Shown here: positions 1 through 64,000 of the stretch, piece after piece
Layout: each line of letters opens with the position of its first letter
Numbering within the stretch: the first letter of the stretch is position 1
Made by a program: the position numbers and the translations under genes
The notes under the pieces: generated by a model
What the model was told of the DNA's origin: nothing
Databases searched by the model: none
What the model saw: the letters and a program-made list of their open reading frames with translations, nothing else
DNA from: Nitrospirota bacterium
Lineage (GTDB): Bacteria > Nitrospirota > UBA9217
Length of the DNA: 64,000 nucleotides
Assembly: GCA_963796285.1 (NCBI GenBank)
Contig: CAWCKW010000003.1
Coordinates: 224,001-288,000 of the forward strand
Direction: 5' to 3'

Positions 1-361
1 GGCCCTGCGGCATCATCTTCTCGATCAGGAACCAGCGGATCGTCGCTCCGGGAACACGCGCCGCGATCATGTTTTTCATCGTTGTAATGGATGCTGACAG
101 ACCGGCGCTGTTCGTTATGTTCAGCATCACGGCACCGGCGTCGGTCTTGTGCAGGATGTCGGGAGAAACGGCCTTGAGCACCACGGGAAAGCCGAGCTTC
201 TCGCCCGCAGCCACGATGGCCTTCTGGTCAGCGGGATCGGCCAGCACAAACCTCGGGACGATAATGCCCACTGAGCGAGCAAGTTCCTTGGCCTCGTGTT
301 CGAAGAGCGCTTTTCGGCCTTCTTTTTGTGCTGCCTGTATGATCTCAGCAGGAGTATTCAT
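1..361 (-). CDS. Acetate/acyl-CoA ligase (ADP-forming) beta subunit, ATP-grasp; runs off the window edge
   Basis: Manual translation from ATG at 361: MNTPAEIIQAAQKEGRKALFEHEAKELARSVGI...GFPVVLKAVSPDILHKTDAGAVMLNI. This is the ATP-grasp signature of ACD beta subunits, directly downstream of the alpha subunit. Not in the ORF track. Confidence 0.88.
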   Translation of the reverse strand, partial: MNTPAEIIQAAQKEGRKALFEHEAKELARSVGIIVPRFVLADPADQKAIVAAGEKLGFPVVLKAVSPDILHKTDAGAVMLNITNSAGLSASITTMKNMIAARVPGATIRWFLIEKMMPQG

Positions 362-401
362 AAGTTCACTAAGGAATTAAATTCGTTTCAAAACGGCAAG
401 A

Positions 402-570
402 AATTTTCTCGCAAAGACGCCAAGCTCGCAAAGAAAGGCTATATCATTTGGTTTTAAAACCAGGCTTAAAGATTTCCTTTGCGTCCTTTGTTTATGGCCG
501 CGCTTTCGCAAGAGCAGGCTACGGCTTTGCGAGAGAAGCCTTTCTCCGTGTCTCCCCGTCTCCGTGTCAG
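402..570. repeat. REP/MITE-like palindromic intergenic element
   Basis: Arms tctcgcaaagacgccaagctcgcaaag ... ctttgcgtcctttg...ctttgcgaga, then ctccgtgtctccccgtctccgtgtc. Related arms recur at about 61370-61480. Confidence 0.6.
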
Positions 571-571
571 C

Positions 572-1939
572 TTACCCTTTGCACGTCGCCTTCATGAGCG
601 CCGCGAGCGCCCGTACGGCACGCTCAGGCGACGGATACACGGGGATGCCGAGTCGCAGGAGCGCGTGCGTTGCCTCCTGCGTGTAGCCCAATCCCTGCAG
701 GATACAACAGGTGACGGGTTTCTTCGCCTCATGGCAGGCGCGGGCGATCAGGCTGGTCGCGTCTTCGCTCACCGTGGTGGCACCCATCAGCACGATCACG
801 ACGGCCGCGTCGTAGTGCGGCAAAGCTTCTTTGAGCGCGGTGTAGTAATCCTCATTTTTCCCGCTGCCGGTGAGGTCAATCGGGTTCCGCGTTACAAAAA
901 AAGAAGGAAAGGTCTGGCCGAGCCGCTCCTGCACCTGCTCCGGCATAACGGGCATGGTGAACCCTTCCTGCTGAGCCTGATCAGAAGCCGCGACCGCCAT
1001 GCCGCCGCCGTTCGTCACGATCAGGAGGCGGTTCCCTGTGCAGGGATAATCCATGAGCGCAACGGCCTTTGACGCATCGATCATGTGGTCGAAGCCATAG
1101 GCCTCGACGGCGCCGGCCTGCCGGAAAGCGGCCTGGTACAGCCCGTACGTACCGGCGAGGGTAGCGGTATGCGATGCCACTGCGACCGCGCCGAGCTCGT
1201 GCTTCCCCGCTTTCCAGATGACCAGCGGTTTTTTAGCGGCGCAAGCCTTTGCCGCCAACAGGAATTTTCTGCCGTCGCCCACGGATTCCATGTACATGGC
1301 GACCGCGGTTGTCTGAGGATCGTCGGCGAAATACTCGAGCGCGTCCGCGTCGTCCACGTCCAGCCGGTTTCCGTAGTTCACGGCCTTGGCGATCCCCATG
1401 CCGTCCCGGGCAAGGGCTTCCATCAGGATGACGGTGATGGCGCCGCTCTGAGAGATGATCGAAAGATGTCCCGTCGCGGGCCGTGACACCCGCTCCCGGG
1501 ACACAAAGAAACTGTCGAGTCCATTGTCCGTGTTATACACGCCGAGGCAGTTCGGCCCGATGACCCGGATGCCATGCCTTTTCGTTTTTTCAGCGATACG
1601 CTTCTGCATGGCAATTCCCTCATCGCCTGCCTCTGCGAACCCGGAACTGATGATGATGATCCGGCGGATGCTTTTTTCATGAAGTGCATCGAGTTCCTGC
1701 TCAACGAGCCGGGCGGGCAGGGCGATAATGGCCAGGTCTATAGCGTCCGGTATTGCCGAGACGGAGGGGTAACAGTGGTGGCCGAGCAGCATCTCGTGCT
1801 TCGGGTTGACGGGATAGACCGCTCCTTTAAAATGAGCGAGGTTCTCGAGGATGGCCGTGCCGGGCTTGGTGGGCTTGTCCGTGGCGCCGATGAGCGCGAC
1901 GGTCCTGGGGTAAAAAAAATCGTGAAGATCGTGAGGCAT
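572..1939 (-). CDS. Acetate/acyl-CoA ligase (ADP-forming) alpha subunit, CoA-binding
   Basis: VALIGAT, YPVNPK, IGPNCLG, SQSGA, KAG..ASHTATLAG (phospho-His), TNGGG and NPIDL motifs. Confidence 0.92.
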   Translation of the reverse strand: MPHDLHDFFYPRTVALIGATDKPTKPGTAILENLAHFKGAVYPVNPKHEMLLGHHCYPSVSAIPDAIDLAIIALPARLVEQELDALHEKSIRRIIIISSGFAEAGDEGIAMQKRIAEKTKRHGIRVIGPNCLGVYNTDNGLDSFFVSRERVSRPATGHLSIISQSGAITVILMEALARDGMGIAKAVNYGNRLDVDDADALEYFADDPQTTAVAMYMESVGDGRKFLLAAKACAAKKPLVIWKAGKHELGAVAVASHTATLAGTYGLYQAAFRQAGAVEAYGFDHMIDASKAVALMDYPCTGNRLLIVTNGGGMAVAASDQAQQEGFTMPVMPEQVQERLGQTFPSFFVTRNPIDLTGSGKNEDYYTALKEALPHYDAAVVIVLMGATTVSEDATSLIARACHEAKKPVTCCILQGLGYTQEATHALLRLGIPVYPSPERAVRALAALMKATCKG

Positions 1940-2009
1940 GATTAATAAATAGCATACTATCAGGGCGTTTGTAAAGGTTATTTGAGTCTGTATTTAAATG
2001 TCCTTTTTT

Positions 2010-2079
2010 GTCATGCCGGACTTGATCCGGCATCCAGAAAATTTTGAAAAGACTGGATTCCAGCCTTCGCTGGAATGAC
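2010..2079. repeat. Short palindromic dispersed repeat (REP/RPE-like)
   Basis: gtcatgccggacttgatccggcatccag...ctggattccagccttcgctggaatgac forms nested hairpins typical of a widespread REP-like family. Confidence 0.7.
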
Positions 2080-2172
2080 GGACGCTTGTGAATTTTCAAA
2101 TTAAAATATAGAGAGGGAAAGGCATCCGGGCGGTCAATGGAACCGAATGACCCCGGTGCAGAGAAAGACTGG

Positions 2173-2433
2173 TCATATCTTCATCGTGCGCAAAAGTTCC
2201 TCATACTGTTGCCTTCTTGTTTCCCATTCCTGTAATGATTTGTAACTGTCCGCCCAGGCATTGAATTCCTTGCTCTTCCCCAGCGCGCCTGAATTGTACT
2301 GTTCGATGAATAACTCCGTCTCAAGACCATATTTCGTGTTCATGGATGCAAGAAATCGCGTTGCCTTCCGAATAGTTGATTCGCAAACCTTCAGCTCCCG
2401 GGCAAGGGAGATCTCATATTCGTCGGTGTGCAT
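2173..2433 (-). CDS. Small helical protein, possibly an orphan antitoxin (TumA-like)
   Basis: 86 aa; KYGLETELFIEQYNSGALGKSKEFNAW resembles the kYgm.s.eF...G.lg...df.eW pattern of small antitoxin-like proteins; GGAGAGG-like RBS upstream. Confidence 0.5.
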   Translation of the reverse strand: MHTDEYEISLARELKVCESTIRKATRFLASMNTKYGLETELFIEQYNSGALGKSKEFNAWADSYKSLQEWETRRQQYEELLRTMKI

Positions 2434-2478
2434 TGTCCGGCCTCTCCATGCGTTCGATAGGGTTCACGCAGCTTTGCA

Positions 2479-2510
2479 GAAAAGGCCCCGCACGGAGTTC
2501 CGTGCGGGGC
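2479..2510 (-). terminator. Intrinsic terminator after the transporter and small-protein operon
   Basis: 11-bp stem gccccgcacgg/ccgtgcggggc with a 4-nt loop, followed by CTTTT on the minus strand. Confidence 0.7.
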
Positions 2511-2531
2511 TCCCGGTGTCAGCCAGAGAGC

Positions 2532-2693
2532 TTAGTGGCCGGCCGGGAAGAAGGTATAGCTTACCCAGACAAGAATTCCGAGCAGGGCCACACCGAGACC
2601 GATGCTCCACCCGATAAGTTTCTTTTCCACGGGAAGCAGCGGCTCCCATTCCATCTTTTTCAATTCTTCTGACAACTTTGGTTGCTCTGCCAT
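2532..2693 (-). CDS. 53-aa single-TM membrane protein, probable transporter accessory subunit
   Basis: MAEQPKLSEELKKMEWEPLLPVEKKLIGWSIGLGVALLGILVWVSYTFFPAGH*; AGGGG RBS; starts 20 nt after the transporter stop; below the ORF-track cutoff. Confidence 0.8.
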   Translation of the reverse strand: MAEQPKLSEELKKMEWEPLLPVEKKLIGWSIGLGVALLGILVWVSYTFFPAGH

Positions 2694-2712
2694 AGTTATC
2701 CCCTTTCCCTAT

Positions 2713-4347
2713 CTAACCTGCCAACGGCGGTTTTACGCCGTGGAAGAAGATCCATGAGATGATCAAGCCGACCCAGATGATGAACCCGAAAAGCGAGATC
2801 ACGTAGACCGCCGCGAGCTTGCCGATGCCCTCTTCCCAGAGCTTCTTGAAGTTGGACACCAGGCCGATCGTGAAGAAGGTCATGGTGAAGAAGATCCCCC
2901 TGAAGATATTGGCCCCCCCGGTAGAAGCTTTCGCGGCTGCCATGGTCCCTTTCGGGCCTTTCAGCTGATCGGTGAGGCCAGCAAGCTGTGACTTGTCCTT
3001 GGCGATCTGGTCGGTCAGAGAGGCAATGGCCGCCTTGTCTTGTTTCTTTGCAGCCGCAAGGGCGGCCATTTGCGTTTCTTCAACCGCAACCTGTTTCGTG
3101 AGAGGACCAATCTGGTCTCCCAGGGCGGTCACGCTCTTAGATGCCGGGATGCAGATCCAGAGGATTATAGCGAAGGTCACCACATACCCAATGACGAACT
3201 TCGGGAACCGGTCCCAGATCTGGCCCGGCCTGATCTTCTCACCGGGCTTGCATTCAATGACCGAGCACCAGATGATGGCCAGGATGAAAGCCCACACGCC
3301 GATAAAGACATCGATAAATACCTTCACCGTCGCGGCGGCGCCCATGATCCAGCCTTCTTTATAATTCACCCCATCGACCGCCAGCGCCTTCGCGCGGATG
3401 AGCGAGTCGGCCACGGCCCCGGCGGCCACGGCAGCGCCGTCGGTCTTGACAGCCAGGCCCATCCATGCGCCGGCCACCATGGGTTCTTTATAGAGGAAGG
3501 TCTCGGCGACAAACGGCAGGACGACGAGTTCGACCACGGCGAAGATCACGACGAGAGAGGACACCATAATGGGGATCATCGGCCGGGCCTTTATCGCGCC
3601 GCCCGTCGCAATGGCCGCGGAAACGCCGCAGATGGAGATGCCGGAGGCAAGTGGCGCGGCCCATTCCCTGCTGAACTTGAAGTATTTCCGCGCGATGAAG
3701 TAAACGACAGCCCAGTAGATGAGGTAGGCCTCGACAATGGCGCAGAGGCCGCGGAACATGACCGCCGAGGCGAGGCCGAGCTTTTCAGCCGCCGTTACGC
3801 CGAGGAACCCGCCGAGGATCACGATGGCGGTCTTGATGTACCACTCCGGCCGCACCGCTTCGTTGATCGCCGCGGCAAAGGAAGGAAAGAAATTGCCGAA
3901 GATCAATCCAACGGCCAGGGCTATGATAAATCCGGCTTCGGGGGTCAATTTCAATGACCACGTGATCCCGAACTTCTGCAGGTCCGGCGCCGTGGTCACC
4001 GCGATGTGCGCCCAGCTCCCTATGATCCAGCAGATATAACTGATCCAGAATACGACGGTAAAACTGACGATGAACTTCTTGATGTCCGCCTTGAGCGCCA
4101 AGGCGCCGACGGTCATGATGGCCAGGAGAACAACGTAGGTGGCGAGAAGTGAGCCGACTCCCCCGAGGCCGGCATAGGCCGCGGACATGGGTTTCAATGC
4201 CTTTGACAGGTCCGTCCATACGCCGGTGGTCACTCCCCATCCGAGGACGTCCATGCCTGCGAAGGTCCCCAGAGAGAGGATAAAGATGAACAAGCCGATC
4301 CATACAGCCAGCCAGTCTTCACTAATACCTATTTTTTTTTCTTCCAT
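2713..4347 (-). CDS. Putative sulfate exporter family (YeiH/PSE) transporter
   Basis: Multi-TM protein with ASGISICGVSAAIATGGAI and GAWMGLAVKTDGAAVAAG motifs; coiled-coil insertion near the C-terminus. Confidence 0.85.
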   Translation of the reverse strand: MEEKKIGISEDWLAVWIGLFIFILSLGTFAGMDVLGWGVTTGVWTDLSKALKPMSAAYAGLGGVGSLLATYVVLLAIMTVGALALKADIKKFIVSFTVVFWISYICWIIGSWAHIAVTTAPDLQKFGITWSLKLTPEAGFIIALAVGLIFGNFFPSFAAAINEAVRPEWYIKTAIVILGGFLGVTAAEKLGLASAVMFRGLCAIVEAYLIYWAVVYFIARKYFKFSREWAAPLASGISICGVSAAIATGGAIKARPMIPIMVSSLVVIFAVVELVVLPFVAETFLYKEPMVAGAWMGLAVKTDGAAVAAGAVADSLIRAKALAVDGVNYKEGWIMGAAATVKVFIDVFIGVWAFILAIIWCSVIECKPGEKIRPGQIWDRFPKFVIGYVVTFAIILWICIPASKSVTALGDQIGPLTKQVAVEETQMAALAAAKKQDKAAIASLTDQIAKDKSQLAGLTDQLKGPKGTMAAAKASTGGANIFRGIFFTMTFFTIGLVSNFKKLWEEGIGKLAAVYVISLFGFIIWVGLIISWIFFHGVKPPLAG

Positions 4348-4587
4348 ACAGCCGAGTCCCCCTTTCCCAAATTGGTTTCAAACATGTTTCCTTACATGCC
4401 GAAAAACACTTCAGGGTCATGGCGGATTCGCCCCATCGCATCACCTCCCCGGAATGAGAATGCATGGAACCGTACGGACAGCCTGCATATTATACTATAG
4501 GTTTTCCGGAATGGGGAAAGATTTAAAACGGGAATGGTTATGATTATCGTCATATCATTTTTGCGGATTACCGGGTAGTATTGACCA

Positions 4588-5598
4588 ATGAACGCTGAGA
4601 GAACATACCTGCGCATCCTGCGGTATTCGGTACAGGCGGCTTTTTTTCTGCTTACGCTGTTTGTCGGCTACCGGTTTTATCAGTTCGTCCAGCATTTCGA
4701 AGCAGCCGGCCGGCCCTTTGTCCAGAGACCGCCGTCCGTTGACGCTTTCCTGCCCATCGGCGGGCTCATGGCCTTCAAGTACTTCATCCTGACCGGCATT
4801 GTCGAACCGGTGCACCCCTCCGGCTTCATCATGTTCGTGGCGATCCTCGGCGTCTCCCTGGTCGTGAAAAAGGGCTTCTGCGGCTGGATCTGCCCTGTCG
4901 GCACGCTGTCGCAGTATATCTGGATGGCAGGCGAGAAGGTATTCGGCAGGAACTTCCGCGTCGGCCCCTTTACGGACATCTCGCTCCGCTCGATCAAGTA
5001 CCTGCTCCTCGGGCTCTTCGTGTTCCTGATCGGGATCGCCATGCCTCCGAACATGATGGCCCTGTTCTTTATCGCCGACTATTACAAGATCGTGGACGTG
5101 CGGATGATGAAGTTCTTCACCGAGATGACCACGCTTACGATGTGGGTCCTCATCGCACTCGGCGTACTTTCCCTGTTGTACAAGAACTTCTGGTGCCGCT
5201 ATCTCTGCCCCTACGGCGCGCTCCTCGGATTGCTCAGCCGCTTCAGCCCCTTCAAAGTCCGGCGGAACGAAGAGAAGTGCATCCACTGCCACGCCTGTAC
5301 GCGGCACTGCCCCACGCTGATCGATGTTGAGAAAAAAGAGGTAGTGAAGTCCGAGGAGTGTTTCGGATGCCTGACCTGCGTGAGCCGCTGTCCCGCGGAG
5401 GGCGCGCTCGAACTCACCGCAAGCGCCGGGAAAAAGGTCGGCGTAGTAAAGCCCTGGCTGTTCCCCATTCTCCTGATCGCGCTTTTTTATCTCGTGATCG
5501 GCATCGGTGTTGCCACTGACAAGTGGCATTCGAAGATCCCCAACGAGGATTACCAGCAGCTTATTCCGGAAGTGCAGAAGGACTATATGAAGCGGTGA
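4588..5598 (+). CDS. Membrane 4Fe-4S binding protein (NapH/YccM-type)
   Basis: FCGWICPVG, WCRYLCPYG, CIHCHACTRHCP and CFGCLTCVSRCP motifs plus TM helices. Confidence 0.88.
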   Translation: MNAERTYLRILRYSVQAAFFLLTLFVGYRFYQFVQHFEAAGRPFVQRPPSVDAFLPIGGLMAFKYFILTGIVEPVHPSGFIMFVAILGVSLVVKKGFCGWICPVGTLSQYIWMAGEKVFGRNFRVGPFTDISLRSIKYLLLGLFVFLIGIAMPPNMMALFFIADYYKIVDVRMMKFFTEMTTLTMWVLIALGVLSLLYKNFWCRYLCPYGALLGLLSRFSPFKVRRNEEKCIHCHACTRHCPTLIDVEKKEVVKSEECFGCLTCVSRCPAEGALELTASAGKKVGVVKPWLFPILLIALFYLVIGIGVATDKWHSKIPNEDYQQLIPEVQKDYMKR

Positions 5599-5602
5599 TT
5601 CA

Positions 5603-5765
5603 TTTCACCACGGAGACACGGAGTCACGGAGAGTTCAAATTTCAGAGGAATAATAAAACCAAACGCTGCATGATCAAAGACGAATAAACGCTCGTCTTGT
5701 CTTCTTTCGCTCGTCGCTATCTTCCGGAACGATTTTCTCAGTGTCTCCGTGTCTCCGTGGTAAAT
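5603..5765. repeat. MITE/REP-like element with long terminal inverted arms between convergent genes
   Basis: tttcaccacggagacacggagtcacggaga ... tctcagtgtctccgtgtctccgtggtaaa. Confidence 0.72.
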
Positions 5766-5780
5766 TACTTTTATTATTTT

Positions 5781-6563
5781 CTACCCCAGGTCTCCCGCCG
5801 CGAAGGTGATCTCATCGCGGAACGCCTTGATCAGATAGACCACCTTCATGAGCTCACCATCGTTCATATCCACCATGGCCGCGCTCAACCCCGCTCCCGC
5901 AAGGTAGGAGAGGTAAGCAGAGGCCACGGTGGATCTCACGTTCTTCGGCAGGCCCGTTGTCACGTTCGAGATCCAGACCACCGTATTGAGAGGCGGGTCG
6001 ACCATTTCGTTCAGGACCACGATACTCTCGTGCGTGTTGAGCAGATGCTCTTGACCATTGCCCCTGGCGATGTGCACCACCGACGGATCGGCGAAGATCC
6101 GCTCGTTCGGGATGTCGGCCGCATTTGCCTTCTCGATCAGGTCCTCGATGATCATGAGCTTCGCCTCGAGCGTGGCCGGCACGGTGCCCTTGAGCGCCCT
6201 GATGACAAGGTTCGATCTGGTCTCTCGGACCAGGGCAAGGAGTTCAGCGGCGTCTGTTTCGTCCGCTGAAAGATAATTGATGATCGGTGGTTCCGTGCAG
6301 AGCGATACGGTCTTCTTGAGCGCCTTCACATTCCGGGAGTCGAGGCAGAGGGGCAGGCCTGAACCCTTTTGAACGGCCTCGGACGCCATCGCAAGGAGGG
6401 CCTCGTCGTCGGCGCCGTCGCGTGACACCTGCACGTTGATCATATCCGCGCCTTTGGCCGCCAGGTCCTTTGCCATGGCAGCGATCGCCTTCGCGTCCTT
6501 CTTCTTGAGCGCATCCCCATACGCTTTGTTCCTTACATTGAGATTGTCCGCGATTACGAGCAT
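5781..6563 (-). CDS. Pterin-binding TIM barrel, methyltetrahydrofolate:corrinoid methyltransferase (AcsE)-like
   Basis: MLVIADNLN, GADMINV, LPLCLDS, IINY, IFADP and ISNVTTGLP match the AcsE/MetH pterin-binding domain pattern. Confidence 0.8.
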   Translation of the reverse strand: MLVIADNLNVRNKAYGDALKKKDAKAIAAMAKDLAAKGADMINVQVSRDGADDEALLAMASEAVQKGSGLPLCLDSRNVKALKKTVSLCTEPPIINYLSADETDAAELLALVRETRSNLVIRALKGTVPATLEAKLMIIEDLIEKANAADIPNERIFADPSVVHIARGNGQEHLLNTHESIVVLNEMVDPPLNTVVWISNVTTGLPKNVRSTVASAYLSYLAGAGLSAAMVDMNDGELMKVVYLIKAFRDEITFAAGDLG

Positions 6564-6644
6564 GTGTTCCTCCTTGGCATTATGGTGTCAGTCGTAAATT
6601 CTCAGTGGTTTGATTAATGGTGATGATTTCAATAAACCGATTGT

Positions 6645-6745
6645 ACCGCAGCATCACGGAGGGCACGGAGGCGAAAAAAATTAGGCGTATTATACGTTCT
6701 TAAGAGAGTCCCGCCAGAGACTCTGTGTCACCGTGCCTCCATGGC
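6645..6745. repeat. Degenerate copy of the cacggag/ctccgtg palindromic element
   Basis: accgcagcatcacggagggcacggag ... ctctgtgtcaccgtgcctccatgg. Confidence 0.55.
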
Positions 6746-6933
6746 TGAAATTGACTGTTTCGAATGCTTCTTTTTTAGTATAGCATAAATTCCTACAACT
6801 CACGCCAACGAAGAAGGATGCATATTATTTGCTCGGAGTTCAAATGTTCGTTGCCGCGGCCAGGACCTTTTTATACATGGATAAAAGAGTGCACCGGAAA
6901 TCCCGAAAAGCAAATGAGCGGCTCACTCAAAAC

Positions 6934-6961
6934 TTGACAAAATCCTGATGTCGATTATAGT
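6934..6961 (+). promoter_or_regulatory. Sigma70-type promoter, probably giving a leaderless mRNA
   Basis: TTGACA-16 nt-TATAGT ending 6 nt before ATG 6968; no SD. Confidence 0.6.
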
Positions 6962-6967
6962 TATCGT

Positions 6968-7822
6968 ATGCAAAGAGAGAAATTAAGCCTTCACCATAAA
7001 GACCTCCTCTATCCAAGGCTCCGTACGATCGCGGTCCCCCTCTCCGAATACACCTTTGCCAACCTGTATCTGTTCCGCGGAATACATGATTATGAGGTGA
7101 TCATCGACAAGGAGATCTTTGTCAAGGGAACGACCTATGACGGCCATTCCTATCTTATGCCGACCACGGATGTTCGTTCGCTCGAGAGCGGCTATCTCAA
7201 GGACATGATGCGCGGTGTCGATTTTCTCTTCCCCGTGCCCGAGGAGTGGCTGTCCCGTTTTAGTACTGACGAGTTCGAGATCACCTTTGCTGAAGGTGAC
7301 GCGGACTATATGTATACCGTGGAAAAAATGAGCACCCTGACAGGAAGGCACCTGCACAAAAAGAGAAATCTGCTGAAACAGTTCCTGGAGAGGTACAGGC
7401 ACGAGGCCCTGCCCCTGACCAACGACCGGCTGGACCAGGCGCGGACCATCCTGGCGGACTGGCTTGCAACCACGGAGATGCAGGCCGATGACACCGACTT
7501 CGGTCCCTGCCTGGAGGCCCTCGACCGGTACGAGGAGCTCGTCCTCTGCGGCGGGATCTATTACGCCGACGACGAGCCCGCGGGATTCGTGCTCGGTGAA
7601 GAACTGAACGAAGCGACCTTTGTGCTGCACTTTGCCAAGGCCAGGACGAAATTCAAAGGTGTCTACCAGTACATGTTCAACAACTTCGCGAAGATCCTGC
7701 CGCCAAAGTACAAATACCTGAACCTCGAGCAGGACCTTGACAAGGAAAATTTGCGGGTCTTTAAATCATCCTATATCCCCGATGTGATGCTCAAAAAGGC
7801 CCGGGTGAGGTTGAGGGCCTGA
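6968..7822 (+). CDS. DUF2156 / phosphatidylglycerol lysyltransferase C-terminal-like GNAT-fold protein
   Basis: SEYTFANLYLF, DYMY..L.G..LHKKRN, HFAKA...KGVYQ and LNLEQDL...LR..K.SY.P motifs. Confidence 0.82.
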   Translation: MQREKLSLHHKDLLYPRLRTIAVPLSEYTFANLYLFRGIHDYEVIIDKEIFVKGTTYDGHSYLMPTTDVRSLESGYLKDMMRGVDFLFPVPEEWLSRFSTDEFEITFAEGDADYMYTVEKMSTLTGRHLHKKRNLLKQFLERYRHEALPLTNDRLDQARTILADWLATTEMQADDTDFGPCLEALDRYEELVLCGGIYYADDEPAGFVLGEELNEATFVLHFAKARTKFKGVYQYMFNNFAKILPPKYKYLNLEQDLDKENLRVFKSSYIPDVMLKKARVRLRA

Positions 7823-7901
7823 AGAAGTAAACAACGCAACGTGACAGAGGGCTCGCGTCTGCGACTTAAGAGCTACGGATCCATTGCATGAATGAGCCTG
7901 A

Positions 7902-7937
7902 AACTAAGAACTAAGAAAAAACTAATAACTAAAAACT
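7902..7937. repeat. Short heptamer-like tandem repeat
   Basis: aactaag aactaag aaaa aactaat aactaaa aact. Confidence 0.4.
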
Positions 7938-8108
7938 GCTTTTCTATGTCTCCCTGTGCATGAGCCTGGGGAAAATCACCACCTACTATTGCAATTTCAC
8001 CAGATAGAAATCATTGGCTACTCGTTGTTGGAAAGAAGAAGCGATGGTTGCAAGATTTAATCGGTGAGAAATTAGCAAGTTAGGTTTTATGCAGCGATGA
8101 TATGATAG

Positions 8109-8124
8109 TGGTATAGTTATTGCA
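8109..8124 (+). promoter_or_regulatory. Sigma54 (-24/-12) promoter
   Basis: TGGTATAGTTATTGCA with exact GG-N10-GC spacing, about 70 nt upstream of ATG 8193. Confidence 0.7.
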
Positions 8125-8192
8125 ACATATTGTTAAAGTTGCTCTGTACTCAGTACTCATCCATAACGCGGAAACGCCGGGAGCCCTGGTTA

Positions 8193-8975
8193 ATGAAAAG
8201 AATCTTGATCGTTGATGATGAAAATTTGATCCGGTACTCCCTTTCCGCTTCGCTCAAGCAGGACGATACCTATGTCAAGGCTGTTGCATGCGGTAAAGAC
8301 GCGATCGACGAGATAGACCATATCTTTTACAATCTGTGTTTTCTCGACGTTAACCTCCCTGACATAAATGGCCTGGAGATCATGAAGTACATCAAAAAAT
8401 CTTCGCCGGCCACAAAGATCATTATTATGACGGGGGGCGTGGTTGATGAGCCGGAAATGCTGCAATCCATTCAGGCGAATGCGAACCTGCTCCTTCCCAA
8501 ACCCTTTGATCTGGACCGCATCAAGCTGTTCGTGGATCGAATCCTCGGTCGGGGAATGTCCATACGCCGGTCGGAAGAGCAGTCCTACAGCGGACGCGAA
8601 CACGAACCATTCGAAAACTGGCTAAGGGAAGACAAGAGACAGTACGAGAGAAAGGCAGTCGAACAATGTACCACCTGTTCCGTGATCGTCGCAGAGAGAG
8701 AACAGGAAAATAAGAAGATAACCGCCAGCGTGCTCGATGTCAGCGACGCCGGGATGCGCATCCGTACTGATTTCGGGCTCAAGCCCGGACACCTCCTCAA
8801 GCTCAACAATAGCCCTGCCTTGTCTACAGCGGTTGTGCGTTGGAGCAAGAGCGCGAAAGACGAAAACGCCTACCACGCAGGGATCCAGTTCGTCATGCCG
8901 GAGAATCCATCCAACAGCTCCTTTTTACAGGTGCACGACAGCTCCCCTTTACAGAAGCAGGCTGAGGGAGACTAG
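8193..8975 (+). CDS. Response regulator receiver + PilZ domain protein
   Basis: ILIVDDE...FLDVNLP...MTG...KPF receiver; C-terminal KRQYER (RxxxR) and DVSDAG (DxSxxG) PilZ motifs. Confidence 0.85.
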   Translation: MKRILIVDDENLIRYSLSASLKQDDTYVKAVACGKDAIDEIDHIFYNLCFLDVNLPDINGLEIMKYIKKSSPATKIIIMTGGVVDEPEMLQSIQANANLLLPKPFDLDRIKLFVDRILGRGMSIRRSEEQSYSGREHEPFENWLREDKRQYERKAVEQCTTCSVIVAEREQENKKITASVLDVSDAGMRIRTDFGLKPGHLLKLNNSPALSTAVVRWSKSAKDENAYHAGIQFVMPENPSNSSFLQVHDSSPLQKQAEGD

Positions 8976-9074
8976 TTGTAACCGTTCATAATCAACAAAA
9001 CGGGTAAAAACGCATTGCGCAATTACAACCCTGCTGTTATGTTTTTTCTTCCCATCCTGAGTAACCACGATATG

Positions 9075-10463
9075 CTACTCTAATCCGTATTTCTTCACCT
9101 GATATCGCAGGGTATCATAGCTGACCTGCAGGAGCTTGGCCGCCTGTGCCTTATTATTTTTCGTCCGCTCAAGCGCCTGCATGATCAGCCCCTTTTCCAC
9201 TTCATCGAGCGATATGCCGGTTTCGGGGAGCGCGAACTTCGCGACCAATGGTTGGCTGACGATGCCTGATTGACCGGTCAACCAGTTCGGCAGATGCTTC
9301 GGGAGGATCTCCTCCGCGCTTTCCAGCACCACAAGCCTTTCCACAAGGTTCCGCAGCTCCCGGACATTTCCCGGCCATGCGTAGGATTCCATGAGTTTTT
9401 CCGATTCCGGCGAGAAGCGTTTTATCGATTTCTTATTATACCGCTGGGCGATGTGCGAGAGAAAATAGCCGGCCACGAGCGGAATGTCCTCTTTCCGTTC
9501 CCTGAGCGGGGGCACATGCAGATAGAAGATGCTCAAGCGGTAGAACAGGTCCATTCTGAATTCGCCTTTTTCCACCGCTTCCGCGAGATTTCTGTTCGTC
9601 GTTGCTATGACCGTCACATCGACGGGGATCTCCTCACTCCCGCCGATCGGTCGTACGGTCCGCTCCTCCAGCACCCGCAGGAGCTTGCCCTGAAGGTTCT
9701 GCTTCATATCGCCGATCTCATCGAGAAGGATCGACCCGCCCTGCGCCATTTCAAACAAGCCCTTCTTGGCCGACCGGGCATCGGTAAACGAGCCCTTTTC
9801 GTATCCGAAGAGCTCGCTCTCAAGGAGGGTCTCGGGCAGGGCCACGCAGTTCAACTTGATGAACGGGGAAAACCCCGACCGACCCTCATCACGGATCAAC
9901 CGGTGGGCATACCGCGCGAACAGTTCCTTCCCGGTCCCGCTCTCCCCGGTGATGAGGAGCGTGGAGACCGAGGCCTCGGCCATCATCTCTATTTTTGACT
10001 TTAATTCCCGCACTGCCGCCGACCCGCCGATGATCTCCTTCTCAAAGACCTCTGACTGCACCTTTCTGAGATAATCGACCTCCTGTTTCAATTGTCCTTT
10101 TTCAATGATGTTGTGGAGAACGATCTTGACCTCATCGACATTGAACGGCTTCGTGAGATAATCCGCGGCGCCAAGCTTCATCGCCTTCACCGCGGTCTCC
10201 GCCGTGTCGTCAGCCGTCAGCATGACGACCTGGAGCGGGAGCTCCTCCTTGACGATCTCTTTCAGGACATCGATGCCGTTCCGGTCGGCGATCCGGATAT
10301 CGAGGAGAACGACGGCGGGGGACCACGCTTTGATCTTGCTCACGATATCGTCCGCATCGGTCGCTGTTCGGACGTCGTATCCACCGTTCTTCAGCACCCG
10401 CGAGAGCATGGAAATAATGAGCTCATCGTCATCAACGAGAAAGATCTTCTCTTTGTTTTTCAT
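9075..10463 (-). CDS. Sigma54-dependent response regulator (NtrC/AtoC family)
   Basis: Receiver; GESGTGKE Walker A; ESELFGYEKGSFTDA (GAFTGA variant); LLDEIG; WPGNVREL; Fis-type HTH. Confidence 0.95.
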   Translation of the reverse strand: MKNKEKIFLVDDDELIISMLSRVLKNGGYDVRTATDADDIVSKIKAWSPAVVLLDIRIADRNGIDVLKEIVKEELPLQVVMLTADDTAETAVKAMKLGAADYLTKPFNVDEVKIVLHNIIEKGQLKQEVDYLRKVQSEVFEKEIIGGSAAVRELKSKIEMMAEASVSTLLITGESGTGKELFARYAHRLIRDEGRSGFSPFIKLNCVALPETLLESELFGYEKGSFTDARSAKKGLFEMAQGGSILLDEIGDMKQNLQGKLLRVLEERTVRPIGGSEEIPVDVTVIATTNRNLAEAVEKGEFRMDLFYRLSIFYLHVPPLRERKEDIPLVAGYFLSHIAQRYNKKSIKRFSPESEKLMESYAWPGNVRELRNLVERLVVLESAEEILPKHLPNWLTGQSGIVSQPLVAKFALPETGISLDEVEKGLIMQALERTKNNKAQAAKLLQVSYDTLRYQVKKYGLE

Positions 10464-12298
10464 ACCGTGTGTACCCTTTCCGGATGTGTCGCCGTGAGGC
10501 TGATTTTAAAGGTGGCGCCTCCGCTTGCGTTCTTTTCGATGCTGATCCTCCCCCCATGGTCCTCGATCAGCCGTTTCGAGATCGCCAGCCCCAATCCGGT
10601 CCCTTTTGATTTCGTCGTGAAAAATGGATGGAAGATCTTGTCCATCATTGCAGCGCTTATTCCCTTGCCCGTATCGGATATTTCCACGCGAATGACCTCG
10701 GCTGTTGCATCGAACAGGGTTTTCATGGTCAGGGTGCCGCCGTCCTGCATGGCGTCAACGGCATTCAGGATCAGGTTCATGAATACCTGCTTCAGCTGCA
10801 TGGGGTCGGCCGTGATCATCGGAAGCCGGCTGTCGAAATCCTTCACAACAGAGATCGTCCGCGAAGACCCCGGCGTGCGGGACTGGTTTTGCAACACCAG
10901 GCCTGATACGCCGGAAAGGACCTCGTTCACATCCGTTTCAACGAATCGGGGCCGGGGCGGGCGGGCAAAACTGAGGAGGCCCTGTATGAGCGATTCTATC
11001 CGCCTGATCTCGTCGATCACTTTTACGAGTACGCCCCGGTCCTCTTCCGGCATGTACGGCTCATTGGAGAGGACCTCGATCGAAACCTTGATGCCGGCAA
11101 GGGGGTTCTTGATCTCGTGCGCGAGACCGGCTGCCAGCTCTCCCACCATCTTGAGCTGTTCGGCCCGCTGCATTTTTTCCTCCGCCTCTTTCCGCGCGGT
11201 GAGGTCGCGATCGATCGCGAGAATATATTTATGGCCCCCGAGTTGGAGCAGGGTGGCGCTGATCTCGATCGGGAACAGCGTGCCGTCTTTTTTTCGATGT
11301 TCGGTCTCTACCTCGAGCACTTCCCCGTTGAGTATGTGCTTGATCCTCTCCGGCGCGCCCGCGGCGAACTCAGGCGTGTCGAGGCTTGCTATGTGCATCC
11401 CCAGGAGTTCCCCGACCGTATAATCGTGCATCGCCGCCGCGGCCGGATTTGCCGCAACGATCCTGCCTGCCTGCGCTCCTTCGGCATCCAGGATAAAGAT
11501 GGAATCCGTCGCGGTTTCAAACAGCAGCCGATAACGCGTTTCGCTTTCCTCGATTTTCTGCAGCTGCTCCCTGAGCGAGCCCGCCATCGCATTAAAGCCG
11601 ACCGCAAGTTCTCCGAATTCGTCCCGGAGCTCTTCGATCCGGAAGCCCAGGTCGCCTGCCTTCAATTTTCTCGTTGCATCGAGGAGGACATGGATCGGCC
11701 CCGTAACGCCCCTGATCACCGTAATGGCCAGTACCGCGATCAGCACGGGACCGGCGGCAACGAGCAGGATCAGGAAGATCCTCGTCTGATGCACTTCCCG
11801 CAGGGCGTTTTCAGTCCGATTGTTGAGCCTCCGGGTGGTCATGACGATCATGGTGTTGATTCTGCTGATAAGTGCATCACTGATGAGGCCGGCGTCTTCC
11901 TGTTCCGCCCGAAACCGGAGGGACTTCGCCTTCAGGGTCAATACGTTGCTTACTGCATGGCCATAGTGGTCGATCTGCTTTTGCAGATCACGAAGTTCCT
12001 CCATCACGTTCTCGCTATGGTGACAATTAAAACAGGTGTTGATGGAATCCCCCATATCGCGTACGTGCCTGGCGACCGCGTCGACACTCTCCGCGTTCTG
12101 TACGCCTTGCGAATACAGGTCCGCCTGTACCTCACGAATATTCAGCAAGAGGCGCTCTCTCAGTAGCTCAACCTGATGGGACGTGATTATTTTTTCGAAC
12201 CGCGATGCGTTGGCATCGATCACGCTGATGAGGTAGACCCCTCCGAGGAGAAAGAGCAGGGACACGACACCGAGGACTATGATGATCTTTTTTTTCAT
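10460..12298 (-). CDS. Sensor histidine kinase with periplasmic c-heme motif, HAMP and PAS domains
   Basis: Two TMs flanking a periplasmic region containing CFNCHH; HAMP; PAS; LAHEIKNPL H-box; N, G1, F and G2 boxes; 4-nt overlap with the regulator. Confidence 0.93.
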   Translation of the reverse strand: MKKKIIIVLGVVSLLFLLGGVYLISVIDANASRFEKIITSHQVELLRERLLLNIREVQADLYSQGVQNAESVDAVARHVRDMGDSINTCFNCHHSENVMEELRDLQKQIDHYGHAVSNVLTLKAKSLRFRAEQEDAGLISDALISRINTMIVMTTRRLNNRTENALREVHQTRIFLILLVAAGPVLIAVLAITVIRGVTGPIHVLLDATRKLKAGDLGFRIEELRDEFGELAVGFNAMAGSLREQLQKIEESETRYRLLFETATDSIFILDAEGAQAGRIVAANPAAAAMHDYTVGELLGMHIASLDTPEFAAGAPERIKHILNGEVLEVETEHRKKDGTLFPIEISATLLQLGGHKYILAIDRDLTARKEAEEKMQRAEQLKMVGELAAGLAHEIKNPLAGIKVSIEVLSNEPYMPEEDRGVLVKVIDEIRRIESLIQGLLSFARPPRPRFVETDVNEVLSGVSGLVLQNQSRTPGSSRTISVVKDFDSRLPMITADPMQLKQVFMNLILNAVDAMQDGGTLTMKTLFDATAEVIRVEISDTGKGISAAMMDKIFHPFFTTKSKGTGLGLAISKRLIEDHGGRISIEKNASGGATFKISLTATHPERVHTV

Positions 12299-12486
12299 GA
12301 TTCAAGGGGAACGGTACGGCGCCTTGCTGCGAGGAGAATACACAACCAGAACAGTACTGCTATTCTGTAGTTTTGGGCCATCCGGTTTCGTGCGGTTTGC
12401 CCACCCACTGAACAAAGGCGTTCAGATCGAAGGGCTGGTCAAATAACTCCTTTGAAGGGTTTCATCCGGGATATTCTTGATGAAAT

Positions 12487-12882
12487 ATGAAGAAAACCAC
12501 TGACATTGTAACCCAGATGGCCAGGGCTGTCAACCCAAAGTATGCCGCTGACGCCTTGAATTCCCTTGAATTCCCGTGCTTGCATGCGCTTTCCGTTTTT
12601 GTTATAATCCGCACACCTCAGCGGCAATGCATTCGCATGACCGGCGCCCGGACTGGCAGTTCTCCAGGAGACGTCGGAACGCCCTTGCCGCACCACAAGA
12701 ATGGAGCCATGACCCTGCCGAATACCGATCCCTCTGCAGGGTGCACGACGGAAAACAGGTTTGACGACTTTTTCCTGGATGAAGTATGCCGATCACTCAA
12801 CACGAGCCTGTTCAATTACCGGGTGAGAAAGCTGAGGTGGTCCCGGTCGATGATGCAAGCGGAGAAGATGCCTCCGGCGTGA
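12487..12882 (+). CDS. Hypothetical protein (uncertain; may start at ATG 12709)
   Basis: Longest ORF in the divergent intergenic region; no recognisable motif. Confidence 0.25.
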   Translation: MKKTTDIVTQMARAVNPKYAADALNSLEFPCLHALSVFVIIRTPQRQCIRMTGARTGSSPGDVGTPLPHHKNGAMTLPNTDPSAGCTTENRFDDFFLDEVCRSLNTSLFNYRVRKLRWSRSMMQAEKMPPA

Positions 12883-13016
12883 GCCATTGCCCGCTCCACA
12901 CATGACCGCCTTGCCAGGTTATCATAGCTTTCAAGATCAGTATATTGTAAAACACTATCGTGCACCCCAATACGTCAAACAAGGATCCGCGTGTGAACAT
13001 GCCCGTCAACAAGGCA

Positions 13017-13706
13017 ATGAAGCTCAGCATCGTCATCCCCTGTTATAATGAAAAAAACACGATCGCGGACATCATCCGCGCGGTCCGTTCATCTCCCGTT
13101 GAACATAAGGAGATCATCGTCGTTGATGACTGCTCGACGGACGGCACGAGAGACCTCCTCGCAACCACCATTGGGCCCCTCGCTGATAAAGTGATCTATC
13201 ATGAATACAATCGGGGAAAAGGCGCCGCACTGCGCACCGGCATTGCGGCGGCAATCGGTGACATCATCATCATTCAGGATGCCGATCTCGAATATGACCC
13301 GCAGGAGTACCCCCTGCTGCTGGAGCCGATCCTCACGGGGAAGGCCGATGTGGTCTTCGGCTCGCGGTTCATGGGAAGCAGGCCGCACCGCGTCCTGTAT
13401 TACTGGCACTCCCTGGGGAACTGGGCACTCACAACACTGTCGAACATGTTGACGAACATCAACCTGACGGACATGGAGACCTGCTACAAGGCATTCAGGC
13501 GGGAGATCATTCAAAATATATCGATCGAGGAGGACCGTTTCGGGTTCGAGCCGGAGATAACGGCAAAGGTCGCGAAGATGGGCTGCCGGATCTATGAAGT
13601 GGGCATCTCCTATTATGGAAGAAACTACGCGGAAGGCAAAAAGATCGGATGGAAAGACGGGTTTCGAGCCATTTACTGCATTTTGAAATATAACCTCTTC
13701 CGGTAA
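13017..13706 (+). CDS. GT2 polyprenyl-phosphate glycosyltransferase (DPM1/GtrB-like)
   Basis: [44 protein letters not shown] and FGFEPEIT motifs. Confidence 0.93.
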
Positions 13707-13720
13707 CCTTTCAGAAATTC

Positions 13721-14107
13721 ATGACAAAAAGGACATCAGTACAACTGATCAAATATGTGGGTGTCGGCGGAACCGCTGCGCTTGTTGAATGGACAAGTTT
13801 TGCCTTGCTGATCAGGGCCGCGCGGTTACACTACCTGGCCGCTGTGACCGTAAGTTTCATACTAGCGACTGCGGTCAATTACCTCCTCAGCTCCCTTTTT
13901 GTGTTCGTACGCGGCAGACACCCTGCTCATAAGGAACTGATCTTGCTTTACGTGGTCAGCGCGATCGGCCTGTTCCTGAATCTGCTTCTGATGTCACTAT
14001 TCGTAGGACTTTTTGCAATGCAGACAATGCCATCGAAGATAGCAGCGACCGGTATTGTTTTTTTCTGGAATTTCGGTTCGCGAAAAATGTGGGTATTTGA
14101 AAAATAG
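13721..14107 (+). CDS. GtrA-family lipid-linked sugar flippase
   Basis: 128 aa, four TMs, KYVGVGGTAALVE / NYLLSSLFVF / SKIAAT..VFFWNF. Confidence 0.9.
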   Translation: MTKRTSVQLIKYVGVGGTAALVEWTSFALLIRAARLHYLAAVTVSFILATAVNYLLSSLFVFVRGRHPAHKELILLYVVSAIGLFLNLLLMSLFVGLFAMQTMPSKIAATGIVFFWNFGSRKMWVFEK

Positions 14108-14168
14108 TATGCTGTCGTGTGTACATACCACCCCTCATTTCGCACACAAGGAATCCTGTCCGATTACT

Positions 14169-14453
14169 CTAAGCTGAACATACAAGCCCCATATGCTCCT
14201 TTCCACGCTTGCTACGGAATTCGGATATCAGCTTCACGTCTTCCATTACCGCACCGATGTCGCCGCTTATCTTGCGCAGGTTTTCGGGCGTGCCTTTCAA
14301 GTCCACCAGCGCTGCGTTCACGTTGCTCTCCGTGTTCTTCAGGAACGCGCTAACCGAATCGTTCGTCTTCTTCATGCTCATGAGGTAAACGATATTAAAC
14401 GCAACGTACGCGACGAACGCTGCGACTCCGATTCCCGGAATGACCTTGTTCAT
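14169..14453 (-). CDS. DUF948-like TM + coiled-coil protein (C-terminus may be frameshifted)
   Basis: AAGGAG RBS; N-terminal TM followed by heptad-like helix. Confidence 0.5.
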   Translation of the reverse strand: MNKVIPGIGVAAFVAYVAFNIVYLMSMKKTNDSVSAFLKNTESNVNAALVDLKGTPENLRKISGDIGAVMEDVKLISEFRSKRGKEHMGLVCSA

Positions 14454-14990
14454 ACAGTCTCCTTTTTGTACAAGCATGGTACACTTGGACTGCCGCAGGT
14501 TCCAGCATGTCGGGGACAGGGAAAACCAAGCAGGGCTAAATATCATCGCTAAATTAATTGGTTTAAACTGTTATTTGTTTTCAAAATGACGTGTGACTCG
14601 TCAGAACAACTTTGGTGAAATATACTGTCCCCAGGCAGGAGCTATCGGTGAAAATACCCTGTTAGAAAACATCGAGCGACCCTTGACCCCCCAAGCGGTG
14701 AATGACCTTCCTGATTAAGAAGCACCCTTTTGTGATTTGAATCACTTTATTGCTTGACCTGTCCTTTTAAAATAAGCGCCCGAATAAAATAATTTTCGCC
14801 AAATGTGCGGACAAGATATATGCGCGTAGGAATAAGATGGCTTCTAAGAGGTTCGTGAGCGTTCAGTTAGTAAATCCCGCAAGCGGTTCAATCGATTGTT
14901 AGCGACAAGATTAAGGCTCCTTTTGCTCGCTACCGGTATGAATAATGTGAATTAATATTTCTTAATTATGGATTATGGGAGATATATCGC

Positions 14991-16795
14991 ATGAGATTTT
15001 ATCAAAAAATGTTTGAAATGGTTGTGTTGTTTTTCTCAGTATCCATTTTACTCTCCTCGTGTGGAGGAGGGGGGGGGAGGCAATGACGCCGGCACATCAG
15101 CCAGGCAGGCTGTCACAGCCGTTGCAGGCACGGTAACGCTTGCCTGGGATGCTCCCACAACAAACACCGATGGAACGCCTCTTACTGACCTTGCGGGTTA
15201 CAAAATATACTATGGACCAACGTCCGGCAGCTATACGAACACTCTTGATGTCGGCAATGTGACGACGTCCGTAGTAAACAATCTCACCGATGGACTTACC
15301 TATTATTTTACGGTTTCCGCTTATAATTCCGCAGGTGTTGAAAGCAGTTTTTCAAATGAAGTCAGTAAAACGCTGCCCTCTACTCAATCAACCCTGACGA
15401 CCTTTACAATAACAGCAACGGCAGATATCGGCGGCACGATTACGCCTGCCGGCACAACAGGGGTAAACTATGGCGCGAACCAGACGTTCACCATAGCACC
15501 AGGCGCAGGCTATTATGTCGCAACGGTGCTCGTCGACGGCGTGTCAAAGGGAGCAGTCACCACGTACACCTTTACCAGCGTAACAGCGAACCACACCATA
15601 GCAGCGAGCTTCGCAATCAATAATACCTATACCATCACCGCCAGCGCGGGTACGGGCGGCGCGATCTCACCGTCTGGGGCTGTTTCGGCAAACTACGGTG
15701 GAAACGCAATCTTCTCGATAACGCCGAATGCCGGCTATAGCATAACAGATGTCAAGGTAGACGGGGTTTCCATAGGGGCCGTGACCACATACACCTTTAC
15801 GAATGTAACGGCCGCACACACCATAGCGGCGACATTCGCACAGAACCCCCCATCCACCGATCACGGCGTCGGCCGCAAATTCAGACAACAGCCTTCCAGT
15901 CCACGGCAGCATCTCTTCAGCAGGCAAGACGACAGTAAGAAAAGGGGACAGCCTGACCATCACCATAGCACCTGACCCGCAGTACGAGGTGTACAGCGTG
16001 CTTGTTGACGGCACCCAGAGAGGGGCAATAACCAGCTATACCTTTAACAACATCACACAGAGCCACACCATAACAGCATACTTCAGGCTGATAACCTATT
16101 CCGTCACGGCGACATCGGATATTCACGGGACCATCAGTCCCGCGGGTACCACCGTGTTAAGCATTGGCGCCAGCGGGACCTATGCCATCTCTCCCCTGCC
16201 GGGATATCATACTGCGAATGTTCTTGTTGATGGCGTAGCAGTCGGTGCGGTGGCCACCTACACGTTCACCGCTATAGCGGCCAACCACACCATCGCGGCA
16301 ACCTTTGCAGAGAATCCATCGTACACGATCACTGCTCCCGATGATCTTCAAGTCCTCGGGCTGCATGGCAGTATATCGCCGTCAGGCATCAGCACCGTGC
16401 TGGGCGGTACTGACAAACTGTTCACCATTGTCGCGGCTGCAGGATACCGGGTCCTCGATGTGCTTGTTGATGGTTCATCAGTCGGTGCAGTGGCCTCTTA
16501 TACCTTCAAGAATATCCAGGCAAACCACACCATCAGCTCAACCTATGTGCCGGATCTTTATACCATCACGTCCACGGCCGCCAATGCGGACAATAGTGTT
16601 CCTGCCCATGGGACCATCACCCCGCTCGGCAAAATATCGGTGAACAAGGGCGCAAGCCTTACGTTCTTAATCACACCCGACCCGGGATACCAGGTGTCGA
16701 GCGTGATCGTCAACGGTACTCAAAGGGGTGCAATAACCACCTATACGTTTGATAACATCACGGCTAATTCCACCATCGACGTGTATTTCAAATAA
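14991..16795 (+). CDS. Surface lipoprotein: FN3 domain plus about six Thr-rich divergent InlB-B/bacterial repeats; two frameshifts
   Basis: ATG 14991 gives MRFYQKMFEMVVLFFSVSILLSSC (lipobox), shifting in a G9 run (15069-15077). VTLAWDAP..GYKIYYG..YYFTVSAYN is FN3; repeats TITA....GTISP.G...FTI.P..GY....VLVDG...GA..TYTF..V.ANHTI.A.F follow; second shift near 15850-15860. Confidence 0.8.
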
Positions 16796-16820
16796 ACCCC
16801 TCTCGATTGCAGTTGTGGAG

Positions 16821-16851
16821 AAGGCCAGACAGATATGTCTGGCCTTTTTTT
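16821..16851 (+). terminator. Intrinsic terminator
   Basis: aaggccagaca-gata-tgtctggcctt followed by a T run. Confidence 0.85.
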
Positions 16852-17166
16852 ATAGCATCGCCGTCGTCTGTGGAGGACGTGTCTCAATCTTCATATCGAA
16901 AAAAAATGTAGCCAAGCTGCCGCAGGCGGATGCAGGTTAAACGTCTCTCCCGCATGGAAAGCGGCAGTCATTTATGAAAGCACTGTCGGTCTTGCCGTCC
17001 TCCCGACGAAATGTTAGTATATGAACTTGTCAAAGCTGCAGTCAGAAAAGATCTCCTTCTCCCATTCGCCATAATTTAGGGGTGGACGGTCGAATGCCCT
17101 GTAGTATATTATGTGGACGAAAAGGGAGAATATATCCAACCCTTGCAAAGGCCCCGGAGGTCGTGA

Positions 17167-17991
17167 GTGTCTTTAAAAAATACAGCATGGGGATTTGCCC
17201 CCGGTAATGATGCGGGCAGGCAGATCAAATCCGCGCCACTGGTGATGAGAACACTCATGGTCGCGATCCTGCTGGCGTCCCTGGTTGTAACCTTCTGGAG
17301 AAACGCGACATATCGGACCGAAGTTTCCCTTTGGGAAGATGTTGTGGCTAAGAGCCCGGGAAAAGCCAGGCCCCACAGCAACCTGGGAGGCCCTCTCGTC
17401 GCAGCCGGCCGCTATGACGAGGCGTTACGGGAATTTTACGCCGCGCTGAATATCGACCCCGGCTACGCCGAGGCCCATTACAATCTCGGGAACACCCTTG
17501 GCAATATGGGAAGATATGAGGAGGCGGAGCGTGAACTCCGGACCGCAACGAATCTCGCACCCCGTTACTTTAAGGCATACCTCTGCCTCGGATCGATCTA
17601 TGCAAAAACGGACCGTGATGAAGAAGCGATGCGTGAATTCGATCGGGCCGGAGCGCTGAACCCGAAAGACCCCGGCACGTATTATAATCGCGGGGAACTG
17701 TACGCTCGACGGGGACGGTACGAGGACGCGATTCGCGAATATCAAGAGGCGATCCAGAGATCACCTGAGTTCGTGCAGGCCAGGAATAATCTCGGCGCAC
17801 TCTATGGAAAACTGGGGCGCTATGAATCAGCGCTTGAGGAGTTCAAGGCCGCGGTCCGCCTTAATCCCGACGATATCGGCGCGCATTACAACCTTGGGCT
17901 GATCTATGGAAAACTGGGCCGTCCCGAGGAGGGCGCCCGGGAATTCGAGGAGTTCAGGCGATTGAATGCCCTTCGGGAGCGGGTTCCGTGA
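17167..17991 (+). CDS. Membrane-anchored TPR protein (TMTC-like C-terminal half only); start uncertain
   Basis: Single TM, then RN..Y..EVSLWEDVVAKSPGKARPHSNLG and about six TPRs. Confidence 0.85.
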   Translation: MSLKNTAWGFAPGNDAGRQIKSAPLVMRTLMVAILLASLVVTFWRNATYRTEVSLWEDVVAKSPGKARPHSNLGGPLVAAGRYDEALREFYAALNIDPGYAEAHYNLGNTLGNMGRYEEAERELRTATNLAPRYFKAYLCLGSIYAKTDRDEEAMREFDRAGALNPKDPGTYYNRGELYARRGRYEDAIREYQEAIQRSPEFVQARNNLGALYGKLGRYESALEEFKAAVRLNPDDIGAHYNLGLIYGKLGRPEEGAREFEEFRRLNALRERVP

Positions 17992-18941
17992 AGACTGGTA
18001 CTGCGATCGAGCCGAAAAAAGCAGGCAAGGGTGAACTGGCCATCCTGTTCGTTCTGGGATGCGTCGTCCTTTTGCTCGCCGCCGCGTCATTCATGCGAAA
18101 CATGACCTGGCGCAGCGATCTCACTCTGTGGGAGGATGTGATCAGCAAAAGTCCGGACAGGACCCGGGCGCATTACGCGGTCGGACTCTTCTACCAGAAT
18201 CAGGAGAATTTCGCCGAGGCAATCAGGGAATACCAGACGGTCCTCGGTCTGGATCCCTCTTATGACAAAGCGCGCGATAATCTCGGCGTGGTCTATGGGA
18301 AGCTGGGCCGTTTTGAGGAAGCCAAAGAGGAGTTCCTGAATGTCCTTCGGCAAAATCCACGCGATGCAGCTGCGCACGGCAATCTGGGCGCTGTCTACGT
18401 AAAGCAGGGCCGTCTGGACGACGCGCTGGCGGAATATCGAAGCGTTCTTGAGTCCGACCCCGTCGATCCTGCGGCGCATTACGGGCTGGGCAACGTCTAC
18501 CAGGAAATGGGACGCATGGACGAGGCTGTCCGGGAATATCAGACAACACTGGCGCTCAAGCCCGACAATGCCGAAGCGAGAAACAACCTGGGCATGCTCT
18601 ACGGAAGCCGGGGCAACTGGACGGCAGCCATACAGGAGTTTCAGGCGGCAATACGTTATCAGCCCGATGGCACCGAGGCATACAACAATCTGGGGATTGT
18701 CTATGCAAAGCAGGGCCGGTTCGATGACGCCGTCGGTATGTTTCGGCAAGCACTCCTGCATGGGCGGGAAAGCGCTGAAATTCACAACAATATAGGCATG
18801 GTTTACCGTCTTGCGGGGCGGTATGAAGACGCCCTCACGGAGTTCCGGACTGCCCTGCGGATCGACCCCGGCCATGCGGCGGCACGCTCTTCCCTGGAAC
18901 AGTTGTCGCAGGTGTTGCGGGAGAAGAACCTCTCGCGTTAA
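17988..18941 (+). CDS. Membrane-anchored TPR protein (TMTC-like C-terminal half only)
   Basis: TM, RNMTWRSDLTLWEDVISKSP, about seven TPRs; GTGA overlap with the previous gene. Confidence 0.87.
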   Translation: MKTGTAIEPKKAGKGELAILFVLGCVVLLLAAASFMRNMTWRSDLTLWEDVISKSPDRTRAHYAVGLFYQNQENFAEAIREYQTVLGLDPSYDKARDNLGVVYGKLGRFEEAKEEFLNVLRQNPRDAAAHGNLGAVYVKQGRLDDALAEYRSVLESDPVDPAAHYGLGNVYQEMGRMDEAVREYQTTLALKPDNAEARNNLGMLYGSRGNWTAAIQEFQAAIRYQPDGTEAYNNLGIVYAKQGRFDDAVGMFRQALLHGRESAEIHNNIGMVYRLAGRYEDALTEFRTALRIDPGHAAARSSLEQLSQVLREKNLSR

Positions 18942-19019
18942 TCTCGAATCGGGACTGCTTTTCTCAGAGAGAGTCTCCGCAGGCCGGCAACCTCCGGGGA
19001 GAAGAAAGGACAGGATTTC

Positions 19020-21120
19020 ATGCCCGTCATACAGCGGAGCATCCACGACCCGGAGGATCATTCCCGAACGGGATTTTTCGACAGTTATCTTTTCCCTGTT
19101 CTGCTGCTGATTATTGCGGCACTGGCCGTGTATTCCAACACGCTTCAGGTTCCGTTTCAGTTCGATGATCCCACCAATATTACGGACAACCCCCTGGTCC
19201 GGAACGTCCGTAATTTCGAAAATTGGGATGTCCTGATGCAGCCGAGGTCGCTCACCAATCTCACCCTTGCGCTGAACTTCCGGTTCAACGGTACGGCGGT
19301 TGCCGGCTATCACGTCGTCAACATCCTGATCCACCTTATCAACGCTCTGCTCGTTTACGCGCTCGTTGCGCTGCTCTTCCGGACCCCCGCATTGCTCCAG
19401 TCTTCATTGAAGAAGCACGCAGGCGTCATCGCCCTTTTTGCGGCCCTCCTCTTCGTCACTCACCCGGTCCAGACGGGCGCGGTCACCTATATCGTCCAGC
19501 GCCTGGCCTCTCTCGCGACGCTGTTCTTCCTCGCCAGCGTCTCGGCCTATCTGAACTCGCGGCTTGCCGCTGAGGACCGCCGGTCGAACAGGGTCCGGTA
19601 CTTGTGGTACGTGGTTGCTCTCGTCTCGGCGGTCCTTGCGATGAAAAGCAAGGAGACGGCGTTCACGCTTCCGATCATGCTATGTTTGTGCGAGTTCCTC
19701 TTCTTCACCGGTGGTTTGCGAAAAAGGATCGCTTTTCTGCTGCCCTTTCTCCTGACCATGCTGATCATCCCGTTCTCCCTGCTCGGGACGGGAAAGCCGC
19801 TTGGCGATATGGTGGGCGATGTGAGCAGAGTCACGCGGCTCGAAACAAACCTGCCGAGAACAGAGTATCTTTTTACCGAATTCCGGGTCATCGTCACGTA
19901 CCTGCGGTTGCTGCTGTTCCCCGTGAATCAGAATCTTGACTATGACTACCCTGTCTATCAGTCCTTTTTCGACGTCCCTGTGCTTTTATCCTTTCTTCTC
20001 CTGGCATCCATTTTCGGGTGGGCGCTCTTCCTTCTCCACCGTGACCGGCGTTCTCCTTCCGAAGGCAGGCTTGTCGCCTTCGGCATCCTCTGGTTTTTCA
20101 TCACCCTCTCCGTGGAGTCGAGCGTCATCCCCATCGCCGACGTGATCTTCGAGCACCGGCTCTATTTGCCGTCCGTGGGGTTCTTTGTCGCAGCAACTGC
20201 GCTCCTGTTCCGCGGCGTCGGGAAGCTTCGGCTCCGGCATGCGGTGACGGCGCTCATAGCCGCGCTGTCGCTGGCTGTTGTCGCCTTCGCCGGCCTCGCC
20301 TATGCCAGAAACACCGTCTGGCAGAGCGAGGTGAGTTTGTGGCAGGATGTGATCCGGAAAAGTCCGATAAAGGCGCGGCCCTATAATGGATTGGGTCTGG
20401 CCTTCTTGAATTTGCACGAGTATGACAGGGCGATCGAGTGTTTTGCCAGAGCGATCTCGCTCAATCCTTCCTATGGAACGGCGTTCAATAACATCGGGAG
20501 TGCCTTTTATCTCAGCGGGAGGTACGACCGGGCGGTTGAAGCGCACACCCGGGCCATCGCGTTGCAGCCCGAAAATGCAATCTTTCGAGACAACCGCGGT
20601 CTTGTCTTCGCAGCAATGGGCGACCATGAACGTGCAATGAATGATTACGACAAGGCAATCGCCCTGAACCCGTCTTATGCCATGCCCTATCACAACATCG
20701 GTGTCGTCCTTCACCGCCGCGGCCTGTATGGGGAAGCCATTGAGCGCTACACAAAGGCCATCACGCTGGACCCGGCCAACAGCACCTTCCGGGGCAACCG
20801 CGGCCTGGCCTATGCCGAGATCGGCGATTATGGAAAAGCCATAGCCGATTTTACGCAGGTTATTTTTTTAGATCCCGATAATGTTCAGGCCTACAGCGGA
20901 CGGGGAGAGGTGTATCTCCGGCAGCAGCGATATAGCCGAGGCGGATACGGACCTTACCGAAGCGCTGTCTCTCGATCCGGCCAGTGCCGGTCTCCTGGTG
21001 CTTCGCGGCACAGCACGCGAACGGGCTGGACAACCATCCCAGGCACGCACCGACTTCCAGGCGGCCTGCGACAGGGGTAGTGTTGAAGGATGTAACGCAT
21101 TAAAACGATTAACGCATTAA
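19020..21120 (+). CDS. TMTC-like GT-C glycosyltransferase + TPR (copy 1); frameshift near 20920
   Basis: FQFDD in the first loop, HPVQTGAVTYIVQR, KSKE, EHRLYLPS, then TPRs; the true C-terminus is in ORF 20881-21120 (ACDRGSVEGC). Confidence 0.85.
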
Positions 21121-21286
21121 CATTTTTTCCCCGGTTCCCCTTCTATTTTATGTCTCCCCCCTAAGACCGCTATATCCCCAGAGTAACACCAGACGCTTGG
21201 TGAATTCACCAGGTAAAATAGCTGCCCGAATTCCCCAATTATTATTAAGTTGCTGTAATTAATTAATTTTTTATTTTTTTTCAAGC

Positions 21287-21302
21287 TGGCATGGCCATTG
21301 CT
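21287..21302 (+). promoter_or_regulatory. Sigma54 (-24/-12) promoter of the cytochrome operon
   Basis: TGGCATGGCCATTGCT, a near-consensus match, preceded by an AT-rich tract and the palindrome TGGTGAATTCACCA at 21198-21211. Confidence 0.82.
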
Positions 21303-21391
21303 ATATAGATAAGACAGAAACAAGGAACAAAGTTGATTTACAGGTTACCTCTTTAGAATTTGTTTTCTGGAATCATCGGTTCGGGGTTGCT

Positions 21392-22355
21392 ATGAAAAAG
21401 CGCGGATACAATAATTATTCCACCTCGATCATCATTGCCGCATGCTACCTGGTTGCTTTGGGCAACTATGAACAGGCGCATGCGGTGAATGTAACCTTCA
21501 TGTACACCTTGTCCGATTTTACCGGTCCCATTATATATGACGGAGCAACGGTGTATGTCGATGGGGCCCGGAATGAAGTCTATGTCGTTTCCAAAGGCAT
21601 TGTGAAGGTTTTCAACGACAACGGTATGGAGATCTACCGATTCAACGACGGCGATGAGTTGGGCGCGATCTCTTCTCTTGATTTCGACCAGCAAGGCGAC
21701 ATCTATGCGCTTTCCTATAAGTACGGCTATCTGCAGGCATCCTACAATATCCTTCGCTGCAATTATCGCGGAGAAATACAAAGCACTATTGAAATAAAAG
21801 GGGTCCCCTCAAGCTTCAAGGACTTCATGCCGAGATACATGGCGTACCGTGACCGTAAGTTCTATCTTGCGGACCCATCAAGCCTGAGGATCGTGGTTAC
21901 GGACATGAGCGGTCAGGTCCAGAAAAGCTTCGATTTAATATCCATTCTTGAGCTCAAGGAATCGGACAGGCAAGACACCGAGATGGGTGGATTCAGCGTG
22001 GATAAGGACGGAAACATGCTGTTTACCACGCCAACACTGTTCAGCGCGTCCGTACTATCTCCGGACGGGAAAGATCGCTTCCTTCGGTCAGGCAGGAAGC
22101 ATACCGGGAAAATTCGCGAATATCTCCAGTATCATACGCGACAATCGAGGCAATATCCTGGTGGCGGACAAACTAAAAGACGTGGTGACCGTTTTTGACA
22201 AGAATTTTAATTTCCTGATGGAATTCGGTGGACGAGGAAACGCGCCGGAGAATATTGTAATCCCCATGAACATGGCCCTGGACAGCGACAACAGGCTTTT
22301 TATTACACAGTCCAGCAGCAGAGGGGTAAGCGTTTTCAGGCTGCTGTACAACTGA
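21392..22355 (+). CDS. Secreted NHL-repeat beta-propeller (OscA-like position); frameshift near 22070
   Basis: Signal peptide AHA; joins ORFs 21392-22198 and 21948-22355; blades such as GNILVADK..VTVFD...FGGRG...P...ALD...LFITQ. Confidence 0.8.
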
Positions 22356-22487
22356 AAGCCATTAGTAGAAGAAGGAGGTGATAACCCAAAGAGAGAAGAA
22401 CGTAACCAGCAATTGCAGCAGGCAGTACGCAACAGCAAGTAGTGCAGCATCTCAAACAGGCATGCCGGTATGACCGGCACAGCCATC

Positions 22488-22568
22488 CTCCGTAAATAGT
22501 AAACCCATCGCAAGGTGGGGACACAAAGTCGACAGATCCCGGAAACAGGACGGCCGGGTCTGCCGGAG
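22488..22568 (+). ncRNA. GEMM-I cyclic dinucleotide riboswitch, A20 variant (c-AMP-GMP-type)
   Basis: ctccg-taa-ATAGTAAACCCATC-GCAA-GGTGGGGACACAAAG-tcgacagatcccggaaacaggacggccgggtctgc-cggag. P1 is ctccg/cggag, there is a GNRA tetraloop, and GT pairs with AC in GACACAAAG (covariation). It ends 22 nt before the cytochrome ATG. Confidence 0.85.
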
Positions 22569-22590
22569 CAAATTAACATGGAGGATGTAA

Positions 22591-23857
22591 ATGAAAATCG
22601 TCAAATTTAGCTTTATCCTCGTTGCTGTGCCGCCGTAGTATTCGGCCTCAGCGGCATAGCTTCGCGTTCCATACCGGCGGCGTCGCCGAATGTACTGGTT
22701 GCCACAAAATTCACGATGGTCAACAGGCGCCAACCGTTGCAGGTTGCCGGTGACGAGTTCCACCTGCCTGTCCTGCCACGCGAAATGCGGCCAAAGGCAG
22801 CTACCACATTGCCACGACATCCGCAGACCAGGCCGGCGGCCCCGGCACCTGGCCCGTTAACATACCCCGGGCGGCGACTTCGCATGGCTGAAGAAAGACT
22901 ATCTTCTTGCCGTACGCAGCGACCACAACCACGAACGATGGCTATACCCATGGCCATAACATCGTTGCGGCGACTATGGTTTTGCGCGGATCCGGTCAAC
23001 ACCACCGCTCCCGGCGGCACGTTCCCAGCCGGCAATCTCGCCTGCAACAGCTGCCATGACAACCATGGTCGTAACCGTATTAGCTCGAACATGACCGTAG
23101 CCACGGGCGGCGCGCCGATCATCGGCTCCGGTTCGTACAGCACCAGCGTCATGCCGGCAGCCGGCCAGGCAGTCGGTGTGTATCGTCTGCTCCGCGGACT
23201 CGGCGATGTCCATGCATCGGGCGATGACCTTCGCAGCGATGATCCGCCGTCGTTGCCGTTGCACCGGGCACCTACAACGCGGTCGGAAGGCACTCACTGC
23301 ATACGCGTGTTGCCTACGGCTCCGGTATGTCTGATTGGTGCGCAACCTGCCATCCTGACATGCTTACCGCTACCGCCGCCAAGCACTCGCACCCGGCAGG
23401 CGCTGACGCGTAAGTTCCGGCACGATCAGATGAACAATTACAACGCCTATAAGATGTCGGGCAACATGACCGGCGCGTCGGCGACAGCATACAACTCACT
23501 GAGTCCCGTTCGAAGAGGCGGCACGGGCGGACGGCTGAGCAATTTCATGTCACCCTTAAAGTCCATGGCCAAAGAACGATCGGCGCACCCGATGGGGCGC
23601 GGTATGACGAATTCTCAGGTCATGTGCCTCACCTGCCACGGGCGCATGCCTACAGGCATTCACCCACATGACCAGATGGTTTAACGACAGCGAGTTCATC
23701 GGTCACCAACAGCCTCTATCCGGGTACGGACAACTCGCGGAAAGAGCTACTCCCTGGCTATAATGAGCAGACTATGCCCTTTACTACGGCAGGACCGGTA
23801 ACTCAGTTTGCCACCTATCAGCGGTCTCTCTGCAACAAGTGCCACGCGAAAGACTAA
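22591..23857 (+). CDS. OmcS-family hexaheme cytochrome (copy 1), heavily frameshifted in this consensus
   Basis: GGAGG RBS. Fragments across frames: AFHTGGVAECTGCHKIH, STCLSCH, PGGDFAWLKKDY, HGHNIVAADY, APGGTFPAGNLACNSCHDNHG, VAYGSGMSDWCATCH, VMCLTCH and C-terminal YQRSLCNKCHAKD*, collinear with Geobacter OmcS. Confidence 0.9.
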
Positions 23858-23881
23858 TGTTTGCTAGGTTATCAACTAAAG

Positions 23882-23914
23882 GGAGGGCCGAGAATTGCCG
23901 GCCCTCCTTTTTTT
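23882..23914 (+). terminator. Intrinsic terminator immediately after omcS-like copy 1
   Basis: ggagggccg-agaattgc-cggccctcc-TTTTTTT. Confidence 0.88.
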
Positions 23915-23998
23915 AACAACATATTGAAATTTGGCGTTGATCGTGGTAAAATATCTGCACTTTTCTCGATACATGGAACAAGCGGGTAATTCACCCTC

Positions 23999-25287
23999 AT
24001 GAAAATCATCTAAACTAATCCTGCTTTCGTTGCGCTCATGATGATTATCGGCACAAAGGACCGGATTGCGTTTGCGTTTCACGGGGGTGGCGTCGGCGCC
24101 TGCGATGCCTGCCACAGTATGCATAACGCTTCACCATCCGCCGGAGGAGCACTCTTCAAGGCCTCGGATCCCAGCTCGGTCTGCCTTAATTGCCACGAGC
24201 GGGTAGGCGACATGGGTCCCACGAACTTTCACGTAAGCACGTCGGTTGCCGATATGCCCCCTGGCTATCCGCCAAAGCAGCTCACGCCGGGCGGTGACTT
24301 TGGCTGGCTGAAAAAGAACTATTCTGGCTCCCGGGCGCCTCGCAGCTTCCGATGTACAGCTATGGCGACCGGCATGGCCACAACATTGTGGCGAACGATT
24401 ATTCCTATTTTCCCGATGCGACAAAGGTGAGCGCCCCGGAAGGGAACTATCCCGCCGCGGACCTGACGTGCATCAGCTGTCACGACCCGCACGGAACTAT
24501 CGCAGGGATTCGACAGGCGCCATCAACGCCTCAGGAGCCCAGATCATGGGATCGGGTTCCTTTGCATCCAGTCCCGATCCCCAGCCGGGGATTGCCGTAG
24601 GCGTGTACCGGCTTCTTGGGGGAAGGAATTATCAGCCGAAATCCGTGAGCGGAAACTTCGCTTTCTTGAACGACCCGCCCGCGGCCGTGGCGCCGGACAA
24701 GGCACAACAGATCGGAATCCACGGCCCAGACGCGCGTGGCCTATGGCGCGGGAATGTCCGAATGGTGCCAGAACTGCCATACGACCATGCATACGATCGC
24801 GAGCACGGCAACGCCTACGACGCCGCCGACCCATCCCGTAGGGGGCCTTGCAAAGCTGGGCTCCACGATTTCGAACAGCTACAATGCCTACATCAAGAAC
24901 GGCGATCTCACCGGCAGCATGAACACGTCGTTCCTCTCCCTCGTTCCGTTCGAGGAAGGGACCACGAATTACGCGGCGCTCAAGTCCCATGCCAAAACGG
25001 ATGACTCCTATCTTTTCGGACCCGATGCCATCTCTTCGCAGGTGATGTGTCTTACCTGCCACCGGGCCCATGCCTCGGGCTGGGACGAGGCAACTCGATG
25101 GAATGCCAATACGGACTATATTGTGTACAACGGGTTCTTTTCCCAGGACAGCCAACCATATCAGCCCTACGGCCAGGGCCGGACGGAAGCTGAGGCGCAG
25201 CAGGCCTATTACGCCATGCAGGCAACGAAATTCGCGGTAAACCAGGATACGCTCTGCCACAAATGTCATTCAGGGACGCTCCCATGA
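23999..25287 (+). CDS. OmcS-family hexaheme cytochrome (copy 2, OscC/OmcT-like position), several frameshifts
   Basis: AFAFHGGGVGACDACHSMH, CLNCH, QLTPGGDFGWLKK, HGHNIVANDY, CISCHDPHG, YRLLGGRNYQPKS, AYGAGMSEWCQNCH, SLVPFEEGT, CLTCHRAHASG, LCHKCH (six CxxCH). Confidence 0.92.
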
Positions 25288-26702
25288 CCAGGATATTCTC
25301 TTCCATTACTTCAGGTATCATCTTTTTCGTTTTCGTCCTGGCGGGATGCCGGACCGTCCCTGTGCAGACCATGCCTCCGCTTGAGGATGAAGGCGAGGTG
25401 CTGATCTATCTCCAGCCTTTTCCGGCCGAGGCCGTGGCGCTCCGGTTCACCCTCTCGTCGATCTCCGTGCTCCGCGATGACGGCACGGAATTCCCCCTCG
25501 AGCTTTCAATAACCGATTACTCGGGCAAGAGCATGGCCCGACAGAGACTGATCGCATCGGGGCGACTGCCGGCGGGGCGGTACACCGGTGTTCTCGTCGG
25601 CGCCGGGAGCGCCGTCCTGAAAAACGAAGACCGGACCGAGACGAACCTGATCGTGCCGGAGGCGCCCCGGAAGCAGCAGTTCCTGTTCATTGTGGAGAAA
25701 AAAAAGGCGCTCCTCATCGCGCTCTCGTTCCAGGTTGCGGGATCATTGCAGGAAGGGTCCAATTTCTCTCCTTCGTTCGAGGCCACGGTCCCCACAAGGC
25801 CGCTTGACGATCTGACGGGATACCTGTCGGACAGCGGCGATAACGCGGTCGTGGTTTTCGACAAACTCAGGATGCAGGCGACCGGCGTCATCGCGACCGG
25901 AAGCGGTCCCGGAGCCGTCGTCATCGATACGCGGTCCAGGAAGGCCTATGTTTCCCTGTCCAACGGCGACGCCGTTGACGTCATCGACATGACCACCGGA
26001 TCCATCCTCAACAGGATCACCCTCTTCGGGGGAGACGAGCCTCAGGAGCTTCTGCTCACGCCGGACGGTCAGACCCTGCTCGTGGTGAATGCCGGCTCGG
26101 ACTCGGTGAGCTTTATCGACACGAACTCCCTCGTGGAGCGTGCCAGGGTCGCCGTCGGCCGGCGCCCCCGGTCCCTGTTGATGGACCCGACGGGCAAGAG
26201 AGTGTTTGTCTTCAACAGACTGTCGAACACCATATCGGTCATCGATCTTGCTTACCGCTCTTTGAGCAGCACCATAACCACGGGGCTGGAACCTCTCCGG
26301 GGGCAGTTCAACCGGACGGGCGACAGACTGTACGTGATCCATGCCCAGTACCCCTATTTGTACGTCATTGATCCGTCGTCATTCTCCGTTCTCCAGCAGC
26401 AATTCATGGGGACAGGCATCGTTTCGCTCAAAATCGACACGCGGACCGATCTGCTCTACCTTTGCAAAAAGAACGAATCGGTGATCACGGTCTACAATCT
26501 TTTTACCTTTACTCCGGTTGCATTTATCCCGACCCCGGGCACGGTGGAGTACATGACCATTGATAATGTCACGAATAACCTGTACGCAATTGTGCCGGAA
26601 CAAAAGGTCCTGATGATCATCAATCTTTTAAACGGGAAGACCGAAGGCGAGATTGACGTGAATCGGCAGCCGTCGTGGGTGACCATGACGGGGGAGCGAT
26701 AA
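25284..26702 (+). CDS. YVTN/YncE beta-propeller lipoprotein (OscD-like)
   Basis: LAGC lipobox; YVTN-type repeats (LLVVNAGSDSVSFID...VAVGRRP; VFVFNRLSNTISVID); ATGA coupling to the cytochrome. Confidence 0.85.
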   Translation: MTRIFSSITSGIIFFVFVLAGCRTVPVQTMPPLEDEGEVLIYLQPFPAEAVALRFTLSSISVLRDDGTEFPLELSITDYSGKSMARQRLIASGRLPAGRYTGVLVGAGSAVLKNEDRTETNLIVPEAPRKQQFLFIVEKKKALLIALSFQVAGSLQEGSNFSPSFEATVPTRPLDDLTGYLSDSGDNAVVVFDKLRMQATGVIATGSGPGAVVIDTRSRKAYVSLSNGDAVDVIDMTTGSILNRITLFGGDEPQELLLTPDGQTLLVVNAGSDSVSFIDTNSLVERARVAVGRRPRSLLMDPTGKRVFVFNRLSNTISVIDLAYRSLSSTITTGLEPLRGQFNRTGDRLYVIHAQYPYLYVIDPSSFSVLQQQFMGTGIVSLKIDTRTDLLYLCKKNESVITVYNLFTFTPVAFIPTPGTVEYMTIDNVTNNLYAIVPEQKVLMIINLLNGKTEGEIDVNRQPSWVTMTGER

Positions 26703-26703
26703 G

Positions 26704-28979
26704 ATGGGTTGCGCAAGGAGATCAGCGACCGCAACGGGCCGGGCGGCAGCGTGGACCGGGGGATTCATTGTCAGCTTGTTTTTTTTTTGGTCGCCCCGGC
26801 CGGCCGTGGCCGATTCGATAACCGGCCACGCCGATCTGATCTATACAAGGACTAACTCAGTGTCGGAAGACCCCACGGGAAACCAGCAAAACACGGAAAG
26901 CCGGGGGCTTAATCAGATCTACACCCTGGCCGCGGACAAGATCCTGCTGCCGAATCTGAAGCTCTATGCGAGCGGCATTTTTCAGCAGAATGCGTCCGAC
27001 TCCATAACGAATGGGGAGAAAACATCGTCAACGACGGTCCTGACAAGACCGTATCTCGATCTGACCCTGCGGTCGTCGCCCTTTTCCGGGGGAGTGAACT
27101 ACAGCAAAGTGACGATCGAAACAAGGACTGCCGGCTCCCCCCGGATACCGCTTATTAGCGAGGCCTACAACGGCTTCCTGGGCTGGAAGCCCTCGGAGCT
27201 GCCATCGCTCGACATTAGGATGAATCAAACAAAAAATTACGACCAGGACCGCGTCCAGATCAATACGGAGACCAGAACTGCAAGCGTAAGCTCGGACTAC
27301 TCCCCCGTGAAGACCGTTCATTTGCGGTACTATGGGAACTATACTGATCAAAAAGACCTGCTCGGGGGCAACGAGACGACATCCATTGGACACGATGGAA
27401 GGATCGATTACGGCGACCAGTTCTTCCGCAACCGGCTCTCCCTGACCGCGAGCGGGGAAGAAGCCTACTCGACGACCAGGACCTCGACGGCAACCGGCCA
27501 GGGTACCGTCAGCCAGCAGGTGTTTGCGATCCAGGGTCTGTCCCTGAACACCTTCGACGTCCAGGGACTTTCCCGCATTCAACTTGCCGATGCCTCGTTC
27601 CTGATCGACAATGTGCAGAACGGGCCACGGAACGACAGCAACAATATCGGTGCGAGCCTCTACCCGCAGGACACGACGCCACGGAATATCGGTCTGCAGT
27701 TCGCCGTGCCGAGCGAGGTGAACACGGTCGATGTCTGGGTGTATTCCGTCCATGATACGAAAAATCCCGACACGACGCAGGATTATCTGACAGCCGCCGT
27801 GTCCGGCGCCTATACCTGGGCGGTGTACACGAGTTCGGATAACATCACCTGGAGCCTCTATCAGTCGGGCGTGCCCGCAACCTATACCCCCTTGGCAGGC
27901 CAGCTCGGTGTGGGAAAATTCGAAGTTACCTTCCCGAGCGTGACCTCGCAGTATCTCAAGGTGGTCGTCACTCCCATCGTGCCGTCAGCGGCGGGAACCG
28001 AGGGGCAGAGTTTTCCCGGCGTGTATCTGGCCGAGCTCCAGGCCCTGATCTCCACCTCGGCCGCAAACGCACAGGGTCAGCACTCTGCGAAAACGCAGAC
28101 CCTGAACGTAGCGGCCAAATACACCATCCTGGAAAAGCCCTTCTTGTCCTACGACTTTTCGTATTTTGAAGTTCAGTCGGAGTCGTTCCTTTCCATCACG
28201 AGAAACTCAACCATGTCAAACGGCCTTTCATACAGCCAGAAATATAACACGGTCTTTTCCGGAGGCGCGGGAGTACAACGGATCGACGAGAACGGCAGTG
28301 ATCCGAACAGCCGCAGGGTCATCTATCAGTTGAGCACATCGCTCATGGCGGTCCCCCTGCCCACGCTCCACCACAGTCTTTCCTACAGCTATCAGGACCA
28401 GATATCAGCGGAGGGGGACAGTTCGAGTAATTCGGTGTATATGACGAACGCAGCAGACCTTTATAAGGGCGTCGCCATATACGTGAACGGCGGGGAGACA
28501 TGGGCTGTCGATATAAACCATGAGAGTTCGACATCGGTCCAGTACTCATACGGCTTTACTCTGGCTCCTCTTAAAACACTGTCGATCACCGGTTCCTCCA
28601 CCTATTCCAGGTCCATTTCAAGTACGTCTGTCTATTACTCGCGGAGCGACACCCTCGGCGTGGCCTACTCCCCTTTTACCACAATGTTTATAAGTGCGTC
28701 CTGGACCACGCAGGACGAAACCGCCCATCACGACAGGCTTCAGAACTATTCCTTTAGCTGGTCTCCTTTCCCCGGCGGTGACCTTGTATTCAATCTCGCC
28801 TATCTGGAGACCGTGCAAATGCAGAACAATGCCATCCAAAAGACTCTCCAGGAGTCATTGCGCTGGAATATCAATCGAAAATGTTCGTCCAGACCGGCTA
28901 TGCTGACATTACTGAGAATTCCGATCTCCAGCGCACGCTGGAAAGAACATTTTCAGCGGAGTTAAATATAGTGCTCTAA
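26704..28979 (+). CDS. Large outer-membrane beta-barrel protein with an inserted beta-sandwich domain (OscE-like); frameshift near 28880
   Basis: Signal AVA; Tyr/Ser/Thr-rich amphipathic strands; central WAVYTSSDNITWSLY...QYLKVVVTP segment resembling a discoidin fold; corrected end ...TFSAELNIVL*. Confidence 0.72.
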
Positions 28980-29305
28980 GGGGTAGTTCAAAAGTTCTAT
29001 GAAAACCAGTGAGGCAAATATGAAACCACACCCTGCACTCGCGGTTCCACTCGTAAACGCTGCGCGCAGGCAGTGTGCACTGAGGAATGCTCGGGGGGAA
29101 CCTGAACGCATTGAGCTTTCTTTCAACATGATACACAGTGCTCTCATGGTTGAAGAGTCAAGAGGATGATAAAAGGCGCAAATAAGAGGAGGATCACAGA
29201 GGGGGAGGCGATGCCAAGGACGTTTATATCCCTTAGATTCAAGCAGTTCTCAGAGAACTCTGTGGTTCGATTTTGACATTACGCTCTAGGGGAGAAGGAG
29301 GGTTC

Positions 29306-29872
29306 ATGTTTTTCCGGAAAATCGTATTGATCATGATGATCGCCGGCGTTGTCGGCTGCGGCCGGACGACATCAGATGTCTTTCGGGATCAGGCCATGGA
29401 TTTCGGCTTGATCCAGACCGTTGCGGTTATGCCCTTCGCGAACCAGACGCGGGAACAGACCGCGTCGGACCGCGTTCGGGACGTTTTTATCAACAGACTG
29501 CTGTCCACCGGGGGGGTGTATGCGCTCCCGATCGGCGAGGTGAAGCGGGGAACGTCTCGTGCGGGAATCGCTGAACCCACAGCCCCCTCTCCGGAGGACG
29601 TCGTAAAGTTTGCCGGTATCGTCAAGGCTGACGCCGTGATCACCGGTGACGTGAAAGAATACGGCGAAGTGCGGTCCGGCACTGCCAACGCGACCATGAT
29701 CTCCATAAGCATGCAGATGATGGAAGCACAGACAGGCCGGGTCGTCTGGTCCGCATCCTCAACACGGGGCGGTGTCAGCATGAGCGACCGTCTTTTCGGT
29801 GGAGGCGGAGAACCCATGAACATTGTGACCGAGAGAGCAGTAGATGATATCATCCATAAATTGTTCAAATAG
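29306..29872 (+). CDS. Lipoprotein of CsgG/DUF799/PelC-like alpha/beta fold (OscF-like)
   Basis: AAGGAGG RBS; VVGC lipobox; TVAVMPFAN, ADAVITGDVKEY and TGRVVWSAS motifs. Confidence 0.82.
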   Translation: MFFRKIVLIMMIAGVVGCGRTTSDVFRDQAMDFGLIQTVAVMPFANQTREQTASDRVRDVFINRLLSTGGVYALPIGEVKRGTSRAGIAEPTAPSPEDVVKFAGIVKADAVITGDVKEYGEVRSGTANATMISISMQMMEAQTGRVVWSASSTRGGVSMSDRLFGGGGEPMNIVTERAVDDIIHKLFK

Positions 29873-32800
29873 ACGCTGTAGGCTCCTCATCGCCGCATGT
29901 TTGGTCCTGTCGGGGTGCGCCGGCGTCAATCATGCGGTGCCGACGAATCCTTCCGGGCAACGGCATCTCAGCATCGCCGTGTTCCCGGTAGAGAACAAGA
30001 GTGCTGTCAAAGCGCCTCTTCGAGAGATCCAGCAAGCGATCGTGAAGCGACTGGAGTCTACAGGGGCTCGCTATCGTTGATGAAGAGGCGCTCAAGCGGA
30101 CCCTGGACAAGCACCGCGTGCGTTATCTCGGTGGACTGGACTCCTCGGTGTCCAAGGCCCTGCAAGAGGAAGCAGGAGCAGATGCGGTACTGATCACCTC
30201 GCTGGAACTGTACAACGAACTGGCCCCTCCCCGGATCGCCCTTCTGTCCCGACTGGTCTCTACAGGGCCCAGACCGGAGATCCTCTGGTCCGACAGCGTG
30301 GGACTGGCCGGAGATGAAGCTCCGGGCCTGCTCGGCCTGGGTCTGATTAACGATCCTAAGGTCCTGAGAGAAAAGGCCGTCGGAACGCTGACAGGCTCCC
30401 TTGCCGCCTTTTTATCGGGCGAGAAAATCGAGTTGGAGGGCGGAAGAAAGAGCTATGCGCCGAAGATAAAGTTCCGCTCCTCTTCTGTCGGCTCTGATCT
30501 TCTGGAGAATGACGTCAATTTTGTGGACAGGACGTCGAGCGGCGACGATCGAAAAGGCCGTGCGCGCATTGCCGTGACGCTCACCTCCCCCGGTAAAGCC
30601 CCGGTTACGGTTGAGTATGCCGACGGGAACGGAACTGCTTCAACGGGGAAGGACTATGAGCTCAGGGGAAACACGCTGACCTTCGCCCCCGGCGAGACGA
30701 GAAAAGAGATCGAGATCGAAGTGAAGTACAACGCGGTTTACAAGGACAACAAGACAGTTAACCTCATTCTGAAGAGTGCGAAGGGTGCAGCTCTCGGCAG
30801 CACGACCGTGCATACGTATACCATCGTGAACACGGTCCCCCCGCCGACGGCGTCGTTTGCGTCAGCGAGCCAGCAGGTGAAGGAGACCGAAGGTCCTGCG
30901 ACAATGCTGGTGGAGCTGTCTGCAATATCGGGGAAGGACGTGACGGTCCCCTTTACCGTGAGCGGGACGGCAAAGACGCCGGGTAATTACACGATCACGT
31001 CGAGCCCGGTAGTGATCAAGGCGGGCGCGAAGAGCGCAGGGATCGTGGTAAGCCCGGTGGACGACAAGATCAGCGAAGAGGACAAAACGGTAGTGGTGGT
31101 CATGGGCGTGCCAATGAACGCGACGCAGGGGAAGACGACGGAAGGCGTTGTGACCATCGCGGACGCCGATCCGAAGCCTGCGGTGGGGTTCACGGCCGCG
31201 AGTTCGAGCGGGGAAGAGAAGATAAGTCCGGCGCGTCTCGAGGTATCGCTGGGGGCAGTGAGCGGCAGGCAGGTAACGGTGGAGTACGCGGTCACGGGCG
31301 GCACGGCGGTTCGGGGGAAGGATTATTCGGTGAAAGAAGGCAGCCTGACCTTCGCCCCCGGCGAGACAAAGAAGGAGATCGAGCTCGGCATCGGAAACAA
31401 CGGGATCTACGACGACAACAAGACGGTGGCAGTGGGACTGAAGAGCGCGCAGAACGCCGTACTGGGCGGGACTGCAACACACACCTACACCATCGTGAAC
31501 ACCACACCCATGCCCGACGGTGGCGTTCATGCACGCGAGTTCGAGCGGGGATGAGAAGACGAGTCCTGCCCGGCTGGAGGTGTCGCTCGGGGCAATGAGC
31601 GGGAAACCGGTAACGGTGGAGTACGCGGTCACGGGCGGCACGGCCGTTCGGGGGATAAACTACACATTGAAGGACGGGGCACAGACCGTGACCTTCGCCC
31701 CCGGGGAGACGGTAAAGACCGTCGAGATCGGGGTCAAGGATGACGGGCTGAATACGGATAACAAGACCATCGAAGTCGGCCTGAAAAATCCGAAGGGTGC
31801 TGTTCTCGGAAACACGACCATGCATACCTATACCATCCTTGACGCAGACCCGATGCCGACGGCGTCGTTTGCGTCAGCGAGCCTGCAGGTGAAGGAGACC
31901 GGGGGTCCTGCGACAATGCTGGTGGAGCTGTCTGCGATATCGGGGAAGGACGTGACGGTGCCCTTTACCGTGAGCGGGACGGCAAAGACGCCGGGTAATT
32001 ACACGATAACGCCGAGCCCGGTAGTGATCAAGGCGGGCGCGAAGAGCGCAGGGATCGTGGTAAGCCCGGTGGACGACAAGATCAGCGAAGAGGACAAAAC
32101 GGTAGTGGTGGTCATGGGCGTGCCAATGAACGCGACGCAGGGGAAGACGACGGAAAGCGTTGTGACCATCGCGGACGCCGATCCGGAGCCTGCGGTGGGG
32201 TTCACGGCCGCGAGTTCGAGCGGGGAAGAGAAGATAAGTCCGGCGCGTCTCGAGGTATCGCTGGGGGCAGTGAGCGGCAGGCAGGTAACGGTGGAGTACG
32301 CGGTCACGGGCGGCACGGCGGTTCGGGGGAAGGATTATTCGGTGAAAGAAGGCAGCCTGACCTTCGCCCCCGGCGAGACGAAGAAGGAGATCGAGCTCGG
32401 CATCGGAAACAACGGGATCTACGACGACAACAAGACGGTGGCAGTGGGACTGAAGAGCGCGCAGAACGCCGTACTGGGCGGGACCGCGACGCACACCTAC
32501 ACCATTATGAACAGCAATCCCAAACCGTCGGTTGCGTTCACTGCCGCGAATCAGCGGCTCAAGAAGTTCGCCGGCAATGTTCACCTTACCCTTCAGCTCT
32601 CGAACATATCGGGCAAGGATGCGGTCGTGCCCTTTACCGTCGGCGGCTCCGCAGTTCAAGGCAAAGATTATACCGTTACAGCGAGCCCGGTTAGGGTTCC
32701 GGCCGGCGAGCGTGACGCCGTCATTACGATCGAGCTGAAAGAAGGCCCTCCCTCAGAAGTCGATAAAACGATCGAGTTGAAGCTCGGGAACCCGGATAAT

Positions 32801-33313
32801 GCGCTCCTCGGGTCGCCCAATTATTACCGGCTGGTCCTGGTCAAAGACGCGCGTCCAACCATTGCTGTGCTTCCCTTTTTTAATACCAGCAGGAAAAATG
32901 ACGCCGGCGATATACTTATGCTTCAATTCGTCAAGGAACTGAGGAAACTGACCGATTTCACCGTGTTCGAGCCCGGCATTGTAAGAGAACATCTCCTGAA
33001 CATGCGGGTCATTATGTACGAGGGGATATCCTCTTCCGATATTGATCTGATAACAGGCAGCCTTGACGCGGACCTTATCGTGACGGGAAAGGTTTTCGAC
33101 TACAAGGATTTCGAATCCTCCTGGGGCAAGCCCCGGGTGAATTTTACCGTCATGCTGATCTCGAAAGCCAGCAAAAGGGTGGTCTGGTCGTCCAGCAGCG
33201 TCAACTCGGGAGACGACAGCCTCCTCCTGTTCAGCTGGGGCGAAGTCAATACGGCGAATGCAATGGTATCGGAAATGATCGAGGCAGTTCGCAAAACCAT
33301 GCTCTCGTGGTAG
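29844..33313 (+). CDS. Large lipoprotein: two CsgG/PelC-like domains separated by seven Calx-beta-like repeats (OscG-like); frameshifts near 30070 and 31515
   Basis: LSGC lipobox; IAVFPVEN...ADAVLITSL (domain 1); repeats VTVEYA..GTA..GKDY....TLTFAPGETKKEI and VTVPFTVSGTA; IAVLPFFN...ADLIVTGKV..VVWSS (domain 2). Confidence 0.8.
30843..32505 (+). repeat. Near-identical 651-bp direct repeat (30843-31493 and 31855-32505) inside the Calx-beta region
   Basis: Sequences align at a constant 1012-nt offset with only scattered substitutions. Confidence 0.92.
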
Positions 33314-33388
33314 GAAACGTGCTGAAGCCGAAATAAGCCCGGATTTGGCACGGTGCTGATTGACACTATTACAGAAAGAGGTGAAAGA

Positions 33389-35186
33389 ATGTTGAAAAAA
33401 ATATTCGTTGTAACAGGCATACTCACGTATGTACTGGCAGCTGCTTCCCCGGGGTTTGCATCAGATCGAAAGACGGCCCCGGCGGGCGCTGCTGCTGCCC
33501 AGGAACAACCGGTGGCGCCGGAGGACAAGATGGTTATGTTCGTAAAAGACGTTAGTTCTTCCACAATCATAACCGTTCCGACCCTCTCCACGGTGAACGC
33601 CGACCTCCCGGTTGCCGAAGTGAATGGAGAGCGCATAACCGTAAATGACCTTCGGTCCGCAATCGGAAGCGTCCACGACCAGAAGAAAGAGGCGGAGCAG
33701 GAGACGGTCAAGCAGGTGTCAAGGATCGATATGGCGGGATTGCTGCAACGCCTGATCAACGTCGCGCTTATGTTCCAGGAAGCGCGGAACATCGGTCTTG
33801 ATGAGTTGCCCGAGGTGAAGAACTCCCTGGACATATTTTCCCAGGTTACCCTGAGAGACCTGCTGCGCCAGAATTTATGGAATGACGTTTCCGTGAGCGA
33901 CGACGAGGTCGATAAGGAATACAAGGAGGCGGTGCGGGAGGTGAGGACAACTTCAGCCTTCTTCGACAAGGAGGCGGCTGCGAAAAAAGCCGCGGCCAGG
34001 ATCAAGTCAGGAAAGAAATTCGAAGATGTCATCGCGCAGGCAGTCAAGGCCGGAACCGCGAAGGGCACCGAAGAGGAGAACTTCATCAAATTTCGGGAAC
34101 TCGATGCTGCGGTCTCCAAGGCGATCGCCACGATGAAAATCGGGTCCGTTGGACCTGTTACAAGGGTGAAACTCAAGGGGAAGCCCTATTTTGCCCTCTT
34201 CCGGTATGAGGCTGAGCAGTATCCCGAAAATGCCGCTGCCAGGGAGCAGGCGCGAAAAGACGTCATGAACACAAAGCGAGTGGCGTCGCTCGGGGCGCTT
34301 ATCACCTCCCTGAGCCAGAAAAACGTAACGATGCACAAAGAGCTCTTTGAAGGACTCGACTACGGACCGAAGGGACCAGGGCTTGAGAAACTCATGAACG
34401 ACGAGCGGGTCATCGCTCGACATCAAAGGAGACAAGCCTGTTACGGTATCTCAGCTGTCCGAGGCAATGCAAGACAAATTCTACCACGGCATGAAGAACC
34501 TCAAGGGCAAGAAACTGGACGAGACGAAGCAGAAAGTCCTGGAATCGATCGTGCAGAAACGGCTTTTGTACCTCGAAGCGCTGAGCCGCGGTCTCGACAA
34601 GTCCCGAGAATATAAAGACATGCTCAAAGACTACGAGCGGAACATTGTTTTCGGGATGTTCGTTCAGCAGATTGTTGCCCCGAGCGTGGCGATTAATGAA
34701 GACGATCAGCGTGCTTATTATCGCGAACATGCTGCGGAGTTCATGTCTGAACCGCGGGTGAAAATAGCGCATCTTGCTTTCCTTCAGAAAGCCGATGCCC
34801 AGTGGGCCATGGACAGGATGCAGAAAGGCGCCGACTTCGGCTGGGTCAAAGCCAATGCCGCGGGGCAGGCGCCGGACAGCAAGGACGAGGAGCCTGCATT
34901 CGGGATCGACGCGGTGCCCGTATCCTCACTGGCGGAGGATGTCCAAAGTACCCTCGTTGGCGTAAAAGCCGGAGATGTCCGGCTCTACGAAGGCCCGAAG
35001 GGTCCATACCATGTACTGTACATTCAGGAAATGATCCCCCCGCAGCAGCAGACCTTTGAGCAGGTACGCCCGTCCCTCGGCTCGAACGTATATTATACCA
35101 AGCTGAACAAGGCGGTCGACGAGTGGACCCGCAAACTGAAAGAGACTGCCGACATCAAGATCTACCTGGCTGAATCGGCGAAGTAA
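33389..35186 (+). CDS. SurA/PrsA-like peptidyl-prolyl isomerase chaperone with duplicated modules (OscH-like); frameshift near 34420
   Basis: Signal GFA; VAEVNGERIT, EARNIGLD, VSDDEVDKEY, EALSRGLDK, YYREH..EF..EPRVKIAHL and parvulin-like segments. Confidence 0.85.
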
Positions 35187-35214
35187 AAATATGAGAACAC
35201 TGCAGAGGAGAACC

Positions 35215-37191
35215 ATGCATACCACCCATTTAAAACCAAACGCGCTTCTCATCGGACTGCTCCTTCTTCTGGGAGGAACTTTTTTTCTGACGACAGCGAA
35301 CCCCGCGTTCGCGCAGCAGCGATTTGAAAAGAAAGACTGTCTCGAGTGCCATAAGAAATTTGCCGACAAATATCTTGGCATGAAAAACGTCCATCGCGTG
35401 GTCAAAGAAAAAAAATGCGATGAATGTCATCTCCGGCATGGCAGAATTCCCAAACTGCTCCTCAAGAGGCCGGGGAATGAGCTCTGTTTTTCATGCCATC
35501 CCAAGGAAAAAATAGGATTGAACAAGGCAAAAGTGCACTCCGCCGTAAAGAAGGCGACCTGCACCAGCTGTCACAACCCCCATGCTTCCCAGGGAAAAGC
35601 CCTGCTCAGGGAAGAAGGCAATGCAATCTGCACGCAGTGCCACCAGCCGGCAGACTATAGTAAGAAAGTAATCCATAAAATTCTGCAGACTGATGGATGC
35701 AAAGCCTGTCATTTGCCGCACAGCGCCGACTATGATAATCTTCTCACCAGCGCGGAGCCGGGACTCTGCCTCAACTGTCACAGCAGCGGTGCGCCGTCAT
35801 TTAAAAAAGCCCACGGAGGATATCCCGTGGACGGCCGGGCCTGCTCACGGTGCCATAACCCCCACTCCTCCGATGAGCCAAAACTCCTGAAAACGAGCCT
35901 GCATAATCCTGTCGGGTCCATAAGCTGCGATTCGTGCCACAAACCCGCGGGAGACGCAAAGCCCTTCGAAGTTACTCAGCAGGGATCGGACCTTTGCTAC
36001 CAATGCCACGACGCGGCAACGTTGAAAAACGGCGGCACGGTGGAACATCCGCCGTTCAAGGACGGCATGTGCCTTTCCTGCCACGATCCCCATTCATCGG
36101 ATAACCCGAGGCTGCTGCTCGAAAAAGGCAACAAGCTCTGCTTCACCTGCCATCCGGACAAGGACGTGAAGGTTGCGTACGGCCATAAGGCGCTCACGGA
36201 CGGAAAGGGCTGCCTGTCGTGCCACGCCCCCCATGCGGCAAAGAACAAAAAACTGCTGCTCGCCAAAGATGGCGAGCTCTGTGTTACCTGTCACGCGAAA
36301 ACCGCCGAGGCGAAAAAGGCTAAGGATGTTCATCCTCCCTTTGCCAGCGACATGTGCACGTCCTGCCACAACCCTCACGGGACAAATATCCAGGGAATGC
36401 TGAAGAATCGCATGGACACCGTCTGTTATTCTTGCCATACGAATGCGGAAGCGGATTTTCAGAAAGCGAATGTCCATCCGCCGGTAAGTCGGGCGCAGTG
36501 TACCGCCTGCCATAATCCCCACGGATCAAGTGAAGGCAAACTCCTCCGGGCGTCCGATTCGGAGCTCTGCGCGCAATGCCACGGCGATATGATGAAGGAA
36601 GTGCCGGGAGGGTCCATGCATCCGCCCTTCAAGGACCGGCAGTGTCTCCTGTGCCACAATCCCCATGCGAGCGATGTCCGCGGGATGCTCAATGGCAAAG
36701 AGGATACGATCTGCTTCCAGTGCCATGCCGAGCTGCAAAAAGGACTGGGCGCGGGGAAGAGCAAGCACGCTCCGGTGATGGCGGGTGAATGTACCAAGTG
36801 CCATAGCCCGCACAAGTCGAAATTAGCCAAGCTCCTCCTGGTGGAAAGCCCCGATCTGTGCCTGACCTGTCATACGGACATTAAAGCAAGGATGGCAGCG
36901 GGCATGGCCCATCCCCCGGCACAAAGCGACTGTATGCGATGTCATCAACCCCATGTCTCGAAGGAAACGACCCTACTGACGCAGCCGATTCCCGCGTTGT
37001 GCAGCGACTGCCACGACCTGCCGGGAAAGGAATTTGCAAAGGATCATATTAACATCAAGGCGGCGGTCATGGACTGCAGGACCTGCCACGATCCGCACGG
37101 TTCGAAAGACCCGAAGCTGTTCAAGGACGTTGAGCATCCTCCGTTCGCCGCAAGATCGTGCGACGATTGCCATATAGGAGAAAAGAAATGA
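35215..37191 (+). CDS. Periplasmic multiheme cytochrome c, 26 CxxCH (OscI-like)
   Basis: Signal AFA; 26 CxxCH counted by eye in the paired HxP...CxxCHxPH...LCxxCH pattern. Confidence 0.95.
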   Translation: MHTTHLKPNALLIGLLLLLGGTFFLTTANPAFAQQRFEKKDCLECHKKFADKYLGMKNVHRVVKEKKCDECHLRHGRIPKLLLKRPGNELCFSCHPKEKIGLNKAKVHSAVKKATCTSCHNPHASQGKALLREEGNAICTQCHQPADYSKKVIHKILQTDGCKACHLPHSADYDNLLTSAEPGLCLNCHSSGAPSFKKAHGGYPVDGRACSRCHNPHSSDEPKLLKTSLHNPVGSISCDSCHKPAGDAKPFEVTQQGSDLCYQCHDAATLKNGGTVEHPPFKDGMCLSCHDPHSSDNPRLLLEKGNKLCFTCHPDKDVKVAYGHKALTDGKGCLSCHAPHAAKNKKLLLAKDGELCVTCHAKTAEAKKAKDVHPPFASDMCTSCHNPHGTNIQGMLKNRMDTVCYSCHTNAEADFQKANVHPPVSRAQCTACHNPHGSSEGKLLRASDSELCAQCHGDMMKEVPGGSMHPPFKDRQCLLCHNPHASDVRGMLNGKEDTICFQCHAELQKGLGAGKSKHAPVMAGECTKCHSPHKSKLAKLLLVESPDLCLTCHTDIKARMAAGMAHPPAQSDCMRCHQPHVSKETTLLTQPIPALCSDCHDLPGKEFAKDHINIKAAVMDCRTCHDPHGSKDPKLFKDVEHPPFAARSCDDCHIGEKK

Positions 37192-38483
37192 AAAAATACT
37201 GCATTAATACATGTTCCGGGTTGTTTCTGCTGCTCGCGGTGGTCGGCCTTCTCGGTGTGATGAATCCAGCCGTTGCGCAGGACAAACAGGACAACAAATT
37301 CAGGCTGAAGCCGGGAGCCCGCGGGAAAAACTGCCTGACCTGTCATGTCACCTTTCAGGACAAGATCAAGATGCCATTCGTCCATACCCCCGTAAAGAAC
37401 GGCGACTGTACGGGCTGCCATAACCCCCATGACTCTTCTCATGGGAAGCTGCTGGCAGCGGATCCCAACAAGATCTGCTTCACCTGTCACGCCGACATCA
37501 TTCCCAAGAGTGCCGTCAGCGCCCACAAGGTCGTGGCGGAAGGAAACTGCATCAAATGCCACGATCCGCACTCGTCCAAGAACAAATTCAACCTCCTTGC
37601 GTCGGGAAACGAGCTTTGTTTCGGCTGCCACAAGGAGATGGGCGAGGCGATCAAAAAAGTGAAATTCAAGCACTTCCCGGTGGAGAAGGGGTGCCTCAAC
37701 TGCCACAATCCGCACTCCTCCGGCAAATCCGCACAGCTGTTGAAGGATGCGGTTCCGGCCCTCTGTCTTACCTGTCACAAGGCCGAGGCCCCGTCGTTCA
37801 AGAAACAGCACATGAATTACCCCGTCGCCAAAGGTCGTTGCACGAGCTGTCATGACCCCCATGGCTCCAATAATGCGGGTATCCTGTTCGCTAATGTGCA
37901 CCGCCCCGTGGCGAACAGAATGTGCAACCAGTGCCATGAGGATCCTACGTCCAAGACGCCCTTTGCGACCAAACGGAAAGGATTTGAGTTGTGCCGGGGA
38001 TGCCACAGCGCCGTGGTCAATGATGCATTCACCAAGAACCGGATCCATTGGCCCCTGGTCGACAAAACAGGCTGTCTCAACTGCCATAACCCGCATGCGT
38101 CACCGGAAAAGCCCCTCCTGAAGTCCAAGCTGGTCGATGTATGCGGACAATGTCACGCCGATATCATCGAGAAGCAGAAACGTTCGCCGACGAAACATAA
38201 ACCAGTCAATGACGGTCAGTGTACATCCTGTCATTCCCCGCATGCGTCGAACAACGTATTCCTGTTCGAGCAGGCGTCTTCGATCGACCTGTGCAAGACC
38301 TGTCACGATTATTCAAAACATTCGACCCATCCTGTGGGGTCGGAGGCGATCGACCCGCGGAACAATAACGCCAGCGTCGCGTGCACGAGTTGTCACGGGG
38401 TCCATGGTACGGAAAACAAACAAATGCTCTGGTACCCGACCATTAACGATATGTGCGTCCAGTGCCATACTAAATTACACTAG
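37188..38483 (+). CDS. Periplasmic multiheme cytochrome c, 16 CxxCH (OscJ-like)
   Basis: Signal AVA; 16 CxxCH counted; ATGA overlap with the previous gene. Confidence 0.95.
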   Translation: MKKYCINTCSGLFLLLAVVGLLGVMNPAVAQDKQDNKFRLKPGARGKNCLTCHVTFQDKIKMPFVHTPVKNGDCTGCHNPHDSSHGKLLAADPNKICFTCHADIIPKSAVSAHKVVAEGNCIKCHDPHSSKNKFNLLASGNELCFGCHKEMGEAIKKVKFKHFPVEKGCLNCHNPHSSGKSAQLLKDAVPALCLTCHKAEAPSFKKQHMNYPVAKGRCTSCHDPHGSNNAGILFANVHRPVANRMCNQCHEDPTSKTPFATKRKGFELCRGCHSAVVNDAFTKNRIHWPLVDKTGCLNCHNPHASPEKPLLKSKLVDVCGQCHADIIEKQKRSPTKHKPVNDGQCTSCHSPHASNNVFLFEQASSIDLCKTCHDYSKHSTHPVGSEAIDPRNNNASVACTSCHGVHGTENKQMLWYPTINDMCVQCHTKLH

Positions 38484-38493
38484 AGGTGATGCC

Positions 38494-39390
38494 ATGATGA
38501 AAAATCTGATTCTCGCAGTCATTCTGCTGTGTCCCGCTCCCGCGCTGTGCGCCGATTCGCTGCAGCTGAGGCGGACCGCCACGGTTTCCGTCGATACGGC
38601 GGGCGTTAAAATTCGGCAGCCCGAGGGCGTTGCCTGCAGGGAGAAATCCCTGCTTGTCGTGTCCGATACGGGGAACGGTCGCCTCCTGCCTTATACACTG
38701 GAAGATGACGGATCGATCAAACCGGGGACTGAGATCAAGGTGCCCTATCCTATGCATGTACGGATGAACACGAAGAAGGAGATTTTCGTGCTTGACGGGA
38801 AGCAGCACCGCATACTGCGCTTCAGCCCCACGGGGGACCCCCTGGGGTACGTCGAACCCGCAAACTTACCGGCGCCGACTGCATGGATTCCGAAGAATTT
38901 CGCGATCGATGCGAACGACAATTTATACCTTCTCGACGTTTTTTCAGCGCGGGTCATCGTTACGGGGCCTGATGCCAAATTTCAGAGGCAGATACCGTTT
39001 CCGGCAAATGACGGTTTCTTTTCCGACGTGACGGTAGATTCTCAGGGCACCATTTACCTGCTGAACAGCGTTCATGCCGCAATCTTTACCGCTGCCCGGG
39101 ATGCCGTTGCTTTTACTCCGCTGACAAAGGACCTGAGAGACCACGTCACCTTTCCCACGTCAATGGCTGTAGACAAGAAGTATATTTTTGTCGTTGATCA
39201 GAACGGCGGAGCGGTTGTTGTTCTTGGGAAAGACGGTTCGTTTAAGGGACGCAAGCTCAGAATGGGGTGGAAGGACGGCGAGCTCTACTATCCCGCCGAT
39301 ATATGCCTCAACGACAATGAGCAGGTCTTTATCGCTGATCGCGGAAACAACCTCGTTGAAATTTACCATATGGAGGGCGAACACGAATAG
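38494..39390 (+). CDS. Secreted NHL-repeat beta-propeller protein
   Basis: GAGGTG RBS; PEGVAC..LLVVSDTGNGRL; GWKDGELYYPADIC...VFIADRGNN. Confidence 0.88.
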   Translation: MMKNLILAVILLCPAPALCADSLQLRRTATVSVDTAGVKIRQPEGVACREKSLLVVSDTGNGRLLPYTLEDDGSIKPGTEIKVPYPMHVRMNTKKEIFVLDGKQHRILRFSPTGDPLGYVEPANLPAPTAWIPKNFAIDANDNLYLLDVFSARVIVTGPDAKFQRQIPFPANDGFFSDVTVDSQGTIYLLNSVHAAIFTAARDAVAFTPLTKDLRDHVTFPTSMAVDKKYIFVVDQNGGAVVVLGKDGSFKGRKLRMGWKDGELYYPADICLNDNEQVFIADRGNNLVEIYHMEGEHE

Positions 39391-39581
39391 CTCGGATATC
39401 CCGCAGCGGCAGCGCCGGCACGTGACGGTTGCCCATTTCTTCCTGCGGGCGGCGGGAGTGCACAAGTGGTTAGAATAAAGACCGATCCCGTCGCCTCGCG
39501 GCATTTTCTGAGCACGGCACGCGACTATTGCAGTGATCCGATATTCTGTGCAATCGCGGTTGCTTCAGTGTAGGTACGATA

Positions 39582-40352
39582 TTGATAAACGGTAAAAAAG
39601 TTATTGTCGTTCTACCAGCATATAATGCCGCAAAAACGCTCAAAATGACGTATGAGGATATCCCCCGTGAGTTCGTGGATGATGTCATCCTCGTAGACGA
39701 TGCGAGTTGGGACGGTACTGCCGCGGTTGCCCGTGAACTCGGCATCAGAACGATTATTCATGAACAAAATACCGGATACGGCGGAAATCAGAAAACCTGC
39801 TATAAGACGGCGTTGGATCTGGGAGCAGATATCGTTATCATGCTTCACCCCGATTATCAATATACGCCGAAACTGATTCCGGCTATGGCGAGCATGATAG
39901 CCTACGGCGAGTTCGATGCCGTTCTAGCATCCCGCATTCTGGGTGTGGGCGCCTTGCGGGGCGGGATGCCGCTCTATAAGTATATGGCAAACCGCGTCTT
40001 GACCTTGCTTGAAAATCTTCTGATTGGGCATAAACTGTCGGAGTACCATACCGGATACAGGGCTTTTTCCCGGGAAATATTGGAACGACTTCCTTTGGAC
40101 AGAAATTCGGATGATTTTGTCTTCGACAACCAGATGCTGGCGCAGATCATCTGGTTCGGTTACCGGATCGGCGAGATCAGCTGTCCGACCAAGTACTTTG
40201 AGGATGCCTCCTCCATCAATTTTCGCCGTAGTGTTGTTTACGGACTCGGAGTGCTGAAAACAGCCTTCCAGTTCCGTTTGTGCAAGTTGAAGCTCTGTTC
40301 CGGCGGTATTTTCATCTTCCCGTCTTCCCGTTCTCGCAGCAACGTCCCCTGA
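39582..40352 (+). CDS. GT2 polyprenyl-phosphate glycosyltransferase (DPM1-like, second)
   Basis: [52 protein letters not shown]. Confidence 0.92.
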
Positions 40353-40433
40353 ATTCAGCATGAGCACGCACTTTTGCTCCAGCTGCGTTGCGGGCTGCAC
40401 CGGTCTAGGAGATACGGGAGGTCAGTACAGCCG

Positions 40434-42554
40434 ATGCTTTATGAAGAGATTGTTTTGAGCGTGAATAAAACGAGAAGTCTTCGATATCGTCTTGCGGCTG
40501 CGATCGCTTTTTTGGCATTTGCGGTCTACCTGCCCGCTTTGCAGAATGGTTTTTTGAACTGGGACGACAATGTCTACGTTGTCGAAAACCCCTTCATCCG
40601 TTCCTTCAATGCAAACCTGTTGAGAGAAGCTTTTTTCCAGTTTACCGCAAGCAACTGGCACCCTCTTACCTGGATCTCCCATGCCCTGGATTATGCTGTC
40701 TGGGGCTTGAACCCATGGGGCCATCACTTGACCAATATCATTCTCCACGGCATGAACACCTTCGTGGTGGTCCTGCTCATCATGATGTTGCTTGAGGCGG
40801 CGAGGGAACGAACGGCAGGTCAGGGGGGCACGGGTTTTCTCAATGACCGGACGATTCTCCTGGTCGGCGGCGGAACGGGGCTTTTATTCGGACTGCATCC
40901 CCTGCATGTCGAGTCGGTCGCCTGGGTGGCGGAGCGAAAAGATCTGCTCTGCGCCCTGTTTTTTCTGCTCAGCGTGACGATGTATGTGAAATACGGGGTT
41001 GCCGGGCGGAATGAGAGGGACCAGCGCAATGGTTTCTTCCGGTTCAGCGATAAACACTATTGGTCAGCGCTCGGTTTTTTTATCCTTGCTCTGCTGAGCA
41101 AGCCGATGGCAGTATCGCTCCCGCTTGTTCTTCTGATACTGGACTGGCATCCCTTGAGCAGGATCAGTTCTTTCCGTTCGTTCCGGCTTGCGTTCGTCGA
41201 GAAATTTCCTTTTGCCGCGCTGAGCATTATTTCTTCGCTGCTTACTGTTCTGGCGCAGAAATCAGGAGGGGCGCTGCATGCCACGGTTTTAGTATCGCTG
41301 CCGGTTCGACTGCTGGTAGCGGCCCGATCTTTTATCGGTTACCTGTCGAACATGCTTTTGCCGGCGCATTTAATTCCCTATTATGCCTATCCGGTTCAGA
41401 GCACGGTTTCTCTATTCTCGACTATTTACGTAAGCTCCTTGGTATTGCTCCTCGGAATTACTGTTTTCTGCATACGACTCGCAAAGAAACAGCGCTATTG
41501 GATGTCCATCTGGCTCTACTATATTATCACTCTTATCCCTGTCATCGGCATTGTCCAGGTAGGCGGCCAAGCCATGGCGGACCGATATACGTATTTGCCG
41601 AGCTTAGGTCCATTTCTGATCATTGCCCTGGGAGTTGCGTGGATCGTCAATTCTGCGGCCGGCAAAAAAGCGCAAAGCTTGACGCTGGTGCTTGTAACCA
41701 GCGTTGCGGCAATAGGGATAACTGGTCCTTTAGCATATGCGACCATACAACAGACGCGCATATGGAAAAACAGTATATCGCTCTGGAGTAGTGTAATAGA
41801 AAAGGAACCCCGGAGCGCATCTCTCCCTTATAATAATAGGGGCCAGGCCTTCGATAAACTGAAACAGTATGACAAAGCAATAGATGACTACGACATGGCT
41901 ATTGCGGTAGACCCGACTTCGGAGGAGGCATTGAATAACCGCGGAGTTACCTATAGAAAAATGGGCATGATTGATAAAGCCCTCGCAGATTTTAATGCGG
42001 CCATTGGTTTGAACCCGTCTTTCTATCAGGCTTATAATAACCGCGCTTATGCTTTCGGATTGCTAGGTGAGGTTGACAAAGCATTGGACGATTACGATCA
42101 TGCTCTTGCACTGAATCCGTCTTATTTTCAAGCGTACAACAACCGGGGACTTATGTATGATCGAATGGGTCTGGCAGATAAAGCAATTGAGGATTTTAAC
42201 CGAACTATTTCATTGAATCCTTCGTCCGAACTGGCTTATTTTAATCTCGGAATTTTATACGGAAAGATGGGCAAATATGACAGCGCGCTGTTGAATTTCG
42301 ATGCAACCCTCAGTCTGCGGCCGGATTTTGCCGATGGTTATCTCAATAGGGGGATCACGTATTTTCTTGTCGGTCAGAGCAGCATGGCATTAAAAGATTT
42401 TACAGCCGCGATCCTTCTCGACAAGAATAGCGCTCGAGCGTATGCCGCTCGGGGGCGGTTATATGACTCAATAGGACAAAAAGATCAGGCTCGTGTAGAT
42501 TATCAAAGAGCATGTCAGTTGGGTGACCAAACCAGCTGTCAAACTCTTCAGTAG
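40434..42554 (+). CDS. TMTC-like GT-C + TPR (copy 2)
   Basis: FLNWDD, NWHPLTWISH, HPLHVESVAWVAERKD, LSKPMAV, ADRYTYLPS; TPRs; ACQLGDQTSC tail. Confidence 0.9.
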   Translation: MLYEEIVLSVNKTRSLRYRLAAAIAFLAFAVYLPALQNGFLNWDDNVYVVENPFIRSFNANLLREAFFQFTASNWHPLTWISHALDYAVWGLNPWGHHLTNIILHGMNTFVVVLLIMMLLEAARERTAGQGGTGFLNDRTILLVGGGTGLLFGLHPLHVESVAWVAERKDLLCALFFLLSVTMYVKYGVAGRNERDQRNGFFRFSDKHYWSALGFFILALLSKPMAVSLPLVLLILDWHPLSRISSFRSFRLAFVEKFPFAALSIISSLLTVLAQKSGGALHATVLVSLPVRLLVAARSFIGYLSNMLLPAHLIPYYAYPVQSTVSLFSTIYVSSLVLLLGITVFCIRLAKKQRYWMSIWLYYIITLIPVIGIVQVGGQAMADRYTYLPSLGPFLIIALGVAWIVNSAAGKKAQSLTLVLVTSVAAIGITGPLAYATIQQTRIWKNSISLWSSVIEKEPRSASLPYNNRGQAFDKLKQYDKAIDDYDMAIAVDPTSEEALNNRGVTYRKMGMIDKALADFNAAIGLNPSFYQAYNNRAYAFGLLGEVDKALDDYDHALALNPSYFQAYNNRGLMYDRMGLADKAIEDFNRTISLNPSSELAYFNLGILYGKMGKYDSALLNFDATLSLRPDFADGYLNRGITYFLVGQSSMALKDFTAAILLDKNSARAYAARGRLYDSIGQKDQARVDYQRACQLGDQTSCQTLQ

Positions 42555-43456
42555 CAGTTCGCAAAAGTAATAATGATACAGTGATCTCTCTCTTTGCAGG
42601 GGAACCCCGGAAAGATGTTTTGTGATGGCGGTAAAAAACTGATGAAAACAGCTGGAAACACTAAATACTATACCGCGGCTGCGATCGCTTTTTTGGCATT
42701 TGCGGTCTACCTGCCCGCTTTGCAGAATGGTTTTTTGAACTGGGACGACAATGTCTACGTTGTCGAAAACCCCTTCATCCGTTCCTTCAATGCAAACCTG
42801 TTGAGAGAAGCTTTTTTCCAGTTTACCGCAAGCAACTGGCACCCTCTTACCTGGATCTCCCATGCCCTGGATTATGCTGTCTGGGGCCTGAACCCATGGG
42901 GCCATCACTTGACCAATATCATTCTCCACGGCATGAACACCTTCGTGGTGGTCCTGCTCATCATGATGTTGCTTGAGGCGGCGAGGGAACGAACGGCAGG
43001 CCAGGGGGGCACGGGTTTTCTCAATGACCGGACGATTCTCCTGGTCGGCGGCGGAACAGGGCTTTTATTCGGACTGCATCCCCTGCATGTCGAGTCGGTC
43101 GCCTGGGTGGCGGAGCGAAAAGATCTGCTCTGCGCCCTGTTTTTTCTGCTCAGCGTGATGATGTACGTGAAATACGGGGTTGCCGGGCGGAATGAGCGGG
43201 GCCAGCGCAATGGTTTCTTCCGGTTCAGCGATAAACACTATTGGTCGGCGCTCGGTTTTTTTATCCTCGCTCTGCTGAGCAAGCCGATGGCAGTATCGCT
43301 CCCGCTTGTTCTTCTGATACTGGACTGGCATCCCTTGAGCAGGATCAGTTCTTTCCGTTCGTTCCGGCTTGCGTTCGTCGAGAAATTTCCTTTTGCCGCG
43401 CTGAGCATTATTTCTTCGCTGCTTACTGTTCTGGCGCAGAAATCAGGAGGGGCGCT
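40494..43456 (+). repeat. Near-identical 782-bp direct repeat shared by TMTC-like copies 2 and 3 (40494-41275 and 42675-43456)
   Basis: Constant 2181-nt offset with roughly ten substitutions seen by eye; identity ends abruptly after QKSGGAL. Confidence 0.93.
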
Positions 43457-44528
43457 TGTCGCCTTTGAATCCGAGCCCTTGCTGAAACGCGTGATCGTGG
43501 CTTCCCATTCGGTCATCGCTTATCTTGTGAAATTGATTTTGCCGGTCGGTCTTAAGCCTTTTTATTCCTATCCCCGAAACGCATCAATCATGACATTCGA
43601 GTACGTTGCGGCGATTTTTCTTGTCGCAGGGATAACCGTAATAGCCATCATAACCGCGCGAAAACACAAGGAGCTGATGTCGATCTGGTGCTATTACGTG
43701 GTCACGCTCATACCCGTACTCGGGATCGTCCAGGTAGGCGGCCAGGCCATGGCGGACCGCTATGTTTATTTGCCCGGTATCGGCCTCTTTTTCGCTGCAA
43801 GCATGTTGTTTGCGTGGGGCTCGGAAAGAATCAACAGGTCTGTTCCGTGGTCCCGGGTATACAGGCCTGTCTCCGTGGTCGTTATCAGCGCCCTGCTTGT
43901 TACGTTGTCCTGGCTCACTGTCCGACAAATCGGTATTTGGAATAACAGCATCGTTTTCTGGAATCATGTTATCGCTCAAGATGCGTCGCAGTTTCCCCTG
44001 GCCTATAATAATCGAGGCATTGCCTACGAGGATCAAGGCCGTTTTAATGATGCCCTTGCTGATTTCAACAAGGCACTGGCCGCGAATCCCTATTATGTGG
44101 ATGCATACTACAACCGTGGCAAAACATTGGATGCTATGGGGGAACGTGACGCCGCGATTGCCGACTTCAATAAAGTTCTTGATCTGAATCCGGGAAACTA
44201 TTTTGCCTGCAACAATCTCGGAGTGCTTTACGGCAAGGCCGGTTCTTTCAGGATAGCAATGGAATATTTCAGCAGGGCAGTCACCATCAATCCTCAGTAT
44301 GCCGACTCCTATTTCAACCGCGGGCTCACCTCCCTTTTTGCCGGACGCGATGAGGAAGCTCTGGAGGATTTTAACCGGACGATAGCCTTGAAGAGCGATT
44401 TTTCACCGGCTTATTCTAAGAGGGCGGACCTTTACTTTAAAACAGGCAGGCGGGAACTGGCCCTGAATGACTTGCGCAAAGCCTGTGATTTGGGCAGCAG
44501 GGACGCCTGCGTCGCGCTGCAGCCGTAA
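42642..44528 (+). CDS. TMTC-like GT-C + TPR (copy 3)
   Basis: Same motifs as copy 2; ACDLGSRDAC tail. Confidence 0.9.
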   Translation: MKTAGNTKYYTAAAIAFLAFAVYLPALQNGFLNWDDNVYVVENPFIRSFNANLLREAFFQFTASNWHPLTWISHALDYAVWGLNPWGHHLTNIILHGMNTFVVVLLIMMLLEAARERTAGQGGTGFLNDRTILLVGGGTGLLFGLHPLHVESVAWVAERKDLLCALFFLLSVMMYVKYGVAGRNERGQRNGFFRFSDKHYWSALGFFILALLSKPMAVSLPLVLLILDWHPLSRISSFRSFRLAFVEKFPFAALSIISSLLTVLAQKSGGALVAFESEPLLKRVIVASHSVIAYLVKLILPVGLKPFYSYPRNASIMTFEYVAAIFLVAGITVIAIITARKHKELMSIWCYYVVTLIPVLGIVQVGGQAMADRYVYLPGIGLFFAASMLFAWGSERINRSVPWSRVYRPVSVVVISALLVTLSWLTVRQIGIWNNSIVFWNHVIAQDASQFPLAYNNRGIAYEDQGRFNDALADFNKALAANPYYVDAYYNRGKTLDAMGERDAAIADFNKVLDLNPGNYFACNNLGVLYGKAGSFRIAMEYFSRAVTINPQYADSYFNRGLTSLFAGRDEEALEDFNRTIALKSDFSPAYSKRADLYFKTGRRELALNDLRKACDLGSRDACVALQP

Positions 44529-44649
44529 TTCCTGGCGACGCGTACCATGGCAAATAGGGCTTCCCGGCAGGTTCCGCAGCGACCGCAGCCAAAAAGCGGG
44601 CATTCTTCATATAAAACAGCAGAGAGTTACTCTGCACTAGGTGCAATTT

Positions 44650-46686
44650 ATGATGGTCAGTCGGTTTCTTAAAAATAACATTGTCCTCCTCTGTGCCGCC
44701 GCCGCTGCACTGATTACCATCGCCGTTTTTCTTCCCGCTGTCAGGAACGGCTACCTCATGACCTGGGATGACGATGTGTATGTGAGGAGCAACGAACATA
44801 TCCGGTCCCTCGATCTCGGTCTTGTGAAGTGGGCTTTTACCACTTTTTACGGCGCAAACTACTGGCATCCGCTCACCTGGCTTTCTCATGCCGTAGATTA
44901 TGCGTTATGGGGGGCTGAACCTGGAGGCCATCATCTTACGAACATCATCCTGCACGGTTTGAATGTCGCTTTGGTCATCATGCTTCTCTACAGTCTGCTG
45001 AGCGCCGGCTACGGGATTCCAGGCAATTCCCCGAAGTTGAGATATTTCTCCCGCAATGCAGCGGCTCTCATAACCGCGGTCCTCTCCGGCTTGCTTTTTG
45101 GCTTGCATCCCCTTCGTGCAGAATCTGTGGCCTGGATAGCGGAGAGAAAGGATGTTCTTTGCGCGTTATTCAGTCTTCTGAGCATCTGGTCGTACGTGGC
45201 ATATGCCAGGAGAGCAGCGGAAGATCCGCAACCCGGTGCGTCATCCGGGGTTCCGGCAGGAACGTATGTATCGAGCGTTGTCTTTCTTGCGTTCGCTCTC
45301 ATGAGCAAACCCATGGCGGTGACCGTTCCGGCTGTCTTCCTCATCCTGGACTGGGCCGTCTTCAGAAGACGCATGACTTTGCGCAGCGTCATTTACGAGA
45401 AGATCCCTTTTTATCTCCTCAGCCTGGGTGCGGTGTCGGTTTCGATCTACGCCAAGCATACTCTCAACGACATCGTATCGTTCGACACGATTCCTCTGTC
45501 ATCGCGGCTTCTGAACGGATTTCACGCAATCATTTTTTACATAAGCAAGACCCTGTGGCCTGAGAACCTTCTTCCGTTCTATCCCTATCCCGGACCTGCA
45601 GCGCTCCGCTCCGTTCACTATCTTGTGCCGGTTATGCTGGTTGCCATCGTTACGGCCGCGTGCATTGCCGTGGCCAAGAAGCATCGGCTGTGGCTCGGCG
45701 TCTGGAGCTACTATGTTCTCTCTCTTCTGCCTGTTCTGCCATTCATGATTGTTGGCGAGGCGCCGGTCGCAGACCGTTTCTCCTATCTGCCGAGCCTCGG
45801 GCCTCTGTTCCTTGTCGGCTTCGCGGGAACGGCTGCGCTTGACAGGGTCTTTTCCGCGAAGCGATGGATCATAGGGCTCCGGAGTCTTTCCCTCTTAGTT
45901 CTTGCCGGTGTTTTTATCCTGTTGTCCTATTTAACGGTAAGGCAGATCAATTATCAGAAAAACGACCTGGTGATGTGGGACCATGAAATCGCGGCGCTGC
46001 CAAACATGGATCGGAGCCAGTATCTCAATTATTACCTGGCGTACAGTAAGCGCGGTCTTGCTCTTGCGGAGAGCGGAAGGCTCGAAGAGGCTGTCATGGA
46101 TTATGAACAAGTGCTTCGGGACCGGCCTGATTTCGCGCCCTTGCGCGTCTATACGGGAATTTTATATTATCGGCTGGGTCGGTACAACGAGGCGATTCAA
46201 GAATTTCAAACAGCGGTGACGTTGGATCCCGCTGATGGAGAAGCCCACCGGGATCTCGGCATCATGTACTATAACCAGGGTCGAAACATGGCTGCACTGC
46301 AGGAGTTCTCCACAGCCATACAATTGCAGCCAGATTCAATTGAAGGGCATTTCGGACTCGGAAATGTTCTCTACCTGGAGGGGGACTTCGGCGCCGCCAT
46401 AGAACATTATCAAAAAGTCCTCGACCTTGCCCCTGACTTCATCAAGGCAAGAAATAATCTGGGATCAGCGTATTTACGGACCGGCCGGAGAGACGAAGCC
46501 ATCAGCGAATTTCGTTCCGCAGCGAACATCGCGCCCGGCTCCGTTCTTATCCACAAGAATCTTGCGGCGGCCTATCGGTCCGCCGGACTGAAAGAAAAAG
46601 CGTCGCAGGAATATGAAATCATTCGACGCATGGAGCCGGGCTTTACGCCGGATCGCCATGCAGCCTTTGCTGTAATCATGAATTGA
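44650..46686 (+). CDS. TMTC-like GT-C + TPR (copy 4)
   Basis: TWDDD, YWHPLTWLSH, HPLRAESVAWIAERKD, ADRFSYLPS; TPRs. Confidence 0.9.
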   Translation: MMVSRFLKNNIVLLCAAAAALITIAVFLPAVRNGYLMTWDDDVYVRSNEHIRSLDLGLVKWAFTTFYGANYWHPLTWLSHAVDYALWGAEPGGHHLTNIILHGLNVALVIMLLYSLLSAGYGIPGNSPKLRYFSRNAAALITAVLSGLLFGLHPLRAESVAWIAERKDVLCALFSLLSIWSYVAYARRAAEDPQPGASSGVPAGTYVSSVVFLAFALMSKPMAVTVPAVFLILDWAVFRRRMTLRSVIYEKIPFYLLSLGAVSVSIYAKHTLNDIVSFDTIPLSSRLLNGFHAIIFYISKTLWPENLLPFYPYPGPAALRSVHYLVPVMLVAIVTAACIAVAKKHRLWLGVWSYYVLSLLPVLPFMIVGEAPVADRFSYLPSLGPLFLVGFAGTAALDRVFSAKRWIIGLRSLSLLVLAGVFILLSYLTVRQINYQKNDLVMWDHEIAALPNMDRSQYLNYYLAYSKRGLALAESGRLEEAVMDYEQVLRDRPDFAPLRVYTGILYYRLGRYNEAIQEFQTAVTLDPADGEAHRDLGIMYYNQGRNMAALQEFSTAIQLQPDSIEGHFGLGNVLYLEGDFGAAIEHYQKVLDLAPDFIKARNNLGSAYLRTGRRDEAISEFRSAANIAPGSVLIHKNLAAAYRSAGLKEKASQEYEIIRRMEPGFTPDRHAAFAVIMN

Positions 46687-46738
46687 TGGGTTGTTTATCT
46701 ATATCCAGACCAGACTTGGAGAGGTCTGAGGTACTCCT

Positions 46739-48743
46739 ATGAAAACAAAACAAAATGCCAAATATCCTCTTGCGGTGATGATCGCTCTTGTTACAATGGC
46801 GGTTTATCTACCGGCCCTGCGAAATGGATTTCTGAACTGGGACGATAATGTATATATCGTGAACAACCCCGCGATCCGGTCGGTAAATCTATTTTTATTT
46901 AAATGGGCTTTTTTCCACTTTTATGCGGGTAACTGGCACCCTCTAACCTGGATATCCCATGCCCTGGATTACGCCGTCTGGGGCCTCAATCCTCTCGGAC
47001 ATCACCTGACCAATATCGTCATTCATGGAATCAATACACTGCTGGTTTTCCTGCTCTATTACCCGCCTGCTTGAGGCAGCGAAGGTGCGCGCGGTCGAAC
47101 CGGGGCTTCCGATATTCTTAGATGAACGGACAATCCTCATCGCAGGAGGAGTCACGAGTTTCCTGTTCGGTCTTCATCCCGTTCATGTAGAGTCGGTAGC
47201 CTGGGTGGCTGAGCGGAAGGATCTTCTCTGCGCACTGTTTTATCTGCTCAGCGTCATTTTTTATATCAAAGGGATTCCGGCCAAAGACGAGGACCGGCGG
47301 CGTGACAGTGTATTCAGAGGGTATATCAAATCAAACTACCTGTCGTCCCTTTGTTTCTTCGGCCTTGCTCTGCTGAGCAAGCCGATGGCGGTATCCCTTC
47401 CCGTGGTCCTGCTGCTTCTGGACTGGTATCCACTGAATAAAATACGGTCTTTGCGGTCACTCCGCAGTTCTCTTATTGAGAAGCTCCCCTTTGCAGCACT
47501 GAGCCTGATTTCTGCGCTGCTGACCATTTCTGCTCAGAAAACGGAAGGCGCGATCGTGTCGGCGGAAGCCATACCGCTTCTGACGCGGATCCCCGTAATT
47601 GCTCATTCGCTGCTTTCCTATCTCGGCAAAATGATTTATCCATTCAATTTACTGCCCTTCTATTCCTATCCAAAGAATATGACCTTGTTCTCTTTGCATT
47701 CTCTTTTTCTTCTGTCTTTGGTTGCAAGTATAACCATAGCCTGCGTGGTCATGATAAAAAGGCAGAAATTGTGGCTGTCCATCTGGATCTATTACGTTAC
47801 CACGCTGATCCCTGTAATAGGTATCGTACAAGCAGGGAGTCAGTCAATCGCTGACCGGTATACCTATTTACCCAGCCTGGGACCGTTTCTGCTCATGGGT
47901 TTACTCATTACCTGGGTTCTGAAAAAGGCGGATTCAGGATTACCATCGGCTTTGGTCGTGAAAAGAGCCGGCGCGGTTATGGCTATTCTCGCGGTTCTTA
48001 CATTGTCCTATTTGACCTTTAACCAGATAGCGATCTGGAAAAACAGCCTATCCCTGTGGAACTATGTAGTTGAACATGAGCCTTCGGAAGATCCCCTGGT
48101 CTACCTTCAGCGGGGGCTTGTTTTTGAGGAAAGTGGCCGCCTCGATGATGCGCTCAATGATTATGGCAGGGCAATAGCGTTGAAACCTTCCTTTTATCAG
48201 GCTTTCAACAACCGTGGTCTTGTTTACGACAAAATGGGGCTGCTCAATAATGCAATTATGGACTTGAATACGGCAATTTCCCTGAATCCCTCCTTTTACC
48301 AAGCATATAATAATCGAGGTCTCGTCTTTGAAAAAATGGGGGAGTACGAAAACGCGATCTCGGATTACAGCTTGGCGATTTCTCTAAACCCCTCCGATTA
48401 TCAAGCGTATGATAATGCCGGCGTGTTATACGCCAATTCCGGCCGTGTCGATGTGGCAATACAGTACCTTACCCGCGCCATCACCGTCAATGAAAACTAC
48501 GACAATGCATACGATAATCGGGGTTTGCTGTATTTCTCTTTAGGGCAAAATGAAAGATCACTTCAGGATTTCAATAAAGCAATCAAGCTGAACCCTTCTT
48601 TTAGGGATGCCTATCTGAATCGCGGAAAGCTTTACAGCAGAATCGGCAAGAAGTCACTCGCAATCCAGGATTTCCAAAAAGCATGCTCTCTCGGAAGTAC
48701 TGTGGCATGTGCTATCATTGGCCAGAACCACAGCCGTTCATAA
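46739..48743 (+). CDS. TMTC-like GT-C + TPR (copy 5); frameshift near 47050
   Basis: Joins ORFs 46739-47074 and 47025-48743; FLNWDD, HPVHVESVAWVAERKD, ADRYTYLPS; ACSLGSTVAC tail. Confidence 0.88.
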
Positions 48744-49380
48744 GCGCACCGGGGAAACTGCACGACAGGAGGATGGGACACACGTGTAATGATTAATCCC
48801 CGATCAAGTGATCAGGGGACAACCGTTGAAGCAGAAGTGAATCATTTACAATTGTCGGAAGTCATGCGAGACGGTTCATTCTACACTGCCGTCCCGTTCC
48901 TGAAATATTGCATCGAAGGGGAGGATAACCTGCCACGAGCAGGCTGATACGAAGTAGTTATAATCCGTTGGTGCTGCTTTATTACGAAATGATGTGCAGT
49001 AGTCACCTTTCACGTTTGCAAGTATTTCAAACTCTTTTAATGGCTAGCTGACATTACGAATGGTATCCTAGAATTATCCAACATTCCAAAAGATTCGCGA
49101 TATGCATTTATTGTAAACAGCGGAGTTTTTTTGACATGACCCATACTGTGAGTACTGTTGCAGGAAATGACCAGTTTATGTTATGGTTGCTTCAATCATC
49201 CTAAGAATATTATTCGCTTTCCATACTAAGGCAATTTAAAGCTCTTATGGTCAACGGCGTACAGATAGATGTTACGTCATGGGGGTCATGGAGCACTGAT
49301 AAGGAGATTTATTATAAGACTATGGACCTTAATCTCACAGACCTATTTATGGTTGAACCAATGATATGGAGGGAGTGTGA

Positions 49381-49918
49381 ATGGATGGATACAACATCCC
49401 GCCATTATTTGTCATCATGCTCTATTGTGCTATCATCATAATCACGACGATGAGCGTTATATATTTTGTCAAGAAAAAAGTTCCTTTTCCCCCAAGCCTT
49501 AAGAAAATCGATTATCATTGCCTTCTTTTGTACCGGATTCCTCTATTTAGTTCATTCGGAAAGTACATGGTACACGTGGTTCAGTGAAGATATTGAAACA
49601 TATTCCCTGTATTCCACAGAAGCGAAAACAAGGATATATCTGGGACCTCTTTACGATTTTGTCACAGTGGCAAATAAAGTGCTGAAAGACAACGAATACA
49701 CAATTTATTCTTCCGATGGCGGCTATAGTTTAATGCTCCAATACTATTTGCTCCCAAAGCGTAACAGAGTTAACGCAAAAAACATCATCGTTACATACGA
49801 TAATGATACCGCCTATGACGAACATACAAAAACGTTCATCAAAGGTGATCGACGTATTGAAAACGCAGAGCTGCTCTATCGCTATGATTCTGGTGCATAT
49901 ATTCTGAGGGTCAAATGA
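49381..49918 (+). CDS. Hypothetical membrane protein, apparently one frameshift
   Basis: GGAG RBS; joins ORFs 49381-49587 and 49466-49918; ATGA coupling to the next gene; AT-rich. Confidence 0.55.
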
Positions 49919-51309
49919 TTCTAACGATCGTTGCTTTAGTCATACCGGCCATCCTGGGTTTTCTCATCGTATCCATTCTGCTCCGCAATGAGACCACAAG
50001 CGGGATGACCGAACGTCTCTGCCTGGCCTACCCGCTTGGTATGGGATTATTGACCATGCAAATGTTTCTCCTGGCCCTCGTCCGCGTTCCTTTAACGCTT
50101 TGGTTTGTTACATCGCCTATTTTGATAGAAATTATCGTGATCTTTTGGTGGATGCGAAGAAGTAAGATAGTTCTCGCCAAGAAACCTTCATTCGAGCTTT
50201 TCAGCGAGATTTTCGGCGCAGATAGCCACTGGCTCAAAAAAATCTCACTGGCTATCTTAACTACTTTCATCGTTATTAAAATTGGATCGATCTTTGTGGA
50301 AACGTATTTAAGGCCTATTTTTGCCTGGGACTCATTAGCAAACTGGTCGGCCAGCGCCAAAGCATTCTATTATTCTCACGGTCTGCTCTTAGATACTTCG
50401 CCGGACGATTTTTTCGGCAAGGGATTGCTGAACAGGAATGCAAATTATCCTCCTCACAACCCGCTTATGCAGGTTTGGATGAGTCTTTGGATTGGACATT
50501 TTGATGAAGTATTTGTGAAATTCTGGAGTCCCGTTTATCTGCTCGCCATGTCTGTTTATTTGTATGTGGTCATGGCACGTGAGACCTCACGCCTGATCGC
50601 ACTTTCAATGCTTGTACTCTTCTTGAGCTCCCCGCTTCTGTCAATCCATTCGATTGAGGCGTACAGTGATGTCCCGCTCAGTGTTTATATCCTCTTCTCT
50701 TTAATAATGTTTCTCTACGCCATGAGAGGGAATTATGGCTATTGGACACTGATGGGACTCTTCTCGGCAGAAGCGCTATTCACAAAAGATGAAGCGCCTT
50801 TCTTTGTTCTTCCTCTTCTTCTGGCTGCCGCTGCATTCTTTTGGAAGAACAGAAGTCAGGGGACTGTTCTTCGAAAATCAGCAGTTCCCTTGTTTGCAAG
50901 TCTACTTTTAGCAGTACCCTGGTTTATTTTTAAATTCTCTCATAAACTCGGGTTTGGCGCAGATTATGTTACGGTAGAATATACTTTTCGGCCTGAGATG
51001 GTGTTGAAAGTCATTTCGCTTCTTGCTTCTTTTCAGAATTTTAATGTTTTTTTCGTCTTTATTCCCTTTCTTACAATCTTAGCCGGGCGACCTACGAAAG
51101 AATTCATTTTCTTGGCTACTCCCGTTCTGAGTTATGCAATGTTTTTTATTCTGGTTTATACGCTGACCGTATTTTTTTCTGGAAGCTTAATGTTCAATAC
51201 GGCGATTTTCCGGAATGTGCTGACCTATTATCCAAGCATTTGTTTATTAACTGCTTTGCTGATTAAGACCATCATGTTGAGATGGGATTCACCCACCGCT
51301 TCTCTTTAA
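49915..51309 (+). CDS. GT-C fold polytopic glycosyltransferase (PMT/ArnT/GT39-like, no TPR)
   Basis: Many TMs; PIFAWDSLANW..AK, NYPPHNP, YSDVPL and TKDEA motifs. Confidence 0.7.
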   Translation: MILTIVALVIPAILGFLIVSILLRNETTSGMTERLCLAYPLGMGLLTMQMFLLALVRVPLTLWFVTSPILIEIIVIFWWMRRSKIVLAKKPSFELFSEIFGADSHWLKKISLAILTTFIVIKIGSIFVETYLRPIFAWDSLANWSASAKAFYYSHGLLLDTSPDDFFGKGLLNRNANYPPHNPLMQVWMSLWIGHFDEVFVKFWSPVYLLAMSVYLYVVMARETSRLIALSMLVLFLSSPLLSIHSIEAYSDVPLSVYILFSLIMFLYAMRGNYGYWTLMGLFSAEALFTKDEAPFFVLPLLLAAAAFFWKNRSQGTVLRKSAVPLFASLLLAVPWFIFKFSHKLGFGADYVTVEYTFRPEMVLKVISLLASFQNFNVFFVFIPFLTILAGRPTKEFIFLATPVLSYAMFFILVYTLTVFFSGSLMFNTAIFRNVLTYYPSICLLTALLIKTIMLRWDSPTASL

Positions 51310-51348
51310 CTCATTCTGAGAGCGACACAGGCAGACTGTTCACTACAA

Positions 51349-52955
51349 ATGATGACGCTTGTAAGAAATAGACATACGGTTCTCATTGTTGCTCTGTTGA
51401 CGTCCGTCGTCCTGTTAACCTACGGCAACAGTGTCTTGAACGGTTTTGTCTGGGATGATCATGATATTATCGTCAACAATGAAGTAAACAGAGATATTAC
51501 CAATGCATCGAGTTTGTTTTCGAGCGCGGATTCGACGGTTTCAGGCAACCAGAAGGCCTACTACCGACCTCTCAACAGGTTGACATATCTTCTGGAATAT
51601 CAGATCTTTGGTTTGAACCCTTCCGGATATCACCTGCTAAGCGTTCTCATCCACCTTCTGGCGGTTCTTCTTCTCTATTTCGTGGCGCGGTTCCTTTTCA
51701 ATGACCCGGTTCCGGCATTCATTGCGGCATTGGTCTTTGCCGTTCATCCTGTCAATGCCGAGGCCGTCAACTTTATATCCGCCCGCAATAGCGTGTTGTG
51801 CGCGGCTTTTGTCCTCTCTGCAGTTCTTGCCTTCTTTTTCGCCGCACCACCCGTACAAAGCCGCTTTACTATCTGTCAGGGTTGCTTTTTTTTGCCGGGC
51901 TCCTCTGCAAGGAGCAGGCGATGATGCTTCCGCTGGTCCTTCTGGTTTATACGCTGACTCAGGACCGTCCCTCACGTCCAGGGAACCGCCAACTCGCGTT
52001 TTCGTTGATGCCGTTCGGTGTCGCTGCAACAGTATATCTTGCACTGCGGATGCATGCCCTGTCGGCCATGGTCGGGATCAGCCAGCCTCTGAGAGGGCTT
52101 GGCGAACGGCTGCTGCAAAACATCTACATTATTCCCAAATATGCTGCGATTATTCTTTACCCTGTTCATCTAAACGCCCTCTATGCAATCCCCTCGGACT
52201 ATCTTGCGAATCCACTGTGGCTCGTCCTTGCCTGGACCGCAATCATCGCGGCGTTCCTGCTGATTGATAAAAAATCTCGAGCCACCCGATTCGGGCTCAT
52301 CTGGGTTGCCGTTAACTTTATTCCAATCAGCAACATTATTCCAATCCCCAGTGCGCCGATGGCGGAGCGATACGTATATCTTCCGGCAATCGGATTGTGG
52401 ATCGTCGCAGCCGACCAGGTCTATAACGCGTATAAGCGTTTCACCTTCAAAAAGACGCTCGTGGCCGTCGGTACTTCACTGGCGCTCTGTTGCGCACTAC
52501 TGACGATCAATCGCAATTTTGACTGGAAGGATGACCTTCGCTTTTTTACGCGGATGACCGAAGCAAACCCCAATTCCGCCCTTGCGCACTTCAGCCTCGG
52601 CCTTGCCAGCCACGAACGGAATGATGTCCTGCACGCTCGGGAGGAATGGGAAAAGGCTGCGGCAATCGACCCACGACGGTTTCTCGTTTTTGGCCATCTT
52701 GGGGAAAGTTTCTTGATGTCAGGAGATATTGACCGCGCCGAATACTATTACCAGCGAGAAATAGAGACAAATCCGGATGATGCGGCCGCTCTCTATAATT
52801 TAGCGGTGATCAAGGATAAAATGAACAAGCCGGGGGAGGCGCAGCGGCTTTATGAACTCTTTCTCACGATCCAGCCGAACGCGGATGAGAATATTCGCGC
52901 CAAAGTTGCCGCAAAGATAACGCTTCTCAAAAAAAGAGTCGGGAACGGTAAATGA
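51349..52955 (+). CDS. TMTC-like GT-C + TPR (copy 6); frameshift near 51845
   Basis: FVWDD, YYRPL, HPVNAEAVNFISAR, CKE and AERYVYLP, the closest match here to the eukaryotic TMTC motif set; short TPR tail. Confidence 0.87.
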
Positions 52956-52968
52956 GAAATAAAGAACG

Positions 52969-54180
52969 CTAGGGGAAATTCTTCAGGTCAATCTGCGGTT
53001 CGACCGGGAAGCCGCTTTTTGGGTCACGATCAGCCATCCCTATCGCAAGGGTATATGTTTTTGATTGGCCCGGCTGTAATATTTGGGGTCCCCACTGAAG
53101 TCCTATGAATCTGGTATTGCTGGAAAGGGGTACTTTATTTTCGTTCATTTGCGGGAAATCATAGGGGCCGTTGGAAAAAAATACGAACGGATCTACATCG
53201 CTATACCATCTGATAAAATTGGCGGTGAAAGTAAAGTCATGATTCTCACCGATCGCATCATTGCCGAAGTCGAATAGTCCGGCTGAATGAAATTTTTTTG
53301 TATTGAGCCGGCCCTTATATTTATATATATAATTTGATACACCGTCCGACGCCCAGCCGACATTGCCGCCCGATGTCCCGTAGTTTCCCAACCATGGTTC
53401 ATCTCCATAGTCATAGTAATATGTCGCAGGCCGATCTCCGGTATTATCTATCCTAATCGAAAGAATGAAATAAGGCTCTCCGGCCTTGAAATACGCGTTT
53501 CTTTTAATGCTCAAAGGCACTTCATCGATGATAACTTCATGGCTGCTCTCTAAAATCAAGTCCTCGGCATTGTAATGGAGCACCCTGCTTCCGAGGAATT
53601 TCCATGAGGAAGGGAGTATTGCCTTAAGGTGGGAATCCGAGATCGCTTCATTGGCGTTGCACCAGATATGATACCACCTGGCACCGTCATAATATGCCAT
53701 CCCCGTTTCATTCATCTTTACCACCTTGTTTTCACGTACCTCTGCAGGCAGCCCTCCTCCCACGAAAAGACCGGAGACTTCCGCGCCACCGTCGTCAACA
53801 AACCTGCTGAAGCAAGTAAGTAACTGCTTTCCGCCGGGCAGGTGATTTCTTATGAAGCCATCGCCTTTTTTATCATTCCATTCATAATAGAGACAGGGCT
53901 TGTCAGCCGCACAAGCATTGGCCGGACCACTGAGGGGATGTTTCCACTCTTCCAGATCAATGCCCCAGATATAGCGCGGCTCTTGACCAAGATAAAGGTC
54001 GTCCTGCACCTCTAAAAGGGCGCCGTGCTCGGCCTTGAGCAGGAAAATGCCTTCATAATTCCCGGTAATGTTGAACCGTACTATCGTTATGACCGTAATT
54101 ACCAGAATTGCGATGAATCCGATAAAAAGTGTAAGTATTTTGGTCAACTTGGATGTGCGGCTATTGAATATGCGTAACAT
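52969..54180 (-). CDS. Hypothetical membrane-anchored periplasmic protein, beta-rich
   Basis: 403-aa ORF with an N-terminal TM and an aromatic/Gly-rich body; AAGGA RBS. Confidence 0.75.
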   Translation of the reverse strand: MLRIFNSRTSKLTKILTLFIGFIAILVITVITIVRFNITGNYEGIFLLKAEHGALLEVQDDLYLGQEPRYIWGIDLEEWKHPLSGPANACAADKPCLYYEWNDKKGDGFIRNHLPGGKQLLTCFSRFVDDGGAEVSGLFVGGGLPAEVRENKVVKMNETGMAYYDGARWYHIWCNANEAISDSHLKAILPSSWKFLGSRVLHYNAEDLILESSHEVIIDEVPLSIKRNAYFKAGEPYFILSIRIDNTGDRPATYYYDYGDEPWLGNYGTSGGNVGWASDGVSNYIYKYKGRLNTKKFHSAGLFDFGNDAIGENHDFTFTANFIRWYSDVDPFVFFSNGPYDFPQMNENKVPLSSNTRFIGLQWGPQILQPGQSKTYTLAIGMADRDPKSGFPVEPQIDLKNFP

Positions 54181-54520
54181 ATTGTATCCTTATTCAAAAC
54201 AGCGTCTTCAGTTCGAGATAGAAACAACATCACCGATTGCGGAGGAATGGCCCGTTCTCTAGGATCCACTATGCCGCCGCAAGGCGGTCAATAGGCACAT
54301 TTCTCAAATTTCGCTAATACCTCTATGTGGAGGAAATCCGAAGGTACTATGCGAAACTCCACAACGGTCACTTGCGCTGCTGAGTGTTGCCGGCAGTGCA
54401 GAAACCGCAAAGTACGGAGCATATTGCCTTTCAAAGCTCGGGCTCGACATGAAACAGTGTGTCCTCGATAATCCCGGTCAGATGCCGTACTTCTAATCTT
54501 TTCCCTTGCGGTTGCAGTCG

Positions 54521-56335
54521 TTACATGGAAGAAAACCCTCCCGATGCCAGCGCGCTACAGGCATCTTTGCTCCCCAAATCACAGGCTTTTCGAAAGTCAG
54601 ACAGGGCAAGGTCCCGCCTGTTTGTCCTGAGATAAAGAGTTGCGCGATTATAGTAGGCAATGTCCATATCCGGATTCAATTCGATGGCTCTATCGAAATC
54701 ATCCAGTGCCTTATCGGGCTGGCCGTTTTGGGAATAGATAACCCCTCGATTGTGGAAAGCTTCCGATCTATTCGGGTTTATGGCGAGAGAATCACTGTAG
54801 TACTCTATGGCTTTATCCTGTGCGCCGGCCCTGTGGTAGATGACTCCCAGATTAAAATACGCTTGATCATCACCCGGGTTCAAGGAAATTGTTTTCTGGT
54901 AGTCATCGACCGCCTTATCGATCCGTCCTGCTTTTTCATAACAAACTCCGCGGTTATTATACGCAAAGAATGCCCTTGCCGGATCTCTGTCAATGACATA
55001 CGTCCACAGTACTATCCCGTTCTTCCAGATGCCGATCTGTTCGTAGGTCACATATGACATAGCTGCACAAACCGCAAACGCGGCAGCAATGATGACACCC
55101 TTGACAGGAGCGCCCGTCCCTGTTCCGGCAAATGCGTGCTTTGCAATCCATGCTGCCGCCAAACCGACAAGGAAGAACGGAGCCAGGCTGGGTAAATAGG
55201 TAAACCGGTCCGCCATTGCCTGCGGCCCTACCTGCACGATGCCGAGTACGGGAAGGAGTGTGATAATGTAATAAGACCAGGCCGCCAGCCATAATCTATT
55301 GTTTTTCGCTTTAACAACACAGGCGATGGTAATTCCGATTACGAGCATAATCGAAGAAAGATACTTGAACGACAGAACAGTTGCTGCCGTCGGGTACGTG
55401 TAAACAGGGAGTAAATTAAGCGGCCATATCATCATCCCGAGATAAGCGATGAGAGAATGAGCGGAGACGATTGCACGCGTCGATAAGGGCACCATAGTTA
55501 TGGGGGCGATGGCACCGCCCGCTTTATGGGCGAGAAGGATAATGACCGACATGCCCAGACTTAATGCAATGAAGGGCACCTTCTCGACAATAGCCTTCCG
55601 AAATGCGGCAGAAGTTTTTATTTTTTGGAACGGATACCAGTCGAGGATCAGGAGAACCGCGGGCAGGGTAACCGCCATCGGCTTACTAAATAGGGCGAGG
55701 ATGAAAAAACCGATCGTGATGAGATAGTATTTGTCGAAAAACCGAAAGGACAACTCTTTGCGTGCCGCTCTGTGGCCTTCACCACGGACATAAGCCGTAT
55801 AGGAAATGATGCTGAGAAGGAAGAACAGGGCGCACAGGAGGTCCTTACGTTCCGCAACCCAGACAACCGATTCTACATGCAGAGGATGCAGACCGAACAA
55901 AACGCCGACGGTCCCTCCCGCTACCAGCATTTCCCGCTCGGAAAGGATTTTCGTCATCCCTTGTTTTAGTGACGTTTCGTTCCATGCATCGAGCAATCTT
56001 CTTGCGGTAATTACCACAAGAAAGGTATTCACCGCATGGAAAATATTGTTCACGAGATGATGGCCCCAGGGATTCAGGCCCCAGACGGCATAATCTACGG
56101 CATGGGATGTCCAGGTAAGGGGAGCCCAGTAGGATGCATAAAAATCAAAAAACAGCCATTTAAGGAAATTCAAATCAAATGAACGGATATGAACGTTATT
56201 GATGACATACAAATCATCATCCCAGTTAATGAAGTCATTCTGAAGAGATGACAGGTATGCGATAAATGTTATAAGTGCTATGGAAACTGCGAGATAAGTG
56301 GCTCTTCGCCTTGCTCTGATCACAACCAACCCCAA
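54521..56335 (-). CDS. TMTC-like GT-C + TPR (copy 7)
   Basis: FINWDDD, HPLHVESVVWVAERKD, SKPMAV, ADRFTYLPS; TPRs; ACDLGSKDAC tail. Confidence 0.9.
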   Translation of the reverse strand: MGLVVIRARRRATYLAVSIALITFIAYLSSLQNDFINWDDDLYVINNVHIRSFDLNFLKWLFFDFYASYWAPLTWTSHAVDYAVWGLNPWGHHLVNNIFHAVNTFLVVITARRLLDAWNETSLKQGMTKILSEREMLVAGGTVGVLFGLHPLHVESVVWVAERKDLLCALFFLLSIISYTAYVRGEGHRAARKELSFRFFDKYYLITIGFFILALFSKPMAVTLPAVLLILDWYPFQKIKTSAAFRKAIVEKVPFIALSLGMSVIILLAHKAGGAIAPITMVPLSTRAIVSAHSLIAYLGMMIWPLNLLPVYTYPTAATVLSFKYLSSIMLVIGITIACVVKAKNNRLWLAAWSYYIITLLPVLGIVQVGPQAMADRFTYLPSLAPFFLVGLAAAWIAKHAFAGTGTGAPVKGVIIAAAFAVCAAMSYVTYEQIGIWKNGIVLWTYVIDRDPARAFFAYNNRGVCYEKAGRIDKAVDDYQKTISLNPGDDQAYFNLGVIYHRAGAQDKAIEYYSDSLAINPNRSEAFHNRGVIYSQNGQPDKALDDFDRAIELNPDMDIAYYNRATLYLRTNRRDLALSDFRKACDLGSKDACSALASGGFSSM

Positions 56336-56604
56336 GAATTTCAGAAAATTACGTTCCCGATCCGGCGCGAATTATCGCGTTATTATACCCTTTTTAGGAT
56401 ATTTCAACCACAAATTCCTCATGCAATAACTGTCGATAACAAGGCTCGTACCCGCACATTGTTGTGAAAACAGCCCGATACGGGAGTTAAGTCTCCAATT
56501 AGCCGGACCAGGCAGCTATAGGCGTTATAAGTTGTAAGGTGAACTGCCGCATTGGGGAAAAGCGATAGAGGGTAATTGCCTCTGGCATGTGTGTGCGGGA
56601 ATGC

Positions 56605-57786
56605 TCAGTCTTTTGGATGACATTTATTGCAGAGGCCCTTCTGATAGCTGGCAAACAGGGTAACTGGCCTGTCATAGTATGCCATCTGTGTCTCAGCCTC
56701 GGTGCGCCCCTGCGCATTCCTCTGAGGCGAACCATTATTGATTCCGGGGTAAACACCTTTATGCACGATGAACTCCGATGCCATGTTCCATCGTGCCATA
56801 TGGTCCCAGGCAGAAGCGTGTGCCCTATGACAGGTGAGACACATCACATTGGAACCATAACCGGGACCCATGGTGTAGGTGCCGTCGTTTTTTGCATGCT
56901 GCCCGAGGACCGATCTGTCGTCAGTACCTTCCTCAAAGGGAACCAGCGAGGTGTACGAACTATCACTTTTCCCATTGATGTCTCCTGATTTCACATATGC
57001 GTTGTAATTGGAAATGATCTCATTCGTACACTGGGCGCTATTGCAGACAGGGTGTCCGTATGCTCCTGTACAACCATTCGCGTGGCAATTTGAGCACCAT
57101 TCAGACATCCCCCTGCCATACGCTACCCTCGTGTCTGTTGCCGCCTCAGACCTGTTGTAATCACGCGGTGCAACAGCAACAGGTGCATCAGCGGTGAAAA
57201 CCATCCCTGGCGCTAAACTCGTTTTATAGCCAATCCCACCCAAAAGACGATACGCACTATTGGCAATTTTCCCATGCGGATCATGGCAGCTGATACAGGA
57301 AAGTGCGCTACTGGGATAAATTCCACCTGGCGTTATGCTATATGTACTATCTGCTCCATACCCATAGTCTGCCGCAACAATATTATGTCCATGCCGTTCT
57401 CCGGGGCTGTTCCCTGTAGATCCTGATTCTCTCCAGGAGTAGCTCTTTTTTAAATAGCCGAAGTCTCCGCCGGGAGTCAGCTGTGAGGGCGGTATACCCG
57501 CTCCTAAATCGTGGTCATTGGTTGCGATGTAATGGCCGGTGGGTCTCCGGGTACCTATCGGTGCTTGATGGCATCGAAGACAGGTAGAGCTTGCATCGGA
57601 CCCCCGTAACGAGCCCTTCGCGTCTTGATGACATTCCTTGCACTCTCCAGCCCCTCCTGAATGAAAGGCTTCCCCCGCGCGGACCAGACAAAGAGTAAGG
57701 AAGAAGACCATGATAAAGACCATGCATGATCTAACGCCATGCTCCATCCTGCTCTTCGAAAATCGAAATAACAAGTTCATGCTCAC
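56605..57786 (-). CDS. OmcS-family hexaheme cytochrome (copy 3), intact, lacking His16
   Basis: GEA|FHSGGAGECKECH, CLRCH, QLTPGGDFGYLKK, GERHGHNIVAADY, CISCHDPHG, YNRSEAATDTRVAYGRGMSEWCSNCH, CLTCHRAHAS, YQKGLCNKCHPKD. Confidence 0.95.
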   Translation of the reverse strand: MSMNLLFRFSKSRMEHGVRSCMVFIMVFFLTLCLVRAGEAFHSGGAGECKECHQDAKGSLRGSDASSTCLRCHQAPIGTRRPTGHYIATNDHDLGAGIPPSQLTPGGDFGYLKKSYSWRESGSTGNSPGERHGHNIVAADYGYGADSTYSITPGGIYPSSALSCISCHDPHGKIANSAYRLLGGIGYKTSLAPGMVFTADAPVAVAPRDYNRSEAATDTRVAYGRGMSEWCSNCHANGCTGAYGHPVCNSAQCTNEIISNYNAYVKSGDINGKSDSSYTSLVPFEEGTDDRSVLGQHAKNDGTYTMGPGYGSNVMCLTCHRAHASAWDHMARWNMASEFIVHKGVYPGINNGSPQRNAQGRTEAETQMAYYDRPVTLFASYQKGLCNKCHPKD

Positions 57787-57825
57787 TTTCTATCCGGTTA
57801 TCCTTGCTCCACCTGAAAATGCCTC

Positions 57826-57875
57826 TCACCAAAGCTCCCCCCCTCGATGGGGGAGGAATATAAAGGTGGGGGTGA
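57826..57875. repeat. Short palindromic REP-like element
   Basis: tcacc..ctccccccctcgatgggggagg..ggtgggggtga; the related ccctcccctctcaaggggagg occurs at about 61214-61234. Confidence 0.5.
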
Positions 57876-58127
57876 TACTACGAAGACCGAGCTATGGCCG
57901 ATTTTCATCTTCCTAATGTGACTACCACTCATGGACGATTCATTAAGCAGGTTTACCTCACGTGAGTATTGAAAATCCTCTCGATTATCCCGGATAATGA
58001 TATCAATTTACTTGAGCTATTGCAAGCCACTTCTTTACTATAATATTGACCCTTGCACTATTGAAAAACTTTTGTTAAAGTACACTAAATGATAATTGAA
58101 ACGACGTAGAAAAAAAGGAGGGATAGT

Positions 58128-58700
58128 ATGGCGTTTACCACACAGAGAAATTACCGTCTGCTTCTCTATGCTAAAACGTTTGGGATCGTTTTAGTCGGCG
58201 CTGCAATTGCCGGATGGGGAGTGTTCTGGTCGTTCCCTGCGGGTCTTGGCGAAGGCTATCATAACGCACTGGCCGCGGTGCAGGCGATCCGGAACGTGCT
58301 CTTTTGGAAGATTGCAACAGTCTATGCCGTTATCGGCATCCCCTGCATTGCAGCGATAGCACTGCTTCACCTGTTCTATTCCCACCGCATTGCCGGCCCG
58401 GTATACCGTATCGGCCTTGTGGCAGCCAGGATCGCACAGGGCGACCTGTCCGGAAAGATTACATTTCGCCCGAAGGACAGCCTTGCGGACATGGCGGATA
58501 TACTGAATGATGTGGCATCGCAGTACCGGGGGCGCATCGGTGCTGTCAAGGAGTACCTTGCCGTCATTGATGTACAGTCAAAAACAATGTCCGACCTCAT
58601 GCAGCAGGGTAAGGATGGTGCTGCGCTCAAACAGGCCGTGGAAAAAATAACGAACAACGTAAAAAATATCGAGCGCAGTCTCTCGGAGATGAGAACATAA
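58128..58700 (+). CDS. Two-TM HAMP-domain protein without an output domain
   Basis: AAGGAGG RBS; YSHRIAGPVYRI...IAQGDLSGKITFRPKD. Confidence 0.82.
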   Translation: MAFTTQRNYRLLLYAKTFGIVLVGAAIAGWGVFWSFPAGLGEGYHNALAAVQAIRNVLFWKIATVYAVIGIPCIAAIALLHLFYSHRIAGPVYRIGLVAARIAQGDLSGKITFRPKDSLADMADILNDVASQYRGRIGAVKEYLAVIDVQSKTMSDLMQQGKDGAALKQAVEKITNNVKNIERSLSEMRT

Positions 58701-58720
58701 CAACAGGGAGGGAGGCAGGC

Positions 58721-59302
58721 ATGCGGATTAATATTAGAAAAAAGTACTTTATTAAAAAAGATTTCCAATCGCGGTTCATGCTGAGATTTGTTGTCATTGC
58801 AATCGTCTGGGCAACAGCCACGGCCATGCTGTTTTCCTACCTGGCGGGAAAAAAGCTTGATGAAGTGCGCTATTCATCTCACATCGACAGTAAAACAATA
58901 AGCGAACTGCTCATGCCCATTACGTTTGCCGCTCAGGTGGTCTCTCTGCTGATATTCGCCGGTATCCTGGCCTATACCATCAATTCGCTTTGGAAGAGGC
59001 TTTCCCCGCCGCTCTATTCCCTTAAAAAGGACATTGCGAGAATTGCCGGCGGCGATCTTATGAGTGAGGTCAGTCTCAGTTCAGACGAAGAGTTCCAGGA
59101 CCTGGCCGTGGACCTGGACAGTATGCGTTCCGGACTTCGGGAAAAAATTGTCCAGCTCAAGGAACAGCAGCGGAAACTGTCCGCTGCGGCTGACGAACTG
59201 AGCAGATCAACGCTCGAGGGGAAACCGTCGTTGACTCCTTCGGCCTCGCTCCAGGCTGCCGTGGAGCGGATGAAAGCGGCTGCCGATGTCTTCCATTATT
59301 GA
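58721..59302 (+). CDS. Two-TM HAMP-domain protein without an output domain
   Basis: RKKYFIKKDFQSRF N-terminus; PLYSL...IAGGDL...DEEFQDLA. Confidence 0.82.
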   Translation: MRINIRKKYFIKKDFQSRFMLRFVVIAIVWATATAMLFSYLAGKKLDEVRYSSHIDSKTISELLMPITFAAQVVSLLIFAGILAYTINSLWKRLSPPLYSLKKDIARIAGGDLMSEVSLSSDEEFQDLAVDLDSMRSGLREKIVQLKEQQRKLSAAADELSRSTLEGKPSLTPSASLQAAVERMKAAADVFHY

Positions 59303-59511
59303 TCCTCATTGAACTCCAGGCCCTTGCAGAGAGAACTGCTGCCCGATGAACCCGAGTCCTCATGTGCATTCGGATGATGCTTCCCATGCCTGCTGGAGTG
59401 TTTCTCCCTTCACCCGCTTTTCCCGACAAACCTGCTTTTACCTATTGACACACCGCCACAATACAGTGTACAAAAGAGCCTACTATTTTCACGAAGGGAA
59501 TGAGAACGACT

Positions 59512-61195
<1,684 letters not shown>

Positions 61196-61299
61196 TACAA
61201 CGACAAACGCATCCCCTCCCCTCTCAAGGGGAGGTAACAGGGATAAACCTAACCCGGACAAGCCGGAACCAATTAGTCAAAACCGAAATGCGTCTCACG

Positions 61300-61480
61300 T
61301 ACCCTGCTCTTGCGATAACGCGGGCACAAGCAAAGCCATACCCTGCTGTTGCCAAGGCGCGGGCACAGGCAAAGGACGCCAAGAAAATCTTTTGGTCTTG
61401 GTTTAAAAAAACTAATAATTTAGCATTTCTTTGCGAGCTTGGCGTCTCAGTGTGGCCCTCTTCTTGGCCATTGCGCGAAA
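61300..61480. repeat. Composite REP-like element with a tandem ~39-bp duplication
   Basis: accctgctcttgcgataacgcgggcacaagcaaag / accctgctgttgccaaggcgcgggcacaggcaaag, then gacgccaagaaa...tttctttgcgagcttggcgtc. Confidence 0.6.
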
Positions 61481-61554
61481 TATTCTTGCTGTTAACGCAA
61501 AATTGTACCTGACCACGAAGCCCGTCAATCGTGGAAAGATTTTCTGTTCTGCTG

Positions 61555-63810
61555 TCACACAAACTTCACTGCCTTCACCGCCTTGAGGCCGGCCGACCCC
61601 CGGGTCATCACGCCGAACGGCTTCAGGTCGATCACCTTTTCCCTGCCCTTGTCGTCGATCACTTTCACCTGCTCGCCTTTTCGCACGGGCCTGAAGAGCG
61701 CGACCTCGCCGTTCTTCACGTTCACCAGCTTCACGCCCTTGCCCGCGCCCGTGAGCACGGGGACTTCTTTGGCCGCGACAACCACGGCCTTGCCTTCCGT
61801 GGTGAGGAACAGGATGTTCGGCAGATCGAGGATCTCCACGCCCTGGATGCTGTCCCCGGGCTTCAAGCCGGCAAATTTCTTTCCCGCCCGCGTGGTGGCG
61901 GAATTGAACTGCCCGAGATCGAAGGCGAAGCCTATGCCCTTGGCCGAGACGGTCAACGCCGTCACCTCTCGGGGGGCCAGGGCAAGTTCCGCCTGCGTCT
62001 CCTTTGATTCGGTCGTCGTGCCCGTAAATACGGTCGTCAGGTTCATCGCACTGATCGGACGTTCACCGTCGCCGAACTTGAACAGATGCTGGACCGGCTC
62101 ACCGAACCCGGAGCCGCTCGGCAGGTCAAAGGCCTTCACGACGTAGACCTTTCCCGCTGATGAGAACACGGCAATGTTGTCCCGGGTGTTCGCGGGCAGC
62201 AGCGAGAGGAGCTCGTCCCCTTCCTTGAACCGCAGGTTTTCGCCCACGGTCTTGACGCGCCTGATCCATCCCATTCTGGTGAGGATCACGGTCACGTCCT
62301 CGTGGACCTGGAAGTCTTCCTGCGAGAATTCCACGTCCTCGGCGGCCTTCATCACGGACTTGCGTTTGTCGCCGTAGTTATTCTTGATCTCGAGAAGCTC
62401 GGTCCGGATCAGTCCCCAGATCTTTTTCTGGCTCGCAAGAATGGCCTCGATATCTTTTTTCAGCTTCGTTTTCTCCTCTTTCTCCTTCATGATGCGTTCG
62501 ATCTCGAGGCCGACCAGCTTGTAGAGCTGCATGTCGAGGATCGCCTTCACCTGCTCGTCATCGAGTTTGAAATGCTTCTTAAGCTTCTCGGCAGCGTCCT
62601 CGCGCGACTTCGCCTTGCGGATGATCTTGATCGCCATGTCGAGGTCGTCGTAGAGCACCTCAAAGGCGTGCAGGATGTGGAGCCGCGCCTTGAGAAGCCG
62701 CAGGTCATGATTCAGCCGCCTGGTGGTGATCTCGTGCCGGAAGTCGAGGAAGTACCGCATGATCGCCTTGAGCGACAACCGCTCGGGCTCCATGTTCGGC
62801 TTGAGCGCCGTGAAGTTGATCGGAAAGGTCGTCTCGAGGTCCGTGTGCTTGAAGAGGTAGGCGGTGACCAGCTCCACGCTCGTTTCCGCCTTGAGCTCGA
62901 GCACGACGCGCACCTCATGGGTGGACTCGTCGCGCACGGCGGAGACCTGCGGCAGTTTCCGCTCCTCCATGAGTCCGATGAGCTTCTCGAGCACCTTCGC
63001 CTTGTTCACCTGGTACGGGATCGTCGTGAAGACGATCGCCTGTCTGCCGCGCGGGAGCTCCTCGACCGTATACTCGCCGCGGATCCTGATGCCGCCGCTC
63101 CCCGCCTCATAGATCTCCCGCAGTTCTTTCTTGGAGTTCAGGATCTGGCCGCTCGTGGGGAAGTCCGGGCCCTTGATATACTTGAGCAGGTCTTTCACTT
63201 CAAGGTTGGAATTATCGATCAAGGCAGCGAGGCCGTCGATCACCTCGCCGATGTTGTGGGGTGGAAAGGAACAGCTCATGCCCACGGCAATCCCCGACGT
63301 GCCGTTCACGAGAAGCTGAGGAAACCGCGCGGGAAGGACCACCGGCTCCTTGAGCGAGTTGTCGTAGTTCGGACGGAAACCCACCGTGTTCTTGTCGATC
63401 TCGACAAGAAGCTCTTCCGCGATCTTCGAAAGCCGCGCTTCGGTATACCGCATGGCCGCAGCCGGGTCCCCGTCAAGGCTGCCGAAATTTCCCGATCCGT
63501 CGACGAGGGGGTAACGGAGAGAGAAGTCCTGGGCCATCCTGACCATGGCATCATAGGCCGCCTGGTCGCCGTGGGGGTGGAACTTTCCGAGCACTTCGCC
63601 GACCACCGCCGCGCTCTTTCTATACCTGGCAGTGGGACCGAGGCCCATTTCCCACATCGCAAAGAGGATCCTGCGGTGCACGGGCTTCAAGCCGTCACGC
63701 ACGTCAGGGAGCGACCGGGACACGATGGTCGAGAGCGCATAGGTGAGGAACCGGTTCTCGACCTCGGAATGCAGCGCCGTGTTCAAAATTGAATCCTCTT
63801 TAATCGGCAT
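61555..63810 (-). CDS. parC: Type IIA topoisomerase A subunit, probably topoisomerase IV (ParC-like)
   Basis: [31 protein letters not shown]; 751 aa with a degenerate pinwheel and no QRRGGKG GyrA box. Confidence 0.75.
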
Positions 63811-64000
63811 GGGAAACCCCCTTCATAGATTTCGGATTGGGGATGCGCTCCAAGTAATTATCTGCATACCACCATCCGCACTTGCAACGCGGCCATCTTA
63901 CCACAAACGAAGTGTATTTTTAAAGAATGATTTTTTTATAAAGTCGTGTATACTAGTGGAATGTTCAACCTGCTGACCATACAGGGCGAGGCGCACACTC

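Follow-up and report, generated by a model that had tools for sequence, protein, structure and literature searches.

What is done by a cluster of nanowire-type cytochrome genes of Geobacter when it is met in a bacterium of another phylum, and does it still code for a surface heme wire? The question is raised by the window (the whole stretch of DNA that was analysed, 64,000 nucleotides). The cluster is rather likely to be a true osc cluster, i.e., a dedicated pathway for folding OmcS-family hexahemes and exporting them into a surface heme wire, in a cell of the UBA9217 lineage, as far as can be judged from genes and models. According to the proposed mechanism, the hexahemes would be folded, passed through an outer-membrane barrel and then polymerise at the cell surface, with each subunit donating His16 to the heme of the next one, while the 26- and 16-heme proteins would feed electrons across the periplasm. 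The gene content and orthology, the signal peptides, the heme ligands, the barrel and PelC-like folds of the models, and the riboswitch on which this reading is built were all observed.

With the use of six-frame translation and Pfam, 11 cluster genes were found at 21392-39390, all on the plus strand and in the very order given in the preliminary description of this DNA. The first one, the NHL-type propeller gene A (21392..22355), is an orthologue, by reciprocal best match, of the gene preceding omcS in G. sulfurreducens, which we take to be GSU2505. It is followed by a GEMM-I riboswitch aptamer (22488..22567, plus strand; RF01051, 41.1 bits against the gathering cut-off of 35), the hexahemes S1 (22591..23857) and S2 (23999..25287), each with His16 and, once read across the breaks, six CXXCH motifs, the OscD-like YVTN beta-propeller lipoprotein (25263..26702; TIGR02276) and the OscE-like outer-membrane beta-barrel (26704..28979). 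A dispersed-repeat insertion of 310 bp (28972..29281, without strand) separates oscE from the genes for the OscF-like (29306..29872; PelC/LpoB/GNA1162-like) and OscG-like (29844..33313) lipoproteins, both with lipobox cysteines and CsgG/PelC-like by Pfam. The two-domain OscH-like SurA/parvulin PPIase chaperone (33389..35186), the OscI-like cytochrome with 26 CXXCH (35191..37191), the OscJ-like one with 16 CXXCH (37188..38483) and the OscK-like NHL propeller (38494..39390) complete the set. The same gene order was found in relatives with intact genes. For the flanking TPR membrane proteins, a PDB search gave TPR matches only, and a glycosyltransferase domain was not confirmed by it.

The comparison was made with G079, a genome recognised as G. 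sulfurreducens by an OmcS sequence that does not differ from PDB 6EF8. Genes A and D-K of this organism had each as the best tblastn match the window gene of equal rank, with 30-61% identity and E-values of 1e-113 to 1e-31, and therefore the match of the clusters is not due to chance. Identity was 42% for OscD and 47% for OscK (both reciprocal best matches), 61% for OscF, 55% for OscI against the gene at the GSU2495 position, and 59% for OscJ; the reverse search agreed for all six genes tested (A, D, E, G, H and K), and OscF has a single strong match in the G. sulfurreducens genome. The order of the eight-gene block GSU2500-GSU2493 was recovered behind a GSU2501-type hexaheme (S2). Thus, the likeness to the omcS-companion cluster, which had been proposed from the letters alone, is borne out by synteny and reciprocal best matches, and the companion genes are orthologous to the Osc proteins. 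The spermidine-synthase-like gene oscB, coding for a fusion of MFS and spermidine-synthase parts, is lacking from the cluster, as the preliminary description had it: the nearest homologues of the 1035-aa oscB product of G. sulfurreducens are only 27-28% identical and lie on another contig. The osc cluster of G. sulfurreducens (GSU2505-GSU2493) is a known one, in which OscH folds, OscEFG secretes and OscD shapes the wire, according to PMC13194489, PMC12977616 and PMC13712944. The window cluster is, accordingly, largely known, being an extension of the known osc system.

The identity of the wire subunits was assessed by a quick tree of 109 hexahemes, from which six with other N-termini were left out and in which S1 and S2 were read with X at the breaks. 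S2 was grouped with G. sulfurreducens OscC (GSU2501; support 99), S1 fell into a separate clade of 41 (support 97), and neither was placed with OmcS/OmcT, so that the expectation of two OmcS-like hexahemes holds for the heme number of both and fails for their clade, S2 being OscC. These placements fit PMC12977616, where the block of eight genes is always behind a GSU2501-type gene and the true OmcS is unrecognisable beyond its genus. The position of S1 outside the OmcS/OmcT group is an observation that speaks against the preferred reading. PMC12977616 also allows that the block originally had a different function in secretion and that wires may not be built from proteins of the GSU2501 type; Shewanella is reported to make OmcS filaments when it has been given no osc gene other than omcS (bioRxiv 2023.10.26.564108), and the physiological role of OmcS filaments is disputed (PMC11077965). 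The features of a polymerising hexaheme, i.e., six CXXCH, five distal His for hemes of the own subunit, and His16, were found in S1 and S2. S1, with the GEMM-I aptamer directly upstream, is the positional counterpart of omcS and likely the major filament subunit. The His16 and six CXXCH of both proteins and the homology of the riboswitch to that of omcS support the osc reading, under which filaments may be produced in the host.

The osc proteins could, with a rather low probability, export or display hexahemes as monomers or short oligomers by an MtrAB-like conduit, the long filaments being a speciality of Geobacter OmcS. It would agree with such a conduit that MtrB (6R2Q_B, E 8e-10, with a TM of only 0.39) ranks first in a Foldseek search with the OscE model, that the score of OscI for TIGR03508, a family of the DmsE/MtrA type, exceeds the cut-off, and that OscC, which is not known to polymerise, is the sole subunit clearly orthologous to a protein of G. 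sulfurreducens. The OscE model was built from the intact orthologue of a relative, 44% identical, and represents a barrel of ~30 strands (pLDDT 91, pTM 0.62), into which a domain resembling CBM32 is inserted (Z 10.9, rmsd 3.1, 129 aligned); no family was assigned to OscE by Pfam, NCBIfam or the Atlas. However, MtrB is not favoured by VIA-align over the other large barrels, since LptD, CymA, PapC, FimD and MtrB are all within 1 Z unit (13.2-14.2); none of them is singled out, and a particular barrel relative for OscE was dropped. Moreover, His16 is present in 122/122 distinct in-operon hexahemes of the loci holding oscD, across phyla, which fits a general head-to-tail linkage, although this count includes non-independent kin and is descriptive rather than a statistical test.

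For the secretion of OmcS-family wires, the preferred reading supposes a PelBC-like ring and barrel, in which OscF and OscG would encircle OscE in the manner of PelC at PelB. Two PelC-like domains make up the model of G. sulfurreducens OscG (pLDDT 91, pTM 0.89; PelC E 3e-9). In the window OscG, two such domains are separated by seven Calx-beta repeats (30516-32824, plus strand); an assembly artefact was rejected, because the copies are 63-100% alike and the repeats occur in short- and long-contig relatives. Among 86 distinct loci in which OscG could be seen, it is plain in 69 and has Calx-beta repeats in 9, MBG in one and a partial PKD-like insert in one, with 6 otherwise long, three of which contain PKD/Ig-like repeats. 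Counts of Calx-beta copies, made for 11 loci, range from 2 to 25 (0-25 across relatives), and in the same-genus genome G006 N-terminal MBG repeats stand instead of Calx-beta. A further long 'OscG' (L097) was set aside, since a frameshift had fused it to oscB. Some of the stalks are far longer than the width of the periplasm, which, together with the three unrelated Ig-like types, suggests that OscG is surface-exposed, with an adhesive or spacer role. Against it stands that PelC faces the periplasm. The stalked OscG bears on the question of which membrane side this protein faces.

The cluster had been called complete, which is right as to the gene content and wrong as to intactness, six genes being broken in the assembly. 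The breaks, located by frameshift-aware alignment to intact relatives, are one in A (~22068), 13-14 in S1, 3-4 in S2, one in oscE (~28880), two in oscG (~30060 and ~31517) and one in oscH (~34419), with D, F, I, J and K intact. It is improbable, yet worth weighing, that a genuine cluster is undergoing decay in this strain, its product being no longer made. The density of the breaks would agree with decay, as ~22 frameshifts fall in 18 kb (~1.2 per kb, or 0.54 without S1) versus 9 breaks in 73 kb (0.12 per kb) of control genes, namely the 54 clear orthologues that the host genome has for 137 ORFs taken from another genome of the genus; seven of the 54 are split. So would the 310-bp repeat, which is missing in close relatives (joint in 3/4 public runs) and whose related pieces are found on five contigs of the genome, and the absence of a hexaheme match in four of the eight other genomes of the genus. 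However, the breaks are single-base indels, every heme motif is kept, and at most 1-2 stops occur, near the breaks; five genes, including those of the 26- and 16-heme proteins, are intact; a similar scatter of breaks is seen in other low-contig-number assemblies; and dsrA of the same genome is split too. Five public DNA runs and no RNA run matched, the former with shares below 0.1 and all from relatives of the strain. The contigs of related strains, mostly 85-95% alike, differ by single-base indels at six or more of the break positions among the matches listed (22657, 22863, 24028, 28877, 30060 and 31517), and thus close relatives have these genes unbroken. The frameshifts are probably mostly assembly errors, with some room left by the higher break density in the cluster for real decay, of S1 above all.

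The regulation of the cluster may follow that of omcS. The aptamer upstream of S1 is homologous to the riboswitch ahead of G. sulfurreducens omcS and has, at the ligand-specificity position 20, A instead of the G of the c-di-GMP consensus; A at this position of GEMM-I presumably confers cGAMP specificity (GEMM-Ib). One of the 12 GGDEF motifs found in the genome by a pattern search has Ser instead of Asp. The protein in question has 6D9M as its best PDB match, and this Ser is shared by 6D9M and by the best G. sulfurreducens match, both of which we take to be GacA. It is, therefore, a candidate cGAMP synthase of the GacA type, and a cGAMP circuit is likely to be encoded in the host genome. The contact of G20 with the ligand in GEMM-I is described in PMC5888326, and the response of the omcST riboswitch of G. 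sulfurreducens to both cGAMP and c-di-GMP in PMC6456294. S1, behind such a riboswitch, would be the subunit made in abundance, with cGAMP and/or c-di-GMP turning its expression on. The Calx-beta stalk and the hexaheme S3 would be lineage-variable accessories.

S3 is encoded 17 kb from the cluster by an intact gene on the minus strand (56605..57747; 6EF8 match E 6.8e-93). An alignment of 107 hexahemes contains exactly 11 invariant His, and His16, reportedly (Wang 2019) the ligand donated to the neighbouring OmcS subunit, is present in 97/107; such a role of His16 fits this count. S3 has Ala at position 16 and keeps the other 11 His, so that the inter-subunit His is absent. The same partition, with 11 of the 12 heme ligands from the own subunit and one from the neighbour, is given for OmcS in Filman 2019 (PMC6584659). 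The ten hexahemes without His16, including S3, fall together on the same side of a branch with a support of 95, where one His16-bearing row is also found; they come from this genus and from loci titled Geobacter or Desulfuromonadaceae. Among the best 120 of 4409 S3 homologues, the heme-1 region is seen in 95, of which 76 lack His16 and keep the other 11, the closest relatives are, like S3, devoid of two surface loops, and in 14 close relatives a seventh CXXCH is added ahead of heme 1. Outside the operon, the loci holding oscD contain 24 hexahemes with His16 and 9 without it, and the riboswitch pattern lies upstream of 40/190 His16-bearing genes versus 0/43 His16-less ones, counts that include non-independent kin and are descriptive only. 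Of the 23 hexaheme-bearing Geobacteraceae genomes, at least 13 have a His16-less paralogue, and Geomonas oryzae and Geobacter sp. AOG1 are among the titles of the loci.

A conserved subfamily which keeps 11 His without His16 and was not seen inside the operon is a candidate filament end-piece. It is a tentative and, on balance, doubtful proposal that S3 is a dedicated end-piece, which accepts the His16 of the last ordinary subunit but passes none on, and that osc, with the OscG stalk, is a pilus-like machine under cGAMP, with a shaft, a tip and an adhesive spacer (the Ig-like stalk of 0-25 domains and three types). S3, having shed the loops of its donating face, where some relatives would expose an extra heme, might cap the wire as a tip contacting minerals or cells, or as a terminator. 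Against an end-piece stand the distance of S3 from the cluster, the OmcS wires of G. sulfurreducens, which are formed while 0/4 of its paralogues lack His16, and two genomes, G003 (98% complete, 230 contigs) and G304 (84%), where only a His16-less hexaheme gene was found; an essential role of S3 is rejected by the G. sulfurreducens count. Equally plausible is a free monomeric cytochrome that uses the same exporter. Weak support came from a co-fold of S3 with the S1-position subunit of G006 at a score of 0.41, with the best control at 0.00, a partner pLDDT of 88 and agreement of the runs in at least 77% of contacts. The mark at this level is reached by 116/157 solved pairs and 2/215 mismatched ones; at scores up to 0.60, it covers only 18 of the 157 solved pairs but both mismatches, and the S3 score may be explained by likeness to 6EF8. 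The termination and the tip of cytochrome nanowires are posed as questions in PMC13712944, where no candidate for a tip is reported from OmcE operons. The S3 subfamily offers a concrete end-piece candidate for OmcS-type wires, in cultured strains too, and a capping subunit, if true, would permit the control of nanowire length.

The suggestion of a Nitrospirota-like host outside Geobacter was confirmed, as the genome is classed in the family of a GTDB-labelled UBA9217 genome; Geobacterales was thereby rejected. The class, order and family of this relative are all UBA9217 in Table S1 of PMC11033732. The host genome encodes cytochrome c assembly proteins and a dsrA, and at least three CXXCH occur in each of 31 reading-frame segments; a search of it for narG gave no match above the cut-off. 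The surprise at a cluster outside Geobacter was overstated, the osc genes occurring in many phyla. An OscF alignment search of GTDB genomes gave 168 relatives, and among the best 80 of them the same order was found in loci titled Geobacter, Geomonas, Geotalea, Anaeromyxobacter, Acidobacteriota, Rokubacteria, Schekmanbacteria and Nitrospirota. An oscB-like gene, picked by length, was present in only ~9 of these 80 loci and is missing from most osc copies, including cultured Geomonas; the loss of oscB as an unusual trait was rejected, and oscB was not counted among the defining genes of the cluster. Thus, osc clusters outside Geobacter and without oscB are common. Within Nitrospirota, 30 of the 401 genomes searched match, including 18/63 others of the own family and 11 genomes in five families outside it. 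The cluster is also said to have been published as widespread by Shen et al. in 2025, Cell Chem Biol 32:239. No literature was found on osc in Nitrospirota, Calx-beta OscG or His16-less paralogues in a search that left aside Shen 2025 and most subscription papers. The window cluster extends osc to a lineage of subsurface and soil bacteria that encodes dsrA and has received little study, and it suggests that this lineage may be able to respire or exchange electrons extracellularly.

Compared with known systems, the cluster is closest to osc of G. sulfurreducens, with which it shares the order A-hexahemes-D-E-F-G-H-I-J-K, reciprocal best matches, a 26-heme OscI, a GEMM-I riboswitch ahead of the first hexaheme and a GT2 gene nearby. 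It differs in the Nitrospirota host, in the lack of oscB, in two in-operon hexahemes of which neither belongs to the OmcS/OmcT clade, in OscG (~1150 aa with 7 Calx-beta repeats versus 392 aa) and in the nearby His16-less paralogue. In relation to the OmcS structures PDB 6EF8/6NEF, six CXXCH and five invariant distal His are common to S1, S2 and S3, whereas a loop at residues 19-36 and a hairpin at 150-177 are deleted in S3. With the PelBC exporter (PDB 9H80, 5T0Z) and CsgG, osc shares the PelC-like domains, two in the OscG model, and an adjoining large barrel; unlike PelBC, its cargo is a cytochrome, the domains are in tandem, and an Ig-like stalk is optional. As in the GacA-cGAMP-GEMM-Ib circuit of Geobacter (PMC6456294), an A-type riboswitch precedes a hexaheme gene and a Ser-type GGDEF protein is encoded; however, the N-terminus of the latter, as read from its sequence, is GAF-like in place of the receiver of Geobacter GacA, and one riboswitch of the A pattern was found in the host genome against 17 in G. 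sulfurreducens.

In the reference sequence of G. sulfurreducens used here, the gene oscJ, encoding the 16-heme cytochrome (6189-7529 of locus L110), is frameshifted, with 10 CXXCH heme motifs in frame and 6 in the next frame, while the relatives carry all 16 in a single frame. The frame is switched at about nucleotide 850-870 of the gene, and it is here, at position 868, that other strains carry a frameshift according to PMC13194489; those strains may therefore be the holders of the intact oscJ allele. For ettA (window 59684-61195), the alignment to the same-genus orthologue starts only at residue 90, which suggests, from the sequence comparison, a further frameshift, in this case in a housekeeping gene.

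The OmcS-family hexahemes are found in five or more paralogues in some genomes (G018, at loci L017-L019, and G084), several of them preceded by their own NHL beta-propeller gene. In loci L200 and L201, the in-operon hexaheme of 825 aa and the barrel ORF of 1179 aa are about twice the usual length. Within the window, a dispersed 310-bp repeat (28972-29281) is inserted between oscE and oscF; its core (29029-29071) is common to many unrelated contigs, and the repeat had no match in Rfam at the gathering score. A candidate for a cGAMP synthase in Nitrospirota is the GGDEF protein with the GacA-type Ser, encoded elsewhere in the source genome (L307:422-1570, contig C12).

The fibronectin-III and InlB-B-like repeat surface protein is encoded by a split gene (15013-16795), whose homologues adjoin hexaheme genes in the genomes G027 and G035. 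Two ORFs, of 464 aa (49915-51309, plus strand) and 403 aa (52969-54180, minus strand), were assigned to no Pfam or NCBIfam family; a homologue of the former, 76% identical, is located close to the cluster of a relative. Both flanks of the cluster (17167-21080, 39582-48743 and 51798-56335) are occupied by GT2 genes and by genes for some nine membrane proteins, putatively TMTC/GT-C-like, that carry TPR repeats at the C-terminus; of these assignments only the TPR repeats were confirmed. The same arrangement is present in relatives. These flanks resemble the omcE clusters, alongside which glycosylation genes are described in PMC13712944.
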